Source of the DNA: a virus | Strand: one strand, 5' to 3' | Length of the DNA stretch: 59,302 bases | IMG/VR virus record: IMGVR_UViG_3300031416_000008 | Coordinates: 1-59,302 of that record | In this document: piece after piece, positions 1 through 59,302 of the stretch | How positions within the stretch are numbered: position 1 is the stretch's first letter | How the letters are laid out: each line of letters starts with the position of its first letter | Program-made: the position numbers and the translations under genes | The notes under the pieces: model-generated | The model's database searches: none | What the model was told of the DNA's origin: nothing | Seen by the model: only the letters and a program-made list of their open reading frames with translations

Positions 1-127
1 GTGGCGGGGGATCAAACGGGGCACTCGTCGTCGGGGTCGTCTGGGGCGGGGAGCGAATACCGAGATGCAGGCCTGTAAGGGCGATTGATTTGCATCGCCG
101 TTTGTTCGTCAGTGAGCGTGTAGGAAA
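1..127. repeat. Terminal direct repeat identical to 59176..59302 (circular-assembly overlap)
   Basis: First 127 nt recur base for base as the last 127 nt, giving a unit length of 59175 bp. Confidence 0.9.
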
Positions 128-356
128 AAATCGAAGCGCCGCCGTAGAAGTGTGTTACCCAGCCACTGATCGTCGGTTCTTTTGCTTCCGGCTGATCCTC
201 CGGCCAAACTAATGTCGGGATATCGATGCGGAGCATTTTCGCGCCGAACCGTTCTTCTTCGCGAGCGCGGCCGGCATGGCGGCGGTGCCCAAACACTTCA
301 ACGACTGCCCATTCAAAGCCTTCATCGGCATCTGTGGTATTTTGTTCGTCTGTCAT
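12..356 (-). CDS. Hypothetical early protein (114 aa)
   Basis: Intact ORF in a co-oriented operon. Its 3' end is duplicated in the terminal overlap. Confidence 0.6.
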   Translation of the reverse strand: MTDEQNTTDADEGFEWAVVEVFGHRRHAGRAREEERFGAKMLRIDIPTLVWPEDQPEAKEPTISGWVTHFYGGASIFSYTLTDEQTAMQINRPYRPASRYSLPAPDDPDDECPV

Positions 357-364
357 AGCGTTCC

Positions 365-1027
365 CTAAAAATGAAATGCTTCGCTATCGATTAGATCAGC
401 GCGCGTGAGTCCGTCCGTCCCGGCAAACGGGGCGTCGATCGAGACGTTTTTAAAATGATCAAACTGGCGGTTGTATTCGGTGACGGCTTTCTTCACCCAC
501 GCGGCCAAATCATTGAACGGCACTTTCCGATCGAGAATCTGCACCATCACGGAATTGATGACGTCCATCTGAGCAGCGGACATGAGATAGCCAGGCACAT
601 GAACGCGGATCAGCTTGCGCATGGCAGAGGGGTCCGCGCGGGCGATTTTTTGGGACTTTTTTCGCTGATACGCTCTACGGTCTTTCGCCCGCACTTGCTC
701 AATGTCGCGAACGCGGTTTTTATCGAGCCCACGCTCCCTCCGACAGCGCGCGTTCCTCTCACGGACGGAGACCATGCGTTCCTCGTTCGCCTTCTCACGT
801 TGCCAACGGGCCTTCTGTAGTGCCTTGCGACGCTTTGGATTTAATGCGGCGTAGCGCTTACGCTTTTGTTCTCGCGTTTTTTCAACATCACGGTGATAGC
901 GCTCTCGATTTTGGGCATTACGCTTTTCTTTATGTGCATCGCGCAACCGTGTCAGTTCTTCGAGTGCTGCATCCTGATCCATCTGTTGGAGCTCAAGAAG
1001 CTTGCCTTTGGTGAGATAGAAATCCAT
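365..1027 (-). CDS. Hypothetical protein with Arg/Lys-rich helical centre (220 aa)
   Basis: ORF tightly packed with its neighbours. Has a long basic, coiled-coil-like stretch. Confidence 0.6.
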   Translation of the reverse strand: MDFYLTKGKLLELQQMDQDAALEELTRLRDAHKEKRNAQNRERYHRDVEKTREQKRKRYAALNPKRRKALQKARWQREKANEERMVSVRERNARCRRERGLDKNRVRDIEQVRAKDRRAYQRKKSQKIARADPSAMRKLIRVHVPGYLMSAAQMDVINSVMVQILDRKVPFNDLAAWVKKAVTEYNRQFDHFKNVSIDAPFAGTDGLTRADLIDSEAFHF

Positions 1028-1028
1028 G

Positions 1029-1400
1029 TCACACCCTCACTCCATATTCTTCCCGGACAGCTTTTTTGAGCGCCTTGATATGTTTGCCGCGGATTCGGTG
1101 TGATCCGATGATTGTAGCGCTTTCACATTCCCACGAATGACTGCCCTTACCGTCCGGATCGAGAACCACTGGTGAATCGGGCACCACCACGTAAACCCGG
1201 CCCTTCCCGCTGGGGTGAAGGCAAGCAAACTGGTATGCGGCTAGATAATCCGTGGTGATGTAAATCCTATCGGTTCGGCAAACGCCACGCGCGCCGAAGT
1301 CAGCCGTTGTTGCAGCGCGTGTAACGATTGGCGGCAAAATCTTTTCGCCGATTTGCAAACCGCTTGGCCCGCCGTGGTAATAGGTGGTTGGCTGGCTCAT
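1029..1400 (-). CDS. Arr-like (rifampin ADP-ribosyltransferase fold) protein, 123 aa
   Basis: Pattern YYHGG..LxIGE..RIYITTDYLAAYQFA..GKGRVYVVVPDSPVVLDPD..IIG parallels Arr YHGT..LxxGD..HIYF..AVWGAELA..GRGYIYIVEPTGPFEDDPN..IVG. Confidence 0.5.
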   Translation of the reverse strand: MSQPTTYYHGGPSGLQIGEKILPPIVTRAATTADFGARGVCRTDRIYITTDYLAAYQFACLHPSGKGRVYVVVPDSPVVLDPDGKGSHSWECESATIIGSHRIRGKHIKALKKAVREEYGVRV

Positions 1401-1609
1401 GCTTCACCCATCTTGGTCGTTAAGAGTGCCAGCAACCTTTCAATTCGTTCTTCGGAAAGTTTCAGAACGAACGTTGTCAGGTTGTTATTGAAACGCGTCC
1501 AGTCAGTGCCACCGTTCGCGCCGGGGTTAATCACCCCGGCTTCTTCAAGCTCCCACTTAGAGAGGTTGTGTAGGACACCAAACATGCAGGCAAAGTCTCG
1601 CGGGGTCAT
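1397..1609 (-). CDS. Small hypothetical protein (70 aa; internal ATG chosen)
   Basis: ATGA start/stop overlap with the upstream ORF at 1606-1609. The N-terminal extension in the ORF track looks non-coding. Confidence 0.5.
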   Translation of the reverse strand: MTPRDFACMFGVLHNLSKWELEEAGVINPGANGGTDWTRFNNNLTTFVLKLSEERIERLLALLTTKMGEA

Positions 1610-1896
1610 GGCTGATAACCCTGCTGCTGCGGCCAGTGGCGGCAGATCAGGCGCAATTTTTCTGCTTTGCGCTCGCGCTTCACTTCGGCGCGTTCCTGAT
1701 AAAAAGATGCGGGCAGAACGGTCGGAACAAAGCGTGGGGAGCGGCGTGTCCACGGCTTTCTTGCGGGCTTTGACGTTGGCGTTGACGAAGCGTCATCGTG
1801 GATCACGACAGCTGTGCTAGGAGCGCGCCTTATGCTAACTCCACCCAACAGCATTGCGCCGAGAGCCAAGACACTTCCAAATCCAAATCTACGCAT
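1606..1896 (-). CDS. Putative secreted small protein (signal-peptide-like N-terminus)
   Basis: N-terminus MRRFGFGSVLALGAMLLGG is hydrophobic. Translationally coupled to the downstream ORF. Confidence 0.45.
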   Translation of the reverse strand: MRRFGFGSVLALGAMLLGGVSIRRAPSTAVVIHDDASSTPTSKPARKPWTRRSPRFVPTVLPASFYQERAEVKRERKAEKLRLICRHWPQQQGYQP

Positions 1897-2497
1897 TGAT
1901 AATTTCTCTTTCGTCGTGTGAGGAAATGATGACGCGCACGAAATCGCTGATCCGATCTTTCAGGACGATGCGAGAGGCGCAGAGGGAAAGGTACGTGTAG
2001 GCGTTGCCGGTACCGCCATCGCTCATGCCTTCCAGAAAAGGCTTGGCTGTTATGGTCGAGATATCGACACCGATTGTGATAAGGCCGCGCAGCACTGCAT
2101 AAATGTTGCGATGATGCGGGGACTGGAAGTGCTGTGGTTGCAGATCGTGCACGAAATCCAGCGCGTAGCGGGGATCTATGAACATGGCGCCCAACACAGC
2201 ACGTTCTACATCATCGACTTCTGTGTCGATCAGGCGGGTGCTGATCAATGAAGCCGATTCAAGAAAGGCTTCCCAGTGCCGAATAACGTGTTGCATCGCT
2301 TCGGCTTCGCTCGCGGCGGATTTGGAAGCGTGCTCACACTGAGAGAGTTCCCAGCTTGTCCGCCATTGCCAAGCCTTCTGTTTGACCGGCGGGGTGATTT
2401 CACCAATCCGTAATGTGCCGGAATAGACATGGATGCGGGCATTCGAGCCCTTTGCAAGCCGACGAAAGGAAAGCGGCGCTTTGTTTTGAACGATCAT
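1889..2497 (-). CDS. DnaB N-terminal-domain-only protein
   Basis: C-terminal half ERAVLGAMFIDP..F.SPHHRNIY..L...G.DI..IT..GNAYTYL matches the DnaB_N pattern. No RecA/helicase domain. Start overlaps the XRE gene stop. Confidence 0.55.
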   Translation of the reverse strand: MIVQNKAPLSFRRLAKGSNARIHVYSGTLRIGEITPPVKQKAWQWRTSWELSQCEHASKSAASEAEAMQHVIRHWEAFLESASLISTRLIDTEVDDVERAVLGAMFIDPRYALDFVHDLQPQHFQSPHHRNIYAVLRGLITIGVDISTITAKPFLEGMSDGGTGNAYTYLSLCASRIVLKDRISDFVRVIISSHDEREIINA

Positions 2498-2715
2498 TAT
2501 TCGCCTGCCTGTCCATCGCGGCGAAACTCGATCAGTTGACCGGGCGTGCAATCCAACACAACGCAGAGCTTTTCCAGCAGTTCATAGCTGATTGTTTTCT
2601 GCTTGTTCTGAGTAATGCGGGAGAACTGCGTGCGCTTCATGTCAACCTTGTCGGCGAGGTCGCTCAAATTCATCCCCCGATCGGCGGCTATTGCCTTAAT
2701 CCGCAAGACAATCAT
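2497..2715 (-). CDS. XRE-family helix-turn-helix regulator (72 aa)
   Basis: MNLSDLADKVDMKRTQFSRITQNKQKTISYELLEKLCVVLDCTPGQL is a canonical Cro/CI-type HTH. Confidence 0.8.
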   Translation of the reverse strand: MIVLRIKAIAADRGMNLSDLADKVDMKRTQFSRITQNKQKTISYELLEKLCVVLDCTPGQLIEFRRDGQAGE

Positions 2716-3089
2716 GGGTACATTCCTATGGTAATTGGGTTGGCAACAGACTGGATTGGGATGACGTTCTTCACTTTCACTCGCAGGCCGATGCCTGGCT
2801 GAATTTCACAAGGGGTATCGAGCTGGAAAACTGTGAAAACGAACTGGTCGTTTTCTGTGCAACGCACCATCATGCCGTGCGTGACGACGACTGTTTTACG
2901 GCCGTCGTTGGCCGGGAAATCCACGGTAGTGTGCGGCGACTTTTCCGAATTGAAATTTAATTGTTGCCGCTCGTAACCAACCCACTCACGCGGATCGACT
3001 TCTTTTGCTGGTGAAGTCATCAGGCCAAACTCGAACCAAGAGTGAAGCGGTTCGACTACAATTTCGGTTTTTGGATTTGCTTCGCTCAT
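2712..3089 (-). CDS. Hypothetical protein (125 aa; internal ATG with GGAG SD)
   Basis: GGAG lies 9 nt upstream of the ATG at 3089, and the upstream gene stops at 3091. Confidence 0.55.
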   Translation of the reverse strand: MSEANPKTEIVVEPLHSWFEFGLMTSPAKEVDPREWVGYERQQLNFNSEKSPHTTVDFPANDGRKTVVVTHGMMVRCTENDQFVFTVFQLDTPCEIQPGIGLRVKVKNVIPIQSVANPITIGMYP

Positions 3090-3090
3090 G

Positions 3091-3543
3091 TCAGCGGCTC
3101 CGATATTCGCCTTTGCGCACGACGCGCTCATTCAGGCCTACGAGTTTTTCAATTGTGGTTGGTCGATGCATGTTGGCGCTGGCATCGTTTTTCGCTGCCG
3201 CACGTTTCACGCGGGTCGCGCGTTCCACCTTGACCGGATTGCTTCCAGCGTTTCGGACGACTACTTCCGCACGGGAATTAAAGATGAGCAGATTGTAGAG
3301 GCTGGGGCTCTCGATCGAGGCGGCTGCAGCGTTCGCGTTCTTGACTGACGTGAAGTCACCGACGATGCGCGAAGGCTGGTTTCGCCACTTTTCTACCGGG
3401 CTCAGAATGAGGCGATAATGACGCTTCGGAGCTCTATATTGCCACGCTTTCCAGATGCGTTTGAAAGGCTCTTTTGGCGCTTGGTCGAAGGTCACAATGA
3501 AGGGCTTTTTCACCCCATTTGCGGGGGCATTTTTGGCGCTCAT
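3091..3543 (-). CDS. Hypothetical protein (150 aa; internal ATG)
   Basis: The N-terminal 80 codons of the ORF-track entry look non-coding. MSAKNAP start is preceded by GGAAGGG. Confidence 0.5.
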   Translation of the reverse strand: MSAKNAPANGVKKPFIVTFDQAPKEPFKRIWKAWQYRAPKRHYRLILSPVEKWRNQPSRIVGDFTSVKNANAAAASIESPSLYNLLIFNSRAEVVVRNAGSNPVKVERATRVKRAAAKNDASANMHRPTTIEKLVGLNERVVRKGEYRSR

Positions 3544-3779
3544 TTTTTCGCCCTTCCGTACAGGAATTGTTCTGCATTTTTCGGGCGGTGTATTGCGGTG
3601 AGATGCGCTTGCTGACGCGGTGTTTTCGCGGTGTGCGCTACCCCCACAATATACCACATGGACTAGGGGAAGCCGTTTTGAAGGGCTTTTTTCGAGTGTT
3701 TTCAAAGGGGTGGAAATTGCCCGAGCCAACGCCGTACAAACTGCGTACAGGATAGAGGGGGTTTTGATGGAAATAGCGC

Positions 3780-4151
3780 TCATTCGTCACCGCCTTCGGC
3801 CTTGCGACCGTGCTGCAATGAGGCGGCATGTGAGCGATAAAGATTGGCTTGATTTTCGTAGTAATCCTGCAACCCGCGCAAGGCACGAGCGAGCGTGGAA
3901 TCTGTATAGCTGTAGAGCCATGGACTGCGTTTTCCGAAGCCTGCTGATTTAACTTCGTAGAACGGAGCGGCGTATATAAACGCGTTTCGGATGACGACGA
4001 GCGTGGAAAGGCGATTGAAACCACTGGTTTGAATGCCGGTGGCTTTAAGCCAAGAGTCGGTGCCCGATTTATGGACCGTCCATTTGTAGCCAGGCATAAT
4101 CCGTACGAGCTCTGCGCGGAAATCAGCGGGAGTGAAATTCTTGTCAGCCAT
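3780..4151 (-). CDS. Hypothetical protein (123 aa)
   Basis: GGAGG lies 9 nt upstream of the ATG at 4151. Sits immediately downstream of the recombinase gene. Confidence 0.55.
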   Translation of the reverse strand: MADKNFTPADFRAELVRIMPGYKWTVHKSGTDSWLKATGIQTSGFNRLSTLVVIRNAFIYAAPFYEVKSAGFGKRSPWLYSYTDSTLARALRGLQDYYENQANLYRSHAASLQHGRKAEGGDE

Positions 4152-4156
4152 GCTGC

Positions 4157-5293
4157 TTAAACCTCCGCTGCCTTGGATTGGAAACTTGCGTGATGGTGGC
4201 CGTAAACGGCTTCCAGTGTTTTCGTGGACATGCCGAGCGAATGGCTGGCTTCCCACATGTCAACACCGGCACGCATGAGCCATGTCGCGCGGGTGTGGCG
4301 CATGGTGTGAGGCGTGACTTTTGAATCGAGCTTTGCAGCTTGAACTGCCTGCTTCCACGCATGGCGAATGTCAGCGATATCGGCGCCGTGCCAATGAATG
4401 ACGGTGTTGAAGAAATTAATCTGACTGCTGGTGCCTGCCTGATCAGCGATCCGCGCTTGATCGGCCATGTCGAGCTTTTTCCAGCGTTTCAAATGGAACA
4501 GGATTTTCCGGCCGAGTTTAACAGGCGGGCGGCGTTTCTTTGTTTCGCGCTGGCCTTCGGAACGGCGGTACATAATTTCTTCGTTCAGATCGATGTAGCC
4601 GGCGCGTTCATTCCGCTCCCACTGAACCGTAAGCAAAACATTCAAGCGCGAGCCCGTGTAAATGCCGAGCAGGATTAATCGCGCCATGTGGCGATTGACG
4701 CGCTGGCGATCCCGCGACCACTTGCCGTTTTTCCAACTCCAGCCGAGAGCGCCAGCAATCAGGCGAGCAGCTTCCGATTTTGTCAGCCAACGCGTGCGGG
4801 CAGGGGAGGGTTGGGGCATGTGTACGACTGGCAGAGAATCCACTGGGCCGTAATTCTTGTTCCAGAAATTCAGAGCCGACAGCAGGATTGCGAGCTCGCG
4901 ACGGATTGTGCCTGGCTTAACCGGACGAGATCCGGAAAGGCGGTGCGTCTCGTATTCCTTGCACGTTTGTTTCGTGATTTCGGAAAGAGATTTGCGGCCC
5001 CACCAACGAGACAAAGCTGTCAAACCATAAGCTGTTGATCGCGGGGCAACAGTTTCCGGCAGATGCTCTTGCGAATATGTCAGGAGAACTTGCGCTATCA
5101 CGATCCGGTCCGCCCGCTTGGTTTCGGTTGGGTTGGCGTGTTTGAGCGCGATATATTCCGCGAGGGCTTTTTCTGCTTGCTCAAGCTCATGTTCAGCGCA
5201 TCCAGTGCGCTTTGCGTAGGATCGATCGCGGATGATCCAGACACCTTCACTTCGGTTGAAGTAGAGACGAGGCGGGAGCGCTTTCTTAGGCAT
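4157..5293 (-). CDS. int: Tyrosine recombinase / phage integrase family
   Basis: C-terminal catalytic signature R...HTMRHTRATWL...LGMSTKTLEAVYGHH (R-H-R-Y), with an N-terminal SAM-like domain. Confidence 0.9.
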   Translation of the reverse strand: MPKKALPPRLYFNRSEGVWIIRDRSYAKRTGCAEHELEQAEKALAEYIALKHANPTETKRADRIVIAQVLLTYSQEHLPETVAPRSTAYGLTALSRWWGRKSLSEITKQTCKEYETHRLSGSRPVKPGTIRRELAILLSALNFWNKNYGPVDSLPVVHMPQPSPARTRWLTKSEAARLIAGALGWSWKNGKWSRDRQRVNRHMARLILLGIYTGSRLNVLLTVQWERNERAGYIDLNEEIMYRRSEGQRETKKRRPPVKLGRKILFHLKRWKKLDMADQARIADQAGTSSQINFFNTVIHWHGADIADIRHAWKQAVQAAKLDSKVTPHTMRHTRATWLMRAGVDMWEASHSLGMSTKTLEAVYGHHHASFQSKAAEV

Positions 5294-5472
5294 AGCTGCA
5301 ACCAGTCTTTCAGCATCGCTGGGGTCACGCAGTAGCGTTTCCCGATCATCAAAAGGGTGAGGCGACCTGCTTTATGCTCATTGCGCAGGTGCGCAGTGGA
5401 GCACGCATTTTTCAAAATGCGCTCGCGAGCTTCGGTCAGTGTCAGGATTTCGTCGGGATCGAATTGGCTCAT
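5098..5472 (-). CDS. Excisionase/AlpA-like HTH protein; 3' end overlaps the recombinase gene
   Basis: MSQFDPDEILTLTEA...GKRYCVTPAMLKDWL motif. The frame stays open 196 nt into int. Confidence 0.45.
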   Translation of the reverse strand: MSQFDPDEILTLTEARERILKNACSTAHLRNEHKAGRLTLLMIGKRYCVTPAMLKDWLQLCLRKRSRLVSTSTEVKVSGSSAIDPTQSALDALNMSLSKQKKPSRNISRSNTPTQPKPSGRTGS

Positions 5473-5840
5473 AGCGCGAGCCTCAAAGTTTCCATCGCGA
5501 TGTAAAAAATGGTTGCGCAGAGCCATCCAAGGCCAAATGCCGACAGCGAAGCGGCGCGGAGCAAATACCGAGGCTCTTTTTTCACAGGAGCTGGTTCGGG
5601 CTGTGGCTGCTGTTCTGCTTTCTGGTTCCAATGCTCGATCGGCATGACGTTTACCCCACCGCAAATATCGGCGAGGCGCTGCAACCGCACAGACGTGTGG
5701 AACGCACCATCAGTTTTGACCATGTGCCGTACGCAGGCTTCGATGAGCCCTTCCGGGGCTCCGGGTAAAAAGCCGCTTACTTGTGCATCGAACTGATTGA
5801 TTGAAGTGAAAAGGCTGTCCGTAGGTTGAGGCCTGTTCAT
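5469..5840 (-). CDS. Hypothetical protein with C-terminal transmembrane helix
   Basis: ATGA overlaps at both ends. C-terminus LSAFGLGWLCATIFYIAM is hydrophobic. Confidence 0.5.
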   Translation of the reverse strand: MNRPQPTDSLFTSINQFDAQVSGFLPGAPEGLIEACVRHMVKTDGAFHTSVRLQRLADICGGVNVMPIEHWNQKAEQQPQPEPAPVKKEPRYLLRAASLSAFGLGWLCATIFYIAMETLRLAL

Positions 5841-6526
5841 GCTGCGTCCGCCTTCGCAATGATGGCTGGATCAGCTTCGATGCATTCACGCGCACGAAGA
5901 GCGCTACAAATGCCAAGCGTCAGATCACGGCCTGTGGCGTTCCAGCGGAGGGCATTGATCAAAAACTCGCAGTTATTGCGCCTGTCGGCTTGGATATTCA
6001 GGCTGCGGCATAAAGCGAGCAATTCGGGCTTCCAGAGCATCCAAAGCGCTTTTGAGGGCAGGGTCTCTTGCAATGCGAGACGAATTTCCGGCCAACGCGC
6101 ATAACCATCATGCCCGGTAGGCAACATGTTTCGAGCACGTTGCGGATATATCCACGCACCACGCATGTAACGATAATCACCCGGCAATCCCATCAAGTAA
6201 TACACGCCGTCGCGTTCGTGATGCGCTGCGCTTGCGTTGGTGCTGTATTCTTCCGAAAGAAACTTTTCGTGCAGGACGGCTATCGAATGGTGTGCAACAC
6301 CTTTCATCCCCTGCATCTGGTCATGCAACCGATCAAGTTTGTCCTTGGCTGATTTAATTTCAACTGCGATGATTTCAGCGCGGTCAACGGCCAATACATC
6401 AATGCGCGTTCCGCCAAGTGATGTGTTGATTTCGTGAATGATACGGGCGTTCGGACGTTGTTGGCGCAAATATGCCACCACAGCTTCACGGATTTCACCT
6501 TCTGCGGGGGAGCGGTAAGCGGGCAT
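5837..6526 (-). CDS. PD-(D/E)xK nuclease-fold protein (MmcB-like)
   Basis: RIDVLAVDRAEIIAVEIKSAKD contains D...E-x-K. One-nt stop/start overlap (TAATG) with the methyltransferase gene. Confidence 0.6.
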   Translation of the reverse strand: MPAYRSPAEGEIREAVVAYLRQQRPNARIIHEINTSLGGTRIDVLAVDRAEIIAVEIKSAKDKLDRLHDQMQGMKGVAHHSIAVLHEKFLSEEYSTNASAAHHERDGVYYLMGLPGDYRYMRGAWIYPQRARNMLPTGHDGYARWPEIRLALQETLPSKALWMLWKPELLALCRSLNIQADRRNNCEFLINALRWNATGRDLTLGICSALRARECIEADPAIIAKADAA

Positions 6527-7800
6527 TACACGACCTCGCTATCAAAAAGCGGGCCGTACTGGAGAGGCGCAGCGTCACTGGTCACTACACGCCAATCCTT
6601 TTCTATGCGGCGCTTTGCTATATCGGCATATTCCGGGTTGAGCTCTATCAAGATTGACTTGCGTCCATGTCGCGCTGCGACTAGCCCAGTTGTTCCTGCG
6701 CCACCGAACGGATCAAGGACTACGCCGCCCTTCGGGCATCCAGCCAAAATGCAGCGTTCTGCCAATTCGGGAGGGAACGTTGCGAAATGAGCTTCTGAAA
6801 ATGGGCGCGTAGCAATCGGCCAGACTGATAACGGCGCTGGCTCAAAATTCCGCAAGAGTCGACCATTCGCGCCCTGTTCAGCTGTCGTCATATTGTCCCA
6901 ACGGCTATTCAGTCCTTCATGTGGACGAACGTGTCCGCGTGTCCGCTCTTTACGCGTCTGATTGTGGGCAATGGCCGTGTGAGGAACTTCGCCAGAAGCC
7001 CATCCTTCGACGCGCTTATTGCCAGCGGTTTTTCGCTTTCCCGGTTGGCCAGCCGTATAAGAGCCCCCACGATAGCCGTCCGCGTCTTCGTCGCCGACGC
7101 GAAACTGTCTGACTATCTGGGCGTCATAGTAAGCGCCCATACGCATCCAGCGTGGACCATCGCGCTTCGGGTCAGTGATAAGCGGCGCTTTCTCGGTTAA
7201 GTCTGGGGCGAAAGACACGTCGCCTGTGTCGCGAGCGCGCCAAACGTCAGCATCATTGCTTTTGGTCAGAAGAAAGATTTTTTCATGCGCAGATGACGGA
7301 CGATAGACGCCGGATGAATCGGGCATCGGATTGGGTTTGCCCCAGATGATTTCCGAACGCACCCACCAACCGGCGTCTTGCAAAGCTATTGCGAGACGGT
7401 TGGGTATCATCAATAGGTCTTTGGCCTTGATATTCCCGCCAATAGTGGAGAACGGCTTATCGCGAAATGTTCTATCGTCAGTGCCGCTCTTTTTGGTGTC
7501 TGCAGCCGAACGGCCGTTCGGTGACGATGCGTAGCAATCGCCGTAGTTTAGCCAAAGGGTGCCGGTTGGTTTTAACACCCGCCGGATTTCTGCAAAAACA
7601 GATACCATTTTCGCGATGTGCTCGGATAGTGTGGGCTCCAAGCCCAACTGTCCTGCAACGCCATAATCGCGCAGCCCCCAATAGGGCGGAGAGGTGACGA
7701 CGCAATCGACCGACTCCGCTGGCAAGGTAGCCAATACGGCCAGGCAATCGCCTAGGAGGATTTCCACCCGTCCGTCAATTGCAGAGAGCCGCTCGATCAT
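6526..7800 (-). CDS. Beta-class DNA methyltransferase (N4-C or N6-A), 424 aa
   Basis: Motif IV TSPPYWG is N-terminal and motif I LDPFGGAGTTG is C-terminal, with a long central insertion. Confidence 0.9.
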   Translation of the reverse strand: MIERLSAIDGRVEILLGDCLAVLATLPAESVDCVVTSPPYWGLRDYGVAGQLGLEPTLSEHIAKMVSVFAEIRRVLKPTGTLWLNYGDCYASSPNGRSAADTKKSGTDDRTFRDKPFSTIGGNIKAKDLLMIPNRLAIALQDAGWWVRSEIIWGKPNPMPDSSGVYRPSSAHEKIFLLTKSNDADVWRARDTGDVSFAPDLTEKAPLITDPKRDGPRWMRMGAYYDAQIVRQFRVGDEDADGYRGGSYTAGQPGKRKTAGNKRVEGWASGEVPHTAIAHNQTRKERTRGHVRPHEGLNSRWDNMTTAEQGANGRLLRNFEPAPLSVWPIATRPFSEAHFATFPPELAERCILAGCPKGGVVLDPFGGAGTTGLVAARHGRKSILIELNPEYADIAKRRIEKDWRVVTSDAAPLQYGPLFDSEVV

Positions 7801-8279
7801 CGCCCAGCTTCCTGCAGATCGAAAATCGCTTTACGCTGGATCGCTGCGGCCCTGTCGTTCGCGCGGATGCTTGCGACCAGGGCCTTTTGGTCGCTTTGCA
7901 GCTTTGCCATTTCTTCGCGCATGATCGTTTCGCGCTGCTGGTTCGCTTTGTAACGCTCTACCAACCGGGCGCGGTTGTTTTTGACGACAGCCAGCTGACG
8001 CTGTGCAACGACGGCTTCTTGCGCCAAAAATTCCTTTGGAGAAGGCTCCGCTTTGAGCGGTTGAAAAACCTCCTTAATCATCTTCATTGCTTCCTCTGGC
8101 TGGCCAGCGCGCATCTTCGCGTAAGCGTCAGTTGCAACCTGTGTTGCATCTACGGATGGAGTCGACGCACTGTCTTCCGCCAGAGAACCACTCAATGCAG
8201 ATACGAGTTCGCTTTCAAAGGCATCGAAATGTTCAGTGTCGTTTGGGGCGAGCCAATGCGCGGCTGTGCTTGAAGACAT
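7797..8279 (-). CDS. Hypothetical coiled-coil protein (160 aa)
   Basis: AGGAGG SD upstream and ATGA overlap with the methyltransferase gene. Confidence 0.6.
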   Translation of the reverse strand: MSSSTAAHWLAPNDTEHFDAFESELVSALSGSLAEDSASTPSVDATQVATDAYAKMRAGQPEEAMKMIKEVFQPLKAEPSPKEFLAQEAVVAQRQLAVVKNNRARLVERYKANQQRETIMREEMAKLQSDQKALVASIRANDRAAAIQRKAIFDLQEAGR

Positions 8280-8298
8280 GCGGTCCTCCTGAAAGAGA

Positions 8299-8349
8299 AC
8301 CGCCGGTAGTGTGGAGTGTCAAAACGGAGAGGGACACACTACCGGCGGT
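8299..8349 (-). promoter_or_regulatory. Perfect 15-bp stem hairpin between two - strand genes
   Basis: ACCGCCGGTAGTGTG (8299-8313) pairs with CACACTACCGGCGGT (8335-8349), 21-nt loop. On the - strand it is followed by TTCTCTTT, then the SD. Confidence 0.5.
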
Positions 8350-8419
8350 ACGCGGCGACAGAGCGGGGCTCAGGCGGGGGGCGGGGGCTTGGGTAAACCC
8401 GCGCTGTCACAGCATCGGG

Positions 8420-8701
8420 TTATCGGTTGAGTGTCGTAAAGCAGGTATCGAAGCTCGATAGCTCTAAGCATCGGTCCATAGCGGACGGTGCGCTAATCGA
8501 GTTCATGGCCGAGAGGCCGAGAAACAAAATCATTAAGATGAGAGTGACTACAACGTAGCCCATGCGGCGTTCTGTGCCAGCGTGAACTGCAAGTTGCTGC
8601 TCGTACAGTTCGATGAAATCTAACTCAGAATTTTGGGTGCAAGTTCCCGTTGGGCGTCCGCGATTTGACGCCGCCAATCCTCGGTCCATGACCATCTCCA
8701 A
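8420..8701 (-). CDS. Small membrane protein, first gene of the leftward arm
   Basis: One strong TM segment, YVVVTLILMILFLGLSAM. Sits next to the operator region. Confidence 0.45.
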   Translation of the reverse strand: MEMVMDRGLAASNRGRPTGTCTQNSELDFIELYEQQLAVHAGTERRMGYVVVTLILMILFLGLSAMNSISAPSAMDRCLELSSFDTCFTTLNR

Positions 8702-8735
8702 TTGACGATAAGTTCACCAGTTATGGGTTGCACTG

Positions 8736-8787
8736 TATAGGCAATAGACGATAGAATGCAACAAGAAATATCGGCAATAGCCGACAT
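8736..8787. promoter_or_regulatory. Two 20-bp dyad operator-like boxes (A 8736-8755, B 8768-8787)
   Basis: TATAGGCAATAGACGATAGA and ATATCGGCAATAGCCGACAT fit ATATnGGCnnnnGCCnATAT. Centres are 32 bp apart. Box A overlaps a CTATAC -10-like hexamer for leftward transcription. Confidence 0.55.
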
Positions 8788-8906
8788 TTTTTGCAAATCT
8801 GTGTAAACAGAACGTGAACATGTCAGGATGCCTTGATGCGTAATCCCGTAACCGGTACTGGTTAGGATAGGCGGCGTCTGGGGATTATAGGACGGCAGGA
8901 GGCAAT

Positions 8907-9086
8907 ATGTTTTTGAGTATCGACCGAGTAACAGGACAGCACTTAACCGCCGAAAGCGATCCGCAGGGGCTTAGCGATGGAGACGGAGGAGGATTCCGGG
9001 AGCTCGCGCAATTTATTGAAGCGGTGACAAAAATGTCGCCACAAGAAAAGCGCCGAATCGGCGCTCTAATCGACAGTCTGAATTAA
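8907..9086 (+). CDS. Unlisted 59-aa ORF (just below the ORF-track cutoff)
   Basis: AGGAGG lies 6 nt upstream of the ATG. Hand translation: MFLSIDRVTGQHLTAESDPQGLSDGDGGGFRELAQFIEAVTKMSPQEKRRIGALIDSLN. Convergent with the repressor gene. Confidence 0.4.
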   Translation: MFLSIDRVTGQHLTAESDPQGLSDGDGGGFRELAQFIEAVTKMSPQEKRRIGALIDSLN

Positions 9087-9431
9087 TTAATCTTCGTTAT
9101 CAGCTGGGGCGGGGTGCTCTGGCACAATAGCGGATACCATGTCCCGTACGATCTCCCGGCGTTTCGGGTCTAAAGACTGGTATTTAAGGACGAGCTTTTC
9201 AGTTTCTTCGTCCAATTCAAGGCCGAAAACGAGCCACAAAGGGCTTACTTTAAAAGCCGTGGCCAACTCGACGAGTGAATCGATACTCGGTTCCTGCTTC
9301 TTTTGAAGGAGCGAATAGATATACGCGTGGTTCTTCCCCGCCAGTATTGACGCGGACCGCATGGTAAGACCTCGTTTCGCCATCAGCTCTTGAAGGCGTT
9401 GTCGCCACATCGAATTATCCATGCGCGACAT
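9087..9431 (-). CDS. CI-like XRE-family repressor (114 aa, no S24 peptidase domain)
   Basis: HTH GLTMRSASILAGKNHAYIYSLLQKKQEPSIDSLVELATAFKVSPLWL. Flanked on both sides by operator-like boxes. Confidence 0.8.
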   Translation of the reverse strand: MSRMDNSMWRQRLQELMAKRGLTMRSASILAGKNHAYIYSLLQKKQEPSIDSLVELATAFKVSPLWLVFGLELDEETEKLVLKYQSLDPKRREIVRDMVSAIVPEHPAPADNED

Positions 9432-9491
9432 TTAGCAAATATTTGCGGTATTTGTAACTGGAAATATGTTGCTGAATAATAATCGTTTTTT

Positions 9492-9524
9492 GCCGATATT
9501 GTATATATCGGCTATTGCCTATAT
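9492..9524. promoter_or_regulatory. Operator box C (9505-9524, inverted orientation) plus GCCGATAT/ATATCGGC palindrome
   Basis: ATATCGGCTATTGCCTATAT is the reverse complement of the box A/B consensus. Lies in the divergent repressor/rightward intergenic region. Confidence 0.55.
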
Positions 9525-9560
9525 CTTCGCCACATTCCTCAGAACTGGTGAAGGTATCCG

Positions 9561-9743
9561 GTGGCCGCCAAACGTTCATTGACAGCCCAATTGCAAGAGA
9601 TTGACCGGATCATCGGCGAAAGCCGTTCGTCTAAGGATGCCGATTATCGGCGTGAAACACAGGAAAGCATACGCGACACGCTTCGATGGCTTCAAAAGCA
9701 TGAGCCCAAAATCAAAAGCCTTGTCGCAGGGCGCTCACGATGA
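9561..9743 (+). CDS. Hypothetical first gene of the rightward arm (GTG start)
   Basis: GAAGG lies 7 nt upstream of the GTG. ATGA overlap with the next ORF. Confidence 0.4.
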   Translation: MAAKRSLTAQLQEIDRIIGESRSSKDADYRRETQESIRDTLRWLQKHEPKIKSLVAGRSR

Positions 9744-10162
9744 GGCCCGCTCCCCCGATCGAAACCATTCTGCACCGCGTCACATATCACGCTGTTACGC
9801 GGTATGTGCAGCGCATCCTTGGAGTGTCAATTCCGATGGAAAAGGGCACCACAGAGATTATTCGTGCAGCCGTCCACTGTAAGCGCGCCAAAACCACGAT
9901 CGACGATGTGCGGCGGCTGGTGATGATCCCCACGGTAGCGGTTGCGATCGAGAACAAGTTCGCCGCGATCGACACGAAGAACTTCACTGCTGTCATTGAT
10001 CCAGAACAGCAGATCATCGTCACGATCCTTGAACCCCAAACCTACAAACAACGTCACGGAAGGAGAAAGGCCAGCAGCCGCTCAGAAAAACAATGTCACC
10101 GCATCGCCGAACGCGTGGGGATGCAGATCAAAGGTATTCATACAAAAGGTAAAATGAAATGA
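9740..10162 (+). CDS. Hypothetical protein (140 aa)
   Basis: Coupled ORF chain on the + strand. Confidence 0.55.
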   Translation: MRPAPPIETILHRVTYHAVTRYVQRILGVSIPMEKGTTEIIRAAVHCKRAKTTIDDVRRLVMIPTVAVAIENKFAAIDTKNFTAVIDPEQQIIVTILEPQTYKQRHGRRKASSRSEKQCHRIAERVGMQIKGIHTKGKMK

Positions 10163-10434
10163 AGGATCAATCACGCTCGATCGGAACTGAGACGCCATCA
10201 ACGCCGGTTCAGACTGTTCACGATGCATTGAACAAAGCCGAGGAACTGGCTCATACAGTGCAAAAATTCATGGACGAGTTGTTAGGCTACCGAAACGATC
10301 TGTCCGAGGATTCTTCCGGCCCCGCAGAGGAGGGGATATTTCCCCAGCTCGAAAATCACGCATTTCGGGCAAGGCGCAGCGCATTGATTGCGATAGATCG
10401 AATTGCGGCGGCTCGCGGAGAGCTGGCACAATGA
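10159..10434 (+). CDS. Hypothetical protein (91 aa)
   Basis: ATGA overlaps at both ends. Confidence 0.55.
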
Positions 10435-10691
10435 GCGACGATATCACATCAGAAGCCCAGACAATCGCGGTCGGCCAGCTGCGAGCCTTCATTGAGCGCA
10501 TCGAGCGCCTTGAAGAAGAAAAGAAAACAATCGGCGACGATATCAAGGAAGTCTACGCCGAATTGAAGGGCTCCGGTTTCGATAGCTCCGTTGTGCGAAC
10601 CATTATTCGTCTTCGAAAGAAGGAGGATCACGAGCGGCAGGAGGAAGAAGCCATGCTGCAGCTCTATATGGACGCGCTGGGAATGGGCTAA
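10431..10691 (+). CDS. gapR: GapR / DUF2312 (UPF0335) DNA-binding protein
   Basis: [36 protein letters not shown]...IIRLRKK...[15 protein letters not shown] is the family signature. Confidence 0.8.
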
Positions 10692-10696
10692 CCAGC

Positions 10697-10933
10697 ATGA
10701 GTGCGGCGCCAGCTCCGGACATTTGGTTAAACGACACAGTACCGGCCTTTATGGCTGAACACCCCGTCTATTCCGATAATCCGTTGCTGGCGTTTTTGCT
10801 CGACGCGTTGGTGCGAGAAACCGAAGAAACCACACCTGACATATCATTAGACGCCGCTTTGCTGCGCGCCACGCACGATACTCTCGTTAGCCAGGCACGC
10901 GTGCTATTGGCGGCAACGGAGCCTGCAGCATGA
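10697..10933 (+). CDS. Hypothetical protein (78 aa)
   Basis: ORF coupled to the small terminase gene. Confidence 0.5.
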   Translation: MSAAPAPDIWLNDTVPAFMAEHPVYSDNPLLAFLLDALVRETEETTPDISLDAALLRATHDTLVSQARVLLAATEPAA

Positions 10934-11574
10934 CCGCTAAGCGAGCCCCCGCCAAGAAGGCGGCACCAAAACCAAAGCCCGCATCTCCTTCTAAGGCAAA
11001 GCAACACCAGCCTGCAGAGCTCAATCTGCAAATGTCACTCTTTGCTCAGGAATACATGAAGGACATGAATGCGACAAAAGCCGCTATTCGTGCTGGCTAC
11101 AGCGAGAAAGCAGCTCGTCAGCAGGGCAGTCGGTTGCTTGGCTATTACGTGGTGAACGAACGTGTGCAGGAATTATTTGAGGAATCGCAACGCGTTCTCA
11201 AAAAGAATGCAGAACAGTTTCTTACCGAGCTTCTGTCTTTCAACAGCTTCGACATGATTGAAATTTATCAGCCTGGCACCCGTTGTTTCAAGCCGATGGA
11301 AGAATGGCCGAAAATTTTCCGCACAGAGCTTCTGCAGTCCATCAAGATTTTCGAGAAAGACGAAATGGTGATGGGTGAAGATGGGAAAAAGCATAAGGAA
11401 AAAGTCGGTGAAATCGTCGAAGTCAAACTTGTCGATCGTTTGCGTCTGAAAGATTTCATCGGAAAGGCCATCGGAGCGTGGCGAGAAAAGAAAGAGGAAG
11501 AACGAACAGACGATCCAGTGGCCGAGCTTTGGCAGGATATTTCCGGGCGATCTTTTCAGCCGAAGGATGACTGA
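10930..11574 (+). CDS. terS: Terminase small subunit (Terminase_2-like)
   Basis: FAQEYMKDMNATKAAIRAGYSEKAARQQGSRLL motif. Sits immediately upstream of the large subunit. Confidence 0.8.
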   Translation: MTAKRAPAKKAAPKPKPASPSKAKQHQPAELNLQMSLFAQEYMKDMNATKAAIRAGYSEKAARQQGSRLLGYYVVNERVQELFEESQRVLKKNAEQFLTELLSFNSFDMIEIYQPGTRCFKPMEEWPKIFRTELLQSIKIFEKDEMVMGEDGKKHKEKVGEIVEVKLVDRLRLKDFIGKAIGAWREKKEEERTDDPVAELWQDISGRSFQPKDD

Positions 11575-11576
11575 CG

Positions 11577-13103
11577 TTGCACCCCTTCGATCAGTTGCCG
11601 CTTACAGACAAGAAACGACTGATTTCCGATCCCAACTGGCGGATACGGAACCTCTATTACATTCGAAATAAATTCGGCGACACGGTAATCTTTACGCCGA
11701 ACGAAGTGCAAGAATTATTTCTGGGCAACCTATGGTACCGGAACATTATCCCAAAAGCGCGTCAGCGTGGCTTTTCCACGCTTGTGCAGCTGATGATCCT
11801 TGATGCGTGCCTGTTTGTTGAAAATACAAAGGCAGCGATTATCGCTCTCGATCTAGATCTTGCTCTCGCTATCCGTAACGACAAGATCATGTTCGCCTAC
11901 GAGCGATTGCCCCAGCTCATTCTTAACCGCGTGCCGTTGAAGGTGGACAACGAAAAGCGCCTTGAATGGAAAAACGGTTCCGAGCTGATTATCGGCACAA
12001 CGGCTCGCGGACGCACGCTGTCATGGCTCCATGTCTCCGAGTACGGCGAGATTTGTGCAAAGAAGCCGGATCAGGCGAAGGAAATTCAGTCCGGTGCAAT
12101 GCCGGCCGCAGAATACGGTACCATCATTCTCGAATCCACGGCGCAAGGCTCCGATGGTGATTTTACTGTCAAAGTCATGCAGGCCAAGGCGGTTGAGGAA
12201 ACCGGCCGCAAACTTACGCGCAAAGATTTCCGCCTACATTTCGCTTCATGGTGGGATGCGCCAGAATATGAGCTCGACGACGCCGAGCACATAACAATCT
12301 CGCCGAAGGATCATGCATATTTCGACCGCATGGAAGCGGAGATAGGTCGCGAGATACCATTGCGCAAACGCGCCTGGTACGTTCAGCAGCGCGATGTGGA
12401 GTTCTCCGGCGATCAGGAAATGATGTGGTCGCAGTTTCCGACCACGCTTGAAGAAGCGTTTCAGCAATCAGCAGACGGCAAATTTCTTGCAGAAGTGCTG
12501 TCGCTGGCTCGCAGGCAGGGACGTATTGGCCAGCACAAATATGATCCCTCGCGCCCGGTCTACACGTTTTGGGATATCGGTACCGACGATGATACCGCTA
12601 TTTGGTTTTTGCAGGTTATCGGCAACAACTATTATTTTATCGATTATTTCGAGTGTAACGGAGAGGCACCGGCCTTCTACGCCGCAGAAGTGATGAGAAA
12701 GCCTTACAACTACGCGCAGCACTGGCTTCCTCATGATGGCGCGCATCGTCGTATCAGCACATTCGCGCTCGAAACATACGCCGATATGCTCGGCAAGCTT
12801 TCACTGAAGAATATTGAGATTGTCCCCCGTACTGACGACAAAGTGCAGGCGATCAATATGTTGCGTACAGAGTTCGGGCGCTATTACTTTGATGAGGAGA
12901 TGTGTGCTACAGGCATTAAGCATCTGGAGAAATACCAGAAGACGTGGAATTCTAGACATAGTGTGTGGACAAGCACTCCAGCACAAAATGGACACCAGCA
13001 CGCCGCCGACGCTATTATGCAAAAGGCACAGATCGGCGATGCGCTCGTAACGCAACACCAGCAGCGCCCACGGCGCTCACGCTCAGGAGGAATGGCCGTT
13101 TGA
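11577..13103 (+). CDS. terL: Terminase large subunit (TTG start)
   Basis: 508 aa at the expected position. N-terminal ATPase-like and C-terminal nuclease-like halves (WLPHDG..). Confidence 0.8.
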   Translation: MHPFDQLPLTDKKRLISDPNWRIRNLYYIRNKFGDTVIFTPNEVQELFLGNLWYRNIIPKARQRGFSTLVQLMILDACLFVENTKAAIIALDLDLALAIRNDKIMFAYERLPQLILNRVPLKVDNEKRLEWKNGSELIIGTTARGRTLSWLHVSEYGEICAKKPDQAKEIQSGAMPAAEYGTIILESTAQGSDGDFTVKVMQAKAVEETGRKLTRKDFRLHFASWWDAPEYELDDAEHITISPKDHAYFDRMEAEIGREIPLRKRAWYVQQRDVEFSGDQEMMWSQFPTTLEEAFQQSADGKFLAEVLSLARRQGRIGQHKYDPSRPVYTFWDIGTDDDTAIWFLQVIGNNYYFIDYFECNGEAPAFYAAEVMRKPYNYAQHWLPHDGAHRRISTFALETYADMLGKLSLKNIEIVPRTDDKVQAINMLRTEFGRYYFDEEMCATGIKHLEKYQKTWNSRHSVWTSTPAQNGHQHAADAIMQKAQIGDALVTQHQQRPRRSRSGGMAV

Positions 13104-13183
13104 CCCAATAGCTTCTTATTTACACGGCGGCGTTTGTGCTTCACAATAATTGAAGCTTCTCGCCCCGAACCGAGGAGCATTGA

Positions 13184-13615
13184 ATGTCATCGCCGGTTCT
13201 CGACCTGAGAGCGCGCGCCTTTATGTATGAGCGCGGCGACATCACCCTAATCGGATCGTGGTTACGCATGGGCGGAAATCTTCGCCCGTGTTTGGTTCTT
13301 ATCCGCTCCGGAGAGGAATACAGCGACCACACAGTGCCATGTGTCGTGACGCTTGATAAAGCTTGGATATGGGACGAAGACGAAGGCGACCCAAAAGAGG
13401 CCGCTCGTACGGCTGCGAACTTCGTAGAAAAGCTGCGGCTTACACACAGCCTGCAATCCTGCATCCGCATTGCATCGCTTATTCACGACCATCTGGACGA
13501 TCTTATTCAAATGCCTCCGTTCCCCCCGATGGACCGCGAGACCGTCGCATTCATCGAGCAGGTGAACAACAAGACGGGCAAGACAAAGCACATCGAGGTC
13601 AAAGACTATGTTTGA
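13184..13615 (+). CDS. Hypothetical protein between terminase and portal
   Basis: GAGGAG SD. 3' end overlaps the portal start. Confidence 0.55.
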   Translation: MSSPVLDLRARAFMYERGDITLIGSWLRMGGNLRPCLVLIRSGEEYSDHTVPCVVTLDKAWIWDEDEGDPKEAARTAANFVEKLRLTHSLQSCIRIASLIHDHLDDLIQMPPFPPMDRETVAFIEQVNNKTGKTKHIEVKDYV

Positions 13616-15908
13616 CCTCAACGCCCAGGACGGCTCCGTCCGCCGACAGAAATATGAATCGCCCATTCCTACCGGTGCCAATGCAAACGAGCCAGTCAGG
13701 GCACATAAGCTCGACAGCCCAAAAATGGTTCACCTGCACCGAATGCTTATGTCTATGTTCATTACTGAGCAGGATAGGCAGCACGAAAACCGGCGCGAGA
13801 TGGCGCAGGAAGAAGACATTTACGACAATGTGCAGTGGAACCCGGAAGACGCGGCCGTGCTGGAAAGTCGCGGGCAAATCCCTCTCGTTTACAACGTAAT
13901 CAGCGCGTCGATCGATTGGATCACAGGTTCGGAAAAGCGTACACGCACCGATTCCAAAGTGATGCCTCGTCGGAAGGAAGACTCCAAACCCGCGCAACGT
14001 AAAACGGAGCTGATGAAATATCTCGCGGATTCAAACCGCTCGAATTTCTCACGCTCACGCGCATTCGAGGACGCTGTTCGTGTTGGCCTTGGATGGATGG
14101 AAGATGGCTTTCAGGAAGATACCGACGGTGAGCCGCTATACACGCGCTATGAAAACTGGCGCAACATTCTGCATGATAGCGCATCGATGGAACCGGACCT
14201 TTCCGACGCCCGCTATATTTTCCGGATGCGTTGGTTCGACCTTGATGTGATCAAGCAGATATTCAAAGAGCGCGCTGGGATACTTCAAGGATCCGCGCAA
14301 ATGTCGCCTGGCGTAAATGGGCTAGACGAATTATCAGACGATATTACCGACCAACACGAAATCGAACTCGATCACAACAAGCATTTCGGTGCATCTAGCT
14401 CTACAATCGGTACTTACGTCCGGAGCCGCGTCCGCGTCATCGAAGCTTGGATACGCTTGCCCGCAGAAACCGAAAAAATAAGCGGCGGGATGTTCTCTGG
14501 TGAAATCTATGACCCTTTGTCACCAGCACATCAGGAAGCATTAGAGAGCGGCGAAGCTGAAATCGTGAAAAAGCCAACTATGCGTCTGCATGTTGCAATC
14601 TTCTCAACAGCGGGAATGCTATATTTCGGTCCGTCGCCATATCGTCACAACCAGTTTCCACTCACTCCCGTTTGGGGCTTCCGGCGCGGCAAGAATAATT
14701 TGCCATATGGGCTTATTCGGCGGCTGAAAGATATCCAGATCGATGTGAACAAGCGCGCTTCGAAGGCGCTGCATATCTTATCATCGAACAAAATAATCGT
14801 CGAAGAAGGTGCGGTCGAAGATTTGGACGAGCTCGCCGAGGAGGCAGCACGACCTGATGCTGTGCTCGTGGTCAAACCGGGCAAGCAGCTAAAACTTGAC
14901 GCAGATCGGGAGCTTGCAGAGGGGCATCTTAATTTGATGAGCCGCAGCATTGCGATGATCCAGCAAGCGTCGGGCGTCACCGATGAGCTTATGGGCCGCA
15001 AGACGAACGCCACTTCTGGACGCGCTATCATGGCCCGTCAGGAACAAGGTTCGCTCGCAACTGCCAAGTTCTTCGATAACCTCATGTTTGCAGAGCAGGT
15101 GCGCGGCGAAAAGCAGCTCGCAAATATCGAACAGTTCATGACGGAGAAAAAGGCATTCCGCATTACCAATCAACGCGGCACCCCGCAGTATGTCGATATT
15201 AACGACGGATTGCCTGAAAACGATATCGTCCGCACGAAAGCAGACTTCGTGCTTTCGCAGCAGGATTGGCAGGCAACGACGCGAGCAGCGAATTTCGCCG
15301 CCTTGATGGATACTATGCGTAATTTCCCACCAGACGTTACGCTTGCCATGCTCGATCTCATTCTCGAAACGTCCGATTTGCCAAACGTTGAAGAAATGGT
15401 GGCTCGCGTACGCCAGATTAACGGGCAGCGCGACCCTGACGCCGACCCTAACGACGTATCGCCGGAAGAACAGGCACGTCAGCAAGCGGCGGCGGAACAA
15501 GCGGCGCTTGAAAAAGAGCAGATTATGACCGCGCTTAGAAAAGTGGTTGCGGAAACGATGCTCAAAGAAGCTCAGGCCCAGTCGATCGCCACTAAGAACG
15601 TTGAGACGAAGGTGGACACGCAAGCGAAGGCACTGGCTGCTGCTACGACCGCAGTACAGGCCCCGCAGACGCTCCCATTGGCTGACAACATTCTGCACGA
15701 AAGCGGCTTTGTTTCACGAACAGAGACAGAAGATAGCGCGCGCGACGAGTTGCGCGCAGCGCAAACACAGGAAGCAGCCGCAGAACAGCAACAGCAGGCA
15801 CAACAGGAGATTATGGGGCAACCAGCAACGCCCGAAGGTGCAATGCCGCCCGCTCCTGAACATGCATCGCCGCTCCCACAAGGCTTGGAGGCCACCCCTC
15901 AGCAATAG
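13608..15908 (+). CDS. Portal protein (766 aa) with long Ala/Gln-rich C-terminal extension
   Basis: Size and position fit. EEDIYDNVQWNPEDAAVLESRGQIPLVYNVI is portal-type. Confidence 0.8.
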   Translation: MFDLNAQDGSVRRQKYESPIPTGANANEPVRAHKLDSPKMVHLHRMLMSMFITEQDRQHENRREMAQEEDIYDNVQWNPEDAAVLESRGQIPLVYNVISASIDWITGSEKRTRTDSKVMPRRKEDSKPAQRKTELMKYLADSNRSNFSRSRAFEDAVRVGLGWMEDGFQEDTDGEPLYTRYENWRNILHDSASMEPDLSDARYIFRMRWFDLDVIKQIFKERAGILQGSAQMSPGVNGLDELSDDITDQHEIELDHNKHFGASSSTIGTYVRSRVRVIEAWIRLPAETEKISGGMFSGEIYDPLSPAHQEALESGEAEIVKKPTMRLHVAIFSTAGMLYFGPSPYRHNQFPLTPVWGFRRGKNNLPYGLIRRLKDIQIDVNKRASKALHILSSNKIIVEEGAVEDLDELAEEAARPDAVLVVKPGKQLKLDADRELAEGHLNLMSRSIAMIQQASGVTDELMGRKTNATSGRAIMARQEQGSLATAKFFDNLMFAEQVRGEKQLANIEQFMTEKKAFRITNQRGTPQYVDINDGLPENDIVRTKADFVLSQQDWQATTRAANFAALMDTMRNFPPDVTLAMLDLILETSDLPNVEEMVARVRQINGQRDPDADPNDVSPEEQARQQAAAEQAALEKEQIMTALRKVVAETMLKEAQAQSIATKNVETKVDTQAKALAAATTAVQAPQTLPLADNILHESGFVSRTETEDSARDELRAAQTQEAAAEQQQQAQQEIMGQPATPEGAMPPAPEHASPLPQGLEATPQQ

Positions 15909-15962
15909 ATTTAAGGGCCGTTTGGCCCCCACCCACCCAATCGCTTCCGTGGAGAAATTTCA

Positions 15963-16883
15963 ATGAGCGAACGACTGACAGAAGAAGAACTGGCACATAT
16001 GACGCCAGCCGAGCGCGAAGGCTATGAACTCATGCTGGCAGAAGAAACCGAGCAGGATGATGACGCCGACGACGAAAACAATGATGCATTGGATGATGGC
16101 GATGATGACGCCGGCGCCATTGACGACGATCAAGAGCTCGGTACCGATGGATCAGAAACGGGGACTGATGCCGCCGCGCCTGATGAGCAGCTCCAAACGC
16201 AAAGCGATGCGCCTGAACTCGCCGCCGCCGCAGATCACGTCAAGTACCCTTATGAAGCACATAAGACAGTCAGTGACTTAAGAGAGAAAATCGAAGCTAA
16301 CGAAGCTCAGCAGAATGCTTTGCTTGAGCAGTTCGATGACGGTGAACTTACTCGCGAAGAATACCAGGAGCAGCTGAAAACGCTCAACGCCGAAAGCCGA
16401 CAATTCGTAAAGGATCAGGCAAAGGCAGAAACCGCGATTGAAGAAGCTGACGCCCGATATTTTGAGGACGTCGGCACCTTCTTGTCCGAGAACCCGATGT
16501 ATAAAAAGGGCGGGCTACTATACAACGCCCTGGACGAAAAGGTTAAGGAGCTGCAGGCTCAATCCGACGATCCGCGTTCTCCCGCGATCATTAGGGAGGC
16601 CCACAAGCAGATTCAGGACGAGCTGGGGCTCAAATCCGATGCTCCGCCTAAGCCAAAGAGCGACGCAAATCCCGCCAAGCAAACGGCAAAACCTAAGCCG
16701 AAGCGCGAAATTCCTCCAAACCTCAACGGTATCCCATCGTCTGATGTGAATGACGCGGCAGACGATAACGGACGGTTCGCTGTCCTTGCGCGTATGGCTA
16801 AATCTGACCCGCTTGAGCATGAAAAGGCGCTCGCAAAGATGAGCGACGCCGAGATGGATGAATATCTACGGTACGGTGGCTGA
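15963..16883 (+). CDS. Scaffolding protein (acidic, helical)
   Basis: Lies between portal and capsid genes. Asp/Glu-rich N-terminus and coiled-coil middle. Confidence 0.6.
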   Translation: MSERLTEEELAHMTPAEREGYELMLAEETEQDDDADDENNDALDDGDDDAGAIDDDQELGTDGSETGTDAAAPDEQLQTQSDAPELAAAADHVKYPYEAHKTVSDLREKIEANEAQQNALLEQFDDGELTREEYQEQLKTLNAESRQFVKDQAKAETAIEEADARYFEDVGTFLSENPMYKKGGLLYNALDEKVKELQAQSDDPRSPAIIREAHKQIQDELGLKSDAPPKPKSDANPAKQTAKPKPKREIPPNLNGIPSSDVNDAADDNGRFAVLARMAKSDPLEHEKALAKMSDAEMDEYLRYGG

Positions 16884-17077
16884 TGCTGTCACTGTCAGTA
16901 CGGATAGGTCAGGCCGTCCAGATCGGGGAGGCGGCTGTTGTAAAGGTCGAGGACAAGCAGGGCCGTGGCGTCAAGCTTGTGTTTGCGACGGATATTTCCC
17001 CGATACGCATCTTGGATGACGGTGTAATCCCGCCACGATTCACTCGCGGGATTACAGGACGGCCGCGCCCGTATTGA
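16883..17077 (+). CDS. CsrA-like small RNA-binding protein (64 aa)
   Basis: MLSLSVRIGQAVQIGEAAVVKVEDKQGRGVKLVF..ISPIRIL aligns with CsrA [41 protein letters not shown]. TGATG overlap with the scaffold stop. Confidence 0.55.
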   Translation: MLSLSVRIGQAVQIGEAAVVKVEDKQGRGVKLVFATDISPIRILDDGVIPPRFTRGITGRPRPY

Positions 17078-17110
17078 GAGGAAATGTCGAATTTGCGAAA
17101 CTGACGAGGG

Positions 17111-17137
17111 AAAGGCCGCAATGTGCGGCCTTTTTGC
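17111..17137 (+). terminator. Rho-independent terminator
   Basis: AAAGGCCGCA-ATG-TGCGGCCTTT followed by further T residues. Confidence 0.75.
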
Positions 17138-17273
17138 GTTTGGAATTTTAACAAATCAGCCACTTGCATATTCTATGCAAAGTACGTATATTACGTAATG
17201 CCAGCAAGAAAGGGAAATGAGCTGGTTTAAATATTACAAGTGGAGTCATTCCCAAAGAGGAAGTTACAAACCG

Positions 17274-17519
17274 ATGAAAACTTACAGCTTCTCAGAAATG
17301 AACCGAGCATCCGGTGACATTCTGGATGCAGCTTTGGCGGAGCCAGTAGCTCTGACAAAAAGAGGAAAGGAGAAACTCATTATCGTTTCCACAGACGTGT
17401 GGGAAAAAGTACTAAATCGCGCAAAATCTAAGGCTTACACCCTAGAGAACGCACCTCAAAACAGCTTCGATCAACTTATGGGAGGACTAGAAGAAAATGT
17501 TCGAAACTCCCCCAGATAG
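17274..17519 (+). CDS. Phd/YefM-type antitoxin
   Basis: MKTYSFSEMNRASGDILDAALAEPVALTKRGKEKLIIVS is the Phd/YefM N-terminal fold signature. Confidence 0.7.
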   Translation: MKTYSFSEMNRASGDILDAALAEPVALTKRGKEKLIIVSTDVWEKVLNRAKSKAYTLENAPQNSFDQLMGGLEENVRNSPR

Positions 17520-17532
17520 GGATTAACAACGG

Positions 17533-17937
17533 ATGAAATTCGACGTCGGTGATATTATTGAATACAGTTACCTTTGGGCCCGTGAGGCGGCCAAGGGAGA
17601 GGAGAGCGGGAGAAAATATCGCCCGACATGTATGGTGTTTAAAACGAAAGAGGACCCTGCAAAGCTCTTTCTTTTTCCAATTACTTCTCAAGAGCCCAAG
17701 GACGGACGGCCTTACAAAGTCATCCCACAACTTGAATGTAAAAGGGCGAAGCTAAAATATCCCTCTTACATAATTTTGGACGAGTTTAACGAGGACCGTT
17801 CTGACATGATGTTTGATGTGGGGGATACAAAACCTCGCGGAAGTATCAGTCCAAGTTATCTTGCAGAAGTATCGCAGGGAATTATGGACCACGCGGCAAA
17901 AGTGCGCCCCACTTCAGTGCGACGCACAGCTGTCTAA
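17533..17937 (+). CDS. Putative PemK/MazF-like (SH3-fold) toxin
   Basis: GDIIEYSYLW....GRKYRPTCMV....FPITSQ pattern. Starts 13 nt downstream of the antitoxin. Confidence 0.45.
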   Translation: MKFDVGDIIEYSYLWAREAAKGEESGRKYRPTCMVFKTKEDPAKLFLFPITSQEPKDGRPYKVIPQLECKRAKLKYPSYIILDEFNEDRSDMMFDVGDTKPRGSISPSYLAEVSQGIMDHAAKVRPTSVRRTAV

Positions 17938-17943
17938 ACAATC

Positions 17944-17973
17944 AAAGCCCCTGCTCAGTCAGGGGCTTTTGTT
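17944..17973. terminator. Bidirectional terminator between convergent genes
   Basis: AAAGCCCCTG-CTCAGT-CAGGGGCTTT, with an A-run upstream and a T-run downstream. Confidence 0.65.
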
Positions 17974-18224
17974 TATCGGTGAAAGATTTTCTTCGCAGTA
18001 TCGACCGCTTCAACCACATCGTCCTCTTTGTTGTTTTGCAGGTCAAATTTATCGGTTTGGTTGCGCGCTTTACCGTAATCATTCCATTGAATGCGAATTT
18101 TCCCGGATGCAGGTGTGGTTACATAACCCACCAACAAATCTTGATCATCCTGTAAACCAGTGATCATACCCGGGTAGCCACCTTTAGTGGTAATTTCGAT
18201 ATGCTCTATTTGGATAACTGCCAT
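17973..18224 (-). CDS. Hypothetical small protein (83 aa), the only - strand gene in the late arm
   Basis: Isolated ORF with a plausible sequence. Ends at the bidirectional terminator. Confidence 0.45.
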   Translation of the reverse strand: MAVIQIEHIEITTKGGYPGMITGLQDDQDLLVGYVTTPASGKIRIQWNDYGKARNQTDKFDLQNNKEDDVVEAVDTAKKIFHR

Positions 18225-18266
18225 AGCCCCTCAATCCTTCTATTTGCCCATTAACGGCTCAGTAAT

Positions 18267-18315
18267 AATAGAGCAAAACAAACGCGCAAGAAAAGTGCTG
18301 ATTGCTCTATTGACA
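18267..18315 (+). promoter_or_regulatory. 10-bp inverted repeat overlapping a TTGACA hexamer
   Basis: AATAGAGCAA (18267-18276) pairs with TTGCTCTATT (18302-18311). TTGACA is at 18310-18315. Confidence 0.35.
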
Positions 18316-18426
18316 AAGAATGAGTGTAGACAATTGCGTACATGCAGTAAGGGTTCATCCCCTGAAAATGCCACGAAATCTCGTATTGCAAAGGGTATGT
18401 TTTCCGGGTAATCATTGCTCCAGTTT

Positions 18427-18471
18427 GCGCATGACGTGCTTCTGACCGATTAATCCGGAGAACACGTCATG
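18427..18471 (+). promoter_or_regulatory. Late leader element 1: box GCGCATGACGTGC plus start-codon hairpin
   Basis: CATGACGTG (18430-18438) is the reverse complement of CACGTCATG (18463-18471, which includes the ATG). Confidence 0.6.
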
Positions 18472-19566
18472 AAAACCGTAATTCCGTTTGGCGATGCCCG
18501 CGCCGTTGCCCGTTGGTCGGGCGCCCTTTTCACTGAAATCATCAAGCGTTCGTATTTTGAGCGCAAGTTCGTGTCCGAGAACGACAACGCTGTTATCCAG
18601 CGCTTGACCGATCTTGAGTCCGAAGCTGGTGATTTGATCCACTTCGACCTTTGCGCCCAGCTCAAGCAGAAGCCGACACCCGGCGATAACCGCATTGAGG
18701 GCAAGGAAGAAGGTCTGAAATTCTATTCAGACAAAATCCAGATCGATCAGCTGCGCCATGCAGTGTCGGCTGGTGGCAAGATGAGCCGCAAGCGTACCGC
18801 TCATGACCTCCGTAAGACGGCTAAAGAACGTCTTGCCGAATACTGGGCGAAGTACATGGACGAAGTGAATTTCGTCTATCTGTCGGGTGCACGCGGCATC
18901 AACGAAGACTTCACCGAAGAAACCACTTATGCCGGCCATGCGCAGAACCCGGTTCAAGCGCCTGACAGCGGCCACCTTATCTATGCCGGTTCGGCGGAAA
19001 GTAAGGGCACGATCACGAACACCATGAAAATGGACCGTGATATCATCGAGCGCGCTGTTGTGCAGGCTCGCATGATGAAGTCGCAGAATCCTGAAAATGC
19101 CAACATGCAGCCCGTGCAGATTAACGGTGAAGCGCACTACGTTTGCGTTATGTCGCCGTATCAGGAATACGACCTCCGCACATCGTCGACTGCTGGTTGG
19201 CTCGAAATCCAGAAGGCTGCGGCTGCTGCCGAAGGCCGCAATAACCCGATCTTCAAGGGCACCCTTGGCATGATCAATAATTGCGTGCTGCACAGCCATG
19301 AAAACGTCATCCGCTTTGATGACTACGGCGCAGGTTCAAACCTCCCAGCTGCTCGCGCTCTTTTCCTTGGCCGTCAGGCTGGTGTTGTCGCTTACGGCTC
19401 TACCGGTGGTCTGCGTTTCTCCTGGAAAGAAGAAACCAAGGATTACGGCAACGAACCTACCGTTGCTGCCGGCATCATCTTTGGTGTGAAGAAGACACGC
19501 TTCAACAATCGCGATTTCGGCGTGCAGGCGCTCGATACCTACGCGACCCGGCCAAAAGCCGCCTGA
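18469..19566 (+). CDS. Major capsid protein (N4-gp56-like family)
   Basis: 365 aa. Pattern W..L..E....S.F..F.......I.RL..L....GD.I.FDL...L.....GD...EG.EE.L.FY...I.ID.LRHAV. Confidence 0.8.
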   Translation: MKTVIPFGDARAVARWSGALFTEIIKRSYFERKFVSENDNAVIQRLTDLESEAGDLIHFDLCAQLKQKPTPGDNRIEGKEEGLKFYSDKIQIDQLRHAVSAGGKMSRKRTAHDLRKTAKERLAEYWAKYMDEVNFVYLSGARGINEDFTEETTYAGHAQNPVQAPDSGHLIYAGSAESKGTITNTMKMDRDIIERAVVQARMMKSQNPENANMQPVQINGEAHYVCVMSPYQEYDLRTSSTAGWLEIQKAAAAAEGRNNPIFKGTLGMINNCVLHSHENVIRFDDYGAGSNLPAARALFLGRQAGVVAYGSTGGLRFSWKEETKDYGNEPTVAAGIIFGVKKTRFNNRDFGVQALDTYATRPKAA

Positions 19567-19574
19567 TGAATTGA

Positions 19575-19593
19575 GCCGCCCATGACGGGCGGC
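19575..19593 (+). other. Hairpin after the capsid gene (no T-run)
   Basis: GCCGCCC-ATGAC-GGGCGGC. Confidence 0.4.
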
Positions 19594-19630
19594 ACATTCA
19601 CTTTCAGCAATAGACTTTGGAGCAAAGCCA

Positions 19631-20059
19631 ATGGCACACCTTAAGAATTCCGCAGCGAAAGGCCTCACACCTGTCCCGTATCCGAATACGGCGGGCGAAG
19701 CAGTTGTCCATCGCTACACGATCAACATTCCAGCAACCGCCGCTGTCGGCGATATCGCTGAATTTGCCTGCATCCCAGCAACCACCCGGCCAACTGACAT
19801 TGTCGTCGATGTAACCGGCGCTATCAGTGCCGATATCGGCGTGCTGTCAGGTGACTGGGCATCGGAAGATACAGAGCGCACGATTGGCGATGAGTTTGCC
19901 ACCGCTGCTGATCTAACCGCCGATGCATTGTTCCGTCCCACGAAGCCAAGTGCCGTCCGTGTTCCGCAGAAGGATACGGCTCGCGGCATCGGCTTGAAGA
20001 TCACGACTGCACCAACAGCAGCAGTCACGGTCGGCATTACTCTAACCGTTGTCGCTTAA
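19631..20059 (+). CDS. Virion structural protein (possible decoration/auxiliary head protein)
   Basis: Follows the capsid gene. Ends at a strong terminator. Confidence 0.5.
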   Translation: MAHLKNSAAKGLTPVPYPNTAGEAVVHRYTINIPATAAVGDIAEFACIPATTRPTDIVVDVTGAISADIGVLSGDWASEDTERTIGDEFATAADLTADALFRPTKPSAVRVPQKDTARGIGLKITTAPTAAVTVGITLTVVA

Positions 20060-20094
20060 TCCACGGGGCGAGAAGCGCCAAACGTCAGAGTGAT

Positions 20095-20137
20095 AGCGAC
20101 CACGGCGAACGAATAGCCGCCGTGGTCGCTTTTTCTT
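20095..20137 (+). terminator. Strong rho-independent terminator
   Basis: 13-bp stem AGCGACCACGGCG/CGCCGTGGTCGCT followed by TTTTCTT. Confidence 0.8.
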
Positions 20138-20159
20138 AATCAGTCCCGGAGAAATCACC

Positions 20160-20804
20160 ATGCCTCGTATTCAGTGCCTGCTTGGTCCCGCGTCCGATGT
20201 TTACATCGGCGGTACGGCCTACAACTTCGAGAATGACCGTTACGGTCGCGCAGTAGCCGATGTTCATGACGAACTGCATGTGCGTTGCCTTATCTCGATC
20301 GAGCATTACCGGCTTGTGCCTGACGATATGTTGTTAGGCGATCCCGCATCCAGCACAGCCTTGTCCCCAGTGGGCGGCGGCGAGCCAGAAGACGATGAGG
20401 ACAACGCGGACGAAGATGATGGCAACATCACCGAAACCACGCTGCTTCTTGGTGGCCGGTCGTTTACGCCTGGCATCCAACTGCCGGACGGCGCAGAGAC
20501 TGGTCAGAGCCAGCCTGCAGGCGAGGGCGCAGGTTCTTCCGGAGAAGCCGATAAAACTCCCGCAAATCCCGATACGGATTTGAATAAGACCGATACGGAC
20601 GCGGACAATCCCGACCCCAACGGGCAAGGTGGCGATAATTCTGGCTCCGGTGAACCTCCGGTACCGCCAGTCACCACTCCAGCAACGCCACCAGCCGAGG
20701 TTGTGAAGCTTGATAAGGACGAGAAGTCCGAGAAAGCGCCAGCCACCAAATCGCGCGGTCGCCCAAAGAAGGCTGACGCAGAAACGAAACCTAACGACAA
20801 GTAA
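20160..20804 (+). CDS. Hypothetical virion-module protein with acidic/Pro-rich tail and terminal SRGRPKK
   Basis: GGAGA SD. Folded N-terminal ~60 aa, then low complexity, then an AT-hook-like GRP core. Confidence 0.55.
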   Translation: MPRIQCLLGPASDVYIGGTAYNFENDRYGRAVADVHDELHVRCLISIEHYRLVPDDMLLGDPASSTALSPVGGGEPEDDEDNADEDDGNITETTLLLGGRSFTPGIQLPDGAETGQSQPAGEGAGSSGEADKTPANPDTDLNKTDTDADNPDPNGQGGDNSGSGEPPVPPVTTPATPPAEVVKLDKDEKSEKAPATKSRGRPKKADAETKPNDK

Positions 20805-20817
20805 GGTTGGTTAACAA

Positions 20818-21504
20818 ATGGTTAAGGCCAGTGAAATCATACGGAAAGCGCAAACGCTCCTCATTGACGAGGACGCCGTGCGCTGGCCGCTGTCTGAACT
20901 GGCCGACTGGTTAAATGACGCAGTGAGCGCGGTGTTGATCGCCAAGCCGTCTGCGTCATCACAGACGCGCGTCGTCAGCCTTGTTGCTGGCACGAAACAG
21001 AGCCTTCCAACAGATGGCGACGCGCGACCAATCATGTTCTTGTCAGCGCGCCGCAACGTGAATGCTGATGGCACACCGGGCAAGGTGGTCACATCGATCG
21101 CTTTCAACCGTATGGATGCAGCCGATCCAGACTGGCACTCAGCCCGCCGTAAGCGTGCAGCGGTGCAGCACTATCTCTTTGATGAGCACGTCCCCACAGA
21201 GTTTTATGTGTATCCGTACAATGACGGTACCGGGAAGCTGGACATTGCGCTCGCTGTCGTGCCGCCACGGATCGTCGCTAGCGGAGCTGTTGAGGAACTG
21301 TCGTCGTACGATCAGGACGTGGGCCTGCCAGAGCCGTACGGCACTCCATTGATTGATTATGTTTGCTATCGGGCTCAGTCCAAAGACGCCACCGGCGGTG
21401 ATGCTGGCCGAGCCGGTATGCACTATCAAGCCTTCGCACAGGCACTTGGTATCAAAACGCAGGTGGAAGCTTCGAGCAGCCCTAACGCGAGAAGGGGATC
21501 GTAA
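20818..21504 (+). CDS. Head-tail adaptor-like structural protein
   Basis: Position in the late module. Sequence class is common in podovirus-like head-tail modules. Confidence 0.5.
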   Translation: MVKASEIIRKAQTLLIDEDAVRWPLSELADWLNDAVSAVLIAKPSASSQTRVVSLVAGTKQSLPTDGDARPIMFLSARRNVNADGTPGKVVTSIAFNRMDAADPDWHSARRKRAAVQHYLFDEHVPTEFYVYPYNDGTGKLDIALAVVPPRIVASGAVEELSSYDQDVGLPEPYGTPLIDYVCYRAQSKDATGGDAGRAGMHYQAFAQALGIKTQVEASSSPNARRGS

Positions 21505-22136
21505 TGCGTATGATGCTGCTCGACGACTTGGTGGTTAGAGTGCGCGAGCGCGTGCCCGCTGCACCTATCCCTCTTGCAGAACGCCATATCATCGACAAGG
21601 CCGTAGTGCTTTGCGAGCGCATTCCAGTCTGGCGCGACAACGACGAGATCACTTTCGGTCCAAACCAGCCCGACGAGTATGTTTGCACGATCCAAGATGC
21701 GAACCTTGACCGCATCGAAACCGCATATTTCGACGATATCGCGCTTGAGCCTGTTACGCCTGGCTATCTCGATGACCGATATCCTGGCTGGGACTTAAAT
21801 GCAGGCGAGGTTAACACCCCGCGCTACGTCACGCAGCTCGCCAACGATTCAGTGCGCATCTATCCGGTGCAGCCCGGAAAGCTAAGGCTCCGTATGGTGT
21901 TGAAGCCAGATGCAGAATCCACGTTGCTGCCAGACAGCATCATTCGACAGTACGGACGTGAGCTCGCAATAGGCGCGGCCGGCGAAATTATGCTGTTGCC
22001 TGACGTCGAATATCAGAACCCGCAGCTGGGCTCCGCGCTCTTGTCGCGTTTCACGTCGTGGCTCGACAAGGAAGCCGTGAAGGCCAGCAAAACGCAGTTG
22101 CGCGTCCCGAAGCGCTCCACCCCAAGCTATTTGTGA
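21504..22136 (+). CDS. Structural protein (210 aa)
   Basis: Coupled to its neighbours. Confidence 0.55.
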   Translation: MRMMLLDDLVVRVRERVPAAPIPLAERHIIDKAVVLCERIPVWRDNDEITFGPNQPDEYVCTIQDANLDRIETAYFDDIALEPVTPGYLDDRYPGWDLNAGEVNTPRYVTQLANDSVRIYPVQPGKLRLRMVLKPDAESTLLPDSIIRQYGRELAIGAAGEIMLLPDVEYQNPQLGSALLSRFTSWLDKEAVKASKTQLRVPKRSTPSYL

Positions 22137-22142
22137 GGAAAC

Positions 22143-22559
22143 ATGCCCGCGACCACATACGCCGGTAATAAGCTGATTGACCTTCTTGTGCGCGGCGTGG
22201 CGTTTCAAGCGCCAGAGCGCGTGTTTCTCGCTCTGCACACCGCGAATCCCGGGTTAACCGGAGCGAACGAAATCACGCTCGCAGCATGGCCGGGTTATAC
22301 CCGCCTCGACTTCGCACAGGGTGCAGCAATTGCGACTGGGTTTGCAGCAGCAGCAGCCAAGGCAACCAAAAATGCCAAGCAGCTTTTGTTCCCGACACAG
22401 AACGGCGCGAACTCTGTCACCATTACGCATTGGTCAATTTGGGATGCAGCCACAGGCGGTAATTGTCTGTGGGGCGGCGCGCTGACCTTCAACAAGACGC
22501 TCAATCCAACTGACGAAGTTGTGGTGCATCCAAACGAACTCACGCTTGAGGTCGATTGA
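22143..22559 (+). CDS. Structural protein (138 aa)
   Basis: Conserved phage pattern ...ALHT.NPG..G.NE........Y.R...... Confidence 0.55.
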   Translation: MPATTYAGNKLIDLLVRGVAFQAPERVFLALHTANPGLTGANEITLAAWPGYTRLDFAQGAAIATGFAAAAAKATKNAKQLLFPTQNGANSVTITHWSIWDAATGGNCLWGGALTFNKTLNPTDEVVVHPNELTLEVD

Positions 22560-23401
22560 TGAATAATGCCGGAACGCTGGCAGGCACATTTATCAACGCT
22601 TTCGCTATCAACGAAGGCGCTATTGTGCATGTCCTTTCCGGCACAATCTCAATGCAGGTCGGCGGATCATTCGACCCGACACGCAGGGCAGCTATCAGGG
22701 ATTCGATCGCGATCAGTTTTGCTGGAGCCATTGATCCGCATCGTCGTCATTCATTCGTCGGCAATGGTTCGGTAATGCTCCTGCATGCGGGAAATATAAG
22801 CCAGCGGCATTCCACACGCGGATCAGGGATTTTTCGCTTACTCGGACTTGTGCGTGCAGCACGTCGACGCGCAGCGACAGGAACGGCTGTGATAAAGCTG
22901 ACTGGCGCTTCGGCGTCACACGCACGCCGTGTAGCTGTTGGGGAAAGCGTTCTTCGGATCAGTCACAAACGGGCCTTTGCAACGCGCCGCCAAATCGCGG
23001 GCGGTGCAGATACAATCCGTCTTTTGCACCTCGTCAACTTACGAGCCTTTGCTCCCATTTATGGACGTGACCGGATTCGGCTGATCGAGAGCGCAGTAGC
23101 GGTTCGGCGCGTTGGCCTGCCAGCAATAGGGCGTATTGCACTAAACGGAATAGCGACCACCACCACACGCCGAACCATTCGCACGACAAGCAAAATAGCT
23201 TTGCTGGCGACGATCAAGATGCCTCATTACCGGATGACACCAGTCGAAGAAATCCGAGCAATGCGACTGTTGAATGAGCTACGCGAAATGTCCGTTCTCC
23301 CGCAACCTTCGCCAATCGTTGTTAAGCCAGATAATCGCGAGCTCGTCGTGCCTCAACGCGGACGCATGATTGGTACGCCTGATATCGAGGATCCAGCATG
23401 A
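22556..23401 (+). CDS. Arg-rich protein built from about nine ~20-aa repeats
   Basis: Periodic G-x-hydrophobic-x-hydrophobic ... RR segments through residues ~30-215. Confidence 0.55.
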   Translation: MMNNAGTLAGTFINAFAINEGAIVHVLSGTISMQVGGSFDPTRRAAIRDSIAISFAGAIDPHRRHSFVGNGSVMLLHAGNISQRHSTRGSGIFRLLGLVRAARRRAATGTAVIKLTGASASHARRVAVGESVLRISHKRAFATRRQIAGGADTIRLLHLVNLRAFAPIYGRDRIRLIESAVAVRRVGLPAIGRIALNGIATTTTRRTIRTTSKIALLATIKMPHYRMTPVEEIRAMRLLNELREMSVLPQPSPIVVKPDNRELVVPQRGRMIGTPDIEDPA

Positions 23402-23679
23402 GCCTTGCAACCCTATCAAAATCGCCGGCTGATGTGCTCGATTATGACGTGTCGTTTGATGAATGGCTGACGAACGATGATCGTATCACGGGCCTAGTAT
23501 CAAATATCGAAGGCAGTACAGCTGTGGTCGATCGCTACGATTACACCGATCGGACTGTACGGATCTGGGTTTCAGGTGGCGCGAGCGGAGAAACCGCGCT
23601 CGTTAATCTCACAGTTATGACATTGCAGGGCCGCACCAAGGCTGAATGCTTCCGTCTTCGCATTAAGGAGTGCCGATAA
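23398..23679 (+). CDS. Small structural protein (93 aa)
   Basis: ATGA overlap upstream. Overlaps the next gene. Confidence 0.55.
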   Translation: MSLATLSKSPADVLDYDVSFDEWLTNDDRITGLVSNIEGSTAVVDRYDYTDRTVRIWVSGGASGETALVNLTVMTLQGRTKAECFRLRIKECR

Positions 23680-24932
23680 TGGCCGTTGTTCTATCCAACA
23701 ATGCAACGTCTCTGCTCGCAGGTGCCATTACGGCAGCGAGCACCACGCTTTCGATTGAGAACGCGGACGCAAGCAAGTTCCCAGCGCCCGTCGTTGGCGA
23801 CTGGTTTCCCCTGACTGTCGTCGATAACGCTGGCAACATGGAAATCATGAAGGCCACAAAGCGCGAAGGAGCAATCATTACCGTCACGCGCGCTCAGGAA
23901 GGAACCACTGCAAAGGCATTTGCGGCAGGTGCGCGCATTGATTTGCGTCTTACGGTGGCAGCATCATTTGAGGTCACACCTTCCGCTATGGAAAAGGCAG
24001 AGTGGAACCATGAGGGACTCAGCAGTGAAGATTCCCGGTTCTTCTGGTTCGATACCGTCGCGCGAAAGCTCAAGCGTTTCAGTTGGTCGGCTTTAGTATC
24101 ATTGCTAAATCAATCCCTAAGCTTCGTGAAGCTTAGCGGTGGGAAGTTGACCGACCAATTGCGAGGCATTGATGCCACGACTGCCAACGACTACTTGTCA
24201 AGCTTCTTAGCTGATAGCGCGGGTGGTTCCTATGCCAGCGTACCCAAGCGCCGTGTCCCCTATAAGGCTCAAACCACCACCATTGGCAACAGTTACGCGC
24301 CAGTATTGAACGCTACATACAACACGAGCGCTTGGGGAGGCATCTGGACGCAGGGTGTTATTAACGTTGGTAATAATGCGCAAGCGACGAGTTATCAGCT
24401 CGTACACATGCATAACGACGGTCAGGCGCTGAAAACCTTCACGTTCGCACCAAGCGGAGAATTCAGAGCAGATGGCGACATTCGTGCCGGCGCGTGGGTG
24501 TACGCGAATGGGCGCGTAGTCGCTACTGATCACATACAGGCAGGTGGCGTCGTATATGCCGGTAACGGCTCGGCCACTTTTTACCAAGACGGCAATTTGA
24601 GCGGTTCACGCTGGGGCGGCGGCTATCTGTACGATTGGATTGAAAATCGGGCGTACGCTCATGCGATATCCCAGGTTCGAGAGTTTAGTTATGCGGGCCG
24701 ACTGTCTCTGATGTGGGTTCGTCCTGGCGGTCAAATCAATCCTAACGATCTAATTGCTGGAGCAAATCTGCGATATGCAGGCCTAGCGGCTGGTGGTTCC
24801 AACTATGACCGTGTGACAGTGCAGAACACTTACGCAGCAGACGGTACATGGCGAATGCTTGGCTTTTGCGGAGTTAACCCATTTCCGCAGGGCAACTACG
24901 GCAACCTCATTTTGTGTGCAAAGGTGATTTAA
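23670..24932 (+). CDS. Tail fibre-like protein
   Basis: N-terminus SNNATSLLAGAITAASTTLSIENADASKFPAP..GDWFPLTVVDNAGNMEIMKATKREG..ITVTRAQEGTTAKAF is typical of podovirus tail fibres. Confidence 0.65.
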   Translation: MPIMAVVLSNNATSLLAGAITAASTTLSIENADASKFPAPVVGDWFPLTVVDNAGNMEIMKATKREGAIITVTRAQEGTTAKAFAAGARIDLRLTVAASFEVTPSAMEKAEWNHEGLSSEDSRFFWFDTVARKLKRFSWSALVSLLNQSLSFVKLSGGKLTDQLRGIDATTANDYLSSFLADSAGGSYASVPKRRVPYKAQTTTIGNSYAPVLNATYNTSAWGGIWTQGVINVGNNAQATSYQLVHMHNDGQALKTFTFAPSGEFRADGDIRAGAWVYANGRVVATDHIQAGGVVYAGNGSATFYQDGNLSGSRWGGGYLYDWIENRAYAHAISQVREFSYAGRLSLMWVRPGGQINPNDLIAGANLRYAGLAAGGSNYDRVTVQNTYAADGTWRMLGFCGVNPFPQGNYGNLILCAKVI

Positions 24933-25421
24933 ATGGACGGTGAAATTGTGATTACCGAAGTTGAAAATGCGCGGTGGCATGACGCGGAACATTTTTCGAT
25001 TACATGCGATGTGACGGTTCAAGGACTGGGAAAAATGCCGTTTTCTGTCGGGCACCGCACAGACACCTCGTACGGTATAAAGCTGTGGCAAGAATTTCAG
25101 GACGGGATTCACGGAACAATTGCGCCGTACATAGCTCCTCCAGAGCCGTCCCCGGCTGAAAAGAGAGCGCTCATGCCAGAGCTTGAACGCTGGCGCGTGA
25201 ACACAGTTATTGATCTGGAGCCCGGCTTGCGCGAAAAGATAAACGCGGCGATTGACGCGATGCCAGAACCACAGCGCACGATAAGCAAAAACAAGCTGGC
25301 CGACGTTCAGTTCTTCTCCCGGATCGATCCATTGTTCGAATTTATCGGTAACGTTCCTGATATTGCCAAATCTCCAGAAGATATTGATGCGATGTGGGAG
25401 AGGGCAGCTGCGCTGCAGTAA
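24933..25421 (+). CDS. Hypothetical protein downstream of the tail fibre (assembly/accessory?)
   Basis: Starts 1 nt after the fibre gene stop. Confidence 0.5.
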   Translation: MDGEIVITEVENARWHDAEHFSITCDVTVQGLGKMPFSVGHRTDTSYGIKLWQEFQDGIHGTIAPYIAPPEPSPAEKRALMPELERWRVNTVIDLEPGLREKINAAIDAMPEPQRTISKNKLADVQFFSRIDPLFEFIGNVPDIAKSPEDIDAMWERAAALQ

Positions 25422-25433
25422 TTGACTAAGAGT

Positions 25434-25473
25434 TGAAAGCCCCCTAATTGTTCCGCAAAATCGGGGTCTTTCA
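25434..25473 (+). promoter_or_regulatory. Hairpin abutting the GT25 start codon
   Basis: TGAAAGCCCC pairs with GGGGtCTTTCA. The last A is the A of the ATG. Confidence 0.45.
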
Positions 25474-26258
25474 TGAAATTTTATCTTATCAATCTGGACC
25501 GTTCGACGGACCGACTCTCTTTTATGGCGGAACAGTTTCGCAATCTCGGATTGGAGTATGTGCGTGTTCCAGCAGTTGATGGTCGCGCTTTAACCACTCC
25601 CGAGGTTGAGGCACTCACCGCTGTAGATGATCGATGGAAGGCACCGCTGACGAGATCTGAAATAGGATGTTTTCTCAGTCATCGACGTTGCTTACAACAA
25701 ATTGTCCAAGCTCCAGAACCGTATGCCATCGTTGTGGAAGACGATATTGAATTTGCAGATGATGCCTTAAATTTTTTCAAGGAAATGAGTTGGATTCCTG
25801 ACGATACCGATTTGCTGAAAATTGAGACCAACGGCAAAAAGGTGCTGATAGATACGCCATCAAGTTGCGGTGAGACGCGGTATGCAGTGGCGCGTTTGCG
25901 TTCAACGCACATAATGTCAGCAGGATACATTATCTCAAAAGATGCCGCCGCATTTCTTTTGGCAAGGATGGATAAGATATGGGCTCCAATAGATCAGTTC
26001 ATTTTCAGTGCGGAGCACGGTATTTTTAAAGAACTGACAATCTATCAGTGCACACCTGCAGTATGCAGACAGTTTGGCCTTGAGAGCACGTTGGACAAAG
26101 ATCGGCGTCGTACCTATCAGCGGCCACCATTGCTGCGCAGGCTTTTGCGTGAGATTAAGCGTGCTGGCCGAAGATCACGGACAGGGTTGTGGGGTATTTG
26201 GGTGAATACCAGGACGCGGCAGCAATGGAAGCGCATACCTTTTTATTCCAGCGTTTGA
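25473..26258 (+). CDS. Glycosyltransferase family 25 (LPS/LOS biosynthesis type)
   Basis: INLDRSTDR...VPAVDG..L...........LTRSEIGCFLSH......IVEDDIEF is the GT25 signature. Visibly more AT-rich than neighbouring genes. Confidence 0.8.
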   Translation: MKFYLINLDRSTDRLSFMAEQFRNLGLEYVRVPAVDGRALTTPEVEALTAVDDRWKAPLTRSEIGCFLSHRRCLQQIVQAPEPYAIVVEDDIEFADDALNFFKEMSWIPDDTDLLKIETNGKKVLIDTPSSCGETRYAVARLRSTHIMSAGYIISKDAAAFLLARMDKIWAPIDQFIFSAEHGIFKELTIYQCTPAVCRQFGLESTLDKDRRRTYQRPPLLRRLLREIKRAGRRSRTGLWGIWVNTRTRQQWKRIPFYSSV

Positions 26259-26292
26259 TCGTCACCACTTCGTCTGGTACAAATGCAAATAG

Positions 26293-26327
26293 GCGCATGA
26301 CGTGCCTCTTTCGAGAGGATAGTCATG
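26293..26327 (+). promoter_or_regulatory. Late leader element 2
   Basis: Box at 26293-26305. CATGAC pairs with GTCATG (ATG). Inner CCUCU-UUCG-AGAGG hairpin covers the SD. Confidence 0.6.
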
Positions 26328-28067
26328 CCTACAATCAAGCTTGGTGCTTTCACTGGCGAACAGCCCCGTTTGATATCGCGGCTCCTGCCTGCAACCGGAG
26401 CTCAATTCTCGGTTAATACACGGCTCGACGATGGCGGACTGACTCCGTTTAATAGTGCTGTGCAAGAAGCCGAGATTGCCTCCGCCAATGCAAAGACAAT
26501 CGTGAAATTCCAAGGTCAGTGGCTTTCGTGGCCTGGCATTATTCACGCTGCACAGGGCCCAGTGGCGGAGGAACGCCTCTATTACACCGGGGACGGCAAG
26601 CCGAAACTACGCGTTGGAAACACCGTTTATGATTTGGCTGTAGCGCGACCGAACGCGGCGCTAACTGCTACCTTGGGCGGTTCAGGCACTGGCGATGTTC
26701 AGACGCGCATTTACACTTACACTTATGTCACAGATTTGGGTGAAGAGTCCGAGCCGGCTCCTGCATCACCTGCGATTGACTGGAAACCGGGCCAGTCGGT
26801 TACGCTGTCAGGCCTTCAAGCCCCGCCTGCAGGACGTGCAATCACAAAGCAGCGAATTTATCGCTCACAAACCGGCAGCACCGGGACATACTTCTATTTC
26901 ATCGCCGAGCGTGCAGCGTCAGGTAATAATTTCGTCGATAATATCGCGGTCGATGCTTTTCAGGAAATGTTGCCGTCAGTTGCGTGGAATGCGCCACCAG
27001 ACAGCCTGCACGGGTTAATTGCTATGCCGAACGGCATGATGGCAGCATTCGATGGCAAGAAGCTCTATTTCTGTGAGCCGTTCCGTCCTCACGCCTGGCC
27101 GGAAAAATACGTGCTCACGACTGACACCGACATCGTTGGGCTTGGTGCAGTTGGCACGTCACTCATCATCATGACGAAAGCACAGCCGTATCTTGCGTCT
27201 GGTTCGTCTCCCGACGCGATGCAAATGGTGAAGCTGGAAAGCAATCTGCCGTGTATCAATGCGCGCGGCATTGTGGATCTTGGATTTGCGATTGCATATC
27301 CGTCCAATGAAGGTTTAGCGGCAGTTACGGCGAGCGGTGAAGCACGTTTGGTTTCCGGCGATATTATGAGCCGGGATGACTGGCTTGCGACTAATCCGAA
27401 AACAATTATTGGCGGGCAGCTTTCAGGCCGCTACGTGGCGTTCTATGACACACAGGACGCCAACGGCACGCAGATGCGCGGTGCGCTTTTTCTCGATCTT
27501 GGCACAACGCCCTACCTGATCCGGACCAACACCGCCGTCTCAGCTGCTTATTTCGAGATTGAAACCAGTGCCCTGTATTTTCTCGCGAAGGGCGAAAACG
27601 ATATTTATCGAATGGATGCGCCGACCGGCGATAAGGAATCGTACTATTGGAAATCGAAAGACTTCCACACGATGATGCCATTGAGCTATGCGGCCATTCA
27701 GGTTGATACAATCGATTTTGTTTCGCCGCTGGAATACAAGAATTATGAGACGACGAGGGCGCAGGTTTTGGAAAAGAACCAGCAGCTCATAAATTCTAAA
27801 ATTAGCCTGGGCGATTTGAACGCGGCGCCGATCAATCACGTTGCAAGCGGCGGGGACAATCTTCTGCGCCTCCCGACACCCCCGGGGAATGTTCGCGTTG
27901 GTATTTATGCCGACGACAGATTGGTGGCGACAATCACGCGCACCGGCTCACCGCAACGTCTACCGGCGATCAAAGCCACGAAATGGGAAATCGATGTGAG
28001 CGCGAATGTCAGCGTCTCTCAGATCGTCATGTCAACAACCATGGATGAATTGAGGCAAAACGTATGA
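26325..28067 (+). CDS. Large tail structural protein (580 aa)
   Basis: Position and size fit. Beta-rich sequence. Confidence 0.6.
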   Translation: MPTIKLGAFTGEQPRLISRLLPATGAQFSVNTRLDDGGLTPFNSAVQEAEIASANAKTIVKFQGQWLSWPGIIHAAQGPVAEERLYYTGDGKPKLRVGNTVYDLAVARPNAALTATLGGSGTGDVQTRIYTYTYVTDLGEESEPAPASPAIDWKPGQSVTLSGLQAPPAGRAITKQRIYRSQTGSTGTYFYFIAERAASGNNFVDNIAVDAFQEMLPSVAWNAPPDSLHGLIAMPNGMMAAFDGKKLYFCEPFRPHAWPEKYVLTTDTDIVGLGAVGTSLIIMTKAQPYLASGSSPDAMQMVKLESNLPCINARGIVDLGFAIAYPSNEGLAAVTASGEARLVSGDIMSRDDWLATNPKTIIGGQLSGRYVAFYDTQDANGTQMRGALFLDLGTTPYLIRTNTAVSAAYFEIETSALYFLAKGENDIYRMDAPTGDKESYYWKSKDFHTMMPLSYAAIQVDTIDFVSPLEYKNYETTRAQVLEKNQQLINSKISLGDLNAAPINHVASGGDNLLRLPTPPGNVRVGIYADDRLVATITRTGSPQRLPAIKATKWEIDVSANVSVSQIVMSTTMDELRQNV

Positions 28068-28324
28068 GCGTCCTTGACCCGTTACAGGTTGAAAAACTGG
28101 AAGTGCTGGCCGGCTCGCGAAAGCCGGGGGAGAGGCGCAGGGCAGCTATCCGCATCGAGGACTTACAGCAGCTCGCGGATTATTCATACAAACTGAAATC
28201 CAAAGAAGTCAGTGGCGTTCCCACCATGGAGCAGCACAACGCGCTCGCAGCCGATGTGCGCAATATCCACCAGACTTTGCAGGCGCTTTCGAGTGTATTA
28301 AGACAGCGGCTAGGGCTTTCATGA
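28064..28324 (+). CDS. Small late protein (86 aa)
   Basis: ATGA overlaps on both sides. Confidence 0.5.
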   Translation: MSVLDPLQVEKLEVLAGSRKPGERRRAAIRIEDLQQLADYSYKLKSKEVSGVPTMEQHNALAADVRNIHQTLQALSSVLRQRLGLS

Positions 28325-28734
28325 CTCCAGCAGTTCTTCGCCTCATGTTGCGCCCCACTTTGTCGAAGGTAAAGCTGGGCCCCGAAGATGTAATATCGAT
28401 CGACTTTGCCAATAGACTGCGAGAATGGACAATCACGCGCCATCTGAACGCTGTTTGGACCCATATACCCAACGAGGTTGCTGGCGGCACGAAAAATGCC
28501 GGACTGAGATATTCCATTGCCAAGGCACTTGGGATGATCAGCGGCGCGGCAGATTACGTTTTCTTGTGGGCAGGCGGAAGCGCGGCCATTGAAATGAAAT
28601 CCGAGACGGGGAAGCAAAGCGCGAACCAGACCGATTTCCAGAAGTGGTGCGAGGTGATGAGCGTGCCTTATTACGTTGCCCGATCAGCTGATGAAGCCGA
28701 AAAAATCTTGCGAACGCTTGGAATCCTCAAATGA
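28321..28734 (+). CDS. VRR-NUC domain nuclease
   Basis: GAADYVFLWAGGSAAIEMKSETGKQSANQTDFQKWC...PYYVARSADEA matches VRR-NUC (D..E-x-K..Q). Confidence 0.75.
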   Translation: MTPAVLRLMLRPTLSKVKLGPEDVISIDFANRLREWTITRHLNAVWTHIPNEVAGGTKNAGLRYSIAKALGMISGAADYVFLWAGGSAAIEMKSETGKQSANQTDFQKWCEVMSVPYYVARSADEAEKILRTLGILK

Positions 28735-29156
28735 GCCTTGAATTTGATCATTCGCGCCGCCCGAAATATAGAAACTGGGCCGCAGAGATAATTGGTATTC
28801 GCAATTTCCGGCCGGATGCTGTGACCATCACCGCCTTAAAGGCGGGTGAAATCACCGCCGTCACGGTATTCGATACGTTTTCGGACAATGATTGCCAGAT
28901 CCATGTTGCATCGGATGGTTCGCGAAATTGGCTATCGCGGCAGTACCTGCAGATGGTTTTTGCATATCCCTTTCGACAGTTGGGTTTGCGCCGGCTTACG
29001 TCACTTGTGTCAGTGAACAATGCCGCATCGCTAAGTTTTTGCCAGCAATGCGGCTTTATTCGCGAGGGACAGTTGCGAAAAGCCGCCGAAAGTGGTGAAG
29101 ATTTAGTCCTGTTCGGGATGCTACGCGAAGAATGCCGGTGGCTCCCGCTCTTTTGA
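28731..29156 (+). CDS. GNAT-family N-acetyltransferase
   Basis: QLGLRRLTSLVSVNNAASLSFCQQCGFIREGQLR is the GNAT motif A/B region. Confidence 0.75.
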   Translation: MSLEFDHSRRPKYRNWAAEIIGIRNFRPDAVTITALKAGEITAVTVFDTFSDNDCQIHVASDGSRNWLSRQYLQMVFAYPFRQLGLRRLTSLVSVNNAASLSFCQQCGFIREGQLRKAAESGEDLVLFGMLREECRWLPLF

Positions 29157-29167
29157 GGGAGATAATC

Positions 29168-29449
29168 GTGGGCGCGAATAGTTGGGAAGATGCGGTAAGC
29201 AGCACGGGTTGGGCGCTCGACCCAATGTTTTTTGTGTTTCTCGCATGCCTCGGATTCGCGCTTTGGTTTATCGATCGGAACTCTGAGCGGCTCGGTGACG
29301 CGCTCTTTGCAGGATTTATGTCTTTCGGATTCTGCGCTGCCCCGGTTTTCGCAGCGCTTTTAGCCGTTGGCCTGGCACCCACATATTCAGCGATTGCAGC
29401 GGCAGGCGCTCTTGCCTTTGGCTCTTGGTATCTTTTGTGCAGGCTATAG
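29168..29449 (+). CDS. Small polytopic membrane protein (GTG start preferred)
   Basis: GAGGGAG SD upstream of the GTG at 29168. Three hydrophobic segments. Confidence 0.45.
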   Translation: MGANSWEDAVSSTGWALDPMFFVFLACLGFALWFIDRNSERLGDALFAGFMSFGFCAAPVFAALLAVGLAPTYSAIAAAGALAFGSWYLLCRL

Positions 29450-29487
29450 CGTTCACACCGTAATTTCATTATAAAGGGTCAACCAAG

Positions 29488-29532
29488 GCGCATGATGTGC
29501 TGACACCTGATTAAGTTGAGGTTCACATCATG
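29488..29532 (+). promoter_or_regulatory. Late leader element 3 (covarying copy)
   Basis: Box GCGCATGATGTGC. CATGATGTG (29491-29499) pairs with CACATCATG (29524-29532). Confidence 0.6.
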
Positions 29533-30699
29533 GGTAAAGGTTCGTCCTCCGCTCCCGATCCAGATCCTAATATCGGTAAAGCCGCTCTTAAGCAGGCTGA
29601 AACTGGTGAGCAGTGGCTTGCCTTTTCCAAGGAGTCTTTCGCAGTTTCGCAGGAGCGCCAGAAAGAACTGGACGCCCTGACAAAGCGCGTCACCGAACAA
29701 CAGCTTGGCATCGCCGATCAACAGGCGGCGTGGGCGAAATCCGATCGAGAACGATATGAAAATACGTTTAAACCGATCGAAGATCAGTTCATTCAGGAGG
29801 CGACGAATTACGCCACACCTGAAAAACAGGCCGAGGCGGCAGCGACTGCATCAGCAGACGTGCGCGCGGCGCAGTCGTCGGCACAAGAACAGGGGCTTCG
29901 CCAGTCCGCTTCCCTCGGTATCAACCCAACGTCTGGTCGATACGCTGGAATCGATCGTGCAACTGACATGGCATATTCGCTTGCCGACGCGGGCGCGAAG
30001 AACAATGCCCGTCAGGCAGTACGTGACAAAGGCTTGGCACTTAAGGCCGACGTGGCGAACCTTGGACGCGGATTGCCGGCGCAGTCAGCGCAGGCGCAGT
30101 CTTTGGGGCTGGGAGCCAGCGGTGGGGCACTTGGTCTTAATCAGGGCACCAACGCCCAGTCTATGCAGGCATCCAACATTGTGAACTCCGGCTACGCGGG
30201 CGCGATGCAGGGTTACGCCGGTATGGGTCAGACCCTTAATCAGCAGTATGCTACGCAGGTCAGTGCATGGGAAGCGCAGCAGAAAGCCAATTCCGGTCTA
30301 TTTGGCGGCATCGGCGAAGCTCTTGGCGGTATCGCCGGCATGTTTATGTCGGACGAGAATGTCAAAGAGAACAAGGTGCCTGTTGAAGACGGCAAGGCGC
30401 TGGAAGCCATTGAGAAAATGCCGATCGAAGAATGGGATTACAAGGCAGGCGTTGAGGATGAAGGCCGACACATTGGCACCTATGCGCAAGACTTCCAGAA
30501 AGCGACCGGCAAGGGCGACGGCAAAAGCATTCCTATTATCGATGCAGTAGGAATTACCATGAAGGCCGTGCAGGACGTCTCGAAGAAGGTAGACGGACTC
30601 GCTAAGCAGATTGGCATTGGCGGCGCTAAGAATGCAAAGCCAGCTGCTCCAAAGGCTCGCCCGCGTAACATGGAACTTGGACTGGGAGTTGCAGCATGA
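29530..30699 (+). CDS. Virion protein with C-terminal peptidase S74 intramolecular-chaperone domain
   Basis: SDENVKEN...ALEAIEKMPIEEWDYK....HIGTYAQDF.......IDAVGITMKAVQDV is the S74 autoprocessing signature. Confidence 0.75.
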   Translation: MGKGSSSAPDPDPNIGKAALKQAETGEQWLAFSKESFAVSQERQKELDALTKRVTEQQLGIADQQAAWAKSDRERYENTFKPIEDQFIQEATNYATPEKQAEAAATASADVRAAQSSAQEQGLRQSASLGINPTSGRYAGIDRATDMAYSLADAGAKNNARQAVRDKGLALKADVANLGRGLPAQSAQAQSLGLGASGGALGLNQGTNAQSMQASNIVNSGYAGAMQGYAGMGQTLNQQYATQVSAWEAQQKANSGLFGGIGEALGGIAGMFMSDENVKENKVPVEDGKALEAIEKMPIEEWDYKAGVEDEGRHIGTYAQDFQKATGKGDGKSIPIIDAVGITMKAVQDVSKKVDGLAKQIGIGGAKNAKPAAPKARPRNMELGLGVAA

Positions 30700-31889
30700 G
30701 CTTCGGTGCAGGACTAGCGGGATTTGTTCGCGGGCTCGATACAGGCATGTCGATCCGCGAGAAATACGAGGCCAATAAAGAGCGCAAGGCGTTCAAGGCC
30801 CAGCGTGATCAGATCAATACTGATACCAAGTCTGCCTTTGCAGAGGCGAAGGCGGCTGGCGCTGTGCAAGATGGCGACTTCATGACCTTTTATCAAAAGT
30901 ACGCCTTACCAAAACAGCAGGCACTTTTGGTTGAGCAGGGTGACTATGGCGGCGCTAAGGCGTTGGGCGAATGGTCGAAGTCAGACGACGCACAGAATGG
31001 CGCAAAGCTTTTCGGTTCTGCAATGGTAAAGGTTCAGTCAGGCGATTATGACGGTGCGATTCAGGATGCTATCGCCGCCGGACAGTTGAAAGGCTATGTA
31101 AACACCGATCATAAGCTGACGGGCAGCACACCTATTCAGCAGAACGGGAAAACAATCGGATACCAGTTCCAGCTTTCAGACGGCGACGGCAAAGCATACA
31201 CTCGCAATATCCGCCTGCAGGACATTCCAAATACGATTGCGACCTACGTTAATCCGGAAGCAGCTTGGCAGACGCAAGTCGGCGCGGACGCAGCTCAGAA
31301 GAAACGAACACAAGAGCTCGACGATTATCGGACGAAAAAGAAGATCGACAAAGAGTTTTCGACTGACAAGACCGAAGATGCTCAGGCTAAGCGTTATAAG
31401 GACGCTCAGGAGGCGCGCGCCAAAACCGACTATGACTGGGGCGATCGGTCCGCAGACGAACAGGACAAACTGATCCGCGAAGATTTGGCGAAACAGGATA
31501 AATTTGGCGCAGAGAAAGCGGCCACCAAATCGGGCAATTCCGCAAGCGCTGCGCCTGGCTTAAATCCTGCTCCCCAAAAGCAGCGTATGATTGTCGACAC
31601 CGAAACAGGAAAGCCCGTTCCTATCACCGCTCCAGATCAGACGAAGGCGCTTGGCATTTCCGCTCCTACACAGAGCGCACCGGCTGCATCACCAGCTCCG
31701 GCTCGAAAGTCTGCACCGACCATTGAAAGCACGATAGCGGATGCGACTGATCAGCTATCACAGGGTGCAAACCCTGAAATGGTGAAGCAGCAGTTGCTCA
31801 ATGCTGGCGTTCCGGAAACCAATTGGCCTGATCAGCTGACCAATGCGAAGAAAACAGCGGCCAATGGTGCTGTGGGGATCAGCTTCTAA
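30696..31889 (+). CDS. Probable internal virion / ejection protein (397 aa)
   Basis: Lies between the S74 protein and the giant gene. Lys/Asp-rich helical middle and Ala/Pro-rich tail. Confidence 0.5.
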   Translation: MSFGAGLAGFVRGLDTGMSIREKYEANKERKAFKAQRDQINTDTKSAFAEAKAAGAVQDGDFMTFYQKYALPKQQALLVEQGDYGGAKALGEWSKSDDAQNGAKLFGSAMVKVQSGDYDGAIQDAIAAGQLKGYVNTDHKLTGSTPIQQNGKTIGYQFQLSDGDGKAYTRNIRLQDIPNTIATYVNPEAAWQTQVGADAAQKKRTQELDDYRTKKKIDKEFSTDKTEDAQAKRYKDAQEARAKTDYDWGDRSADEQDKLIREDLAKQDKFGAEKAATKSGNSASAAPGLNPAPQKQRMIVDTETGKPVPITAPDQTKALGISAPTQSAPAASPAPARKSAPTIESTIADATDQLSQGANPEMVKQQLLNAGVPETNWPDQLTNAKKTAANGAVGISF

Positions 31890-31938
31890 ACCCTCTCGCG
31901 TACGCGCGCGAAGCTGTATATAGTCGCCGCGTTCCAAT

Positions 31939-31973
31939 GCGCATGACGTGCTAACCGAGCAGGGTACGTCATG
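31939..31973 (+). promoter_or_regulatory. Late leader element 4
   Basis: Box at 31939-31951. CATGACGT (31942-31949) pairs with ACGTCATG (31966-31973). Confidence 0.6.
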
Positions 31974-34900
31974 GCTATTACACTGGATTCAAACGCTGAT
32001 CTTGATGCTTTCTTTGGCTTGGAAAAAGCCGGAAGCAATTCTCCCGCAACAGACAATCGGGAGACTGACGACAAACGTCCGATCCAGTCTGCATCTACAG
32101 AATCCTCGCGTGTGCCCCGTCTCCAACCTATCGGCATAAACTTTGACGCGCCAAAAGCTTCAAATCCGCCCGCCAGCGCGCCCGAAGCTTCAAAGGCTAC
32201 ACAGACTCAAGAAATCCCATCAGCCCCGCAGGCGACCCAGCCAGCGGAAATATCGGGTGTTTCCGCGCGTGATTGGAATGACGCCGTTAATACGATTATC
32301 GCAGAAGCCGGCGGCGACGGCCCTGTCGGTATGCTTGGCGTTGCGAGCACCATTCGCAACCGTGCAAATATTCGAGGCAAGACAATCGGCGATATCGTCC
32401 GCGCCCCAAGCCAGTTTGAAGGCTTTTATGCGCCGGGCCCTAAAGCCGTGGAAGCGCAGAACAATCCGCAGGTGCGCGCAGAAGCCGAGCAGATCCTTCG
32501 TGGTGTTCTAACCGGAGAATTAAGCGATCCGACAAATGGTGCTGACCACTTCCACGCCAACGGTATTAATCCGAAGTGGGCCAGCTCCATGCCGGAAACG
32601 GCGCGAATTGGTGGCCATGTTTTCTACAACTCCAAGCAGGAAGGTGCACCGCGTCAGGTCGCGTCGATGGACCCCGCTATCGGGCTTGATGAGCCGCGCG
32701 GCAATCGTCGCGGTCTTGCGAACCTCGTTCCCGAACAAAAGGAACCGGAAAACACGAAAACCGGCAGCTTGGCGTTCGTCAACCCCGGTCAGGAAAAGAT
32801 CAACCCCGCATTCGCCTCCGTTCTGCAGGACGTTTCCGCTGACATTGGCAAGGGCCTTGTCATCACTTCCGGATACCGATCGCCTACGCATCGGGTGGAA
32901 GCAGCGAAGAAAAAGCCCGGTCAGCATTCACATGGTACAGCTGTCGATATAAGCTTGAAGGGTATGAACGGCCAGCAGCGTTTCGATCTTGTGCAATCGT
33001 TGAAAGCGCGTGGCGTTCGCCGTTTTGGCACCTACTCAAACTCTCCAGATATCATCCACGTCGACATGCTTCCGATGAAGGATTCGAAGGATGGCTTCTG
33101 GTACATGCATAATAAGTCGGTCAATAACATGGGCGGTGCTCCAGATTGGCTAAAAGCAGCGCGCGCAACGCGCGTGAAGCGATATGATGTGCCGCAGGGC
33201 AAGGCTATCGAGGCCGGCGCGGATTTCCGTTTTGATGGCGATCCAGAACCAGTTGCGCAGAAAACACCAGCAACTCCAGAAGTGGAAAGCACTGAGCAGC
33301 CGACCGAAGCTGATCCGATCGACGCGCGCCTCGAAGAACTCAATAAGTCAGAGCCCGGCAAGTACCAGGCAATGACTGAAGACGAATATGCCAAGTGGCG
33401 TGAGGAGTGGGAAGCCAATCAGCCCGGTATTCTACAAGACGTCGCGCGTATGGTCGCCGCTGGGGCTGTCACAGGTACCGCATCAATCATTAAAGGTATT
33501 GGTCGCCTTGATGCAGCCTTCAATGCGAACGTCCTTAATCCACTTTTCGGCACAGAATTTAGCGAAAGCAACGAATACGACGTGCCTGCCGGTTGGGTTG
33601 AGAAGTACGGCGAGGGCATTAAGAAGGGCGTTTCGCAGGCGACCAAAGACGCTATCGAAACCAGTACGCCTGATGGCGATCTATTGGACCCGTCAACTTG
33701 GACGCTCGGTACTAACCCATCGGCAAGGGGCCTTGTTGCCCTAGGGGCTGACGTTTTCGGCTCAATGGTTCCAGTGGTCGCGGCAGCTGTAGCGACCGGC
33801 GGTACGGGCGGATTTATTGCAGGCGGTGCGCAGGGCGCAGGCGGTGCAGAAGATCGGGCCAAGCAGATCATTGATGAGCTCGCAGCAGAGCCCGGCGCGC
33901 TCGAAACTCAGTCTGCTTATTTCCGTGAGCAAATTGCATCCGGAAAATCCCGCGAAGAAGCGATCAAAGCCACTAAGGACGCGGCAGCGAACATTGCGTC
34001 TGTATATGCAGCACCAATTGCGGGTGTTGGTGGCGTACTCACCGGCAAAATTGTTCACCCAGCCACCAATATTCTCGCAAGCAAAGCACTGCCCGCTCGC
34101 ATTGCAGGCCGCGCAGTCGCCGGCGCGTTGGAAGAAGGTTCGCAGGAAGCGCTTGAAACCGTAGGCGCTAACGCTGGCGTCAATCAGGCGATCGGTACTG
34201 ACCTCAACGTCACCGACGGTACATTCGGCGACTTTGTTCTCGGTGCCATGGCGGGCGGCGCTACCGGTGCTGCAGGTGGCGTCACCAGCCGCAGATCAGC
34301 ACCCCAGAGCGAAGCAGCCACGGAAACTCCAGCGGCGGCTCCAGCTTCCGACCCAGTACAGACAACGGCTCCAGAACCACAGGACACACCACAGCGCAAA
34401 GGCCCGCTTTCGCGCGCGTTCGAGGAATCCGCGTCACGTACTGATCTCGAATACGTCGTCAACGATCCAGATATCGATGGTAGCGGGCCCGGCGAAATTC
34501 ACGGTCAGACTGTTCAGATATCGGCCAATCAGGATCGGGTGCCAGCAGGGATGCGCCGCGTCATCGATCAGAGCGGCGTAGAACGCGTCATTGGCGATCG
34601 GGTACTGATGCCTTTGACACAAGCGCAGGAAGCCGGAATCCGTCCAGCCGATCGCACTACTGCGACAAGCGTCCAGTCAGGTAAAGGCGCTCCAACCGTC
34701 GGGTCAACAGTTAATGTTACTTTGCCAGACGGCAGCTCCATTCGCGGCACAGTTGATAGTTACGCCGATGGTGAAGCGGTTATCACTGATGAAGTCGGCG
34801 AAGTGTTTCAGGTTCCGGTTTCGTCTATCGCCGCTCTAGAGGCCGCAGCAGCTGTGAAACCGGGCCAGCTTCCAACCGATGCACTGCCGGAGCGTGATGC

Positions 34901-37900
34901 AGACGCGCAGGACGAGTTGCCAGCGCAACCACCAATGGCTTCCGAAACCACTGTCGAAGAAGACGTTGCGCCCGTCGATCGGCAGAAGAATATTGTTTCC
35001 GCTGAAAACGCGCCCAAGGTTGGCCAGAGCGTTATTGTAAATGCGCCTGGCTTAAAGCGGGTTACCGGCAAGATCGAACAGTACGTTTACGAGGACGAAG
35101 AATACCAGGCTATCGTTCGCGAGAGCGGCGGCATGACAATTCAGGTTCCGATCGAGCATCTGTTTGTCGATTCTACGACCAATAAGCAGGCCGATGCGGA
35201 GGAGTTGCGCAGGAATCCGCCTGTTGATCGTCCTGACATTGACCCCAACGAACCGCGTGTCCGTAAATTTGGAGACAAGGCGGTCCGTCTGCCCGATGAT
35301 GAGTCACAGCGTATATTCGATCTTGGTCAAAACCGGGCGATGGCCAAGCGCCTGCTGGGTACGTCTGAACTTGATAAAGATCGAGCAGCTGTGCCGGCAC
35401 AAAAAGCGCTGGCTGATGAACTTGGTATTTCTTTTGAAGACGCCGGCAAGCTGGCTGATGATTATCGGTACCGCGTCGAAAAAGCCGGTAAGCAGGCACG
35501 ATCGAAACTACCTGTCGAAATGCACTCAGTTAATCCCGTCATGCTCGATCGGATGCGCAAGCGGGTAGAAAGTCAGACAACAGCCGAGCCGGCGCCCGCA
35601 GTCACAGAAGTTTCGGTTGAAGCTGCTGAACCGGTATCGAAAGTCGAAACGCCACAGGTAACGGGCACCGACACAGAGACATGGTACAATTCCATGTCAG
35701 AAACAGATCGTGCCGCCACGCTTGCCAAATCGGGCATTAAGCGCTCGCCGAAAGCACCATTCGATAAGCTGTCGCCGAAAATCCAGCAGACGTTGAATAA
35801 GCAGCGTCAGGTTGAAAGCGAAGCACAGCAAGCCCCGATCGACATTGCGGCCGTACAAGCAGCGACGCATCCGGACAACGACATTGCGGAACCGACGCTC
35901 GCGCAGAAAGAAGCCGGAAATTATGCCAAGGGCCATGTGCGTTTAGGTGGCATGGATTTGTCGATCGAAAATCCAGCGGGCTCCGAACGCAAAGGCGTAG
36001 ATGCCACCGGCAAAGAGTGGTCCACAACGATGCAGGGCCACTACGGCTACATCAAAGGCACCATTGGCCGCGACAAAGACCACATCGACGTTTTTGTTAA
36101 GCCGGGCACCGCTGACGTTTCCGACACAGCGCCGGTTTTCGTGGTTGACCAGAAAAACCCAGACAATGGCCGATTTGACGAACATAAGGTCATGATCGGT
36201 TATGATAGCCAGCAGGAAGCCGAAGCAGCATATTTGGCGAACTATACGCCTGGTTGGAAAGGCATGGGCGACGTTACAGAAACAAGCCTTGCCAACTTCC
36301 GGAAATGGACCAAAGATGGCGACACCACAAAAGCTTTCGCTCCGAAGTGGTTTGGCACGCGAGAAAAGGCAGATGCCTACGTCGCGAAGAACAACCTTTC
36401 AGATACGCACTCTGTCGTAGAAAACGGCAAGCGCTTTGAAGTCCGTCAGGCTTCCGACAATGCTGCACAAACTGCAAAACCGGCGAATAATATTCAAAAT
36501 CGTTCCAACAACGATTTGGAACGCTTGAAAAACGATTACCGCCGCCAAGTTGCCGAGGCTCCTTTCGCTGACGTTTGGGGATCAGATCGCGAGCCCGTTT
36601 ATGACGCACTGTCACAGCTGGCGGAAAAATCGCCGCTAAAAGACAGGGAGATTGTTTACGCGGTACGTGAAAATGCCAGTGATGCGGACCTCTTGAGTGC
36701 AGCTGCTCGGACGTTCGGCGTTGGCGGCGCTGGCGGCAACAAGTACATGGTTGAAACCCGCGAAGGGCCGACTGTCACTGTCACGTTAGAAAAAGATAGT
36801 GGGCCAGAAAAGATTGTCCTCAAGGGCAAAAAGCTGGCTGACACTCTGCGGCGCGAATTTACCCGTACCGTAGAGGAAATGCGTGAAGATGCGATACGCG
36901 CGGGAAAAACGCGCGCATTCATCGACAAGAAAAAGGCGGAACACAGAGAAAAGACTGCGAGCAAAAATAGCAGTGCGTTGGTGGGTGAGCCGCTTCCCAC
37001 GCGCGGTGTTGCGCCCGCCAATATAGGTAGTGACGGCAATACCTACGTCGGAAAGCCCGGCGGTGTTCATTTCGAGATTAAAAGGCCTGACGGCGTGGAA
37101 TGGACCGATATCGGTTTTGTAAATCCATCCGGTCAATTCCTTGATCGCAAACAAGCGTTTGAATGGGTCGAGCAGAATGAACAGCGTGTCCGCCCCTCAG
37201 ACAATATGGACGCATCCCTCGATGCGCTCGATTATCGTGAGCAGGTTCCAGAGCGAGTGCGAAAGTCGGGCAAAAAAAACGCAGAAAAGCTCGACACCCT
37301 AATCGACACTGGTCAGCTGACCGCCGCATCCGATTGGGGCGCTTCCAATAAATTAGTTTCACGCGATCGAGCAGATGAAATACGTAAGAAGCTCCGCGCG
37401 AAACTGAATGGTCAGATAAATTCGGGCATTGATCCGGAAATTCTAGCGCTGGGAACCGAGCTCGCGGCATTCCACATCGAGGCCGGTGCGCGTAAGTTTA
37501 CAGACTTTGCACGCGCTGTTGCTGTAGACATGGACGCAAGCATTGAAAAGCTTCGCCCATTCCTACGGGCGTGGTATAACGGCGCGCGCGACATGATGGA
37601 GGATTCCGGGCTTGATATTTCAGGCACCGATGATGCCAATGCTGTAAAGAGCGCACTCGCAACGCTAAAGGACGTGGACGATGGAAGCCTTTCAAAACTG
37701 GAAACGAGAAGCGGAGCTGCATTGGAAGCAGTTTCAGCCGAACCGTTACAAGGAACTGAAAGCGGGCGGAAAGCTCGATCAGGCGTTGACCGAAGCGGCC
37801 AATCAGACAGCACTGGAAATGAACCAGCTGACGGAAAGCGGCTTCCAGCCGGACGAAGCGTTTCAGATGGTGAGACAGAACTATCTGTTCCCGCCAGAGG

Positions 37901-40900
37901 AAGGCAGCGAAATGAGCGTACCAGAAATGGGCCAGACCTCTTTGAGCGAGCAGATGACAAACGCAGTCCGGAAGGGCAGCAGGACAATGGACCTGTAGGC
38001 GAAAAGCCGCTTTCCGACTCCGTAAATCCCGAGAAACGTGTATCGCCGGACGATTCAGCAGCCACACCTGCACATAATCGTCCGGATGGGTTCACCATTA
38101 CGGATGAAGATGCAATCGGCGCTGGCGGACCAAAAACCAAGTTCCGCAATAACGTTGATGCCATCAAGCTTCTTCGAAAGCTCACAGAAGAAGGTCGGAC
38201 GGCGAGTCACGCAGAACAGAAGGTTCTTGCGAAATGGGTAGGCTGGGGCGGTTTGCAGCAAGCATTCGTGCGTCCGGACGGTTCCAAGGCCAAAGGCTGG
38301 GAAAAAGAAGCTGATAGTCTCAAGGAACTGCTCACGCCCGAAGAATACCGCGCGGCAGAAGCCTCAACCCGCAACGCCCATTACACCGCACCTGAAATCA
38401 CCAAAGCTATTTGGAAGGTTGCGCAGCGGCTTGGTTTCCGTGGTGGTCGCGTGCTTGAGCCTTCCGTTGGTTCAGGTAATTTCCTCGGACTGGCTCCGGG
38501 AGAACTGAAACACCGCGCGCAGTTTACCGGCGCGGAATTAGACCATATTACGGGTGGCATCGCGCAGCAGCTCTATCCGGCAGCTAACATCAAAGCTCCT
38601 GTGGGTTTTCAGGAGTTGCAGATCCCGGACAATTATTTTGAGTTGGCCGTTGGCAATCCGCCATTTGGCAGTGAACGCCTTTACGACGCGCAGCGCAAGG
38701 AAGCTGCGAAATTCTCCATACATAATTACTTCTTTGCAAAATCCGTCGACACATTGAAGCCGGGCGGAATTTTGTCGATGGTAATCACAAACTCATTCCT
38801 TGATGCGGCAAAGTCCGCAGCACGTCGATACATCGCGGAACGTGCCCGGCTCGTCGGTGCAATTCGTCTGCCGAACAACGCCTTCCTTGCGAACGCTGGA
38901 ACGGAAGTCACTACCGATATCGTCGTTCTTCAAAAATACCCAGAAGGCACTGCACAGGCGGACAAGGATTTCTCTTGGGTTGACGTCGGCAATTATCGTG
39001 ACGCGCAAGGGCGCGACACGCCGCTTAATCAGTATTTTGTCAGCAATCCCGATATGATGCTGGGCGACTTCGGCCGCTACGGCACAATGTATGGCCCAGA
39101 GCAGCCCGCGCTTATTTCGCGTAACGGCGATAATCTTTCGTCCCTGCTCGACAAGGCTATTAATTCGTTGCCGGCTGAAATTATGCCGACACGAACGATT
39201 GAGGAAATAACAGAGTCCGCGGTAAAGCGGGAACTCGATCCCGTCGCTGTGCCCGTCGGCTCTTTTGTTACCGACGCGGATGGGAATATTTCGGTGCGAG
39301 CCCCAGACCTGTTGGGGGAAACACGCGTTATCCCGCGTGCTGATATTACCGGTAAAGATAAGCAGCGCATTTCCGGACTTGTGGCGCTTCGCGACATATT
39401 CACCAACTTGCGCCGCGCTCAGATCGATCCGAACAGCACTGACGCTCAGTTGAATGCGCAGCGCCAATCGCTGAACGAAGCCTATGATGCTCTGACGAAA
39501 GAGTTTGGCCCGATAAACAGCGAAATGAACCGCCGGGCATTTCAAGATGATCCAACATGGCCGCAAGTTTCGGCGTTGGAAATTTCCTATGACAAAGGCC
39601 TCACACGTGAAGCCGCTAAAAAGACTGGCGAAACACCACGTAAACCGAGCGCGGTAAAGGCTCCAATATTTGAGCGCCGCACGCAAGAACCATACAGCCG
39701 TCCGCAGACTGCAAACACCGCAAAAGACGCGCTTGCTATTGCTATGTCGGAATCGGGCTTTGTGGACATGGCTCGCGTTCTTGATCTTTACCGCAAGCCT
39801 GTTTCAGAAGTTGTCGCAGAGCTCGGCGATCAAATCTACATGGCACCGGATGGCGGATTTCAAACCGCCGATATTTATCTATCCGGAAATGTGAAACAGA
39901 AGCTCGCCCGCGCCGAAGAAGCAGCAAAGCTTGATCCAGCCTTTGAGCGAAACGTTTTGGCGCTCCGTGACAAAATTCCGGCCGACATTGATCCAGTTGA
40001 TATCGATGTAAAGGCTGGCGCACCTTGGATACCGGGTTCCGATATCGCTGATTTTATCCGCGATACGCTTGAGACAAGTCATGCCAGGGCAATTTATTCC
40101 CGTGGAACGGCTCGTTGGGAGCTAGATGCGGGACGAGCAAGCGACGTTGCACAGGCGAGGTGGGGAACACCTGATGCATCTGCACGTCAGGTTGTTGAAG
40201 CGGCCCTGAATGCGCGCACAATAACAATCAGCCATAAAAATGCAGACGGTTCCGTCACGGTAGACGAAGCCGCGACTGACGCTGCAAATCAGAAGGTGGA
40301 AGCGGTTAAAAACGAGTGGAAACGCTGGATTTGGGACAACGATGCCCGCCGCGAAAAGCTTTCCCGTCTCTACAACGATACGTACAACACCCACGTCGAT
40401 ACCGTCTATGATGGTTCGCATTTGATTTTGCCAGGCAAAGTCAGCGATGACGTTGTTGAATTACGTCCGCATCAGAAATCATTTATCTGGCGCGTTTTGC
40501 AGTCGTCGACCACTCTTGCCGACCATACAGTCGGTGCCGGTAAAACGTTCGCGGCGATCGGTGCGGTTATGGAACTTCGCCGCACCGGGCAGGCAAAAAA
40601 ACCGATGGTCGTCGTGCCTAACCATCTTGTGCAACAGTGGTCAGCTGATTTTATCAAGTTGTATCCGGGCGCAAATATTCTCGCGGCGACCAAGAAAGAT
40701 TTTGAAGCTGGCAACCGGAAGCGTTTCTTTGCGCGCGTCGCAGCAGGTGACTATGACGCCGTTGTGGTTGCACATTCGTCTTTCGGGCTCATCGGTGTTG
40801 ATCCGATGTTTGAGCGCGACTTCCTGCAAATGCAGGTGGCCGATATTGAAGACTCCATTCGCACGCTTGAGGAAGCGGAAGGCAAATCCAGCCGTAGCGT

Positions 40901-43900
40901 AAAGCAAATGGCAAAGCAGCGGGAAACCATTCAGACCCGTATGCAGAAGCTTCTGGATGCTGGAAGCAAAGACACCGGGATGACGTTTGAAGAAATGGGC
41001 GTAGACGCTCTTTTCGTGGACGAAGCCCATGAATTTAAAAATCTCGGTTTCTCAACATCGATGACGCGTGTTGCCGGGCTCGGTAACAAAGACGGCTCGA
41101 AAAAAGCCGCTGACCTGTTCATGAAAATTCAAAGCGTCATGAAGCGCACCGGCGGACGAAATGTCGTGTTCCTGACAGGAACACCGATATCGAACACAAT
41201 GGCCGAGCTCTACACGATGCAGCGCTATCTTGCCTATGATGCGTTGAAAGCGCAGGGCGTGGCGCATTTTGATGCTTGGGCGCGGGTATTCGGCGAAGTC
41301 GTAACAGACTTTGAACTGTCGGCTTCTGGTAAATACAAGCTCACTACGCGTTTCTCGCGCTTTGTGAACATGCCAGAGCTCGTAACGCAGTATCGCGTGT
41401 TTGCAGACACCATCACAAACGATGATATCCGCAGGCAACTTGCCGAGCGCGGTAAAACCCTTCCTCTGCCACGGGTCAAGGGTGACAAGCCTACCGCGAA
41501 CGTCGTTGAACCATCTGAATACCAGACCGACTTTATCGGCAATCCAACCGTGGATGAAAACGGGATCGAGCACTATCCGAGTGGCTCGATTGTCTGGCGC
41601 TCTGAAAATCTGCCTAAGAAGGCGGAGAAGGGCGCGGATAACATGCTCAAAGTCACTTCTGATGCCCGTAAGGCGGCGCTCGATATGCGTCTGATTGATC
41701 CTGAATATCCGGACTTTGCGGGTTCGAAGGTTCACAAAGCCGCAGACAATATCAAAAGCATTTATGACCGCTGGCACAATCAGAAAGGCACCCAGCTGGT
41801 ATTCATCGACCTATCCACCCCAAAAAAGGCGGTGGCCAAGGCACGCGCAGAATTGCTTGAGCTCCAGCGCAAAGCGGATGCCGGCGACGAAGCGGCACAG
41901 ACGAAGCTGGATAACATCAGCCTGGACGAAATTGCAGCGTTGGAATCGTCATTCTCCGTCTACGACGATCTAAAGGCAAAATTGATATCGCGTGGTGTTC
42001 CTGAAAAGGAAATCGCCTTCATTCACGATGCCAATACCGACCTGCAAAAGCAGGAGCTTTTCGGGAAAGTTCGTTCCGGACAGGTTCGTGTGTTGTTCGG
42101 CTCGACGCCAAAGATGGGCGCTGGAACAAACGTTCAGAACCGTCTTGTTGGACTTCATCATCTGGATGCACCGTGGCGCCCAAGCGACCTTGAACAGCGT
42201 GAAGGCCGCATCATCCGTCAAGGCAATGAATTATATGCTCTCGATCCGGACGGTTTCGAGGTTGAAATTCACCGCTACGCCACCAAGCGGACGCTGGACG
42301 CCAAACAGTGGCAGACGATCGAGCAAAAAGCACGTTTCATTGGTCAATTCCGCGCCGGAAATGTGAAAGAGCGCGCCGTAGAGGATATCGGAGGAGAGGC
42401 GGCAAACTCTGCCGAGATGAAAGCTGCAGCTTCTGGCAATCCGCTCATCCTGGAGGAGATGGAGCTCCGCCGCAAGGTGAAGCGTCTCGAAAACGAGAGC
42501 AGGGAACACGAACGCGGGCAACACTCGACGTCTCGCAATATTCGCGAGCTCGAAAATGAGCAGACGGAAATCAACGAGCGTTCCGAGGCGTTGGCACAAG
42601 ACGCAGATGCAGCGAAAAAATACCTTGCTGGTGAGTTTTCTGCCACGATCAATGGAAAGAGTTTCGAGAAGGCTGGCGATGCCGGCGCAGAAATTCTTGA
42701 TGTTGCACGCGATATGATTACCAGTGGCGCAACAAGTCGCGCTGTGGGCTCCGTTGGCCCGTTCCGTGTAACGCTGCAAAAAGGTTTGGCATCCTCTTTC
42801 CAGATCACGCTCAAGGGTGCGCGGGAATACGACATAAGTTTGCCTGATGTCGGTGAGCTAACGCCTGTGGGCGCATTCATGCGCGTGATGACACCTATTA
42901 GAAATCTGCCTGAACGTCCGGCCTTTGATCAGGAACGGCTATCGACGATAGCGAAAACGCTACCACGACTGAAAGGCGAGCTTTCTGAATGGCAAGGCAG
43001 AGCGGAACTCGACGAGACGCGACAGAAGCACAATAATATCCTTGCCGCCTTGCGTCCTAAAAAGAAGGACGCGCCGACCGTTGAAATTGAAAAAGCCGCA
43101 GAACAGCCGAAAGCCTCAATCGTCGATCGCGAACCAGTAGCACGTTTGACAGGCGAAGAAGTTCTGCCTGGATTCACACCAGACAAAGACATGGGCGCAT
43201 TAATTCGGGCCGCGTCACGTTGGTATAGTGAAAACCTGCAAGGCACGACGACAAAAACCCGCGATGGGGTCACGGTTGATTTTATCCAGAAGGGTAGAGG
43301 CAAAACCACGTCGCGATCAAAAGGCGATAAACTTTTGCGCGCTATCCCTGCTATCCGGGATATTATCGAAAAGGGCGAAGTCGTTCATCGAGAAGCGGGT
43401 ACAAAGGCGAACGTCCTCAATCGAGTAATAATTGCAGCGCCCGTTGAACTGGCCGGTGAAACGCTTCATCTGGCTATTTCTCTGCACGAAACAAACGCAA
43501 AAACCTACCAGTATGACTTCACGTTCAACCGTGAGGCATATCAAGATAGTGATCGAGCTTCCGTTGGAAGTCTTGACGGAGAGACGTGGGTAAATCACGA
43601 AGGGCTTGCCACCCGCGAAGGCGCGCTACCTAGCTTAGAAGTGCCGCTGTCCGCCAAGACAGATATTAATCTAGTCGAATGGACGCCAAAAATCAATAAT
43701 TCTGAGTCCGACGCGCTCCGCACGGCATTGCAGCGTGGCGAATTTGGCACAGAGGTAAATCGCCTGCTCGATAATGGCGCGATCGAGATCGGCAATATTT
43801 CCGATGAAAACGTGCAAGCATGGACACGTCCTGACGGCACGATAGTCCTGAATAGTGCCGTTCTAGCGCCACAAAACGCCAACGCTGTGTTGCTCCACGA

Positions 43901-46900
43901 GGCGTTCCATTCGGGCACGAAGCGCCTTATTGGGACGCGCGCGTGGAATGCGCTTATCTCCGATCTTGGCGATATTCGTGATCGATTTGAGCGTTCGACG
44001 GGTAAAGCTCGTCAGTTCTTCGAGCGAGCATCGCAGCGTGTCAAAACGGCCGAAAACCGTACTGGCAAAAAAATGGACGATAGTTTGTCCGCAGAAGAAT
44101 TTGGCGCGTACGCGATTGAGGAATACGAAAACGCTCCCCGCACCATCAGAATGTGGGCCGACAAAATGGTCGGGGCAATGAAGGCTTGGGCTCTCCGTCG
44201 GTTTGGGAAGCAAATTGGTGAAGTCACGCCTGCACAGCTTCGCGCTCTTGCTGTTGCGGCTCTCAAATCTAGCACTACCGAGCCAAATGGCCCGCGCGGC
44301 GGCTCTGACCTCACGACAACCAATGACAAATATTCATTGGTCAAGTCGCCGAAGACAGAAGACGTGCGCAACGCGGTGGATTCCATGAAAGGAAGGCTGA
44401 CCGACCTTACCCCGCAAGCCTTGGCTCTGATCCCGCTCAATTATTTCACCGAGCTCGCACAGAAAGGTCATACGGCTATTGCCGATTACCTGACTGTGAA
44501 AAGGCAGCTCGACTCTTACCGTGGACGTCGGAATGAACAAGCCGATAAGATCGTGCAGCAATGGCGCAAATATAATCGGCTTGGCAAAGAGCGTGCGCAA
44601 GACATGGCCGATATCATGCATGAGGCGACGATTGCTGGATATGACCCGTCGATCGAGAACGACGCAGCTGATATCGCAAAAAATCGCTCCCTGCAGGCGA
44701 AGTATGACGCGTTGCCAGAAGCTGGAAAGCAGCTCTATGACACCGTGCGCAACAGCTATCTCGAACAATCGCGCGAGCTCGATGGCATAATTGTCGATAA
44801 TCTGAAAAAGGTCTTTCAGATAGCGCAGAACAAGGCCGAGCGGAAATACCGTAAGCAGCTTGAACAGCTCTCCAAACAGCGCATGGCCCCAGCCGATCGG
44901 AAAAAAGCCGAAGACGATGCACATGCAGCGTACGAGTCCACGACCATGAAGGCTAAATGGTCGATGAAAGCTCGTCTCACAAAAATGCGCCAGGCGCTCG
45001 AAAGCGACCGCTTGGATGGGCCATATTTCCCGCTTGCTCGCTTTGGCGACTATTTCGTCACAGTGAAAGATATCGACGGGCAGGTGATGCATTTCTCGCT
45101 GCATGAACGCAGTGCCGATCGGGACCGCGAAGCGGCTGATCTTCGCAAGCAGTATCCAAATGCTGATGTGATCGTTGGCATCAAGACAAACAGCGCGGAT
45201 CTTCGACAGGCGATGGACCCACGAGTAATTGCGGATATTCAGGCAATCATCGGTCAATCGAATATCGATAGTGACGTGGGCGCGGAAATGCTCGACCAAA
45301 TCTGGCAGCGGTATTTGCAAACAATGCCTGACATGTCGATCAGAAAGCGGCAAATTCACAGGAAGAAGACTGGCGGCTATACGTCGGACGCGTTGCGGGC
45401 CTACGCGTCTCATATGTTCCATGCCGCCCACCAGATGGGCCGACTTAAATATGGGGTGGAGCTTAATGAGCTCGTTAACACCGCTGCGGAACAATCGCAG
45501 GAAATGGCTAACCCGACGAAAGCGGGTATGCTGTCGAATGAATTGGGCAAACGCCATAAGTGGGTAATGAACCCAACAGGCTCGCGCTTTGCGCAGGCGA
45601 TCAACAGCACTGCATTCGTTTGGTATCTGGCAGCAACGCCCGCAGCCGCCCTTGTGAACCTGTCGCAAACGCCAATGCTGGGTATTCCTATTATGGGCGC
45701 CCGTTTCGGCACGGCCAAAGCTACAGCGGCGCTCTTGCGCGCGTCCGGCGACCTATTCCGGGGCAAGGGCAGCGTTCAGCACAAAAACCTCACAGCTGAT
45801 GAGCAATCAGCGCTTAATGACTTCTACGAGTCGGGCCTGATCGATCGCACACAGTCACACGACCTTGCCGGCGTTGGTGACACCGGTGTGAACTATTCTC
45901 CGTGGCGGGCATCTGTCATGGCGAAGATTTCATACCTCTTCCACAAAGCGGAAGTGATTAATCGCGAAGTCACAGCGCTGGCTGCATACCGTCTGGCGCG
46001 CGATAGCGGTATGCGGACAGGAAAAGCTGTTGAAGTCGCTCACGATCTTACGTGGAGAACGCATTTTGATTACTCGAATAGCAGCCGTCCACGCATCATG
46101 CAGAACGACTTCGCGAAGGTCGCGCTCGTTTTCCGCTCATATTCCGTGAATATGATTTATCGCATCACGCGTGACTTGCACCAATCAATGAAGGCAGAAA
46201 GCCCACAGGCGCGCAAGGAAGCGCTCTACCAGCTTTCCGGGGTATTGGGCATGATGAGCCTCATGAGCGGCGCCACGGGCGTATTTGGCTTCAATGCGGC
46301 TATGATGATCCTTGGTATGTTCTTCGGTGGCGATGACGATCCGTTCGATTTCGAGCAGAAAGTTGCAGCAGCTGTTGTCGATACTCTCGGACCGACAATG
46401 GGCGGCATGGTGCTCAAAGGCCCTCTCGGACATTTGGCTGGGATTGATCTTACCAACCGCATAGGCATGGCCGATATCTGGTTTAGATCGCCCAACCGCG
46501 ACCTGGACGGACAGGACGAGTTTCAATACTGGGTAATGAACTCTCTTGGTGCTTCCGTCAGTATGGCAGGCGATGCTTGGAAGGGTGCGAGCAGCATCCT
46601 GAAAGGCGATATCGCCCGTGGAACTGAATACCTGGTACCGAAGGCCATCCGAGATCCGATGAAGGCTTATCGCTATGGAAGCGAGGGTGTGAAATCGGCT
46701 CTCGGAGACGAAGTGATCCCTGTCGATAACATTTCATGGGGCGACGTGGTGCGTCAGGGCGTTGGCTTTACGCCGGCGAAAGTATCGGAAGCGTGGTCAC
46801 GCTCCAGTGCGCTGAAAAATGCAGAGAGCCGCATTAATGCCAAGCGTCGGCAGCTGATGAATGAATTTGCAACGGCCGTTGAAATGAAAGACGTTGAAAC

Positions 46901-50553: not shown

Positions 50554-51585
50554 TCAGTCTCCCGCTTTATCCGTTTCTGATTTCCGGAAGGCCTCATAGA
50601 GCCCTTCCAAATTGTTCGATATCCATTCGCCGAAGGCACGGCCGTTCGGGTTGGCAAAATCCATCGAAAGTGTTTTTCCTTTTGTCTTTGCGACGACGCG
50701 CACAGAACGATCGGATGGCACCCACTGTTTACTCGGAATTGATTTTACCAAAACCGGCTTTGGCGCGGTCAACGACGTAAGCAGCAACGTGAGCCTCTGG
50801 TCGGTGTCAGCTTCGGAAAATTCCTTGCTCTCAATAAAGGCAAACGCTACAGCGCGGTTTGCATCTTCGCGCAGGTATTGGGCAAGCTTATACCAAGTGT
50901 CGCGCCCATAGTTTGGAGCGGCACCAACAGCTCTTACGACTTTTTCAGGAATATCGTTCGCTACTGAAAGCAATTTCGACGTGTTAGTTTTGTCGATCGA
51001 GAGTGAAGCCATTACGACTTCGCGGTCGTACCCGCTGTCGATCAAGTTTTTCGCAAACATCGCCTTTTCGATGAACGACAGGTTTGCGCGAGCGCTGTTC
51101 TCCTGCCCTTGAGCTATAACATGATCCCGGTCAGACAAATTTTTAACAACTGCCCTGACGGGTCTTTGCAAAGCTTTGGCAGCACGCAAGCGACGATGGC
51201 CAAAAACGACCATGTAGCGCCCTTCCCTTTCGGGATGAGGGCGAACCAAGATTGGGGAGTCCTGTCCCCTCTCCCGCACTGCTTCCACCAGCTCGGCAAA
51301 TGCTTCACCGTCAGTTCCTAACCGATCCTCAATAAACGATACGTCAACGAGGTCTGTTGCCAGCTCGACAACGGTGGAACCTTCGAGAAGTTTAGCCTCA
51401 ATGTCCTTGGCGGCTTTTGCCTGCTCCGCAAGATCATCAATCGATTTTGTTATGGCTCCGAACGCACCACGCGAGCGGTTACGTTCCATCGCTGGAGAAA
51501 GCTTCTCAGGAGCGTCGTTTTGTTCAGAGTTGACGGCCGTCAACTTTCGCTCAGTGAGGGATGATAAAAGATTTTTTCGCGACAT
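50554..51585 (-). CDS. repB: RepB (ParB-family partition protein of repABC-type replicons)
   Basis: MSRKNLLSSL N-terminus and ParB box LVRPHPEREGRYMVVFGHRRLRAAK. TAATG overlap with repA. Confidence 0.9.
   Translation of the reverse strand: MSRKNLLSSLTERKLTAVNSEQNDAPEKLSPAMERNRSRGAFGAITKSIDDLAEQAKAAKDIEAKLLEGSTVVELATDLVDVSFIEDRLGTDGEAFAELVEAVRERGQDSPILVRPHPEREGRYMVVFGHRRLRAAKALQRPVRAVVKNLSDRDHVIAQGQENSARANLSFIEKAMFAKNLIDSGYDREVVMASLSIDKTNTSKLLSVANDIPEKVVRAVGAAPNYGRDTWYKLAQYLREDANRAVAFAFIESKEFSEADTDQRLTLLLTSLTAPKPVLVKSIPSKQWVPSDRSVRVVAKTKGKTLSMDFANPNGRAFGEWISNNLEGLYEAFRKSETDKAGD
51529..51544. promoter_or_regulatory. Intragenic parS palindrome inside the repB 5' coding region
   Basis: GTTGACGGCCGTCAAC encodes KLTAVN of RepB. 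Confidence 0.7.
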
Positions 51586-52820
51586 TAACGCCCCCACGCT
51601 CGATGAATGAGAGTTATGATTTCGTCGTTCACACGGTGCAGAGCTTCCATGGCACGGTCATACGTCGAGCGTGTAAACTGCGCGCGCTCAATCTCGTAGA
51701 GAGTTTGTTTGGTAATTCCCGCGTCGGAGATTGCCGTGCTTTTGAGCATTTCATTGACGAGCACATGTTGCTTGAAGATAGAACGCATAAACGCGACCAT
51801 CTGGTTTTGCGGCCCGTCAGTAGGCTCGTACCTTGTGACCATGTATCGAAGCCAGTCTAAACGCATATTCGCCCCTGCCCGCTTCAACGTGCCCATTACC
51901 TCCCCAAGCATCAGAAGAAACTGGCACATGGACATTACGTCCAACATTTGTGGATGGACAGTAATCAGAATACCCGACGATGACGAAAGCGCAGTCAGTG
52001 TCAGATAACCCAGCTGTGGCGGACAATCGATAATCACTACGTCGTATTGGTCGGATACGTCGCTCAGGGCTTCATCCAACCTGCCAAAAAACATGCGCCC
52101 AATCGCGCCATCCTTCTGTGCCAGGGCAAGCGGCGTATCGTACTCGAACTCTTGCAGTTCGAGATTTGCCGGCACGATATCCAAGCCGGGAAAATTCGTT
52201 GATCGAACAAGAGTAGACAGTGGCTTGCGTTCGTCATCATAGCGCAGAGCTTCATAGAGAGACTCATTGCGATCAATTTCCGGTTGGAATCCATGCAGGG
52301 CGGAAAGTGAAGCCTGTGGATCTAGATCAATAGCCAGTACGCGGTGGCCGGTAAGCGCAAGGTGCTGTGCCAAATGAGCAGCGGACGTTGTCTTAGCACT
52401 GCCACCTTTGAAATTGACGACAGAAATTACCTGCAGATGATCATCATCACGACGATGTGGAACATACTTTCCGGGCGCCCGGCTGTTCTTATCAAGGAAT
52501 TGACGCAGCTCAAGCATTTGTTGCGCGGTGTATGAGCGCCGTCCGGATGAGGTAACGAGCGGTGCGGGCCCCTTCCCTTCCAGCGATAAATTTTTCAGGT
52601 AGCCGGCCGTGACACCGAGATACTGCGCTGCTTCAGTGAGCTGGAACGGGCGCAGTGTTTTTTGAGCGTCTGGTGGGAACATTTCAAGACGATGCTCATG
52701 CAGCATTTCCGACAGCTCATTAGCCTGCTGGGTTATAAGCAGATCGACTTCGGATATTGCGTCTGTGATGCTTCCTGCAACATTCATCGATATTTTCCAC
52801 ACATGCGGTTTTTTTGCCAT
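51585..52820 (-). CDS. repA: RepA (ParA-family ATPase of repABC-type replicons)
   Basis: Deviant Walker A NFKGGSAKTT. About 100-aa N-terminal HTH extension. 411 aa, typical of RepA. Confidence 0.9.
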   Translation of the reverse strand: MAKKPHVWKISMNVAGSITDAISEVDLLITQQANELSEMLHEHRLEMFPPDAQKTLRPFQLTEAAQYLGVTAGYLKNLSLEGKGPAPLVTSSGRRSYTAQQMLELRQFLDKNSRAPGKYVPHRRDDDHLQVISVVNFKGGSAKTTSAAHLAQHLALTGHRVLAIDLDPQASLSALHGFQPEIDRNESLYEALRYDDERKPLSTLVRSTNFPGLDIVPANLELQEFEYDTPLALAQKDGAIGRMFFGRLDEALSDVSDQYDVVIIDCPPQLGYLTLTALSSSSGILITVHPQMLDVMSMCQFLLMLGEVMGTLKRAGANMRLDWLRYMVTRYEPTDGPQNQMVAFMRSIFKQHVLVNEMLKSTAISDAGITKQTLYEIERAQFTRSTYDRAMEALHRVNDEIITLIHRAWGR

Positions 52821-52875
52821 GTAGGCAACATAAACGCATGTAGCGCCGATTCTTTAACTGTGGCAAGGATTATTG

Positions 52876-52895
52876 GGTTAACGAATGGTTAACGA
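52876..52895. promoter_or_regulatory. Direct repeat GGTTAACGA x2, 11-bp register, upstream of repA
   Basis: Copies at 52876-52884 and 52887-52895. Each contains the palindrome GTTAAC. Confidence 0.4.
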
Positions 52896-52907
52896 GCGAT
52901 CCAAGAA

Positions 52908-53066
52908 AAAGTTGACGGCCGTCAACTTTCGCCGTTGGGCCCCCTTTTGAGGAAAAGTTGACGGCCGTCAACTTTGGTCGTTGGGCCCCTTTTTGAGGAA
53001 AAGTTGACGGCCGTCAACTTTGGTCGTTGGGCCCCTTTTTGAGGAAAGTTGACGGCCGTCAACTTT
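52908..53066. repeat. parS array: four 45-46-bp tandem units, each carrying GTTGACGGCCGTCAAC
   Basis: Palindromes at 52911, 52957, 53003 and 53048. They fit the repABC parS consensus GTTnnCnGCnGnnAAC. Spacers are near-identical. Confidence 0.85.
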
Positions 53067-53268
53067 TGTCCGCGAGGTCAGGATTTACGACCTGAAAGCC
53101 TTGTGCACTGGGGTTTTCGATTACCTGCTTTGCTGTCGCCGCCATTCCTTGACCGTCCGCGAACTGGACGTAGCAAAGCCTGTCAGTCCAGCTGGGAAAG
53201 TAAGCCTCGCACGGCTGCTTATGTCGCGCGTGGCCGGGTCGATTATAGATGAACGGCGTCGCGCTCAC
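53059..53268 (-). CDS. Hypothetical small protein, last gene of the early arm
   Basis: ATGA overlap with the upstream ORF. Confidence 0.4.
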   Translation of the reverse strand: MSATPFIYNRPGHARHKQPCEAYFPSWTDRLCYVQFADGQGMAATAKQVIENPSAQGFQVVNPDLADKS

Positions 53269-53534
53269 GGTAACGGCTCCTCCGATGGTTCCAATGAGAT
53301 TGTAATTCGGGCACGGTTCAAGCGCCAGCCCCGATCGTGGAATCGTTGAACCTTCGTCGGAACGTCGAGCAGATTTCCTTTATGGCCGATAAATCGCCGC
53401 CATGCGGCTTCCGGTGTCTCTCCGAAAGTGCCTGGCGCTTGATCGCGATAAATGAGATCGCCTTTTTGCTTATCCCATGGGGAAAGAGGAGGGAGGATGA
53501 CAAAGCCGTCAATCGTCAGTGTTTTATCGTTCAA
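53265..53534 (-). CDS. Hypothetical protein (TTG start, 89 aa)
   Basis: AAGGAAGG lies 8 nt upstream of the TTG. TTGA overlap with the upstream stop. Confidence 0.45.
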   Translation of the reverse strand: MNDKTLTIDGFVILPPLSPWDKQKGDLIYRDQAPGTFGETPEAAWRRFIGHKGNLLDVPTKVQRFHDRGWRLNRARITISLEPSEEPLP

Positions 53535-53803
53535 GGGCGTGCCTTCCTTTGTTCTGCGGTGGTGATTGTTGCGACCTGATCCCGATAACGGTTCATTGCA
53601 AACGCGAAGCGCTGCATCTTCATGCGATCCTGCCAGCACTGGCAACCGCCATTGGTGTGTTGGCCTTCCGGTGCGATTATGATGCAGTGAGCGTTGCCGC
53701 AGCTACCGATGACAGAAAGCTGCTCATTCAGATCAGCGCTGGCATCTTCGAGACAGGCGAGGGCGTCAGCTTTCAAATTCCACCTTTTTATCTTTGGGGG
53801 CAC
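53531..53803 (-). CDS. Hypothetical Cys-rich small protein
   Basis: ORF in the co-oriented chain. Confidence 0.45.
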   Translation of the reverse strand: MPPKIKRWNLKADALACLEDASADLNEQLSVIGSCGNAHCIIIAPEGQHTNGGCQCWQDRMKMQRFAFAMNRYRDQVATITTAEQRKARP

Positions 53804-54059
53804 GCTGCATCAGTTTTTCCAGCGGTGACAGTGGTAGGCGGTTGCCACGCTTCACTGACAACGGCTCCAATCCGTACTTTTCCAAATAGTTTCGGGTGTG
53901 TTTGGCCCATACTTTACGCCCCCAGCTTGTGGTCGCAAACTCGTAAGGACGGGCGTCATTAAGTGCCTTCTTACGGGTTTTAAGATCGGCGTCATCTGGA
54001 AGGCTACGATGGACCTCCCCGATAATATGTGATGCAGTGGATTGCCAATTCATCGTCAA
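53766..54059 (-). CDS. Hypothetical protein (97 aa)
   Basis: ATGA overlap upstream. Confidence 0.55.
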   Translation of the reverse strand: MTMNWQSTASHIIGEVHRSLPDDADLKTRKKALNDARPYEFATTSWGRKVWAKHTRNYLEKYGLEPLSVKRGNRLPLSPLEKLMQRAPKDKKVEFES

Positions 54060-54307
54060 TCCTTCAAATTAATTCGGGCAGTTGAGCTATAACGAAGGCG
54101 TCCAACTTCAAGACCATTGTAATAATGGCGGGTTAAATCGTGAGCCAGACGTTCCGCGTTTATAATGCGCCAGAATCGTAGCGACGAAGCTTTCCACTCC
54201 GTCGCGCCATTGTGAGGGTCGGCGGCTCGGTCTTTCCGACAGTACCAAACTTCCCATTTCCAGCCCCTGCGTTTTGAATAAAACTGCCAACCCGGATGGT
54301 TATCCAT
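54056..54307 (-). CDS. Hypothetical protein (83 aa)
   Basis: Coupled ORF. Confidence 0.55.
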   Translation of the reverse strand: MDNHPGWQFYSKRRGWKWEVWYCRKDRAADPHNGATEWKASSLRFWRIINAERLAHDLTRHYYNGLEVGRLRYSSTARINLKD

Positions 54308-54533
54308 GGGTGTTTTTCTCCCATCCTCGCCATTTCTCTTTCACTGCGCGCCGCCGAATATTTTCAAGCTCGTTGTACCATCTTGCTAACAATCGCTCCG
54401 CTGGGTTGCCGGCACGTTCACGCATTTCGCGCTGCAGAACTTCCTGCAACAAGATTGCTTGCTCATGCGTATGAACATAAACTCCAGCGTAGGTCTTTCC
54501 GAATTGAGGTGGGGGATCATCATAGCGGCTCAT
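54300..54533 (-). CDS. Hypothetical protein (77 aa; internal ATG)
   Basis: The upstream part of the ORF-track entry overlaps the 54520..55179 gene out of frame. Confidence 0.5.
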   Translation of the reverse strand: MSRYDDPPPQFGKTYAGVYVHTHEQAILLQEVLQREMRERAGNPAERLLARWYNELENIRRRAVKEKWRGWEKNTHG

Positions 54534-55179
54534 TGGTGGTCGCTTTCTGTGCATTTGCCGCGCGTAACTCGTCGGGGTGGCGAATTGTGCCGTCTTGTGC
54601 TCGATATGTGAGATTGCCCTGATCGTACGTGAATGTGCCGTCGATAACCATTTCGTGGGCATCACGCATGAATCGTTCAATATGAACCGGATTAGCTGCG
54701 AGGAATGACACGAAGTGGCCTGCAATTTCTGTAGCAGGCTCGCCAGCGCCAAAGCCGACAGCCGCCGAAACTTCGGCAAGTTTATTCAAAAGCTCGGCGG
54801 CGCTAATTTGCTTTATAGAAAGAAGTTTTTTTAGAGCCGCGTAAGAAGCATCAAATTCAGCTTTGGTGTCATCGATCACTCTCGGATTTGACCCTTGATC
54901 TTCCTCCCATCCCCACCGTTGGGCGGCAAAGCTGAAACGGCCTAAAGCTTGAAGCGCATTGACGTCTGCCTCCGTTGCCTGCTGAACTGGCGTGGCTGTT
55001 AGAGCCGCTTTCCAATAATGCCAGCCAGCGTTAATCACCTCGTCCTGGTATCCATCGCCGACGCGTGGTTTCAAGCACTCAACGCGAATTTCGACTTCGA
55101 GGAAGCCGCTCTCTTTCAAACGCTCAATGACGGCCGCTTCAAACGCGGGACGGGTTTTTTCAATGTCGTTGGTCATCAT
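54520..55179 (-). CDS. Hypothetical protein (219 aa)
   Basis: Long ORF with a plausible sequence. Confidence 0.6.
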   Translation of the reverse strand: MMTNDIEKTRPAFEAAVIERLKESGFLEVEIRVECLKPRVGDGYQDEVINAGWHYWKAALTATPVQQATEADVNALQALGRFSFAAQRWGWEEDQGSNPRVIDDTKAEFDASYAALKKLLSIKQISAAELLNKLAEVSAAVGFGAGEPATEIAGHFVSFLAANPVHIERFMRDAHEMVIDGTFTYDQGNLTYRAQDGTIRHPDELRAANAQKATTNEPL

Positions 55180-55799
55180 TTCTTGTCCTGTGCGCGATAA
55201 TAAGCGAGCAGCTTTTCGCCTGCATCTGGATTAATATTGTCGAGTTGGCGCAACGCCCAGTTCAGACCATTGGCAAAGCCGGTGCGCTCGCCTTTCTGGT
55301 GCTCGTTTATTTCTCGCTGCACTCGTTTGCGCTGGCGATCCTCCAATACCGTTGTGACGGTCACGGGAAATGCGCCACGGGATTTGGGTTCCGCGCTGAC
55401 ATACTGACTCATGCCGGGTTCGCCGGAAACGGGTACACAACGCCACCATTCGTGCCGCACGTAATCGGGGAGGCCTTCCGGAACATGTCGCTCATCGTGG
55501 AAATAATCAGCACCGGTGTAAACGTTGCAAGCGCGAGCGAACTTCCAACGATCAAAGTGTCCGCGTGCGTAAAAGCCCATCAAGCCTTCACTATCCATTT
55601 CTCTCAAATCACGGATTTCGATTTCGGGCGCCTGCTTAACAAAATCACTGGAGCTATTTTGAGCGTCCATGATCGCCTGGGCGATATTGTAGACGGCGCG
55701 CGCTTCTGTCAGCCCGACACCTTCGGACTGCGCCATAATGCGCTTATGGCATTCGCGAGCAGCGTCTATGATGTGTGTAGGAATCTCATCAAACATCAA
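55176..55799 (-). CDS. Hypothetical protein (207 aa)
   Basis: GGAGAA SD. ATGA overlap downstream. Confidence 0.6.
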   Translation of the reverse strand: MMFDEIPTHIIDAARECHKRIMAQSEGVGLTEARAVYNIAQAIMDAQNSSSDFVKQAPEIEIRDLREMDSEGLMGFYARGHFDRWKFARACNVYTGADYFHDERHVPEGLPDYVRHEWWRCVPVSGEPGMSQYVSAEPKSRGAFPVTVTTVLEDRQRKRVQREINEHQKGERTGFANGLNWALRQLDNINPDAGEKLLAYYRAQDKK

Positions 55800-55816
55800 A
55801 TTTGTTCTCCGCTGGC

Positions 55817-55844
55817 GGGAAGACGCTCTTGCACGCGTCTTCCC
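55817..55844 (-). other. Intercistronic 10-bp stem hairpin
   Basis: GGGAAGACGC-TCTTGCAC-GCGTCTTCCC, with no T-run. Confidence 0.45.
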
Positions 55845-55859
55845 GTGGGGAATAGTCGG

Positions 55860-56150
55860 TCAGTGGCTGGAGGTTTCTTTGTTGAAGGAATGCAGAAAAA
55901 CGGATTGAGAAAAGTCTACGCCGCTCCGCATCAGGCCTATAATCATGGCGTCGATGTTGCCGTGACAAAGCGTTGCTGCTTTGACCAGATTTTGGCTCAC
56001 GCTAGTCATTGGGCCTATGAGTGTTGAACCGCGTTCATTCGGTTCCCACTCGACGCTTGCGACTAGGCTCATGCCTAATTCTTCCGCCTTTCTCGCTACG
56101 TCTGCGAGCATTGGAGCAATAATTTCGTCGTATTCTTTTTCAGTGGCCAT
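55860..56150 (-). CDS. Hypothetical protein (96 aa)
   Basis: ORF with an SD. Confidence 0.55.
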   Translation of the reverse strand: MATEKEYDEIIAPMLADVARKAEELGMSLVASVEWEPNERGSTLIGPMTSVSQNLVKAATLCHGNIDAMIIGLMRSGVDFSQSVFLHSFNKETSSH

Positions 56151-56159
56151 TGTTGGCTC

Positions 56160-56927
56160 CTATGCTTGATTAATCTGATCGATGTTTTTGAAGATCGGCT
56201 GGTAGGAGTAGGCGACCACCCACGGGTTTTTGTCCCATGCGCAGGGTCCGTTGATGTGATCCCAGAGAGACCGGTAGCTGTCGATTGGCGATCGATACCA
56301 TTCAGCCGTGTCGTGGGGTTTCCCTAAGAGATAGTCGCAATAAGCCGGCCCATTGCCGTAGTTATCCGCAACGCGGTCTATACCTTCCGCAATCGCGTCT
56401 TCTTCGCTGATGTCCTGCAGGCGTTCGATCTTCACGCCGGTCACAATCAACGTAAGGCGAGAAGCCCATCGGGGCATGTGGATGGAGGGACGAAGGCGCG
56501 CGTGCTTACTCCAATCAATATTCGGATGACAGGCGCGCAATTGCTCAACACCTGCTAGATGCAAGCGAACATCGTCAGCATCGGCCGCGTAAACTGCCAG
56601 CTCATGATCACCATCGTCGGTAAGGTAATGAGCCTCACGAACCCAAAGGCGGTCGCCAACCGAGTAGCGCGGTCTTAGCCAATAATGTTGACCTTCGGCA
56701 TCTAAAGGCCAGCGCCGTAACTTGCGGGGCGGAACTTGCTCGTTCTCGCTCCAAGCCCAAAGACCAGAGGGCACCCACTCATGAAGTACGTTCAACATTG
56801 TAGGTTGTTGGCAAAAAGTCGCCCACTCTGGAGGCTGCGGTTTTAGTATCCGGCGTGTTTGGGTTTTGCGTTCTTCGAGATTGGCGCGAACCATTGGCGC
56901 GCTGAAAAGGAGAGGGTGGTCTTTCAC
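56160..56927 (-). CDS. Conserved phage protein (LFSAPMVRANLEERKTQTRR N-terminal motif, ASCH/PUA-like?)
   Basis: The motif is common in phage early proteins. The fold assignment comes from memory only. Confidence 0.55.
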   Translation of the reverse strand: MKDHPLLFSAPMVRANLEERKTQTRRILKPQPPEWATFCQQPTMLNVLHEWVPSGLWAWSENEQVPPRKLRRWPLDAEGQHYWLRPRYSVGDRLWVREAHYLTDDGDHELAVYAADADDVRLHLAGVEQLRACHPNIDWSKHARLRPSIHMPRWASRLTLIVTGVKIERLQDISEEDAIAEGIDRVADNYGNGPAYCDYLLGKPHDTAEWYRSPIDSYRSLWDHINGPCAWDKNPWVVAYSYQPIFKNIDQINQA

Positions 56928-57181
56928 TGTGGACCTCCGGAGTAAAGGTAGCCGTAGCCGCGTCCGCCGCCGATACGGTGGCCGTTAGCGCGCAACCGGG
57001 AAATGGTGCGATGCACAGTAAGAACATTCACGCCAAGCTTTTCGGCGAGCTCGCGGCCGACGCGGTGGCTCTGAACAGCAAACAGATCGAGCAGCTGCTT
57101 TTCTCGCTCGATGCGCTCTAGTGTTCTTACGCGGTTCCGATCGGTTAAGCCGCGCATATTGAGACTTTCACGATCGATCAT
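56924..57181 (-). CDS. Small winged-helix/HTH protein
   Basis: GRELAEKLGVNVLTVHRTISRLRANGHRI. Confidence 0.65.
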   Translation of the reverse strand: MIDRESLNMRGLTDRNRVRTLERIEREKQLLDLFAVQSHRVGRELAEKLGVNVLTVHRTISRLRANGHRIGGGRGYGYLYSGGPQ

Positions 57182-57705
57182 GCTGCACCGTTCCAGTGCG
57201 CAGCCATCTGTTCGGCAATCTGAGATGCTAACGACGGGATATCACGCTTGCCGAGTCTTATTAGCGCTGTGCCGTTTATCGAATAGCACGTATGAACTCT
57301 CGGGCCGTTGCCATCATCGTGAGACAGACGCACGATTTGCTCCAGATATGGCGTATGCGGGTTGTTACGCACTGATATCTCATGACGGAGCGTGGTCATG
57401 ACCCGTACCGCAGACATTGTTGGAGAAAGGACTTCAAAGGTTGGGAAAGGATCGCATGGCTTTGGGCTGTCAATCCTGAAAGGCTTCACGCGTCCTCTGA
57501 CGGTTGGCATTTCGATCAGAAACGCAGAGTAAGCGCCCAGCAGCTCACGAACGTCGCAATCCCAGTCTTTGATCATTTCTTCCAAATGCCAGAGCTTCGA
57601 CAAAACACCTCGGTAATGTGCTGTCGTTTTTGTCAGATCAGCTTGCAGCGCTGCTATTTCTTCACGATGCTTTCGGCGCTGATTGCGCCCATAACGTTTA
57701 GCCAT
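57178..57705 (-). CDS. Hypothetical protein (175 aa)
   Basis: Coupled ORF. Confidence 0.55.
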   Translation of the reverse strand: MAKRYGRNQRRKHREEIAALQADLTKTTAHYRGVLSKLWHLEEMIKDWDCDVRELLGAYSAFLIEMPTVRGRVKPFRIDSPKPCDPFPTFEVLSPTMSAVRVMTTLRHEISVRNNPHTPYLEQIVRLSHDDGNGPRVHTCYSINGTALIRLGKRDIPSLASQIAEQMAAHWNGAA

Positions 57706-57825
57706 TGTTGCTTTCCTCTACATGCATCGCGGCGTCGTAGGATTTTTTGACAGTTGCGAGCCACCGACCCACGGCACCAGGCCAAAACCAGATCAGAACA
57801 AAGATTAACCAGAGCGCGTAACCAG

Positions 57826-58461
57826 TCATGGCGCGCTCGTCTTGCTTCGAGCTTTCTTGGAGGCGTGTCTAAGCTTCGCAAGGGATCGGATTGCCGGTCG
57901 CACATCAGGATGCGCCGCGTCGTGATCAAAACCACGATGCCCATTCATGAACGGCAGAGTACCGCGTGGCATTGGTTCCCAATTGGAGGGATCAGTATTT
58001 TGCTTATTGCCGTCTTTGCATTTCAGAATGAAGCCTTCGGGCAGGGGCCCATTGGCCTTTTCCCAAACGTGTCGATGTTTGAGCACGTACCGGCATTTAT
58101 ACCCAGTGTGAGGGTTTCTCTCGTCAATGTTTAATTCGACATAGCCGTCCGGTGTAATGCGTTCATGTCCGACATACTTTGCATTTTTCGGGACGCTGCC
58201 CTTTTTAAATTGCGTGCGGGCGCTGTTCGCATTGTAGGGCATTTTCTTGCCGAAGTTGGCCGGCACGTTGCCTTTCGGGAAATGACCGGTGCGTCCGGTT
58301 TTCCAGCCTTTGCGCTTGCGCAGCGCGTGCAAATTATGGGCTGCAACATCGCGGTTGAAATTCTGATTGAACGCAGCCGTATATTCGCTGATTGGCATTT
58401 TATGGTTGAGCTCAAGCCAAGCGAGCTCCTCCACAGAGTATGGAATAGCCGCGCCTTTCAT
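57826..58461 (-). CDS. HNH endonuclease (HNH_3-like)
   Basis: YVLKHRHVWEKANGPLPEGFILKCKDGNKQNTDPSNWE. Confidence 0.8.
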   Translation of the reverse strand: MKGAAIPYSVEELAWLELNHKMPISEYTAAFNQNFNRDVAAHNLHALRKRKGWKTGRTGHFPKGNVPANFGKKMPYNANSARTQFKKGSVPKNAKYVGHERITPDGYVELNIDERNPHTGYKCRYVLKHRHVWEKANGPLPEGFILKCKDGNKQNTDPSNWEPMPRGTLPFMNGHRGFDHDAAHPDVRPAIRSLAKLRHASKKARSKTSAP

Positions 58462-58718
58462 TCGGCCTTTCCTTCTATCTCTTTGGATTTATCAAATATC
58501 ATCGGAAGCGCTTGTTTATGCTTCTCGCCGCGAATGGCGATTGTGTTCACTGCTTTGAGAGCCAGATCCGCATTGCTTATGATTTGCTCGCTGATCGCTA
58601 CGATAGCGTCGGTTCTTTTCGCCTCCGAGGAAATCTGTTCAGGCGTCAAATCCTCGTCCGATAGGCGTTCCAGCTGGGCAAAAAGGTGGTTGTTGAGGTC
58701 GATGATACGGTTCTTCAT
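58458..58718 (-). CDS. Hypothetical protein (86 aa)
   Basis: ATGA overlaps at both ends. Confidence 0.55.
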   Translation of the reverse strand: MKNRIIDLNNHLFAQLERLSDEDLTPEQISSEAKRTDAIVAISEQIISNADLALKAVNTIAIRGEKHKQALPMIFDKSKEIEGKAE

Positions 58719-59152
58719 GACGCCACCTGTGCATCAGAGGAAAACCCCAAAGCTTCGTCTACGGATTTCTGAGCCTCGGCGGATGCGGTGTGCAATACGA
58801 ACAGGGCTTGTGCCTCTGCAGGAGACGCAATTTCAAAAACCGGCTGAAAACGTTCGTCTTCGACTTCCACCTCAAGCTCATGGAGCGACAACAGGCCACC
58901 TAGCGTCCAATCGCAGGGCTTTCCGTCTGGTTCTTTTCGTGATGATCCCGCGCCAGTAAAGCGACCGACACACGAGAACCCGATGTATTTTTCAACAGCG
59001 CCGAAATCTTTTCCAGCGCCGGCACAAATGAAAGTTTTTGCCGATTGCACAAAGCCACACATGGGGCACTTGAACGCCAAATGCTCTTTTGGAAGGCCCT
59101 GTTTTTTTAAGCGGGCCTGAAATTCGGAGAGGGTGATTTTTTCAATTGTCAT
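58715..59152 (-). CDS. Cys-rich conserved protein (VVA0879-like)
   Basis: HLAFKCPMCGFVQSA......GFSCVGRFTGAG....EPDGKPCDWTLGGL. ATG at 59152 preferred over the TTG at 59164. Confidence 0.55.
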   Translation of the reverse strand: MTIEKITLSEFQARLKKQGLPKEHLAFKCPMCGFVQSAKTFICAGAGKDFGAVEKYIGFSCVGRFTGAGSSRKEPDGKPCDWTLGGLLSLHELEVEVEDERFQPVFEIASPAEAQALFVLHTASAEAQKSVDEALGFSSDAQVAS

Positions 59153-59175
59153 TGCGATTACCAAAATTAGGGGGA

Positions 59176-59302: not shown

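Follow-up and report, generated by a model that had tools for sequence, protein, structure and literature searches.

The window, the whole stretch of viral DNA analysed here, comprises 59,302 nucleotides (IMG/VR record IMGVR_UViG_3300031416_000008) and carries an exact 127-bp direct repeat at its ends (positions 1-127 are identical to 59176-59302), and the junction of the two ends is bridged by two independent metagenome contigs. The end repeat and the bridging contigs together show that the window represents an entire circular element, 59,175 bp in length. The element shares approximately 75% nucleotide identity with Ochrobactrum phage POI1126 (Namazuvirus), and approximately 75% also with a closed 59-kb plasmid of Brucella pseudintermedia (NZ_CP137607); its host type is Brucella/Ochrobactrum-type bacteria. 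It combines the three properties that define a phage-plasmid, namely phage genes, a repAB/parS partition locus, and a circular form, and genes for terminase, endolysin, and an N4-gp56-type capsid protein are seen in the window or in annotations of its relatives. We conclude that the window is a phage-plasmid related to POI1126. POI1126 is induced by mitomycin C, and its prophage has been demonstrated to be a plasmid; plasmid functions were assigned to two partition genes only, and the description includes no repressor operators (PMC5492332).

Two divergent arms depart from a switch region at 8.7-9.5 kb. On the rightward arm, genes for terminase, structural proteins, and lysis follow almost at once. 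The leftward arm leads through methylases, a tyrosine recombinase, and early genes to repA, repB, and a winged-helix gene. The tyrosine recombinase (4157-5293, minus strand) is 79-87% identical across all relatives despite the plasmid state, and could be a dimer resolvase or an integrase. Early genes include one for an HNH endonuclease (57826-58461, minus strand; PHROG E=3.5e-50) and one for a 220-aa protein with a weak match to DnaB-like helicases (1889-2551, minus strand; E=2e-9). A single open reading frame of 5,042 aa occupies 31971-47099 on the plus strand; annotation of its relatives' counterparts reads DarB-like antirestriction or PLxRFG domain protein, and these homologues bear methylase and helicase domains.

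The switch region and six operator-like boxes

The predicted immunity repressor gene (9087-9431, minus strand) encodes a 114-aa HTH_3/XRE protein of DicA/RstR-like type (Pfam HTH_3, 29.1 bits against a cut-off of 23, E=1.1e-6), which also matches transcriptional repressor families of NCBIfam and PHROG; database gene calls start the protein at Met8 (107 aa). Family searches with the 114-aa protein gave HTH families only and no S24 (LexA-like) autocleavage domain, and induction therefore probably requires another factor. Judged by its sequence, the protein would work like CI, yet it is no orthologue of λ CI. Two small conserved open reading frames on the plus strand, of 59 aa (8907-9086) and 60 aa (9561-9743), gave no matches in family searches. 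The former lies between box B (see below) and the repressor gene, on which it converges, and the latter opens the rightward operon; a Cro-like or an anti-repressor function is conceivable for either of them.

The original prediction described a family of four dyad operators, A-D, three of them bracketing a CI-like repressor gene and the fourth in the replication leader. All four sequences are present where it placed them, with the qualification that the best dyad register for A and D lies one base to the left of the coordinates it gave (8735-8754 and 50298-50317). Its membership count was too low: the family comprises at least six sites, two of which (C2 and D2) had been missed. On one side of the repressor gene are box A (8735-8754; GTATAGGCAATAGACGATAG), a putative operator at the leftward (early) promoter, and box B (8768-8787; ATATCGGCAATAGCCGACAT), a putative operator with the highest matrix score of all; the first gene of the leftward operon (8420-8701, minus strand; from the open-reading-frame list, with homologues in relatives) lies downstream of B and A. 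On the other side are box C2 (9480-9499; TAATCGTTTTTTGCCGATAT), a weaker putative operator, and box C (9505-9524; ATATCGGCTATTGCCTATAT), a putative operator that separates the repressor gene from the rightward (late) operon. The repB–rep spacer contains box D (50298-50317; GTATAGGCAAGAGACGATAG) and, 74 bp from it, box D2 (50372-50391; CTGTCGTTAGATGCCGATAA), a second, weaker putative operator. The A-B spacing is 33 bp and the C2-C spacing 25 bp in every element with a recovered switch, and the bracketing of the repressor gene that had been proposed is borne out: the gene is of HTH_3 type, the layout is that of OL/OR operators, and the spacings are fixed.

The boxes differ from the dyad consensus ATATNGGCNNNNGCCNATAT by no mismatch (C), one mismatch (B), and three mismatches (A and D). 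By itself, the loose consensus is weak evidence: a scan of the window yields five matches with at most three mismatches against 1.79 expected, a number equalled in 5 of 100 shuffles. The identity between A and D is strong evidence. That the two agree at 20 of 21 positions, as first reported, holds (GTATAGGCAA[T/G]AGACGATAGA), and such a match has an expectation of 0.00 and occurred in none of 100 shuffles. The separation of 41 kb quoted for the two copies is correct on the linear window; on the circle, A and D both lie on the leftward arm, 17.6 kb apart by the short way. Among 2.9 million viral contigs, TATAGGCAANNGACGATA occurs only in one related IMG/VR element (3300014048, hereafter I48), twice, at that element's own A and D.

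A half-site matrix trained on switch-region boxes only, with D left out, ranks sites across the window in the order B, C, A, C2, D, a site at 8692-8711, and D2, so that D is fifth and D2 seventh of 59,283 positions. Just seven of these positions score at least as high as D2: five belong to the switch, and the other two fall within the repB–rep spacer, which is 508 bp long. With a matrix built from the switch boxes of one relative only, D still ranks sixth. D, and D2 especially, are imperfect dyads. The site at 8692-8711 (half-site TTATCGTCAA) has the sixth-best matrix score of the genome, shares bases with both the ribosome-binding site and the start of the first leftward gene, and is poorly conserved among relatives. 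A scan for LexA boxes (GAAC-N7-GAAC) found no enrichment (3 sites against 2.1 expected).

A further short motif, AACTGGTG (CACCAGTT on the opposite strand), occurs six times in the window against 1.2 expected, at 8715-8722, 9543-9550, and 50233-50240, and also at 29601, 47210, and 49118. Followed along the direction of transcription, it comes 12 nt after box A in the five lineages whose A regions were aligned, and approximately 57 nt after box D in all of the repB–rep spacers that were aligned or inspected.

Within the A/B pair, a −35-like TTGCCG in box B stands 18 nt upstream of a TATCGT in box A. The leftward promoter may accordingly be read as TTG[C/A]CG inside B, 18 nt from TATCGT inside A, or, alternatively, as TTGCAT-16-TATACA; both readings are inferences from sequence. 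The CTATAC end of box A is preceded, at a distance of 15-16 nt, by a conserved TTGCA[T/A]. The original proposal that A and D share this CTATAC as a −10 element is not supported at D, where nothing −35-like is present at a matching distance in any group of relatives.

The replication locus and the repB–rep spacer

The partition genes repA (51585-52820, minus strand; Pfam AAA_31/CbiA, with AAA_31 E=2.6e-36) and repB (50554-51597, minus strand; Pfam RepB PF07506, E=3.9e-18, and ParB_N) are accompanied by an array of four copies of the palindrome GTTGACGGCCGTCAAC with a 46-bp period upstream of repA (52908-53067), each in the extended form AAAGTTGACGGCCGTCAACTTT, and by a fifth copy of the core GTTGACGGCCGTCAAC at the repA/repB junction (51529-51544). 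All five are perfect copies and fit GTTNNCNGCNGNNAAC, which we take to be the repABC parS consensus.

Directly after the repB stop codon lies a candidate for the canonical repABC-type antisense RNA, ctRNA (50506-50550, plus strand; Rfam RF00489, ctRNA_p42d). At gathering thresholds, an Rfam search of the window gave no matches; a permissive search with RF00489 (gathering score 50) gave sub-threshold scores of 27.4 bits for the window, 36.1 for POI1126, and 45.3 for I48, with the match at the same position and on the same strand in each of the three elements. A promoter-like hexamer, CTTGAC, is present nearby at 50457, and a weak match to the S-element at 50397-50463 on the minus strand. From its sequence features, this ctRNA/S-element region looks like a retained repABC control unit upstream of an initiator that is not RepC. 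Beyond it, the spacer contains D2, D, a conserved AACTGGTGGAGA, a mini-ORF, and a second antisense unit, in that order, followed by rep. The conserved mini-ORF has three codons (ATGAAGGCATAA; minus strand, 50221-50210) and its own Shine-Dalgarno sequence. The second unit is a candidate antisense RNA opposite the rep leader (50130-50215, plus strand), with a promoter-like TTGCAA at 50104, a hairpin, and a terminator hairpin with a T-run that was found by a terminator scan; its fold z-score is −3.46, and its structure is conserved, with three compensatory pairs.

The replication initiator candidate, Rep (49290-50045, minus strand), is a winged-helix, λ-O-like protein of 251 aa with a conserved GTG start at 50045. 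It matches the PHROG family 'replication initiation O-like' (E=6e-7), and in Pfam it has a weak match to GntR winged helices only and no match to the RepC family. Homologues occur on small alphaproteobacterial plasmids, and in two Agrobacterium plasmids the homologue is preceded by a CopG-family gene. Box D had been placed upstream of a winged-helix gene in the repC position: the location is correct, with D in the repB–rep spacer 253 bp, and D2 327 bp, upstream of the GTG, and the gene is not a RepC homologue. Because the RepC family is absent and λ-O-like matches are found instead, we do not class the locus as a repABC replicon; by sequence, it is better described as a hybrid in which repAB and a candidate ctRNA of the repABC family are joined to a λ-O-like initiator. 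No second replication initiator was recognised among the early genes searched. With a single recognised initiator, plasmid and lytic replication probably both depend on this Rep, and its control by the phage repressor would then make sense.

A candidate rep promoter can be placed at D (50311-50339, minus strand), with −35 TTGCTG at 50339-50334, a 17-nt spacer, and −10 TATCGT at 50316-50311, inside the box. The corresponding geometry in relatives is TTGC[A/C]G-17-TATCGT, TTTACT-17-TATCGT, or TTTACG-17-TATCGT, according to the group (W, P, and X, respectively, as defined below). The assignment of TTGCTG-N17-TATCGT as the rep promoter is inferential: the match to consensus is just 7 of 12, an E. 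coli-type promoter scan called no promoter at D, and a scan with an alphaproteobacterial consensus did not flag the sequence. A small open reading frame spanning box D in the window and in the relative Brucella sp. 21LCYQ03 was discarded as a candidate gene, its frames differing relative to the box in the two elements.

Conservation and co-variation of boxes D and D2

The relatives, for which data are paired or partial, fall into three sets. The W group comprises the window, I48, two Logan contigs, Brucella sp. 21LCYQ03, and Brucella sp. TWI432; the P group comprises POI1126, the Brucella plasmid, three IMG/VR contigs, and one NCBI contig; and the X lineage is represented by contigs of 2.5-4.5 kb only, which lie outside the switch region and encode a Rep that is 57% identical. 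Rep identity is 75-77% within W and 45-57% between groups.

Box D is conserved in 11 of the 11 relatives' spacers examined. It forms an island of conservation: between the window and I48, 18 of 20 positions are identical at D, compared with 5-12 of 20 in the flanks. Matrix scoring of seven spacers gave D and D2 as the top two matches in each, and mismatch scans find both boxes in four further spacers. From D2 to D the distance is exactly 74 bp in all five W-group elements that were measured; six P-group spacers have 95 bp, and the X lineage has 52 bp. These distances correspond to approximately seven, nine, and five helical turns, respectively. D2 is conserved in matrix score and position, not in sequence.

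The two halves of D behave differently. The promoter-proximal half, CTATCGTC, is constant. The left half is group-specific. In W it is GTATAGGCAA in four of the six elements and ATATAGGCAA in a fifth, and both of these are found among W switch half-sites and are absent from P; in P it is ATATCTACTA, which is found among P switch half-sites and is absent from W. The W-type left half scores 11.6 by a W matrix and 2.3 by a P matrix, and ATATCTACTA scores 13.6 by the P matrix and 5.5 by the W matrix. The recognition helix of the repressor changes between the same groups, being GKNHAYIYSLLQKK in W and GKSPSYLHSLLTRN in P and near-constant within each, whereas the helix of the Rep winged-helix domain is invariant across groups. 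The variable half of D thus tracks the recognition helix of the repressor and not the invariant helix of Rep. Shared ancestry of linked modules could account for part of this co-variation, since no element found breaks the link between repressor group and Rep group; a search of IMG/VR, GTDB genomes, JGI metagenomes, and a set of 5.8 billion proteins recovered further elements but no natural recombinant that separates repressor type from Rep type.

Every computational test (matrix ranks, conservation of D, and co-variation) agrees with the original proposal of one operator family at the switch with a copy in the replication leader. We consider it probable that A, B, C2, C, D, and D2 are operators of the element's own HTH repressor, which would limit synthesis of the initiator from D in the lysogen.

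The boxes could be genuine operators and D nevertheless be occupied by another protein, for instance a lytic repressor of Cro type or a protein encoded by one of the small neighbouring open reading frames, or the repressor at D could act as a roadblock to read-through from repAB. The two small open reading frames flanking the switch (8907-9086 and 9561-9743), both without family matches, supply candidates for such a protein, lambdoid Cro proteins use the operators of CI as well, and the promoter scans found no consensus promoter at D. We regard this possibility as unlikely: Cro of φKO2 leaves the OL sites at repA unbound (PMC4997575), the switch in the HTH_3 recognition helix matches the switch in operator sequence, and the geometry of a TT-hexamer, 17 nt, and TATCGT is kept in three diverged groups.

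It is less probable still that D and D2 are sites of the initiator itself, used for autoregulation or as origin iterons, with a secondary likeness to the switch boxes. The two boxes lie directly upstream of the rep gene, and the type of D (W or P) follows the Rep sequence group as well as the repressor group. What separates the two candidate binders, on an argument from sequence, is the contrast between a variable repressor helix and an invariant Rep helix, the latter being the same in W and P where the left half of D is different. Moreover, boxes of the same family flank the repressor gene at a distance of 17.6 kb, D forms part of no iteron or repeat array, and three plasmids with a homologous Rep (38-41% identity) contain no such boxes.

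That A and D are scars of recombination or duplication (integrase targets or products of gene conversion) and have no regulatory role at rep is very improbable. The element does encode a tyrosine recombinase, A and D are direct repeats, and their agreement at 19 of 20 positions, seen both in the window and in 21LCYQ03 with a centre that differs between these two elements, looks like conversion; elsewhere, A and D agree at 13-17 of 20 positions. The near-identity may reflect gene conversion or matched affinity. However, direct repeats 17.6 kb and 41.6 kb apart would, on recombining, resolve the genome into two circles, D persists in the lineages in which it resembles A at only 13-17 positions, D has a partner, D2, at a helically phased spacing, and the boxes are dyads of an operator family.

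The weakest alternative, in which RepB would bind the boxes as scattered centromere (parS) sites, draws on their palindrome-like, dispersed character, on the adjacency of one of them to repB, and on the scattered SopB centromere sites of phage N15, and is effectively refuted by the five perfect GTTGACGGCCGTCAAC copies elsewhere (four upstream of repA and one at the repA/repB junction) and by the retention of W-type D in relatives with a different RepB or a different parS. The two relatives in question are I48, in which RepB is 43% and RepA 66% identical (I48 positions 11318-13645), and TWI432, in which the parS core is GTTGACTGCAGTCAAC. I48 has no parS of GTTGACGGCCGTCAAC type near repA. The partition cassette is exchanged among close relatives, and the rep leader, box D, and the initiator stay together; a modular joint is apparent between the ctRNA/S-element region and D2.

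Proposed control of the initiator by the immunity repressor

According to the hypothesis that the six boxes are operators of the phage repressor, a dimeric HTH repressor, the product of 9087-9431, would bind all six, and would control the divergent leftward (early) and rightward (late) operons through A/B and C2/C in the manner of lambdoid OL/OR. In the repB–rep spacer, D and D2 would bracket a dedicated rep promoter, the candidate with −10 TATCGT inside D, such that D covers its −10 element and start site and D2 lies approximately 75 bp upstream, in phase. In the lysogen, repressor at D, probably bound cooperatively with D2, would limit transcription of the initiator gene, and the two candidate antisense RNAs of the spacer would add copy-number feedback. 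The upstream candidate ctRNA may attenuate read-through from repAB; with such attenuation, rep would need a promoter of its own. Upon inactivation of the repressor, the same initiator would be de-repressed for lytic replication.

That one repressor might control plasmid replication in addition to the lytic promoters, as originally suggested, is supported by the sequence tests, and is not new in kind: in phages N15 and φKO2, the repressor CB occupies OL1 and OL2 at the promoter of repA, with repression of that gene and a lower prophage copy number as the outcome (PMC4997575). The element analysed here resembles N15/φKO2 in having, besides its switch operators, a repressor-family operator pair (here a predicted one) upstream of a rep gene. 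It differs in several respects. N15 is a linear enterobacterial plasmid in which OL lies directly between cB and repA, whereas here 17.6 kb separates the predicted rep operators from the switch; the operators of N15 span 16 bp (TA-N10-TA), whereas the boxes here are 20-bp dyads; and here, unlike in N15, the predicted operators lie inside a repAB-derived cassette, between two candidate antisense-RNA units. RepA of N15 is a large initiator, unlike the small λ-O-like winged-helix protein found here.

In its switch, the element resembles λ in that the gene of a dimeric HTH repressor (here a predicted one) lies between groups of dyad operators at divergent promoters, and it differs from λ in a repressor without S24 domain, in an extra, predicted operator pair at a remote replication gene, and in a rightward operon that leads almost directly into packaging genes. 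Phage P1 is likewise a circular plasmid-prophage on which one repressor, C1, has dispersed operators, one of which controls a replication function; the P1 operators are asymmetric 17-mers, and the one at a replication function controls the lytic gene repL, not the plasmid replicon. Here, in contrast, the sites are dyads and the target is apparently the only initiator recognised.

The replication locus shares with repABC replicons (p42d and pTi) the partition proteins RepA (ParA) and RepB, parS sites fitting GTTNNCNGCNGNNAAC, and a candidate antisense ctRNA after repB. It departs from them in the replacement of RepC by an unrelated winged-helix initiator with its own leader and a second, candidate antisense RNA, and in the presence of a predicted operator pair for a phage repressor in the spacer. 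To our knowledge, the inputs to repABC replicons are autorepression by RepA/RepB, the ctRNA, and, in pTi, TraR and VirG, and a phage repressor is not among them. In the literature searched, we found no description of repressor operators in a repABC-type phage-plasmid. As judged from sequence comparison, what sets the element apart from N15/φKO2 is the remote position of the predicted rep operators, a repAB/ctRNA context, a candidate second antisense RNA, a small λ-O-like initiator, a helically phased operator pair, and the host group.

The arrangement also recalls cop–rep modules of pMV158 type (CopG plus antisense RNA), in its candidate antisense RNA opposite the rep leader and in the predicted action of a transcriptional repressor on an upstream promoter. 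Where small Agrobacterium plasmids encode a homologous Rep, the position equivalent to the mini-ORF is the end of a CopG-family gene (...GGGCATAAAA, then a hairpin); here, in contrast, there is no cop gene, only the three-codon mini-ORF is left, and the repressor would come from the phage switch. We take this resemblance as a lead suggested by analogy, not as a test. A more speculative proposal, which we consider possible rather than probable, is that the phage repressor serves as the Cop-type repressor of a composite replicon, in which looping between D2 and D would shut the rep promoter, one initiator would serve both low-copy replication in the lysogen and lytic replication, and the partition cassette would be freely swappable.

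A phage-plasmid has to accommodate two copy-number regimes, with one or a few copies in the plasmid state and hundreds in lytic growth, and N15/φKO2 is the clearest worked example we found of an immunity repressor that sets the level of an initiator. If repressor control of rep as proposed here is correct, the same logic arose in an unrelated, podovirus-type phage-plasmid of Brucella/Ochrobactrum and other Hyphomicrobiales, and was grafted into a repABC-derived cassette that is otherwise under the control of RepA/RepB and antisense RNA. The model would offer a wiring diagram for the POI1126 group, for which no plasmid replication functions had been found beyond two partition genes (PMC5492332), and the 114-aa repressor, the 20-bp operators, and the 0.5-kb leader may provide parts for repressor-responsive copy-number vectors in alphaproteobacteria.

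What the first reader, a model, noticed from the sequence alone, without database searches (positions are those of the whole stretch)
16883..17077. CsrA-like gene translationally coupled to the scaffold gene: a possible trans factor for the late leaders
The 64-aa product aligns along its length with CsrA. It shares the ML-L-R-G-IG start, alternating beta-strand hydrophobics, a central G--V and an Arg in the position of the RNA-binding R44 region. The ATG overlaps the scaffold stop (TGATG), and a strong terminator follows at 17111. It should therefore be made together with the head proteins. CsrA proteins bind GGA motifs in hairpin loops that overlap the SD. Several late leaders present such motifs in or next to their loops: CCGGAGAA, AGAGGAUAG and CGGGAUGC. 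A phage CsrA acting on phage late leaders, or hijacking the host Csr regulon, would make a self-contained post-transcriptional module. The link between the two is my hypothesis only.
Basis: partly seen in the sequence, partly recalled or inferred. Interest (0 to 1): 0.65.

Follow-up and report, generated by a model that had tools for sequence, protein, structure and literature searches.

The report
Phage CsrA-like protein and its leader box
A small phage gene next to the capsid-scaffold gene really does encode a divergent member of the CsrA family of RNA-binding regulators, and it travels through evolution together with a conserved 12-base box at the start of the capsid and other late messages, which makes the unknown job of phage CsrA proteins directly testable.

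Summary
The 64-aa ORF at 16883-17077 is real. It is under strong purifying selection (dN/dS 0.05-0.1), overlaps the upstream stop (TGATG) and is followed by a strong terminator. It has the CsrA fold. Alone it scores below Pfam's cut-off, but a family profile hits RsmE/CsrA at E=1e-9, and the AlphaFold model superposes on CsrA chains at about 1.3 Å.

It is the Brucella/Ochrobactrum version of the 'CsrA-like regulator' already annotated in Bcep22-, GP4- and Parlo-type podophages, and a core gene there rather than a moron. It lies after the putative scaffold gene in 92 of 93 loci.

The Arg44 equivalent is Ile43, and R42 is not conserved. GGA near the SD is at background (28 of 49 genes; 3 of 5 leaders). 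Hijacking a host Csr regulon is unlikely, because these hosts lack csrA.

The core idea gains new support at a different site. A 5' box heads the capsid leader across the clade: GCGCAUGACGUG here (five copies, 0.03 expected), GCGCAGGAGUG elsewhere. It pairs with the start region with abundant covariation. It recurs in F116-like phages that also carry the gene and is absent, with the gene, from three outgroups.

Best reading: the protein binds this box and controls late translation, probably by opening the hairpin. That step is inferred, not shown.

The parts
16883..17077 (+). CsrA-like gene (64 aa), alpha-type subfamily: CsrA beta-core in residues 1-44, Ile at the R44-equivalent, C-terminal GIIPxRFxxGITG motif
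   Evidence: ORF. Pfam CsrA E=2e-4 over residues 1-34. Family profile against RsmE E=9.5e-10. AF2 pLDDT 86, and the Foldseek top 15 hits are all CsrA/Rsm chains. dN/dS 0.05-0.1.
15963..16883 (+). Upstream 306-aa acidic ORF, putative scaffold by position (phrog_8246, unknown function). Its TGA overlaps the CsrA-like ATG at 16881-16885 (TGATG).
   Evidence: Portal-scaffold-CsrA-like synteny is seen in all 13 loci that carry the gene and in 92 of 93 loci overall.
17109..17142 (+). Intrinsic terminator after the CsrA-like gene (GGAAAGGCCGCA-AUG-UGCGGCCUUUUU, then GCGUUU)
   Evidence: RNA fold of 17078-17150: -23.7 kcal/mol, z -3.0. Similar terminators occur in close relatives and in UAM5. The consensus scanner did not list it.
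18386..18414 (+). Sigma-70-like promoter of the capsid transcript (TTGCAA, 17 nt, TAATCA), conserved in relatives
   Evidence: Read from the sequence. The same TTGCA-N17-(G/T)AnAAT arrangement lies upstream of the box in nearly all loci. The transcription start is not mapped.
18427..18438 (+). Leader box 1 (GCGCATGACGTG) of the major capsid gene. Positions 4-12 (CAUGACGUG, 18430-18438) form the 5' arm of the hairpin.
   Evidence: 5 copies against 0.03 expected. Conserved in relatives.
18463..18471 (+). 3' arm of the capsid-leader hairpin (CACGUCAUG), including the capsid start codon at 18469. The SD CCGGAG lies in the loop.
   Evidence: Fold of 18405-18480: -23.5 kcal/mol, z -2.6. Compensatory variants in PBC5, Atu_ph08 and window leader 3.
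26293..26304 (+). Leader box 2, upstream of a 580-aa virion/tail gene (start 26325)
29488..29499 (+). Leader box 3 (GCGCATGATGTG, with a compensating CACATCATG at the start codon), upstream of a 389-aa gene (start 29530)
31939..31950 (+). Leader box 4, upstream of the 5042-aa giant virion protein gene (start 31971)
47188..47199 (+). Leader box 5, upstream of the 260-aa ORF at 47232 (read by eye as a GH108-type endolysin at the head of the lysis cassette). Pairing with the start region is weakest here.
   Evidence: The endolysin and lysis assignment was not tested with any family search.

Best explanation
The ORF encodes a divergent CsrA-fold RNA-binding protein. It is a core gene of the Bcep22/GP4/POI1126 podophage clade, not a host-derived moron. 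It is made from the terminase-portal-scaffold transcript by translational coupling.

Its most likely target is the conserved 5' box that begins the capsid mRNA in every clade member and, in this phage, four more late mRNAs (tail, internal protein, giant protein, lysis). The box is the 5' arm of a hairpin whose 3' arm covers the start codon or the SD-AUG spacer, so the messages are translationally closed by default.

Binding of the protein dimer to the single-stranded box (GCGCA + UGA/GGA) would prevent or melt the hairpin and switch on late translation once portal and scaffold are being made.

Shown: the gene, the fold, the synteny, the box, the hairpin with its covariation, and the co-distribution of gene and box. 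Inferred: that the protein binds the box, and the sign of the effect (activation about 60:40 over repression).
For: CsrA homology and fold:
- All 8 close homologues hit PF02599, as do 46 of 63 family members (best E 4e-11).
- The family profile against PDB returns nine CsrA/Rsm chains on top, RsmE at E=9.5e-10.
- The AF2 model (pLDDT 86) has CsrA chains as its top 15 Foldseek hits, RMSD about 1.3 Å over 44 columns.
- G9, G15 and G27 are near-invariant, at CsrA's own glycine positions.

Real, constrained gene:
- dN/dS 0.05-0.1 at dS 0.6-1.4.
- 89-91% identity to its nearest phage relatives, where the scaffold is only 43-53% and the portal 72-77% identical.

Core gene:
- It lies upstream of the capsid gene in 92 of 93 loci.
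- It stays with portal-scaffold in Atu_ph08, where the capsid gene is 27 kb away on the other strand.
- Per-organism counts of phage records with a window-like capsid region equal the counts of records with the gene.

Box:
- 5 copies on the + strand of the window against 0.03 expected, each after a -10-like hexamer at a variable spacing of 9-16 nt.
- The box is homologous in the capsid leaders of the loci examined from the clade.

Hairpin:
- 49 of 60 unique capsid leaders pair the box with the last 16 nt by independent MFE folding, median z -3.1.
- Box positions 6 and 9-14 each show 2-5 Watson-Crick or G-U pair types, while G7 and A8 are invariant (examples).

Gene and box go together:
- Both are absent from 933W, Vibrio D96a and Paracoccus KLEP18-1, whose capsid proteins are 31-35% identical.
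- Both are present in F116-like H66, in a different gene context. There the box occurs 4 times against 0.11 expected, once inside the 3' end of the CsrA-like ORF and otherwise at ribosome-binding sites.
- In Mwe-JY07 the box overlaps the gene's stop codon.

Partial protein-RNA covariation:
- All 66 loci whose box has GGA have R or K at the R44-equivalent.
- All 16 loci without R/K lack GGA.
- There are about 3-4 independent losses on the capsid tree.

Precedent (from my own knowledge, not checked here): CsrA activates ymdA by opening an SD-sequestering hairpin, protects the 5' end of flhDC mRNA, and phage Mu Com opens the mom hairpin. Knock-down of a phage csrA homologue reduces plaque size (PMC11879866).
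Against: - No binding or expression data exist.
- Gene and box are both ancestral to the clade, so most of their co-occurrence reflects a few evolutionary events: one gain, the F116-like case and three outgroups.
- The R/K-GGA rule has exceptions. PEp14 (R, UGA), Parlo, L072 and L091 (K, AGA), L095 (R, GAA) and L102/103 (K, GUA) keep R/K without GGA. H66 has N at that position although its boxes carry GGA (manual alignment).
- This protein lacks the Arg that canonical CsrA needs for GGA binding, and its box lacks GGA. Any binding therefore uses a specificity that has never been demonstrated.
- In UAM5 only the capsid leader carries the box, so the 'all late genes' reach is specific to the alpha-type phages.
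- The box could be read by the ribosome (the GGA form is SD-like) or by another factor.
- In H66 the box is itself the SD, which would predict repression, not activation.
- Transcription starts are not mapped.
Confidence: 0.45

Rival explanations
1. Same target, opposite sign. The protein is a classical CsrA-type repressor that binds the box (and, as a dimer, possibly the SD region) to limit or delay capsid and late-protein synthesis. It might be relieved by a partner protein bound through the conserved C-terminal GITG motif, by analogy with FliW-CsrA-flagellin control of a major structural subunit.
For: In F116-like H66 the box is itself the Shine-Dalgarno of three genes (GCGCAGGAGUGCGaAUG), which is the classical repressive geometry. 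In many GGA-type leaders a second GGA lies in the SD 30-40 nt downstream. That is within the spacing a CsrA dimer can bridge, a figure taken from my own knowledge of CsrA. A conserved, non-CsrA C-terminal motif exists (G56 near-invariant).
Against: The leaders already carry a stable inhibitory hairpin, which a repressor would make redundant. The second GGA is not conserved and is absent from window leaders 3 and 4. The capsid protein is needed in the largest amounts. No partner protein has been identified.
Confidence: 0.18
2. The box-hairpin works without this protein. It could be a ribosome standby site or decoy SD (the GGA form), a 5'-AUG recognition element (the UGA form), a 5' stem-loop that stabilises the mRNA, or a DNA-level element of the late promoters read by another factor. 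The CsrA-like protein would then have a different RNA target, for example autoregulation or the scaffold and portal messages.
For: The GGA form of the box (CAGGAGUG) is SD-like and its partner (CACUCC) is anti-SD-like. The box always follows a sigma-70-like promoter. Gene-box co-occurrence rests on few independent events, and the R44-GGA rule has exceptions.
Against: The unpaired GCGCA prefix and the G7-A8 dinucleotide are invariant while neighbouring stem positions covary freely. Pairing or SD mimicry alone does not explain that. Spacing to the -10 hexamer varies (9-16 nt), which argues against a fixed promoter element. The box is asymmetric, not a dyad. The same box reappears next to the same gene in F116-like phages with a different gene order. 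It is missing, with the gene, from the outgroups.
Confidence: 0.25
3. Host-directed regulator (moron view). The protein binds host mRNAs or mimics host CsrA to reprogramme metabolism, motility, biofilm or defence during infection or lysogeny.
For: This is how the gene is described in the Lessievirus literature (PMC9144972, PMC10269572, PMC8310193) and what is proposed for mobile-element CsrA in general (PMC7366521, PMC11879866).
Against: Rhizobial hosts, and the Burkholderia hosts of sister phages, have no csrA or Csr system to hijack (PMC7143759, PMC7366521). The gene sits at a fixed place inside the head module in 92 of 93 loci, whereas true cargo varies immediately downstream of it. The protein is among the most conserved products of the head module (89-91% identity, above portal, scaffold and usually the capsid protein) across phages of one host group. 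No sponge RNA is present.
Confidence: 0.1
4. Structural or assembly role. It is a small beta-protein that takes part in procapsid assembly or is packaged in the virion, with the CsrA fold reused for protein-protein or DNA contacts.
For: The gene is adjacent and translationally coupled to the putative scaffold gene. One peptide of the JC1 homologue was detected in purified virions (PMC9144972).
Against: That was a single peptide, which the authors call unconfirmed. POI1126 gp06 is not among the gene products annotated as virion-associated, whereas its neighbours are. The RNA-binding face residues L2, L4 and R7 are retained across the family.
Confidence: 0.07

Closest known systems
CsrA / RsmA / RsmE (PF02599), bacterial post-transcriptional regulators
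   Same: Same size. Same beta1-beta5 protomer fold (Foldseek RMSD about 1.3 Å). Same register of L2, L4, R7, G9, I14, G15 and G27. The family profile hits RsmE at E=9.5e-10.
   Different: Below Pfam's cut-off on its own (21.7 against 27 bits). Ile at the R44-equivalent and Val at R6. No predicted C-terminal helix. Instead there is a Pro-rich segment with a conserved GIIPxRFxxGITG motif. It is encoded in a phage head module whose hosts lack csrA. The presumed RNA site lacks GGA.
'CsrA-like regulator' of Bcep22, BcepIL02, DC1, JC1, CSP3, GP4/Gervaise, Parlo, PEp14 and Skulduggery phages (phrog_8397/9500)
   Same: Orthologous position (portal, scaffold, this gene, capsid gene). Same length. Shared 'AVV.xE.KSGxxxxLxxxxD..PI' core and C-terminal GITG. 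The same box heads the capsid leader.
   Different: Those proteins keep Arg or Lys at the R44-equivalent, and most of their boxes read GCGCAGGAGUG. The Brucella/Ochrobactrum, Sinorhizobium and Agrobacterium versions have Ile/Val/Leu there and GCGCAUGA(C)GUG, are annotated 'hypothetical', and score only weakly against the PHROG models (E 0.0035-0.2). No function has been shown for any of them.
B. subtilis CsrA-FliW-Hag and alphaproteobacterial FlbT-FlaF (translation of a major structural subunit coupled to assembly)
   Same: A CsrA-fold protein encoded among structural genes, with the leader of the most abundant structural subunit as presumed target. Weak Pfam FlbT hits for sister proteins.
   Different: No FliW- or FlaF-like partner was identified. 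The window protein gave no FlbT hit, CsrA being its only Pfam match. The direction of control is unknown.
Phage Mu Com-mom and CsrA-ymdA (translational activation by opening an inhibitory hairpin)
   Same: A small phage-encoded RNA-binding protein, a leader hairpin that occludes the start region, and a conserved protein site on the 5' side of the hairpin. This describes what it may work like.
   Different: Com is a zinc-finger protein, unrelated in fold. For the present system activation is inferred only. The comparison rests on my own knowledge of those systems.

Membership tests
CsrA/RsmA family (PF02599) | Significant sequence-profile match to the family | tested here: met
   On its own the protein is sub-threshold (E=2e-4, 21.7 bits against GA 27, residues 1-34). 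All 8 close homologues and 46 of 63 family members hit PF02599 and essentially nothing else. The syntenic UAM5 orthologue passes GA (29.1). The family profile against PDB returns RsmE at E=9.5e-10 and 8 more CsrA chains.
CsrA/RsmA family (PF02599) | Protomer fold: five beta-strands in CsrA topology | tested here: met
   AF2 with a 78-sequence alignment gives pLDDT 86. The top 15 Foldseek PDB hits are all CsrA/RsmA/RsmE chains, with probability 1.00 for the first 14, TM 0.5-0.8 and RMSD 0.7-1.8 Å for the 13 crystal and cryo-EM chains. E-values are modest (0.03-0.6) because the protein is small.
CsrA/RsmA family (PF02599) | Interdigitated homodimer forming two RNA-binding surfaces (beta1 of one chain with beta5 of the other) | not testable with these tools
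   Only monomer prediction was available. DSSP leaves beta1 and beta5 unassigned in the monomer model, as expected if their partners come from a second chain.
CsrA/RsmA family (PF02599) | RNA-contact residues: L2, L4, R6, R7 (beta1) and V40, V42, R44, I47 (beta5). The list is from my knowledge of the Mercante 2006 and Schubert 2007 work. | tested here: not met
   L2, L4 and R7 are kept (R or K in 75 of 78 sequences). R6 is Val. The R44-equivalent is I43, and is I, L or V throughout the alpha-type subfamily. It is R in 46 and K in 4 of 78 relatives. The feature is partly met in beta1 and not met for the key Arg.
CsrA/RsmA family (PF02599) | Binds GGA motifs, typically in hairpin loops overlapping the SD | not testable with these tools
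   There are no binding data. GGA near the window's SDs is at background. The conserved candidate site in this phage reads UGA, not GGA.
CsrA/RsmA family (PF02599) | C-terminal alpha-helix after beta5 | tested here: not met
   The model shows only a 3-residue turn (51-53), and pLDDT falls to 50-67 after residue 50. The sequence there is Pro/Gly-rich (GVIPPRFTRGITGRPRPY).
CsrA/RsmA family (PF02599) | Antagonist: Csr/Rsm sponge sRNA or FliW | tested here: not met
   No Rfam family of any kind is found in the window at gathering thresholds. No FliW-like gene was noticed. The host chromosome was not searched.
Phage 'CsrA-like regulator' of Bcep22/GP4-type podophages | Homology to the annotated phage proteins | tested here: met
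   tblastn hit to the UAM5 'carbon storage regulator' (38% identity over residues 2-63, E=0.04 against the whole collection, 3e-6 locally). One HMM family joins both groups, with a shared C-terminal GITG. Direct PHROG hits are weak (E 0.0035-0.2).
Phage 'CsrA-like regulator' of Bcep22/GP4-type podophages | Conserved position: immediately after the putative scaffold gene, upstream of the capsid gene | tested here: met
   Window, POI1126, UAM5, Skulduggery, DC1 (one extra gene between scaffold and the CsrA-like gene), PEp14, Parlo and Mwe-JY07. Overall 92 of 93 loci.
Phage 'CsrA-like regulator' of Bcep22/GP4-type podophages | Capsid leader with the GCGCNNGA box and box-start-region hairpin (a feature defined here, not in the literature) | tested here: met
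   The window box at 18427 pairs over 9 bp with the start codon region. 49 of 60 unique leaders do the same.
FlbT (PF07378) | Profile match to FlbT | tested here: not met
   CsrA was the only Pfam family returned for the window protein in the scan at E<=10, so there is no FlbT match. Only the Skulduggery and UAM5 proteins give weak N-terminal hits (E 0.002-0.17, below cut-off).

The most novel reading that the evidence does not exclude
A phage-borne branch of the CsrA family has been retargeted from GGA to a non-GGA 5' box (GCGCAUGACGUG). It acts as an anti-hairpin translational activator, a master post-transcriptional switch. Because it is made with portal and scaffold, it would unlock the capsid, tail, internal-protein, giant-protein and lysis messages in one step, so that assembly order is enforced at the level of translation. 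The protein-box pair would be an ancient, co-evolving module of a large podophage clade (Bcep22, GP4, POI1126, PBC5 and, in another form, F116).
Probability: 0.25. Interest if true: 0.8.

Novelty: new variant of a known kind. Interest (0 to 1): 0.62.

Why it matters
Phage and plasmid CsrA homologues are widespread, yet a 2025 functional-genomics paper states that their role in the phage life cycle had not been tested before (PMC11879866). In Bcep22-like phages the gene is still described as a moron (PMC9144972).

The analysis here moves it into the core head module. It also supplies a concrete, conserved candidate RNA target with natural specificity variants: GGA, UGA or AGA in the box, and Arg, Lys or Ile in the protein. 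That turns an open question into a handful of direct experiments.

If the link holds, it would be a self-contained post-transcriptional timing device for late genes. It would also be a natural example of a CsrA fold with altered RNA specificity, useful for understanding CsrA recognition and as an orthogonal translational switch. If it fails, the leader box-hairpin still stands as an undescribed conserved RNA element. It is not in Rfam.

Tried and rejected
- A single-sequence phmmer search against PDB gave only a chance hit to an ABC-transporter protein.
- The first AF2 run, with 8 near-identical sequences, was poor (pLDDT 62). It was replaced by a 78-sequence run.
- RNAalifold on a MAFFT alignment of 28 leaders missed the long-range hairpin, because the 3' arms sit at variable distances from the AUG and were misaligned. 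I replaced it with per-sequence MFE folding and counting anchored on the box.
- The consensus terminator scanner did not list the 17111 hairpin. Direct folding confirmed it.
- Gill et al. 2011 (PMC3187461) is not held.
- PTXU04, the phage with the csrA knock-down phenotype, is not in this clade: no Escherichia hits. That phenotype is therefore only an analogy.
- The idea that all late leaders across the clade carry the box was rejected. In UAM5 only the capsid leader does.
- A strict Arg44-GGA covariation rule was rejected as universal: see PEp14, Parlo, L095, L102 and H66.
- The 3719-aa protein P0008, top hit of the exhaustive search with 23 repeats, looks from its N-terminal sequence like a repetitive adhesin. 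I set it aside as a probable repeat-driven match without testing it.
- A Rfam search of the window and of the capsid leader found nothing.
Full report
**1. The observation**

The window holds an ATG ORF at 16883-17077 (+) encoding MLSLSVRIGQAVQIGEAAVVKVEDKQGRGVKLVFATDISPIRILDDGVIPPRFTRGITGRPRPY. Its ATG shares one base with the TGA of the upstream 306-aa ORF (ggcTGATGctg). Thirty-two bases after its stop lies a 12-pair GC-rich hairpin followed by UUUUUGCGUUU. The 73-nt stretch 17078-17150 that contains it folds at -23.7 kcal/mol, z -3.0. The simple terminator scanner missed it.

The gene is real and constrained. Against seven orthologues dS is 0.6-1.4 and dN/dS is 0.05-0.12. The protein is 89-91% identical to its nearest phage relatives, where the scaffold-position protein is only 43-53% identical and the portal 72-77%.

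**2. Is it CsrA-like?**

On its own the protein scores below Pfam's threshold for CsrA (E=2e-4, 21.7 against 27 bits). Only residues 1-34 match. PHROG 'CsrA-like regulator' hits are weak, and a single-sequence PDB search gives nothing useful.

The family-level evidence is clear:
- All eight close homologues hit PF02599.
- An exhaustive HMM search finds 81 clusters of 55-110-aa proteins.
- 46 of 63 aligned members hit CsrA, best E 4e-11.
- The family profile finds RsmE at E=9.5e-10, followed by eight other CsrA/RsmA chains, all in the same register.
- With a 78-sequence alignment AlphaFold gives pLDDT 86. The 15 best Foldseek PDB matches are all CsrA/RsmA/RsmE, with RMSD about 1.3 Å over 44 columns.
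- The near-invariant glycines G9, G15 and G27 are CsrA's own.

The C-terminal third differs. There is no helix, but a Pro/Gly-rich tail with a conserved (F/Y)xxG(I/L)(T/S)G motif that canonical CsrA lacks.

Aligned through the syntenic phage proteins, which match CsrA residue for residue (ADKSVPIRR against APKEVSVHR), R42 corresponds to H43 and the R44-equivalent is I43. In HMMER's alternative register it is D45. R42 itself varies (N, S, T, K) in close relatives.

**3. What it belongs to**

The window is a relative of Ochrobactrum phage POI1126 (Namazuvirus), where the orthologue gp06 is 'hypothetical'. Almost the same element is a 59-kb plasmid in Brucella pseudintermedia.

The order portal, scaffold-position gene, small ORF, capsid gene is shared with several phages:
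- Ralstonia UAM5/GP4 ('carbon storage regulator')
- Burkholderia DC1/Bcep22/CSP3
- Serratia Parlo
- Erwinia PEp14
- Pseudomonas Skulduggery
- 'Microcystis' phage Mwe-JY07

In 93 loci with a homologous capsid gene, 92 have the CsrA-like ORF just upstream. Per-organism counts of phage records with a window-like capsid region equal the counts of records with the gene.

In Atu_ph08 the capsid gene has moved 27 kb away to the other strand, yet the small gene stays with portal-scaffold. The stretch between it and the capsid gene is an insertion hotspot with different cargo in each phage. Here the cargo is a Phd/YefM-type antitoxin pair.

So the gene is a core head-module gene, not a moron as the Lessievirus papers call it (PMC9144972, PMC10269572). 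Phage CsrA homologues were catalogued in 2020 (PMC7366521). Their function is unknown. One knock-down in an unrelated coliphage gave small plaques (PMC11879866), and one peptide was seen in JC1 virions (PMC9144972).

**4. The leaders**

Searching with the capsid leader showed that GCGCATGA[C/T]GTG occurs five times, all on the + strand (0.03 expected). The five boxes precede these genes:

| Box start | Gene start | Gene |
|---|---|---|
| 18427 | 18469 | capsid |
| 26293 | 26325 | 580-aa virion gene |
| 29488 | 29530 | 389-aa gene |
| 31939 | 31971 | 5042-aa giant gene |
| 47188 | 47232 | 260-aa ORF at the head of the lysis cassette (endolysin assignment by eye, not tested) |

Each box lies 9-16 nt after a -10-like hexamer. 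Box positions 4-12 (CAUGACGUG) pair with CACGUCAUG, which contains the start codon. The stretch 18405-18480 around the capsid hairpin folds at -23.5 kcal/mol, z -2.6. No box precedes the terminase-portal-scaffold-CsrA-like block.

Leaders 3 and 4 have none. GGA lies within 25 nt upstream of 28 of 49 predicted genes, so that argument carries no weight.

**5. The box across the clade**

The capsid leader begins with a homologous box in the loci examined from the clade:

| Phages | Box |
|---|---|
| Alpha-type, PEp14, Mwe-JY07 | GCGCAUGACGUGC |
| PBC5, Atu_ph08 | GCGCAUGAGUGC |
| Parlo | GCGCAAGACGUGC |
| Skulduggery | GCGCUGGAUGUGC |
| About 66 beta/gamma-type loci | GCGCAGGA(N)GUGY |

Independent MFE folding pairs the box with the last 16 nt before or including the AUG in 49 of 60 unique leaders, median z -3.1. 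Anchored on the box, positions 6 and 9-14 each show several pair types. Position 9, for example, has G-C 34, C-G 10, U-A 4 and A-U 2. G7 and A8 and the unpaired GCGCA prefix do not vary (arm pairs listed).

This is an RNA hairpin with real covariation plus a sequence-specific, largely single-stranded 5' element. It is not in Rfam.

**6. Linking protein and box**

(a) Co-distribution.
- Phages with capsid proteins 31-35% identical (933W, Vibrio D96a, Paracoccus KLEP18-1) have neither a CsrA-like ORF (six-frame HMM search, nothing at E<=1) nor the box.
- F116-like H66 has a capsid protein only 26% identical and a different gene order, yet it has both. GCGCAGGAGTG occurs four times on the coding strand (0.11 expected). 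One copy lies inside the 3' end of the CsrA-like ORF and the other three form ribosome-binding sites.

(b) Adjacency. The box usually lies about 100 nt downstream of the gene. In Mwe-JY07 it overlaps the gene's stop codon.

(c) Chemistry. The common form of the box contains the GGA that CsrA proteins recognise.

(d) Covariation. All 66 loci with GGA in the box have Arg or Lys at the R44-equivalent. All 16 loci without Arg/Lys lack GGA. These map to about 3-4 independent losses on a capsid tree.

The covariation rule is not universal. Several Arg/Lys lineages have AGA, UGA, GAA or GUA boxes. H66 has Asn at that position with GGA boxes (manual alignment). Because gene and box are ancestral to the clade, the number of independent events is small. 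The evidence is suggestive, not decisive.

**7. Mechanism**

Shown: a CsrA-fold protein co-expressed with portal and scaffold, and late leaders that fold so as to occlude their start regions, with a conserved 5' site.

Inferred: the protein binds that site. Because the hairpin is inhibitory by default and the conserved site is its 5' arm plus a single-stranded prefix, I favour activation by hairpin opening. Possible parallels, from my own knowledge, are CsrA-ymdA, CsrA protection of the flhDC 5' end and Mu Com-mom. This would make capsid, tail and lysis synthesis depend on prior expression of the portal-scaffold operon.

The H66 geometry, where the box is the SD, fits classical repression, so the sign may differ between targets. 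The rivals are a protein-independent box (ribosome standby or decoy SD, mRNA stabiliser, promoter element), a host-directed role and a structural role. They are scored in the report sections.

Hijacking a host Csr regulon is unlikely. Rhizobial genomes encode no recognisable CsrA (PMC7143759). Sinorhizobium and the Burkholderia hosts of sister phages lack csrA (PMC7366521).

**8. Verdict**

The gene is a new, divergent variant (R44 lost, new C-terminal motif) of an already annotated phage CsrA-like family.

What is new is the clade-wide leader box and hairpin and its association with the gene. This gives the first concrete, testable target for phage CsrA proteins. I found no description of it in the papers searched, but that search covers open-access literature only.

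Noticed in passing
window 17217-17937 (+), with a bidirectional terminator-like hairpin at 17944-17969: A two-gene cassette sits between the CsrA-like gene and the capsid promoter. It consists of a Phd/YefM-type antitoxin (Pfam E=1e-7) and a 134-aa ORF with no family hit, a possible toxin. Relatives carry different cargo at this spot (POI1126 gp07-09 on the other strand; gaps of 90-1900 nt), so it is an insertion hotspot.
   Followed up: partly
window 17973-18224 (-): An 83-aa ORF on the minus strand just upstream of the capsid promoter. It is conserved (87% identity) in the Brucella sp. contig L014, with no Pfam or PHROG match.
   Followed up: no
whole window; L015 = NZ_CP137607.1 (Brucella pseudintermedia plasmid pOps-OCH-23_4, 59,075 bp); L014: Near-identical elements occur as a complete 59-kb plasmid and as contigs of about 59 kb in Brucella/Ochrobactrum assemblies. 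This POI1126-like phage may persist as a phage-plasmid.
   Followed up: no
window 18386-18414 and the equivalent sites in L001-L104: A conserved sigma-70-like promoter (TTGCA, 17 nt, (G/T)AnAAT, often followed by C..ACCA) precedes the capsid leader box in almost every relative. A host-RNAP promoter combined with a closed leader suggests that late timing is set after transcription.
   Followed up: partly
L108 (Pseudomonas phage H66) 13262, 13716, 19200, 39861: In F116-like phages the extended motif GCGCAGGAGTG(C/A)(G/C) serves as the ribosome-binding site of several late genes. At 19200 it precedes an unannotated ATG at 19215, 22 nt upstream of the annotated start of H66_0055.
   Followed up: partly
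L018 (Agrobacterium phage Atu_ph08) and L002 (Sinorhizobium phage PBC5): In these relatives the late region is rearranged. An integrase and lysis genes sit upstream of the capsid gene, and in Atu_ph08 the capsid block is inverted. The box still heads the capsid, MGKGS-protein, giant-protein and lysis leaders.
   Followed up: partly
window 31971-47099 (+): A single 5042-aa ORF, a giant polyvalent virion protein with lytic-transglycosylase-like, methyltransferase-like and helicase-like stretches by eye. It is led by box 4.
   Followed up: no
P0008 (3719 aa): The best hit of the exhaustive profile search is a giant protein with 23 repeats matching profile positions 2-35. It is probably a repetitive adhesin-type protein rather than a CsrA relative.
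   Followed up: no
window 13184-13615 (+): A 143-aa ORF between the large terminase and portal genes, conserved in POI1126 (gp03), UAM5 and Atu_ph08. It matches phrog_10057, which is labelled 'DNA methyltransferase' (E=8e-50), although it is very small for such an enzyme.
   Followed up: no

Follow-up and report, generated by a model that had tools for sequence, protein, structure and literature searches.

The window analyzed here, a 59,302-nucleotide stretch of viral DNA (IMG/VR record IMGVR_UViG_3300031416_000008, positions 1 to 59,302), carries five copies of a 13-base box, GCGCATGAYGTGC, each of which lies in an intergenic gap and precedes the ATG of a late transcription unit. The box is conserved among related phages, and its 3' half pairs and covaries with the region of the start codon. 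In our view, there is about an even chance that the phage's own CsrA-like protein recognizes the box as a translational operator, with activation through opening of a hairpin as the favored mode of action.

All five exact matches to GCGCATGAYGTGC are on the plus strand (18427, 26293, 29488, 31939, and 47188), compared with a chance expectation of 0.01 for the window, and none of 100 shuffles reached five copies; the copy at 29488 (GCGCATGATGTGC) is a T variant. Allowing two mismatches brought no gain over background. A covariance model run with filters off scored copies 1, 3, 4, 2, and 5 at 46.4, 42.0, 38.9, 30.4, and 19.3 bits, respectively, and found no sixth copy in the window, the remaining matches having E>0.05 except for reverse-strand echoes of the palindromic stems. 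The distances from the start of the box to the ATG are 42, 32, 42, 32, and 44 nt for copies 1 to 5. The sequence-only reading that preceded this analysis had described five plus-strand copies, one of them variant, with no other full copy and with intergenic placement 32-44 nt before an ATG, and all of this was confirmed, and its gene identities hold. The downstream genes encode an N4-gp56-type major capsid protein, a 580-aa internal virion protein, a virion structural (S74) protein, a 5042-aa DarB-like giant protein, and an endolysin. Neither Rfam 15 at the gathering score nor a tRNA scan yielded any match in the window.

Copy 1, GCGCATGACGTGC (18427-18439, plus strand), an exact match, is located in the leader of the major capsid gene (ATG 18469) and is unchanged in Ochrobactrum phage POI1126, a Brucella plasmid, and many other relatives. 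Its 3' arm, CACGTCATG (18463-18471), includes the AUG, and the Shine-Dalgarno sequence (SD) GGAG (18457-18460) is predicted to fall within an inner CCG/CGG helix. Copy 3, GCGCATGATGTGC (29488-29500, plus strand), precedes the gene for the S74/virion structural protein (ATG 29530); an A in its 3' arm, CACATCATG (29524-29532), compensates the C-to-T change in the box, and in the orthologous leader of the Brucella plasmid the box T stands opposite G, forming a wobble. Copy 4 (31939-31951, plus strand) lies ahead of the gene for the 5042-aa giant virion protein (ATG 31971), with the 3' arm GTACGTCATG at 31964-31973 including one G.U pair. In copies 1, 3, and 4, the box pairs over 9, 9, and 10 bp, respectively, in a helix ending in the AUG, with minimum free energies (MFE) of -19.6, -19.5, and -18.8 kcal/mol (z -5.07, -3.4, and -3.24). 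The arrangement in copy 2 (26293-26305, plus strand; an exact match), which precedes the 580-aa internal virion protein gene identified with PHROG (ATG 26325), is more elaborate: GCAUGAC pairs over 7 bp with GUCAUGC (26322-26328), extending one base past the AUG, and this helix is stacked above an inner hairpin, CCUCU-UUCG-AGAGG (26305-26318), which hides the SD and whose tetraloop is UUCG in the window and UGCG in the relative L011 (MFE -19.7 kcal/mol, z -4.37).

Copy 5 (47188-47200, plus strand; an exact match) lies in the leader of the endolysin/lysis cassette (ATG 47232), downstream of a terminator-like hairpin, GAGGGGCTTAAGCCCCTC, that follows the giant gene. Its 3' partners, TGCAC and then TTTATGT across the AUG (47223-47235), are weak, consisting only of GUGCA/UGCAC and a wobble-rich GCAUGA/UUAUGU, and the predicted fold (MFE -13.9 kcal/mol, z -0.74) is no better than those of shuffled sequences. 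The box as a property of the endolysin gene itself was considered and rejected, given that homologous endolysins in unrelated phages lack it. The earlier claim that the box pairs with the start codon in every case is overstated, the predicted pairing being strong for copies 1-4 and weak for copy 5: in the former, the start codon and/or SD is held in a stable helix, with a probability of the AUG being unpaired of at most 0.02, whereas the start region of copy 5 is hardly sequestered. Blocking the box in silico raised this probability from 0.00-0.02 to 0.6-0.9 for the four copies. A GGA that might act as a second site occurs in the SDs of copies 1, 2, and 5, some 20-30 nt away from the box; those of copies 3 and 4 have only GAGG or AGGG, and any SD tends to hold GGA-like letters.

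The pairing extends beyond the window: the 3' half of the box is complementary to a segment that directly precedes the AUG or contains it. In a set of 68 unique box/TIR pairs, the cognate duplexes averaged -10.8 kcal/mol compared with -8.4 kcal/mol for non-cognate combinations, and none of 10000 permutations was as good. Covariation links this 3' half to the stretch adjoining the AUG, over a variable distance, through compensatory pairs such as GGAGCUGC/GCAGCUCC, GGAUGUGC/GCACAUCC, GGAGUGC/GCACUCC, CAUGAGUGC/GCACUCAUG, and CAUAGGAUG/CAUCCUAUG, and with G.U wobbles in L115, L124, and the Brucella plasmid. At box position 9 (pair 9-55), CG, UA, UG, and GU were found 13, 7, 3, and 2 times, respectively, and the covariation score of this pair was 0.268 versus 0.197, with none of 500 shuffles as high; both tests draw on sequences that are related to one another and nearly invariant on the box side. 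MAFFT does not keep T-type, G-type, and 12-nt boxes in one register; the column test accordingly covers the six register-stable pairs and is complemented by the register-free duplex test. Sequestration of the TIR is not universal, given that in the "class II" leaders (L018, L021, L089, Stean, and Skulduggery) the partner of the box sits upstream of the SD and the AUG is not hidden.

The box itself is more constant than its partner. In phage POI1126, it is identical at 65 of 65 positions over the same five sites, compared with 65% identity in the 40 nt upstream of the box and 77% between box and ATG, suggesting that the box is under purifying selection. The same 13-mer precedes the capsid gene in Erwinia phages and in a "Microcystis" phage. 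A single 13-mer is kept across phages whose capsid proteins share only ~60% identity and, in dozens of distant relatives, the capsid gene follows a variant of the form GCGCA-N-GA-(Y)-G-UGC. These observations bear on the possibility that the element acts in cis only, as a 5' stem-loop that stabilizes the late mRNAs against 5'-end-dependent decay and/or sets a low translation rate, with GCGCA kept for a different reason, for instance as the place where an RNase or helicase enters or as context for the transcription start. Hairpins at the 5' end are classic mRNA stabilizers, and stable hairpins are indeed found near the predicted 5' ends here. However, GCGCA-N-GA is invariant across leaders of non-homologous genes in phages of alpha-, beta-, and gamma-proteobacteria even though it lies mostly outside the predicted helix; the helix partner moves, from before the AUG to before the SD, whereas the box stays constant; and a predicted single-stranded 5' tail of 4-13 nt would weaken any protection. 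We regard a purely cis-acting stem-loop as distinctly unlikely.

All four bases occur at box position 6 among the relatives. Concerted evolution of this position within a genome, as would be imposed by a base-specific reader, appeared to fit L048 (A, A), L049 (G, G), and PBC5 (T in four copies) and was rejected because contig 3300034072_002238 carries A, A, and T. Two further candidates were discarded: a decoy SD or a standby site for the ribosome, since resemblance to an SD (AGGAG) is confined to the G type and absent from the T, A, and C types, and a methylation target, the palindromes GCGC, CATG, and ACGT being contained in the box of the window and CATG being absent from G-type boxes.

Each box is preceded, 9-20 nt upstream, by a -10-like hexamer (TAATCA at 18409-18414, TACAAA at 26278, TATAAA at 29470, TATAGT at 31919, and GATAAG at 47167), in agreement with the sequence-only reading, which had listed AT-rich hexamers at all five places and inferred from them that a -10 element lies just upstream. 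For the capsid unit, TTGCAA (18386-18391), a 17-nt spacer, and TAATCA, which ends 12 nt before the box, form a putative sigma-70-like promoter on the plus strand (18386-18414), as read from the letters. These weak hexamers were not listed by a simple promoter/terminator scan of the window, and the comparative data speak in their favor: of 82 unique upstream regions, 41% hold a match to TATAAT at 5 or more of 6 positions in the interval 4-24 nt before the box, versus a background of 2.7%, with a modal spacing of 11-14 nt. Because such hexamers are enriched ~15-fold just upstream across relatives, the box can be placed next to the predicted promoter and, hence, near the predicted 5' end of the mRNA.

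A promoter-proximal position would also suit a DNA site, that is, an operator or activator site for a late regulator or prophage repressor just downstream of the -10 element, with the complementarity in the AUG region representing the second half-site of an inverted repeat. The constant association with a -10-like hexamer at every unit, the box-to-ATG distances, which differ by about one helical turn, and the three palindromes within the box are compatible with such a site. However, the spacing to the -10 element varies, and the box-arm spacing ranges from 6 to >30 nt among the relatives; class II leaders and copy 5 lack the second arm or have it displaced, and the CATG palindrome is lost in G-type boxes; the box is always oriented with the gene, including in the divergent pairs of PBC5, L048, and Atu_ph08; and compensation of the G.U type works only in RNA. 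We therefore hold a DNA site to be very improbable and, of the three options raised in the sequence-only reading, favor an RNA-level translational gate over a late-activator DNA site, as supported by the wobble-tolerant covariation with a distant partner and the freeing of the AUG when the box is blocked.

The same position, with a conserved single-stranded motif followed by a hairpin directly downstream of the promoters of long operons, including that of the 15-kb gene, is reminiscent of the lambda nut (boxA/boxB) and HK022 put sites and might point to a leader that loads an antitermination factor. Yet there is no sequence resemblance to these sites, the box being unlike boxA and Rfam returning no match; the partner in the hairpin is tied to the translation start region rather than to a fixed boxB-like loop; the capsid gene alone has the box in Bcep22 and most distant relatives, despite the presence of other long operons there; and Pfam searches of 20 early-region and 10 late-arm ORFs detected no sigma factor, RNA polymerase, or NusG-, Q-, or N-like protein. 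Antitermination accordingly retains, in our estimation, only the slimmest chance.

A candidate for a trans-acting partner is encoded in the same late arm, by an ORF of 64 aa (16883-17077, plus strand) that had been missed in the sequence-only reading and that belongs, by profile homology, to the CsrA family; the corresponding protein of POI1126, a phage inducible with mitomycin C, is gp06. As a single sequence, it matches Pfam CsrA (PF02599) with E=2e-4 and 21.7 bits, which falls short of the cut-off (27 bits); a profile built from 15 homologs in phages, 14 of which match PF02599, retrieves RsmE (2jpp, E=1.2e-11) and CsrA (1y00, E=5.8e-7) over residues 1-45. A single-sequence AF2 model, of low confidence (mean pLDDT 57.6), places five beta strands at residues 2-7, 11-14, 18-23, 29-34, and 38-42. 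Of the key RNA-binding residues of E. coli CsrA (L2, L4, R/K7, V40, V42, and R44), L2, L4, and R7 are conserved in the phage proteins, and the subfamily from phages of beta- and gamma-proteobacteria keeps the equivalent of R44 (SVPIxR). The protein of the window is part of a divergent subfamily with a different C-terminus, in which PIRIL with a one-residue deletion aligns the Arg to position 43 or 44.

Among the late transcription units, only the one that contains the csrA-like gene has no box, and a CsrA-family ORF is present in every box-carrying lineage examined, usually ending <100 nt upstream of the box; RefSeq already annotates a "CsrA-like regulator" in Bcep22, GP4, and Skulduggery. No lineage lacking the gene was found among the relatives examined and, because every relative has both gene and box, co-occurrence does not discriminate between candidate factors. 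A scan for related loci with the PBC5 protein recovered only PBC5 itself, and a search among the CsrA-like homologs for residues tracking box position 6 revealed no pattern.

The wider family of boxes resembles CsrA binding sites. G-type boxes, GCGCAGGAUGUGC, read both AGGAUGU and CAGGAUG, the latter presumably the repeat unit of the CsrA-sponge RNA CsrB, and deep lineages carry CAUAGGAUGUGC. AGGAUGU, found in many box variants, is part of the CsrA SELEX consensus RUACARGGAUGU, in which GGA is 100% conserved (PMC7652899). All five boxes of the window, in contrast, read UGA rather than the canonical GGA, and relatives have GGA (Bcep22, GP4, L024, L134, and L138), AGA, UGA, or CGA at the same place; given this variation, position 6 is either not read or the specificity differs from that of CsrA. 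In isolation, the box is able to form GCGC-AUGAC-GUGC (-3.1 kcal/mol), but in the full-leader MFE structure these bases pair with the AUG region instead, and covariation is silent on the mini-hairpin because its stem letters are invariant. A hairpin with an AUGAC loop at 19575-19593 may be a further target of the protein. Some hosts of related phages, namely, S. meliloti and Burkholderia cepacia/cenocepacia, are without chromosomal csrA (PMC7366521), which argues for CsrA targets within the phage.

Combining these lines of evidence, we propose that each of the five late mRNAs would start from its own sigma-70-like promoter and carry the box within its first ~20 nt. A trans-acting factor, most likely the phage CsrA-family RNA-binding protein, would recognize the invariant 5' portion of the box, GCGCA-N-GA. 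The 3' portion, GA-Y-GUGC, would supply the 5' arm of a hairpin and pair with the sequence just before the start codon and, in this clade, including it. On its own, the leader would fold shut, hiding the AUG and often also the SD. The CsrA-like protein would capture the box as it emerges from the polymerase, possibly as a small GCGC/GUGC or GCA/UGC hairpin with A-N-G-A in the loop, so that the long hairpin could not close and the message would be translated. Because the csrA-like gene resides in the one boxless late operon, this would amount to a feed-forward step, with terminase, portal, scaffold, and the CsrA-like protein made first, followed by the capsid, internal proteins, fiber, giant protein, and lysis functions, and leaky late transcripts might be kept silent in the plasmid-prophage state.

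As to the sign of the effect, we lean modestly toward activation over repression, because binding would compete with the AUG-sequestering hairpin. There are precedents for positive action: CsrA activates ymdA by opening an SD-sequestering hairpin and protects flhDC mRNA by binding near its 5' end (PMC7652899). Most CsrA targets are repressed rather than activated, which counts against activation. The same element and protein could instead limit or delay the translation of capsid, tail, and lysis genes, with the dimer bridging the box and a GGA-containing SD 20-25 nt downstream or clamping the closed hairpin; CsrA most often represses by binding at two sites, and RsmA stabilizes an SD/anti-SD hairpin on psl (PMC7652899); moreover, the SDs of copies 1, 2, and 5 offer a GGA at bridging distance. 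Repression nevertheless appears unlikely to us: four of the leaders are already closed without any factor, so that a repressor would add little; a repressor supplied by the preceding late operon would rise when structural proteins are most needed; and the closed form engages the GA/GGA of the box in base pairs, in contrast to the unpaired loop motifs that CsrA prefers.

The sequence-only reading had found no described element of this type, which is half right: the wider box family resembles CsrA binding sites, and the kind of element, a CsrA-type leader operator or a TIR-sequestering hairpin, is known, whereas the particular box and its link to a phage CsrA are apparently undescribed in the literature searched. 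With the CsrA/RsmA leaders (E. coli ymdA, flhDC, and glgC; Pseudomonas hcnA), the system would share a small CsrA-family protein encoded nearby, an A-N-G(G)-A that a 3-4 bp hairpin closed by C-G or A-U could present in its loop, AGGAUGU in many variants, a possible second GGA site in the SD 20-25 nt away, the overlap with a hairpin occluding the ribosome-binding region seen in ymdA, and the extreme 5' position seen in flhDC. It differs from them in that the boxes of the window have UGA instead of GGA with position 6 free, an additional invariant GCGC precedes the motif, the candidate regulator is not a global one of the host but is encoded by the phage, linked in cis to its targets, and no sponge RNA was found here. 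In phage Mu, the small protein Com binds within, or just 5' of, the stem-loop in which the SD/AUG of the late mom gene is hidden and thereby opens translation, similar to the opening proposed here; Com, however, is a zinc-finger protein with a single target, as opposed to a candidate CsrA fold with five targets per genome and conservation across a phage group. The MS2 coat protein, acting on the replicase hairpin, and T4 RegA likewise recognize a start-codon hairpin or an adjacent motif, with RegA controlling several messages, but both repress, and their motifs and folds are unrelated to the box and the CsrA-like protein.

Phage CsrA/RsmA homologs, such as Bcep22 gp54 and JC1 gp47, which belong to the same gene family and phage group as the ORF at 16883-17077, have been called "morons" or host-manipulating factors, with proposed roles in host take-over, CRISPR repression, and nutrient acquisition (PMC9144972, PMC7366521, PMC8450108); the literature searched makes no mention of a cis element in the late leaders of the phages themselves. 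CsrA homologs recur in phages and plasmids, and the roles suggested for them in print are host-directed. We tentatively advance, at somewhat less than even confidence, the joint reading that the CsrA homologs of Bcep22/PBC5/POI1126-type podophages are dedicated late translational activators rather than host-directed morons. Under this joint reading, a CsrA-fold protein with relaxed A-N-G-A specificity would bind the 5' leader box and open the AUG-sequestering hairpin; the ancestral target would have been the capsid message only, expanding in the alphaproteobacterial phage-plasmid clade to all late operons except that of the CsrA-like protein itself, and the result would be a self-contained post-transcriptional late switch that works also in hosts without a Csr system.

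Even without the protein link, the box defines a well-supported, apparently undescribed leader RNA with covariation. If the proposed link is true, CsrA homologs would gain a concrete and testable function through a conserved RNA target, linked in cis, that lies in the phage's leaders for capsid, tail, and lysis genes, and a translational layer would be added to late-gene timing in widespread temperate podophages and phage-plasmids, whose hosts include Brucella/Ochrobactrum, rhizobia, Burkholderia, Ralstonia, Pseudomonas, and Erwinia. The group would then also provide a natural series of CsrA-family proteins with operators differing at the GGA, useful for the study of RNA-binding specificity and for engineering.

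The 13-nt box GCGCATGAYGTGC occurs five times as an exact match in the 59.3-kb window, with all five copies located on the + strand in intergenic gaps of the late arm, compared with a mean chance expectation of 0.01 in dinucleotide-preserving shuffles of the window. These counts bear out the sequence-only reading, which had placed five copies ahead of ATG codons in such gaps. Based on homology and the annotation of relatives, copy 1 (18427) precedes the ATG of the N4-gp56-type major capsid protein by 42 nt, copy 2 (26293) that of a 580-aa internal virion protein by 32 nt, copy 3 (29488) that of an S74/virion structural protein by 42 nt, copy 4 (31939) that of a 5042-aa DarB-like giant protein by 32 nt, and copy 5 (47188) that of the endolysin by 44 nt. 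Searching the window with two mismatches allowed yielded background-level gains only. A covariance model built from relatives and run on the window with filters off recovered exactly these five copies (46.4 to 19.3 bits) and no sixth copy at E<0.05, barring reverse-strand echoes of the palindromic stems. Directly 3' of the 15-kb giant gene and ~60 nt before copy 5, a unit boundary is marked by GAGGGGCTTAAGCCCCTC (47100-47125, +), a terminator-like hairpin with TTT after it; this hairpin is absent from the output of the consensus terminator scan.

The window represents a POI1126-type (Namazuvirus) temperate podophage/phage-plasmid with partition genes resembling repA/repB, an integrase gene, and an HTH repressor-like gene, and its DNA shares ~70% identity with Ochrobactrum phage POI1126 as well as with a 59-kb Brucella pseudintermedia plasmid. 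Sinorhizobium phage PBC5, the Burkholderia Bcep22 group, Ralstonia GP4-like phages, Pseudomonas phage Skulduggery, and Erwinia phages are related more distantly. An AT-rich divergent control region (9432-9560) that contains the inverted repeat GCCGATAT...ATATCGGC separates the HTH_3 repressor-like gene (9087-9431, minus strand) from the late arm and is probably the lysis/lysogeny switch. A gene for a GapR-like DNA-binding protein (10431-10691, +; Pfam E=3e-33) precedes the small terminase gene near the head of that arm.

All five box sites have orthologous counterparts with a box in both POI1126 and the Brucella plasmid. Compared with POI1126, the window matches at 65/65 box positions, vs. 65% identity in the 40 nt upstream and 77% from box to ATG. 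In a wider survey of genome and viral contig collections, with searches anchored on the capsid, portal, giant-protein, and endolysin genes, the box was found to precede the capsid gene in dozens of lineages with capsid proteins just 57-69% identical; in Erwinia phage Stean and "Microcystis" phage Mwe-JY07, the 13-mer at this site is identical to that of the window. Across the family, the consensus reads GCGCA-N-GA-(Y)-G-(C)-UGC, in which GCGCA and GA are essentially invariant, position 6 is T, G, A, or C, and position 9 is C, T, or missing; deep-branch boxes read GC(C/A)CAUAGGA(U/A)GUGC. The capsid gene is the only box site in Bcep22 and most distant lineages. The PBC5 and window clades also have the box at the fibre, giant-protein, and lysis units, and the window clade, in addition, at the internal-protein unit; no box was found before homologous endolysins of unrelated phages. 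In Bcep22 (25000-48000), the non-capsid late units instead carry a different repeat, TGGTGCG, often flanking a TATAAT-like hexamer on both sides, which suggests a separate late-promoter signal. In three other relatives (L074-L076), a box-like GCGCACGAGUGC or GCGCAUUAGUGC lies within a CGAGC/GCUCG stem ~40 nt after the csrA-like ORF discussed below, and what comes next is a tRNA-like sequence instead of the capsid gene.

Hexamers resembling a -10 element (at least 5/6 matches to TATAAT, with A2 and T6 required, 4-24 nt upstream of the box) were found upstream of 41% of 82 unique boxes, vs. 2.7% of random positions, with a modal spacing of 11-14 nt; in the capsid unit of the window, TTGCAA-17-TAATCA ends 12 nt before the box. 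Given these spacings, motif enrichment suggests that the box most likely begins 4-13 nt into the transcript. In four relatives (L018, L021, L096, and L153), an inverted repeat, such as CCACTGTTT...AAACAGTGG or CAGTGTTTGCAAT..ACAACACT, overlaps the -35 of the capsid promoter and is probably the site of a DNA-binding regulator, distinct from the box. In Mwe-JY07, the TGA stop codon of a weak CsrA-like 80-aa ORF (2182-2460 of that locus) lies inside the box GCGCATGACGTGC, therefore leaving no space for a separate promoter, and the capsid and csrA-like genes may share one transcript.

Between the Shine-Dalgarno sequence (SD) and the AUG lies the complement of the box's 3' half; in the clade with T at box position 6 (T-type), this complement takes in the AUG itself because CAU pairs with AUG. 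Pairing of the box with the start codon, proposed for every copy, held for four (MFE -18.8 to -19.7 kcal/mol, z -3.2 to -5.1) and failed for copy 5, ahead of the endolysin (-13.9 kcal/mol, z -0.7). Among relatives, the partner sequence changes along with the box: GGAGCUGC faces GCAGCUCC in L126 and, through wobble, GUAGCUCC in L115; GGAUGUGC faces GCACAUCC in Bcep22 and L024 and, again through wobble, GCACGUCC in L124; GGAGUGC faces GCACUCC in L026 and L114; and CAUGAGUGC, CAUAGGAUG, and GGAGUGUG face GCACUCAUG (PBC5), CAUCCUAUG (L134), and CACACUCC (GP4), respectively. In copy 3 of the window, a C-to-U change in the box is matched by G-to-A in the partner; in the Brucella plasmid orthologue, U stays opposite G. 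A register-free duplex test on 68 unique pairs of box and translation-initiation region (TIR) gave a mean of -10.8 kcal/mol for cognate vs. -8.4 kcal/mol for non-cognate pairs, and none of 10000 permutations was as good. Six register-stable pairs in a MAFFT alignment of 32 leaders were 82.9% paired, with a covariation score of 0.268 vs. 0.197 that none of 500 shuffles equalled; the position 9 pair was CG in 13 cases, UA in 7, UG in 3, and GU in 2. Both tests draw on related sequences in which the box side hardly varies. Hiding of the AUG is not universal: in class II leaders (L018, L021, L089-L105, Stean, and Skulduggery), the segment that pairs with the box plus GG is CCGCA(C/U), which lies upstream of the SD. 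In the copy-2 leader (26305-26318, +), a 5-bp hairpin, CCUCU-UUCG-AGAGG, buries the SD under a UUCG tetraloop that in the relative L011 is UGCG, still of the UNCG class.

Covariation that tolerates wobble, the variable spacing of the arms, and the strict co-orientation of box and gene all speak against a DNA operator. A nut/put-like antitermination leader would have no need for a hairpin ending at the AUG, and there were no Rfam matches, nor was a gene for such a factor detected among 30 ORFs scanned with Pfam. The box very probably acts at the RNA level, through pairing with the TIR. A hairpin acting only in cis, as stabiliser or attenuator, leaves unaccounted for GCGCA-N-GA, which is invariant yet mostly unpaired.

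A candidate trans-acting partner is encoded nearby. Bcep22 is annotated with a "CsrA-like regulator" immediately upstream of the capsid gene, and the window contains a homologous 64-aa ORF (16883-17077; Pfam CsrA E=2e-4, under the curated cut-off). A profile of 15 phage homologues matched the solved structures of RsmE (E=1.2e-11) and CsrA (5.8e-7) over residues 1-45, 14 of the 15 matched PF02599 individually, and a low-confidence AF2 single-sequence model of the ORF has the five expected strands. A csrA-like ORF is present in every examined lineage with enough sequence, counting weak ones (L134, L144, and Mwe-JY07) and one in Stean that lacks annotation. It adjoins the capsid leader in most relatives, the usual order being portal, scaffold-like gene, csrA-like gene, box, and capsid. 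The window is an exception, as three small ORFs, one of them a Phd-like antitoxin gene, are inserted between the csrA-like and capsid genes; the insertion includes the Phd/YefM-like ORF (17217-17519, +) and an uncharacterised 134-aa ORF (17533-17937, +), followed by a perfect 10-bp bidirectional terminator-like hairpin (17944-17969). The unit holding the csrA-like gene is the only late unit of the window without a box.

Boxes with G at position 6 (G-type) contain CAGGAUG, matching the repeat unit of the CsrA-sponge RNA CsrB. These boxes, GCGCAGGAUGUGC, also have ARGGAUGU in common with the CsrA SELEX consensus RUACARGGAUGU, in which GGA occupies the loop of a short hairpin (PMC7652899). The box alone is predicted to fold at about -3 kcal/mol into GCGC/GUGC (or GCA/UGC) with A-N-G-A-(Y) in the loop. 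However, the canonical site is GGA, whereas the window boxes read UGA, and position 6 varies freely, even within one genome, so that either this position is unread or the specificity is unlike that of canonical CsrA; here lies the chief weak point of the proposed link. Just 3' of the capsid stop codon, a strong hairpin, GCCGCCC-AUGAC-GGGCGGC (19575-19593, +), has a loop identical to that of the box mini-hairpin; it is kept in POI1126, L011, and L015, has the loop AUGAA in L003, and is replaced by ordinary GC hairpins in other clades. Possible roles are those of a sixth binding site, of a 3' stabiliser, or of an attenuator.

In silico, the probability that the AUG is unpaired is <=0.02 in the free leaders of copies 1-4 and rises to 0.6-0.9 when the box is made unavailable. 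A protein on the box and the closed hairpin would exclude each other, so the simplest model would be activation by anti-sequestration, as for CsrA at ymdA. Phage Mu mom is likewise activated by Com through anti-sequestration. Protection of the 5' end, as conferred by CsrA on flhDC (PMC7652899), could add to the effect. We give the CsrA-like protein somewhat better than even odds of being the factor and, if it is, moderately favor activation. The main variant, repression by a protein bridging box and SD, is rated lower because the leaders are closed already and the regulator would be produced shortly before its targets are required in large amounts.

The CsrA-like family is already annotated in these phages, and such proteins have been discussed as "morons" or means of host manipulation (PMC9144972, PMC7366521, PMC8450108); among hosts of related phages, S. 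meliloti and Burkholderia cepacia/cenocepacia reportedly lack a chromosomal csrA (PMC7366521). Our literature search found no paper that describes the box or connects the CsrA of a phage with late leaders of that same phage, and neither promoters nor motifs are mentioned in the POI1126 paper. Overall, the box is a real, conserved, structured leader element, and among the roles offered by the sequence-only reading, the evidence supports the translational gate, for which the phage's CsrA-like protein is, judging from sequence, the likely candidate for the missing piece. Mechanisms of this kind are already known; what appears to be new is this operator, together with its NGA variant and phage-internal regulon.

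Follow-up and report, generated by a model that had tools for sequence, protein, structure and literature searches.

The 59,302-nt stretch of viral DNA analyzed here (IMG/VR record IMGVR_UViG_3300031416_000008, hereafter the window) carries a short repeated box upstream of several genes, and a single copy differs from the others. The original prediction held that this change, C to T at 29496, is matched by a change in the arm next to the start codon, and that the unequal loop lengths argue against a fixed-spacing protein dyad and for base pairing. Megablast and tblastn placed the window next to Ochrobactrum phage POI1126 (Namazuvirus), with about 74% nucleotide identity over the matched part of the structural module. 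POI1126 is a temperate podovirus whose prophage replicates as a plasmid (PMC5492332). The window encodes a small terminase subunit, a P22-like portal, an N4-gp56-type capsid protein, a tail fiber with an endosialidase-chaperone domain, a DarB-like ORF, and a GH108 endolysin, and its structural module is of the Bcep22/PBC5/GP4/933W type. A ParA-like ATPase and a RepB/ParB partition pair are consistent with a complete or nearly complete phage-plasmid of about 59 kb, like POI1126.

The observation was confirmed. The 13-nt box, GCGCATGAYGTGC, sits at the start of five late-gene leaders, for the capsid, internal virion, tail-fiber, DarB-like, and endolysin genes. The 13-mer GCGCATGACGTGC occurs in four of these leaders, and the variant GCGCATGATGTGC occurs only in the tail-fiber leader (copy 3), where T29496 pairs with A29527. 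All five copies lie on the + strand, 19 to 31 nt upstream of the start codons. When up to 2 mismatches were allowed, the pattern gave 17 matches in the window, against 6.2 +/- 2.7 in shuffled sequences, and 0 of 100 shuffles reached 17. Loop lengths were as predicted, with 24 nt in copy 1 and 24 nt in copy 3. Copy 4 has 16 nt for the 8-bp Watson-Crick helix, or 14 nt if the terminal G.U pair is counted. The coordinates of these and associated features are collected in the table.

Table. Coordinates within the window of the leader elements, the candidate partner gene, and neighboring features.
Position	Strand	Feature	Details
29488..29500	+	Box copy 3, tail-fiber leader	GCGCATGATGTGC; T at box position 9
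29491..29499	+	5' arm of the box/start-region helix	CATGATGTG
29524..29532	+	3' arm of the box/start-region helix	CACATCATG; includes the tail-fiber start codon (29530-29532)
29518..29521	+	Shine-Dalgarno-like GAGG	inside the enclosed loop
29470..29475	+	-10-like hexamer TATAAA	12 nt before the box
18427..18471	+	Leader 1, major capsid protein	box 18427-18439; helix CATGACGTG (18430-18438) with CACGTCATG (18463-18471); start codon at 18469
26293..26327	+	Leader 2, 580-aa internal virion protein	box 26293-26305; CATGAC with GTCATG (26322-26327), 6 bp; inner CCUCU-UUCG-AGAGG hairpin (26305-26318)
31939..31973	+	Leader 4, 5042-aa DarB-like protein	box 31939-31951; arm TACGTCATG (31965-31973), 8 Watson-Crick pairs plus a G.U pair
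47188..47234	+	Leader 5, GH108 endolysin	box 47188-47200; weaker pairing of GTGCA (47197-47201) with TGCAC (47223-47227); start codon at 47232
16883..17077	+	Gene for a 64-aa CsrA-family protein, candidate trans-acting partner of the box	ATG overlaps the stop codon of the scaffold-like gene
17217..17519		Phd/YefM-type antitoxin ORF	Pfam 31.1 bits
17533..17937		Unassigned 134-aa ORF	
17111..17140		Terminator-like hairpin	approximate position
17944..17969		Terminator-like hairpin	approximate position
25473..26258		Family-25 glycosyltransferase gene	LPS biosynthesis type; just upstream of box 2
31895..31913		Inverted repeat CTCGCG-N6-CGCGAA	at the place of a -35 element
31919..31924		TATAGT	DarB-like leader promoter
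31971..47099		5042-aa DarB-like ORF	
50554..52820	-	ParA-like ATPase and RepB/ParB partition pair	

To determine whether the box is predicted to pair with the start region, each leader was folded with RNAfold. All five leaders formed one hairpin in which the box pairs with the start region, with energies of -19.6, -19.7, -19.5, -18.8, and -13.9 kcal/mol and z-scores against shuffles of -4.0, -4.2, -2.75, -3.1, and -0.76, respectively. The z-score of -0.76 is that of the endolysin leader. In leader 2, the box helix is short, but the inner hairpin is an anti-SD/SD pairing closed by a UUCG tetraloop, so both the SD and the AUG are sequestered in this leader. The 3' half of the box pairs with the start codon and the SD-to-AUG spacer, giving a hairpin of about -19 kcal/mol that should block ribosome binding.

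We next compared the leaders of close relatives. POI1126 and five further relatives (L002, L006-L008, and L021, about 74-93% related) have boxes at the same gene positions wherever those positions lie in the sequence retrieved. Their tail-fiber boxes all keep U, and the arm reads CACAUCAUG, CGCAUCAUG, or CGCGUCAUG, which gives U-A or U.G pairs. Only L006, with CGCACCAUG, has a mismatch (A.C). In the DarB-like leader, arm position -6 is C or U opposite G, and position -5 is A or G opposite U. Four of the five variable arm positions therefore keep pairing through wobble, whereas the loops change freely. Within this clade, however, the double substitution is a single event, inherited from before the split from POI1126, and box position 9 toggles between C and U in leader 2 of relatives without any arm change (a U.G pair).

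Stronger evidence came from distant phages, in which box and arm differ together. The pairs observed were CAUGAGUGC/GCACUCAUG (PBC5 and a Shinella prophage), GUGU/ACAC (PBC5 gp19), GGAUGUGC/GCACAUCC (and GCAUAUCU with two G.U pairs), GGAGUGCC/GGCACUCC, GAGGUGCC/GGCAUCUC (JC1), GAGUGUUC/GAGCACUC (Gerry), GUGCGA/UUGCAC, GUGCUG/CAGCAC, and CGCAGGA/UCCUGCG. The last pair is found in the tail-fiber leader of L091, another relative, where the arm next to the AUG pairs with the 5' half of the box and not the 3' half, so that the GGA itself is sequestered.

To test this pairing without assuming a register, duplex energies were compared. Box/own-start duplexes averaged -12.2 kcal/mol, against -6.3 kcal/mol for 518 start regions of genes without a box. 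The own box type was the best partner, out of 18 types, in 20 of 52 leaders, where about 3 would be expected. When box variants were permuted among non-redundant leaders, the mean own-pair energy was -9.55 kcal/mol against -7.86 +/- 0.30 kcal/mol with 40 units (p<=5e-5) and -11.4 kcal/mol against -8.88 +/- 0.30 kcal/mol with 57 units (p<=2e-5). Additionally, 50 of the 57 minimum-energy folds pair the box with the start region. A fixed-register count on 34 leaders was only weakly above its controls, with 70.9% of cells paired against 22-54% for slid controls, one covarying pair, and 35/500 and 28/500 shuffles as high, because lineages use shifted registers and bulges. These results support the original interpretation of selection on RNA base pairing, mainly through sequences from outside the window.

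A -10-like hexamer lies 5-24 nt upstream of the box, mostly 10-14 nt (48 of 55 leaders with at least 4 of 6 matches), and TATAA(A/C/G) is kept in the tail-fiber leaders of distant relatives. The box is therefore probably at the very 5' end of the mRNA, starting near +5 in the tail-fiber leader, as inferred only from these hexamers. A consensus sigma-70 and terminator scan was uninformative for these promoters. This geometry argues against an escape of the T4-lysozyme type by a start site inside the helix, since both arms should be transcribed. An upstream ORF or leaderless start at the AUG inside the box was also rejected, as the U is not conserved (position 6 is any base) and the mini-ORFs differ or run in frame. 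A Q/ops-like elongation-control site was considered, without a formal test, and judged unlikely because promoter spacing varies and there are five separate promoters.

The 5' part of the box, GCGCA-N-GA, hardly takes part in the long helix, yet it is invariant in phages of Ochrobactrum, Sinorhizobium, Agrobacterium, Roseobacter, Burkholderia, Ralstonia, Pseudomonas, and Serratia. Alone, the box is predicted to form a GCGC/GUGC hairpin with an A-N-G-A(-Y) loop, and every box variant folds at -3.1 to -4.0 kcal/mol. Copy 3 folds as a 5-bp hairpin with a UGA triloop. RNAalifold on 30 tail-fiber leaders returned exactly this hairpin, with no pair broken and only G.U to G-C or G-C to G.U changes. 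It recovered only this local hairpin, again because of the shifted registers and bulges. The hairpin resembles a CsrA/Rsm binding site. In many relatives the loop reads AGGA(U), and GCGCAGGAUGUGC shares GGAUGU with the CsrA SELEX consensus RUACARGGAUGU (PMC4347634). However, the first G of the GGA that is invariant in canonical CsrA sites is not conserved here. All five window boxes have UGA, relatives have GGA, AGA, UGA, or CGA, and position 6 is A, G, or C in three leaders of a single phage (L015), so the motif is not a canonical CsrA site. No Rfam (release 15) family matched at gathering thresholds in the whole window, and only two chance-level hits appeared elsewhere in 18300-32100 at E<=5.

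Six-frame ORFs of the window and of the retrieved loci were searched with E. coli CsrA and then with the phage hits, which revealed a small CsrA-like ORF directly after the scaffold-like gene. It is the last gene of the terminase-portal-scaffold unit, which has no box. The window protein matched Pfam CsrA (PF02599) at E=2e-4, over profile positions 1-34 of 53, but its 21.7 bits fall below the gathering threshold of 27 bits. The relative at L039 scored 38.7 bits, above the cutoff. The subfamily comprises 59 representative clusters, and 37 of 52 members matched PF02599 at E<=0.01. A profile of 52 subfamily representatives hit RsmE 2JPP at E=2.4e-8, as well as CsrA 1Y00, 2BTI, and 1VPZ, and a 14-phage profile hit RsmE 2JPP at E=2.2e-9. 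The equivalent of the RNA-binding residue R44 is ambiguous in the alignments, and a single-sequence AlphaFold model (pLDDT 57.6) was of too low confidence for a fold search. Notably, the subfamily has a conserved C-terminal extension, GxIPxRF..GItG, that is absent from bacterial CsrA and may be a partner-binding tail.

A CsrA-like gene was found in every box-bearing relative whose portal-to-capsid region was in the sequence examined, although an insertion and the contig end leave this open in L011. A CsrA-like gene in scaffold-CsrA synteny and a box in the capsid leader occur together in the Ochrobactrum clade (including POI1126 gp06), PBC5 (gp26), Atu_ph08 (gp17), a Roseobacter prophage, many IMG/VR contigs, JC1, Itty13, Gerry, and Parlo. 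Searches for related loci with PBC5 gp26 and with the portal returned only PBC5 itself and six mostly close relatives, respectively, so this gene could not be assessed in L009, L010, and L015. Three relatives with no CsrA-like gene in the retrieved portal-to-capsid region, VT2-Sakai, Vibrio D80, and Paracoccus KLEP18-1, have no box. The same gene family in the same position, between the scaffold-like gene and the capsid gene, is annotated as a CsrA moron in Bcep22-like phages (JC1 gp47, CSP3 orf23, Itty13 gp22, and Parlo 062). Published work treats it as a host-directed accessory gene of unknown function (PMC9144972, PMC10269572, PMC7366521), and in the papers that could be searched we found neither the box sequence nor a cis target in the phage genome. 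S. meliloti and Burkholderia hosts are reported to lack chromosomal csrA (PMC7366521).

Based on these results, we tentatively propose that the CsrA-like protein activates late translation. In the window, all late transcription units carry the box except the terminase-portal-scaffold-CsrA unit. We infer that the protein binds the small hairpin as it emerges from the polymerase, before the 3' arm is made, which keeps the start region open and licenses translation of the capsid, internal virion, tail-fiber, DarB-like, and lysis genes only after the head-assembly operon has been expressed. The two structures exclude each other, and the long helix is about 16 kcal/mol more stable than the small hairpin, so activation would need kinetic (co-transcriptional) capture. 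In this model, U29496 lengthens the small hairpin by an A-U pair, and A29527 restores a Watson-Crick pair in the long helix. Positive control by CsrA has precedents in flhDC, through 5'-end protection, and moaA, through leader remodeling (PMC4347634), although those are host genes regulated by host CsrA at GGA sites. The link between protein and box is correlative, resting on co-occurrence within one phage lineage and on motif resemblance without binding, probing, or expression data. If confirmed, it would give the phage CsrA genes a role on the phage's own late mRNAs, add a translational tier to late-gene timing in a widespread group of podophages and phage-plasmids, and show a CsrA-family protein with changed sequence specificity. 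Even without the protein link, the leader helix is a well-supported new RNA structure that is absent from Rfam.

The main rival, which we consider less likely, is that the same protein represses or buffers translation, as classical CsrA does, by binding the box hairpin and perhaps a second site near the SD. Such feedback on structural-protein synthesis could be comparable to B. subtilis CsrA-FliW-flagellin, although no FliW-like partner has been identified. Most known CsrA targets are repressed (PMC4347634), and an upstream hairpin site 15-35 nt before the SD is the usual layout of repressed leaders. In the capsid leaders of the relatives L033, L035, L036, L044, L047 (Itty13), and L049 (Parlo), an outer helix (for example, GUGCU/AGCAC or GCGCC/GGCGC) abuts the AUG and an inner helix (ACGUGCGG/CCGCACGU) lies before the SD, leaving GCGCA-N-GA unpaired opposite the SD, an arrangement that fits repression equally well. 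In JC1, only the capsid leader, directly downstream of csrA, has a box, and a CsrA peptide was detected in JC1 virions (PMC9144972). On the other hand, a conserved, covarying helix that already hides the start codon is hard to explain if the protein also blocks it, and most SD sequences in these leaders lack GGA (GAGG, AAGG, AGGG). Repressing the most abundantly needed proteins by a protein made in the same late phase would also need an unknown antagonist.

It is similarly doubtful, though possible, that the helix works without a dedicated phage protein, as a 5'-terminal stabilizing stem-loop, as an attenuator opened by ribosomes or helicases, or through a host factor. GCGCA-N-GA would then reflect promoter-proximal constraints, and the CsrA-like gene would be unrelated. 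The helix is well supported on its own, the box starts within a few nucleotides of the predicted 5' end, and it is not a canonical GGA site. However, an 8-nt sequence that is invariant in phages of alpha-, beta-, and gammaproteobacteria at variable distance from the -10 hexamer implies a conserved factor that travels with the phage, box and CsrA-like gene co-occurred wherever the relevant region was sampled, and a -19 kcal/mol hairpin over the capsid AUG needs some mechanism of relief. A double-stranded DNA operator for a dimeric transcription factor, with the start-codon arm as a second partial site or a coincidence, is very unlikely: although the T variant is nearly palindromic and the boxes lie just downstream of -10-like hexamers at five late promoters, the dyad is only partial, the arm covaries with the box in distant phages, arm substitutions are mainly those tolerated as G.U pairs in RNA, box orientation always follows the gene (including at divergent capsid/endolysin promoters), spacing and loop length vary, and the arm lacks the GC flanks of the box.

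A more speculative and unlikely possibility is an assembly-coupled checkpoint analogous to CsrA-FliW-flagellin, in which the conserved C-terminal tail would bind scaffold, portal, or procapsids, so that free protein reports assembly state and sets translation of capsid, tail, and lysis mRNAs. This would be a dedicated viral post-transcriptional regulon built from a bacterial global regulator with altered RNA specificity (A-N-G-A instead of A-N-GGA).

The surroundings of the leaders also carry additional features. The antitoxin ORF and the unassigned ORF inserted between the CsrA-like gene and the capsid leader are flanked by terminator-like hairpins and are probably a toxin-antitoxin moron, and POI1126 has different small genes at this position. 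The glycosyltransferase gene inside the tail/virion module is probably a lysogenic-conversion moron. The DarB-like ORF, annotated in relatives as a DarB-like antirestriction or PLxRFG-domain protein, takes up a quarter of the genome and has its own box leader. The inverted repeat at its promoter is a perfect CTCGCG...CGCGAG in POI1126 and L021, is conserved in relatives, and could be an operator specific to this promoter.

Follow-up and report, generated by a model that had tools for sequence, protein, structure and literature searches.

Organization of the nested locus

The window analyzed here (the whole 59,302-nucleotide stretch of IMG/VR virus record IMGVR_UViG_3300031416_000008) carries a giant gene of 5,042 codons, homologues of which are annotated as "DarB-like antirestriction" or "PLxRFG domain-containing protein." Pfam matches in its product (Eco57I, ResIII/SNF2, Helicase_C, LPD3, LPD39, Hydrolase_2, Peptidase_M15_3, and InPase) identify it as a DarB-like polyvalent protein. 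Within this gene, on the same strand, lies a 105-codon ORF which opens at an ATG preceded by a Shine-Dalgarno (SD)-like motif. The offset between the two start codons (37681-31971 = 5710 = 3x1903+1) places the small ORF in the +1 frame of the giant gene. The features of the locus are collected in Table 1.

Table 1. Features of the giant gene and of the ORF nested within it (coordinates are those of the window)
Feature	Coordinates	Strand	Description
DarB-like host gene	31971..47099	+	5,042 codons; cell-wall hydrolase, M15 peptidase, InPase, Eco57I-like methyltransferase, ResIII/SNF2 helicase, LPD3, and LPD39 domains
Upstream helical domain	37404..37625	+	Last conserved helical domain of the N-terminal half of the giant protein (LNGQINSGIDPEIL...RAWYNGARDMMEDSGLDISG), read in the giant frame; the same domain precedes the small ORF in PBC5 and in the metagenome ORFs P0038 and P0140
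+1-frame stop	37666..37668	+	TAA, four codons upstream of the nested start, leaving only 12 nt in which a ribosome could shift into that frame upstream of the ATG
SD-like motif	37668..37672	+	AAGGA, 8 nt upstream of the nested ATG
Nested gene	37681..37998	+	105 codons plus TAG (37996-37998), +1 frame; acidic (pI 4.9) TnpV-like helical protein
Conserved core of nested protein	37681..37905	+	Residues 1-75; four helices (2-18, 20-29, 32-53, 57-68), ending in the YLFPPEE motif; W7, A11, H14, W15, P20, G30, L32, L36, A39, A40, T43, G54, A60, R65, and L69 invariant or nearly so
Variable tail of nested protein	37906..37995	+	Predicted disordered; ends in ...KGSRTMDL, a motif shared with the alphaproteobacterial relatives
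Giant-frame linker	37680..38084	+	DGSLSKLETRSGAALEAVSAEPLQGTESGRK...AHNRP; low complexity, Gly/Ser/Arg/Asp/Glu rich; first ~106 codons read from the same bases as the nested gene; joins the N-terminal half to the methyltransferase-helicase half
Start of methyltransferase module	38085..38867	+	DGFTITDEDAIGAGGPKTKF..., giant frame; Eco57I-type Pfam match covers residues 2213-2299
Antisense ORF	37412..38185	-	
Antisense ORF	37498..38073	-	

Codon usage singles out the nested ORF

The original prediction, made from the sequence alone, was that this +1-frame ORF looks more like coding sequence than the annotated frame does, and we found the sequence details on which it rested to be correct. Its hand count of third-position G+C (about two-thirds in the +1 frame and one-third in the annotated frame) also proved accurate; over positions 37681-37935, we obtained values of 0.66 and 0.34, respectively, whereas the giant gene as a whole has values of 0.625, 0.448, and 0.549 at codon positions 1, 2, and 3. 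In a codon-usage log-likelihood scan of all 4,956 windows of 85 codons, the +1 frame outscored the annotated frame only for windows starting at 37602-37815, with the maximum exactly at 37680. At this point the annotated frame scored -0.19 (gene mean, +0.33; standard deviation, 0.10), and the +1 frame scored +0.375. The 19 other alternate-frame open runs of at least 80 codons contain 30-46% Arg+Ser+Pro+Cys and have negative codon scores, compared with 16% and a score of +0.25 for this run.

Conservation of the peptide and of the two-frame arrangement

A tblastn search found the peptide at 43-80% identity in 21 records (13 phages) infecting Ochrobactrum, Agrobacterium, Sinorhizobium, Vibrio, Erwinia, Klebsiella, Pseudomonas, and Microcystis, and it was conserved also in 57 IMG/VR contigs and about 40 bacterial genome loci. 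By coordinate arithmetic, the ORF is in the +1 frame of the annotated giant coding sequence in 7 of the 9 records examined. It has the same +1 relation to a long open frame in 9 of 10 GenBank phage sequences, in 57 of 57 IMG/VR loci, and in most of 51 bacterial genome loci. In all, the arrangement recurs in more than 100 related phages, prophages, and integrative elements. It is annotated in none of the 13 GenBank relatives, and we found no annotation or paper describing it. The small gene is not, however, essential to all proteins of this type, since the DarB-like giant genes of Bcep22-type phages and of Parlo gave no tblastn hit.

An exhaustive HMMER search identified 729 cluster representatives of the family at E<=1e-3, mostly 100-130 amino acids in length and matching from residue 1. 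Some relatives are free-standing and occur in mobile and defence islands, including islands bearing an integrase or IS. In Verrucomicrobia elements, an integrase is followed by a helicase ORF of 1,711-1,752 codons, the first ~110 codons of which overlap the small ORF in the same +1 relation. In these elements, and in a decayed remnant (L068), the small ORF is followed by the same N-terminal methyltransferase motif as in the window.

Start signals

A start codon sits at the N terminus of the family profile in 67 of 67 phage loci (66 ATG and 1 GTG). An SD-like motif of at least 4 nt, at a spacing of 4-12 nt, precedes 85% of 48 lineage starts, against 19.5% of 2,188 control +1-frame ATGs (binomial p about 1e-22). 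This value is not corrected for phylogeny, and because counts across loci are not phylogenetically independent, it should be taken as indicative only. Verrucomicrobia members mostly lack an obvious SD-like motif. Upstream of the start, the +1 frame is Arg/Lys/Pro/Ser-rich junk, closed by a stop codon 2-84 codons before the start and within 5 codons of it in 10 of 47 lineages.

Selection on the two frames

In 17 non-overlapping pairs, 53% of substitutions in the core fell on the third codon position of the small frame and 21% on that of the giant frame, whereas in the downstream flank 68% fell on the third position of the giant frame; sliding windows over three pairs were also examined for the phase of substitutions. 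Mean pairwise amino acid identity is 47% in the small frame, whereas the same bases give 33% in the giant frame, equal to the unused third frame (33.5%). The giant frame nevertheless is open in 48 of 48 lineages (below 85% identity), although synonymous resampling gives a median probability of 0.018 for this outcome, and 0.004 for the window. Across the family, the giant-frame linker is composed of G (20%), A (14%), R (10%), P (8.5%), and S (8%), with F, W, Y, M, and I near 0.

Predicted structure and similarity to TnpV

An AF2 model predicted the four-helix core with confidence (pLDDT 82-91 over residues 1-70), while pLDDT fell below 50 for residues 76-105. The model matched no solved or predicted viral structure apart from the fused ORF of PBC5. 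Similarity to TnpV (Pfam PF14198) was weak but recurrent: 24 of 40 family members hit the TnpV model at E<=1, over profile positions ~25-72, with a best E value of 4.6e-5. All hits examined are below the Pfam gathering score of 27 bits, the window protein scoring 13.1 bits (E=0.097). One homologue carries a precomputed PF14198 assignment. This evidence fits a distant relative of TnpV, not a member.

Discussion

In the current study, we examined an ORF lying in a second reading frame of a giant phage gene and found, on comparative sequence evidence, that the region is dual coding. Although there is no expression evidence for any member of the family, we are highly confident that the ORF is a separately initiated, functional gene. 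The inferred mode of expression is that ribosomes start independently at its own SD-like site and ATG on the mRNA of the giant gene, yielding an acidic protein of ~105 residues with a four-helix core and a disordered tail. Ribosomes translating the giant gene read the same bases one position earlier, where they encode only a flexible linker. That this frame stays open is clear; its role as a spacer between the N-terminal hydrolase/virion modules and the methyltransferase-helicase modules is inferred. Selection acts on the sequence of the small protein, and on the giant frame mainly to keep it free of stop codons.

Of the four explanations offered in the original prediction (a genuine overprinted gene, compensating indels, an internal start combined with recoding, or coincidence), the first is what the comparative evidence shows, and the other three are not supported. 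The suggestion that the peptide resembles small helical modules found near methylase-helicase proteins of mobile elements is partly borne out, given the subthreshold TnpV hits and the fact that the gene always sits just upstream of the methyltransferase-helicase module. Two refinements are needed. Both frames are coding, not only the +1 frame, and the direction of overprinting is probably the reverse of what an ORF inside a giant gene suggests.

An alternative, which we consider unlikely, is that a fraction of ribosomes translating the giant gene undergo programmed +1 (or -2) frameshifting near 37669-37690, producing a truncated protein of ~2,010 residues in which the N-terminal half is followed by the TnpV-like domain. 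In PBC5 and in a few metagenome ORFs (P0038, P0050, and P0140), exactly this fusion is hard-wired by a 1-nt difference, which shows that the fused architecture can exist and could mean that a fused product is sometimes made. SD-like elements upstream of a shift site also appear to act as stimulators in prfB and dnaX. However, the in-frame cases consist of an early-2000s sequence record (PBC5), a decayed remnant beside an IS with a truncated methyltransferase (L068), and a 2.4-kb contig broken into several short ORFs. Conservation of the start codon is not required by a frameshift model, and free-standing homologues start at the same Met. Nothing but the SD-like motif is conserved in the 45 nt upstream of the ATG in 10 phages, and no slippery sequence is conserved there. 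Moreover, the +1-frame stop lies only 2 codons from the ATG in Pavtok, PEp14, LASTA, and four further loci (L036, L041, L044, and L061), leaving almost no room for a shift site, and in Verrucomicrobia the large ORF begins only ~25 codons upstream.

It is still less likely that the ORF is translated only for a regulatory effect, such as modulation of ribosome traffic or mRNA structure ahead of the methyltransferase-helicase half. In favor of this view, the ORF sits exactly at the junction of the two halves of the giant gene, and at the 5′ end of the large gene in Verrucomicrobia, and the RNA around the start is not more structured than shuffled controls. Against it are the amino acid conservation across phyla, the confidently predicted helical core, and the existence of free-standing and TM-fused homologues that are not associated with any large gene.

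An ancestral in-frame domain displaced by two compensating indels, real or introduced by sequencing, would account for the atypical codons and low complexity of the giant frame, but this is excluded by the occurrence of the same out-of-frame state, each with its own start codon, in about 100 independently sequenced phages, metagenome contigs, and bacterial genomes from at least five phyla, by substitutions that follow the codon phase of the +1 frame, and by our failure to find any relative in which the domain is in frame with both flanks. Finally, although long alternate-frame and antisense ORFs are common in this 53% G+C gene, a chance open frame (with one of the two antisense ORFs as the real second gene) is refuted, since the antisense frames are open across the region in only 24, 13, and 10 of 48 lineages and translate to Ser/Pro/Arg-rich sequence, and the +1 ORF is the only alternate frame with genuine codon usage and the only one with homologues.

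The arrangement recalls the embedded spanin genes Rz/Rz1 of phage lambda and relatives, pairs of which are carried by related phages (PMC9144972, PMC6606913). There too, a small gene lies wholly inside a larger one, on the same strand and in the +1 frame, with its own start signals; both products are made from one mRNA (for the present pair, this is inferred), and the pair is inherited as a unit. However, Rz1 is a lipoprotein that binds the protein of its host gene, and both spanin frames encode structured, functional sequence, whereas here the host frame is only a disordered linker in a multidomain gene and the embedded protein is cytoplasmic, acidic, and of unknown function. With TnpV, a small protein of unknown function on transposons such as Tn4451 and on conjugative elements of Firmicutes, the nested protein shares a similar size, a helical sequence pattern (W...HW/YL..P..Y..L...G.L..L...A...), and, in some relatives, carriage by mobile elements. 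TnpV genes are free-standing, however, the present family has its own C-terminal YLFPPEE motif and acidic tail, and no function is known for TnpV that could be transferred.

As in other viral overprinting pairs in which one frame encodes intrinsic disorder (PMC8227390, PMC6195259; bioRxiv 10.1101/229690), one sequence encodes an ordered protein in one frame and a disordered segment in the other, and the disordered frame has the atypical codon usage expected of the younger frame. In the classic cases, a new small protein is born inside an old gene. Here, by contrast, the small gene appears to be the older frame, given its free-standing relatives and the Verrucomicrobia elements, where it overlaps only the beginning of a 1,700-residue methyltransferase-helicase gene. 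The phage giant gene therefore seems to have been assembled by reading through this gene in another frame, the new frame being a bridge that fuses two large coding regions.

One tentative possibility, inferred from position only, is that the small protein works with the adjacent methyltransferase-helicase module, whether as an accessory subunit, a chaperone or packaging adaptor, or a co-acting antirestriction factor. In phage P1, the accessory proteins of the Dar antirestriction system (DarA, Hdf, DdrA, DdrB, and Ulx) are needed to package DarB (Piya et al. 2017, as cited in PMC9144972), and these are small proteins encoded with a virion-packaged methyltransferase-helicase and needed for its deployment. 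The P1 genes are separate and not nested, and the analogy is functional speculation without support from sequence or structural similarity. Nesting keeps the small gene genetically linked to, and cotranscribed with, its presumed partner. Given that PBC5-like and Bcep22-like phages lack a DarA homologue (PMC6630229), an unrecognized accessory gene would fill a known gap.

Codon usage of the nested ORF

The product of the 5,042-codon ORF carries a SleB-like cell-wall hydrolase (residues 117-219), an M15 peptidase (278-365), an InPase domain (1311-1448), an Eco57I-type methyltransferase (2213-2299), a ResIII/SNF2 helicase, and LPD3 and LPD39 domains, and it is a DarB-like "polyvalent" protein of the PBC5/PEp14 group of phages. 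The original prediction, which placed a second ORF opening at an ATG behind a stop codon and a Shine-Dalgarno (SD)-like motif in the +1 frame of this gene and encoding the peptide MEAFQNWKREAELHWKQFQP..., held in all its details. The offset between the two starts (37681-31971) equals 3x1903+1, which places the small ORF in the +1 frame. The coordinates of these features and of those discussed below are collected in the table.

Coordinates of the nested ORF, its host gene and the related loci discussed in the text.
Sequence	Coordinates	Strand	Feature
Window	31971..47099		Giant DarB-like ORF, 5,042 codons
Window	37666		TAA stop in the +1 frame
Window	37668-37672		AAGGA, SD-like; 8-nt spacer to the ATG
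Window	37681..37998		Nested ORF, +1 frame, 105 residues
Window	37412..38185	minus	Antisense ORF, 257 codons
Window	37498..38073	minus	Antisense ORF, 191 codons
L007 (Pseudomonas phage Itty13, NC_070969)	~5575-8817	minus strand of the record	Giant DarB-like ORF, open for the whole 3.2-kb stretch
L007 (Pseudomonas phage Itty13, NC_070969)	5006..8467 and 8507..11419	opposite strand	Two RefSeq "hypothetical protein" CDS
L003 (Sinorhizobium phage PBC5, NC_003324)	~26155-26520		Fusion of the N-terminal half of the giant gene to the nested ORF
L101 (Verrucomicrobia genome)	3703-10066		Integrative element with a tyrosine integrase and a methyltransferase/SNF2-helicase ORF
L067 (free-standing relative)	3790-4893		TnpV-like domain fused to C-terminal transmembrane segments
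L089 (free-standing relative)	4974-5762		TnpV-like domain fused to C-terminal transmembrane segments
L068 (ENA k141_1408799)	40-582 and 2390-3043		Decayed copy of the locus

Over the first 85 codons, third-position G+C is 0.66 in the +1 frame and 0.34 in the giant frame. A codon-usage log-likelihood model was trained on the rest of the giant gene and used to scan all 4,956 windows of 85 codons. The +1 frame beats frame 0 only for windows starting at 37602-37815, with the maximum at 37680, where it scores +0.375 and thus resembles genuine frame-0 sequence (mean, 0.33; sd, 0.10), while frame 0 scores -0.19, about 5 sd below its mean. The other 19 alternate-frame runs of at least 80 codons have 30-46% Arg+Ser+Pro+Cys and negative scores; this run has 16%. 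No sigma-70-like internal promoter was found in 36900-38400, and the RNA around the start shows no unusual structure (z = +0.99).

Conservation of the peptide and of its frame

A tblastn search of GenBank phages with the 105 residues hit 21 records, representing 13 phages. These include POI1126 at 80% identity, Atu_ph08 at 51%, PBC5 and VvAW1 at 48%, Pavtok, PEp14 and Stean at 47-49%, LASTA, SJM3 and SopranoGao at 49%, and Itty13 and Microcystis phage Mwe-JY07 at 43%. In every case the only annotated feature under the match is the giant gene. From the annotated coordinates, the match lies in the +1 frame of the giant CDS in POI1126, Atu_ph08, VvAW1, Pavtok, PEp14, LASTA and Mwe-JY07. In Itty13 the giant frame is open on that strand, but the record annotates the opposite strand, which is probably a wrong-strand annotation in a G+C-rich genome. 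DarB-like giants of Bcep22-type phages and of Parlo gave no tblastn hit, so the feature marks one large clade and is not common to all such genes.

In all ten sequences compared, the small ORF begins with ATG at the same aligned position, as MNL(N/Q)xW or MEAFQNW, an SD-like motif (AAGGA, GGAG, AGGAG, GAGGT or GGGAGG) lies 6-9 nt upstream, and the +1 frame is closed by a stop 2-45 codons further up. A pattern scan of IMG/VR returned 57 loci, and in all 57 the small ORF is nested in the +1 frame of an ORF that is open for 1,150 to more than 2,700 codons within the fetched stretch. A profile of the family places a start codon at its N-terminus in 67 of 67 loci (66 ATG and one GTG).

Megablast of the region against phages found no near-identical record, and a search of plasmids gave one hit, a Brucella plasmid-prophage of the same type. 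At 59.3 kb, the window is about the size of a whole POI1126-type phage or plasmid-prophage, and its closest relatives are a 58.7-kb Brucella sp. scaffold (nested protein 88% identical) and a 59-kb Brucella pseudintermedia plasmid. POI1126 is reported to persist as a plasmid (PMC5492332).

Tests of dual coding

We next asked in which frame substitutions accumulate. In sliding windows over the pairs window/POI1126, Pavtok/PEp14 and Atu_ph08/PBC5, substitutions in the flanks fall mainly on the giant gene's third codon position (for example, [2,30,3]), but between about 0 and +300 nt of the small ORF they switch to the small ORF's third position (for example, [7,5,17]). Pooled over 17 non-overlapping pairs, the core has 163/137/345 substitutions at small-frame positions 1/2/3, and the downstream flank has 187/936/261 when counted on the same small-frame phase, whose position 2 is the giant gene's third codon position. 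Mean pairwise amino acid identity of the 75-residue core is 47% across 47 lineages, similar to the 45% of the neighboring methyltransferase N-terminus, whereas the same bases read in the giant frame give 33%, no better than the unused third frame at 33.5%.

The giant frame is nevertheless open across the whole small ORF in 48 of 48 lineages below 85% identity. When synonymous codons of the small ORF were resampled using each locus's own codon usage, the giant frame stayed open with a median probability of 0.018, and 0.004 for the window, so there is separate selection against stops in the giant frame. Its translation is 20% Gly, 14% Ala, 10% Arg, 8.5% Pro and 8% Ser, with essentially no Phe, Trp, Tyr, Met or Ile; this is a disordered linker. 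SD-like motifs precede 85% of the real starts and 19.5% of 2,188 other +1-frame ATGs in the same loci. These counts are not phylogenetically independent; however, the sequences span Alpha-, Beta- and Gammaproteobacteria, cyanobacteria, Chlorobi, Myxococcota, Planctomycetes and Verrucomicrobia. The two long antisense ORFs that cross the dual-coding region translate to Ser/Pro/Arg-rich sequence, antisense frames are open in only 24, 13 and 10 of 48 lineages, and these ORFs appear to be by-products of composition.

Relation of the small protein to TnpV

An exhaustive HMMER search of 1.84 billion cluster representatives found 729 proteins at E<=1e-3 and 168 at E<=1e-10, most of which are 100-130 residues long and match from residue 1. 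None of those that we saw carries a name other than "hypothetical protein." One entry, P0095, a 1,426-residue repeat protein, matches only a short low-complexity stretch 12 times and was ignored. NCBIfam, and Pfam at curated thresholds, gave no family. Pfam gave only sub-threshold matches to TnpV (PF14198), at 13.1 bits for the window protein against a cut-off of 27, with hits for 24 of 40 relatives (best E-value, 4.6e-5), although one homologue has a precomputed PF14198 assignment. We therefore treat the family as a distant relative of TnpV, which itself has no established function, and not as a member. The only strong hit in PHROGs was phrog_938 ("endolysin"), positions 2084-2183 of 2185, which is an artifact of the fused PBC5 ORF and not a functional clue.

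AlphaFold2 with 41 sequences predicts four helices (2-18, 20-29, 32-53, 57-68) at pLDDT 82-91, followed by a disordered tail. Foldseek searches with two AlphaFold2 models against PDB and BFVD found nothing significant apart from PBC5's own fused ORF, and a profile search of PDB sequences found nothing at E<=10. The family is acidic, with a median pI of 4.75 and a median net charge of -4 in the core and -5.5 in the tail; the window protein has pI 4.9.

Occurrence outside the phage giant genes

A scan of one genome per species, made with an alignment of 11 sequences, gave 51 loci, which fall into three groups. Many are prophages or plasmid-prophages with the small ORF nested in a giant ORF, as in the window. 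In about 17 loci in Verrucomicrobia, a tyrosine integrase is followed by a 1,711-1,752-codon ORF with ResIII/SNF2 domains and the same methyltransferase N-terminal motif as in the window. This ORF, which has a short LDLF-type motif at its very N-terminus, starts only ~70 nt upstream of the small ORF, and its first ~110 codons form a Gly/Pro/Arg-rich leader overlapping the small ORF in the same +1 relation. The overlap therefore exists without the phage N-terminal half, and it is tied to the methyltransferase-helicase module.

Elsewhere the small gene stands alone, beside Xre-type regulators, an MmeI/Eco57I-type methyltransferase pair (locus L094), type I restriction genes (loci L095 and L124/L125), an ORF pair that by eye looks McrBC-like, or IS elements or integrases. 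Some free-standing copies are fused to C-terminal transmembrane segments (proteins P0009, P0010, P0030, P0032 and P0087). Of the loci with such fusions, L067 lies directly after an integrase in a small island with AlpA, and L089 lies next to an Xre regulator and ORFs read by eye as McrBC-like, which hints at a membrane-linked or defense-related role for some members.

In-frame fusions

In PBC5, the N-terminal half of the giant gene runs in frame into the small ORF and ends at its stop, owing to a 1-nt deletion relative to Atu_ph08 (GAGGTCG-AGC against GAGGTCGAAGC) ~55 nt upstream of the nested ATG; the methyltransferase-helicase part is left unannotated in the stretch viewed. Similar in-frame fusions occur in a few metagenome ORFs (P0038, P0050 and P0140). 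P0140 lies in a decayed remnant of the locus in a G+C-rich bacterium (L068), with an IS21 IstB-like gene nearby and a truncated methyltransferase frame, although the small ORF is still intact and in frame with the upstream LNTGFDPE...WY domain. P0038 lies on a 2.4-kb contig broken into four ORFs. In all of these fusions the internal Met is kept, and we read them as sequencing errors, decay or tolerated variants. They are the only evidence that leaves room for a fused or frameshifted product, and none gives positive support for frameshifting.

Discussion

In the current study, we found that two frames are under selection over the same ~315 nt and that conserved start signals exist for the inner frame. 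Presumably, independent initiation on the giant gene's mRNA yields a ~12-kDa acidic protein, predicted to be helical, while ribosomes in the giant frame produce a flexible spacer between the N-terminal hydrolase/virion modules and the methyltransferase-helicase modules. The main alternative, programmed +1 frameshifting, is unlikely, given that the start codon is conserved, that the +1-frame stop is often only 2-5 codons upstream, and that no shift-prone sequence is conserved.

Nested +1-frame genes are well known in phages, the embedded spanins of related phages being one example (PMC9144972, PMC6606913), and overprinting with one disordered frame is a recognized pattern (PMC8227390, 10.1101/229690). 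However, we found no annotation of this gene in any of the 13 GenBank phages that carry it, and no mention of it in our searches of papers on these phages, on DarB-like or PLxRFG proteins, on polyvalent proteins, or on overlapping genes. The apparently functional gene is also missing from many prophages; standard gene callers discard nested ORFs, so it is called only on short contigs or where the large gene is broken. Two knock-on errors were seen, namely, the PHROG 938 profile, which carries the small protein's sequence at its C-terminus because of the PBC5 record, and, probably, the strand assigned in Itty13.

What sets this case apart is that a deeply conserved, unannotated gene is embedded in the linker of a giant polyvalent gene and that the probable direction of overprinting is unusual. 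It is a clean bacterial-virus example of dual coding in which one frame is, by prediction, folded and the other is disordered. Free-standing relatives exist, the small frame has normal codon usage and a predicted folded domain, and the giant frame is disordered with atypical codons; taken together, these facts make the small gene the older frame and the giant gene's linker the overprinted one, although this is an inference and not a demonstration. Overprinting of the small gene by the large one would be an unusual way to fuse coding modules into a 15-kb gene.

DarB-like giant proteins take up about a quarter of these genomes and are presumed to be anti-restriction weapons, yet their assembly and accessory factors are unknown. 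A small protein locked to the methyltransferase-helicase module across phages and Verrucomicrobia integrative elements is an obvious candidate. Its constant position just upstream of that module in three kinds of element, its co-transcription, and the reported absence of DarA-type accessory genes in these phages (PMC6630229) are the grounds, admittedly weak, for inferring that it acts with the module as an accessory subunit, a chaperone or packaging adaptor, or a co-acting anti-restriction factor. A further, likewise tentative possibility is that the giant polyvalent genes of this clade were built by reading through a pre-existing small gene in a second frame, which turned its DNA into a flexible linker while keeping the gene itself alive. 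The small TnpV-like protein would then be an obligatory partner of the methyltransferase-helicase module, encoded in cis, and could be the accessory factor (chaperone, packaging adaptor or inhibitor) that takes the place of DarA in DarB-like phages that lack it. That would be both a new route to gene fusion and a new component of a widespread anti-restriction system.
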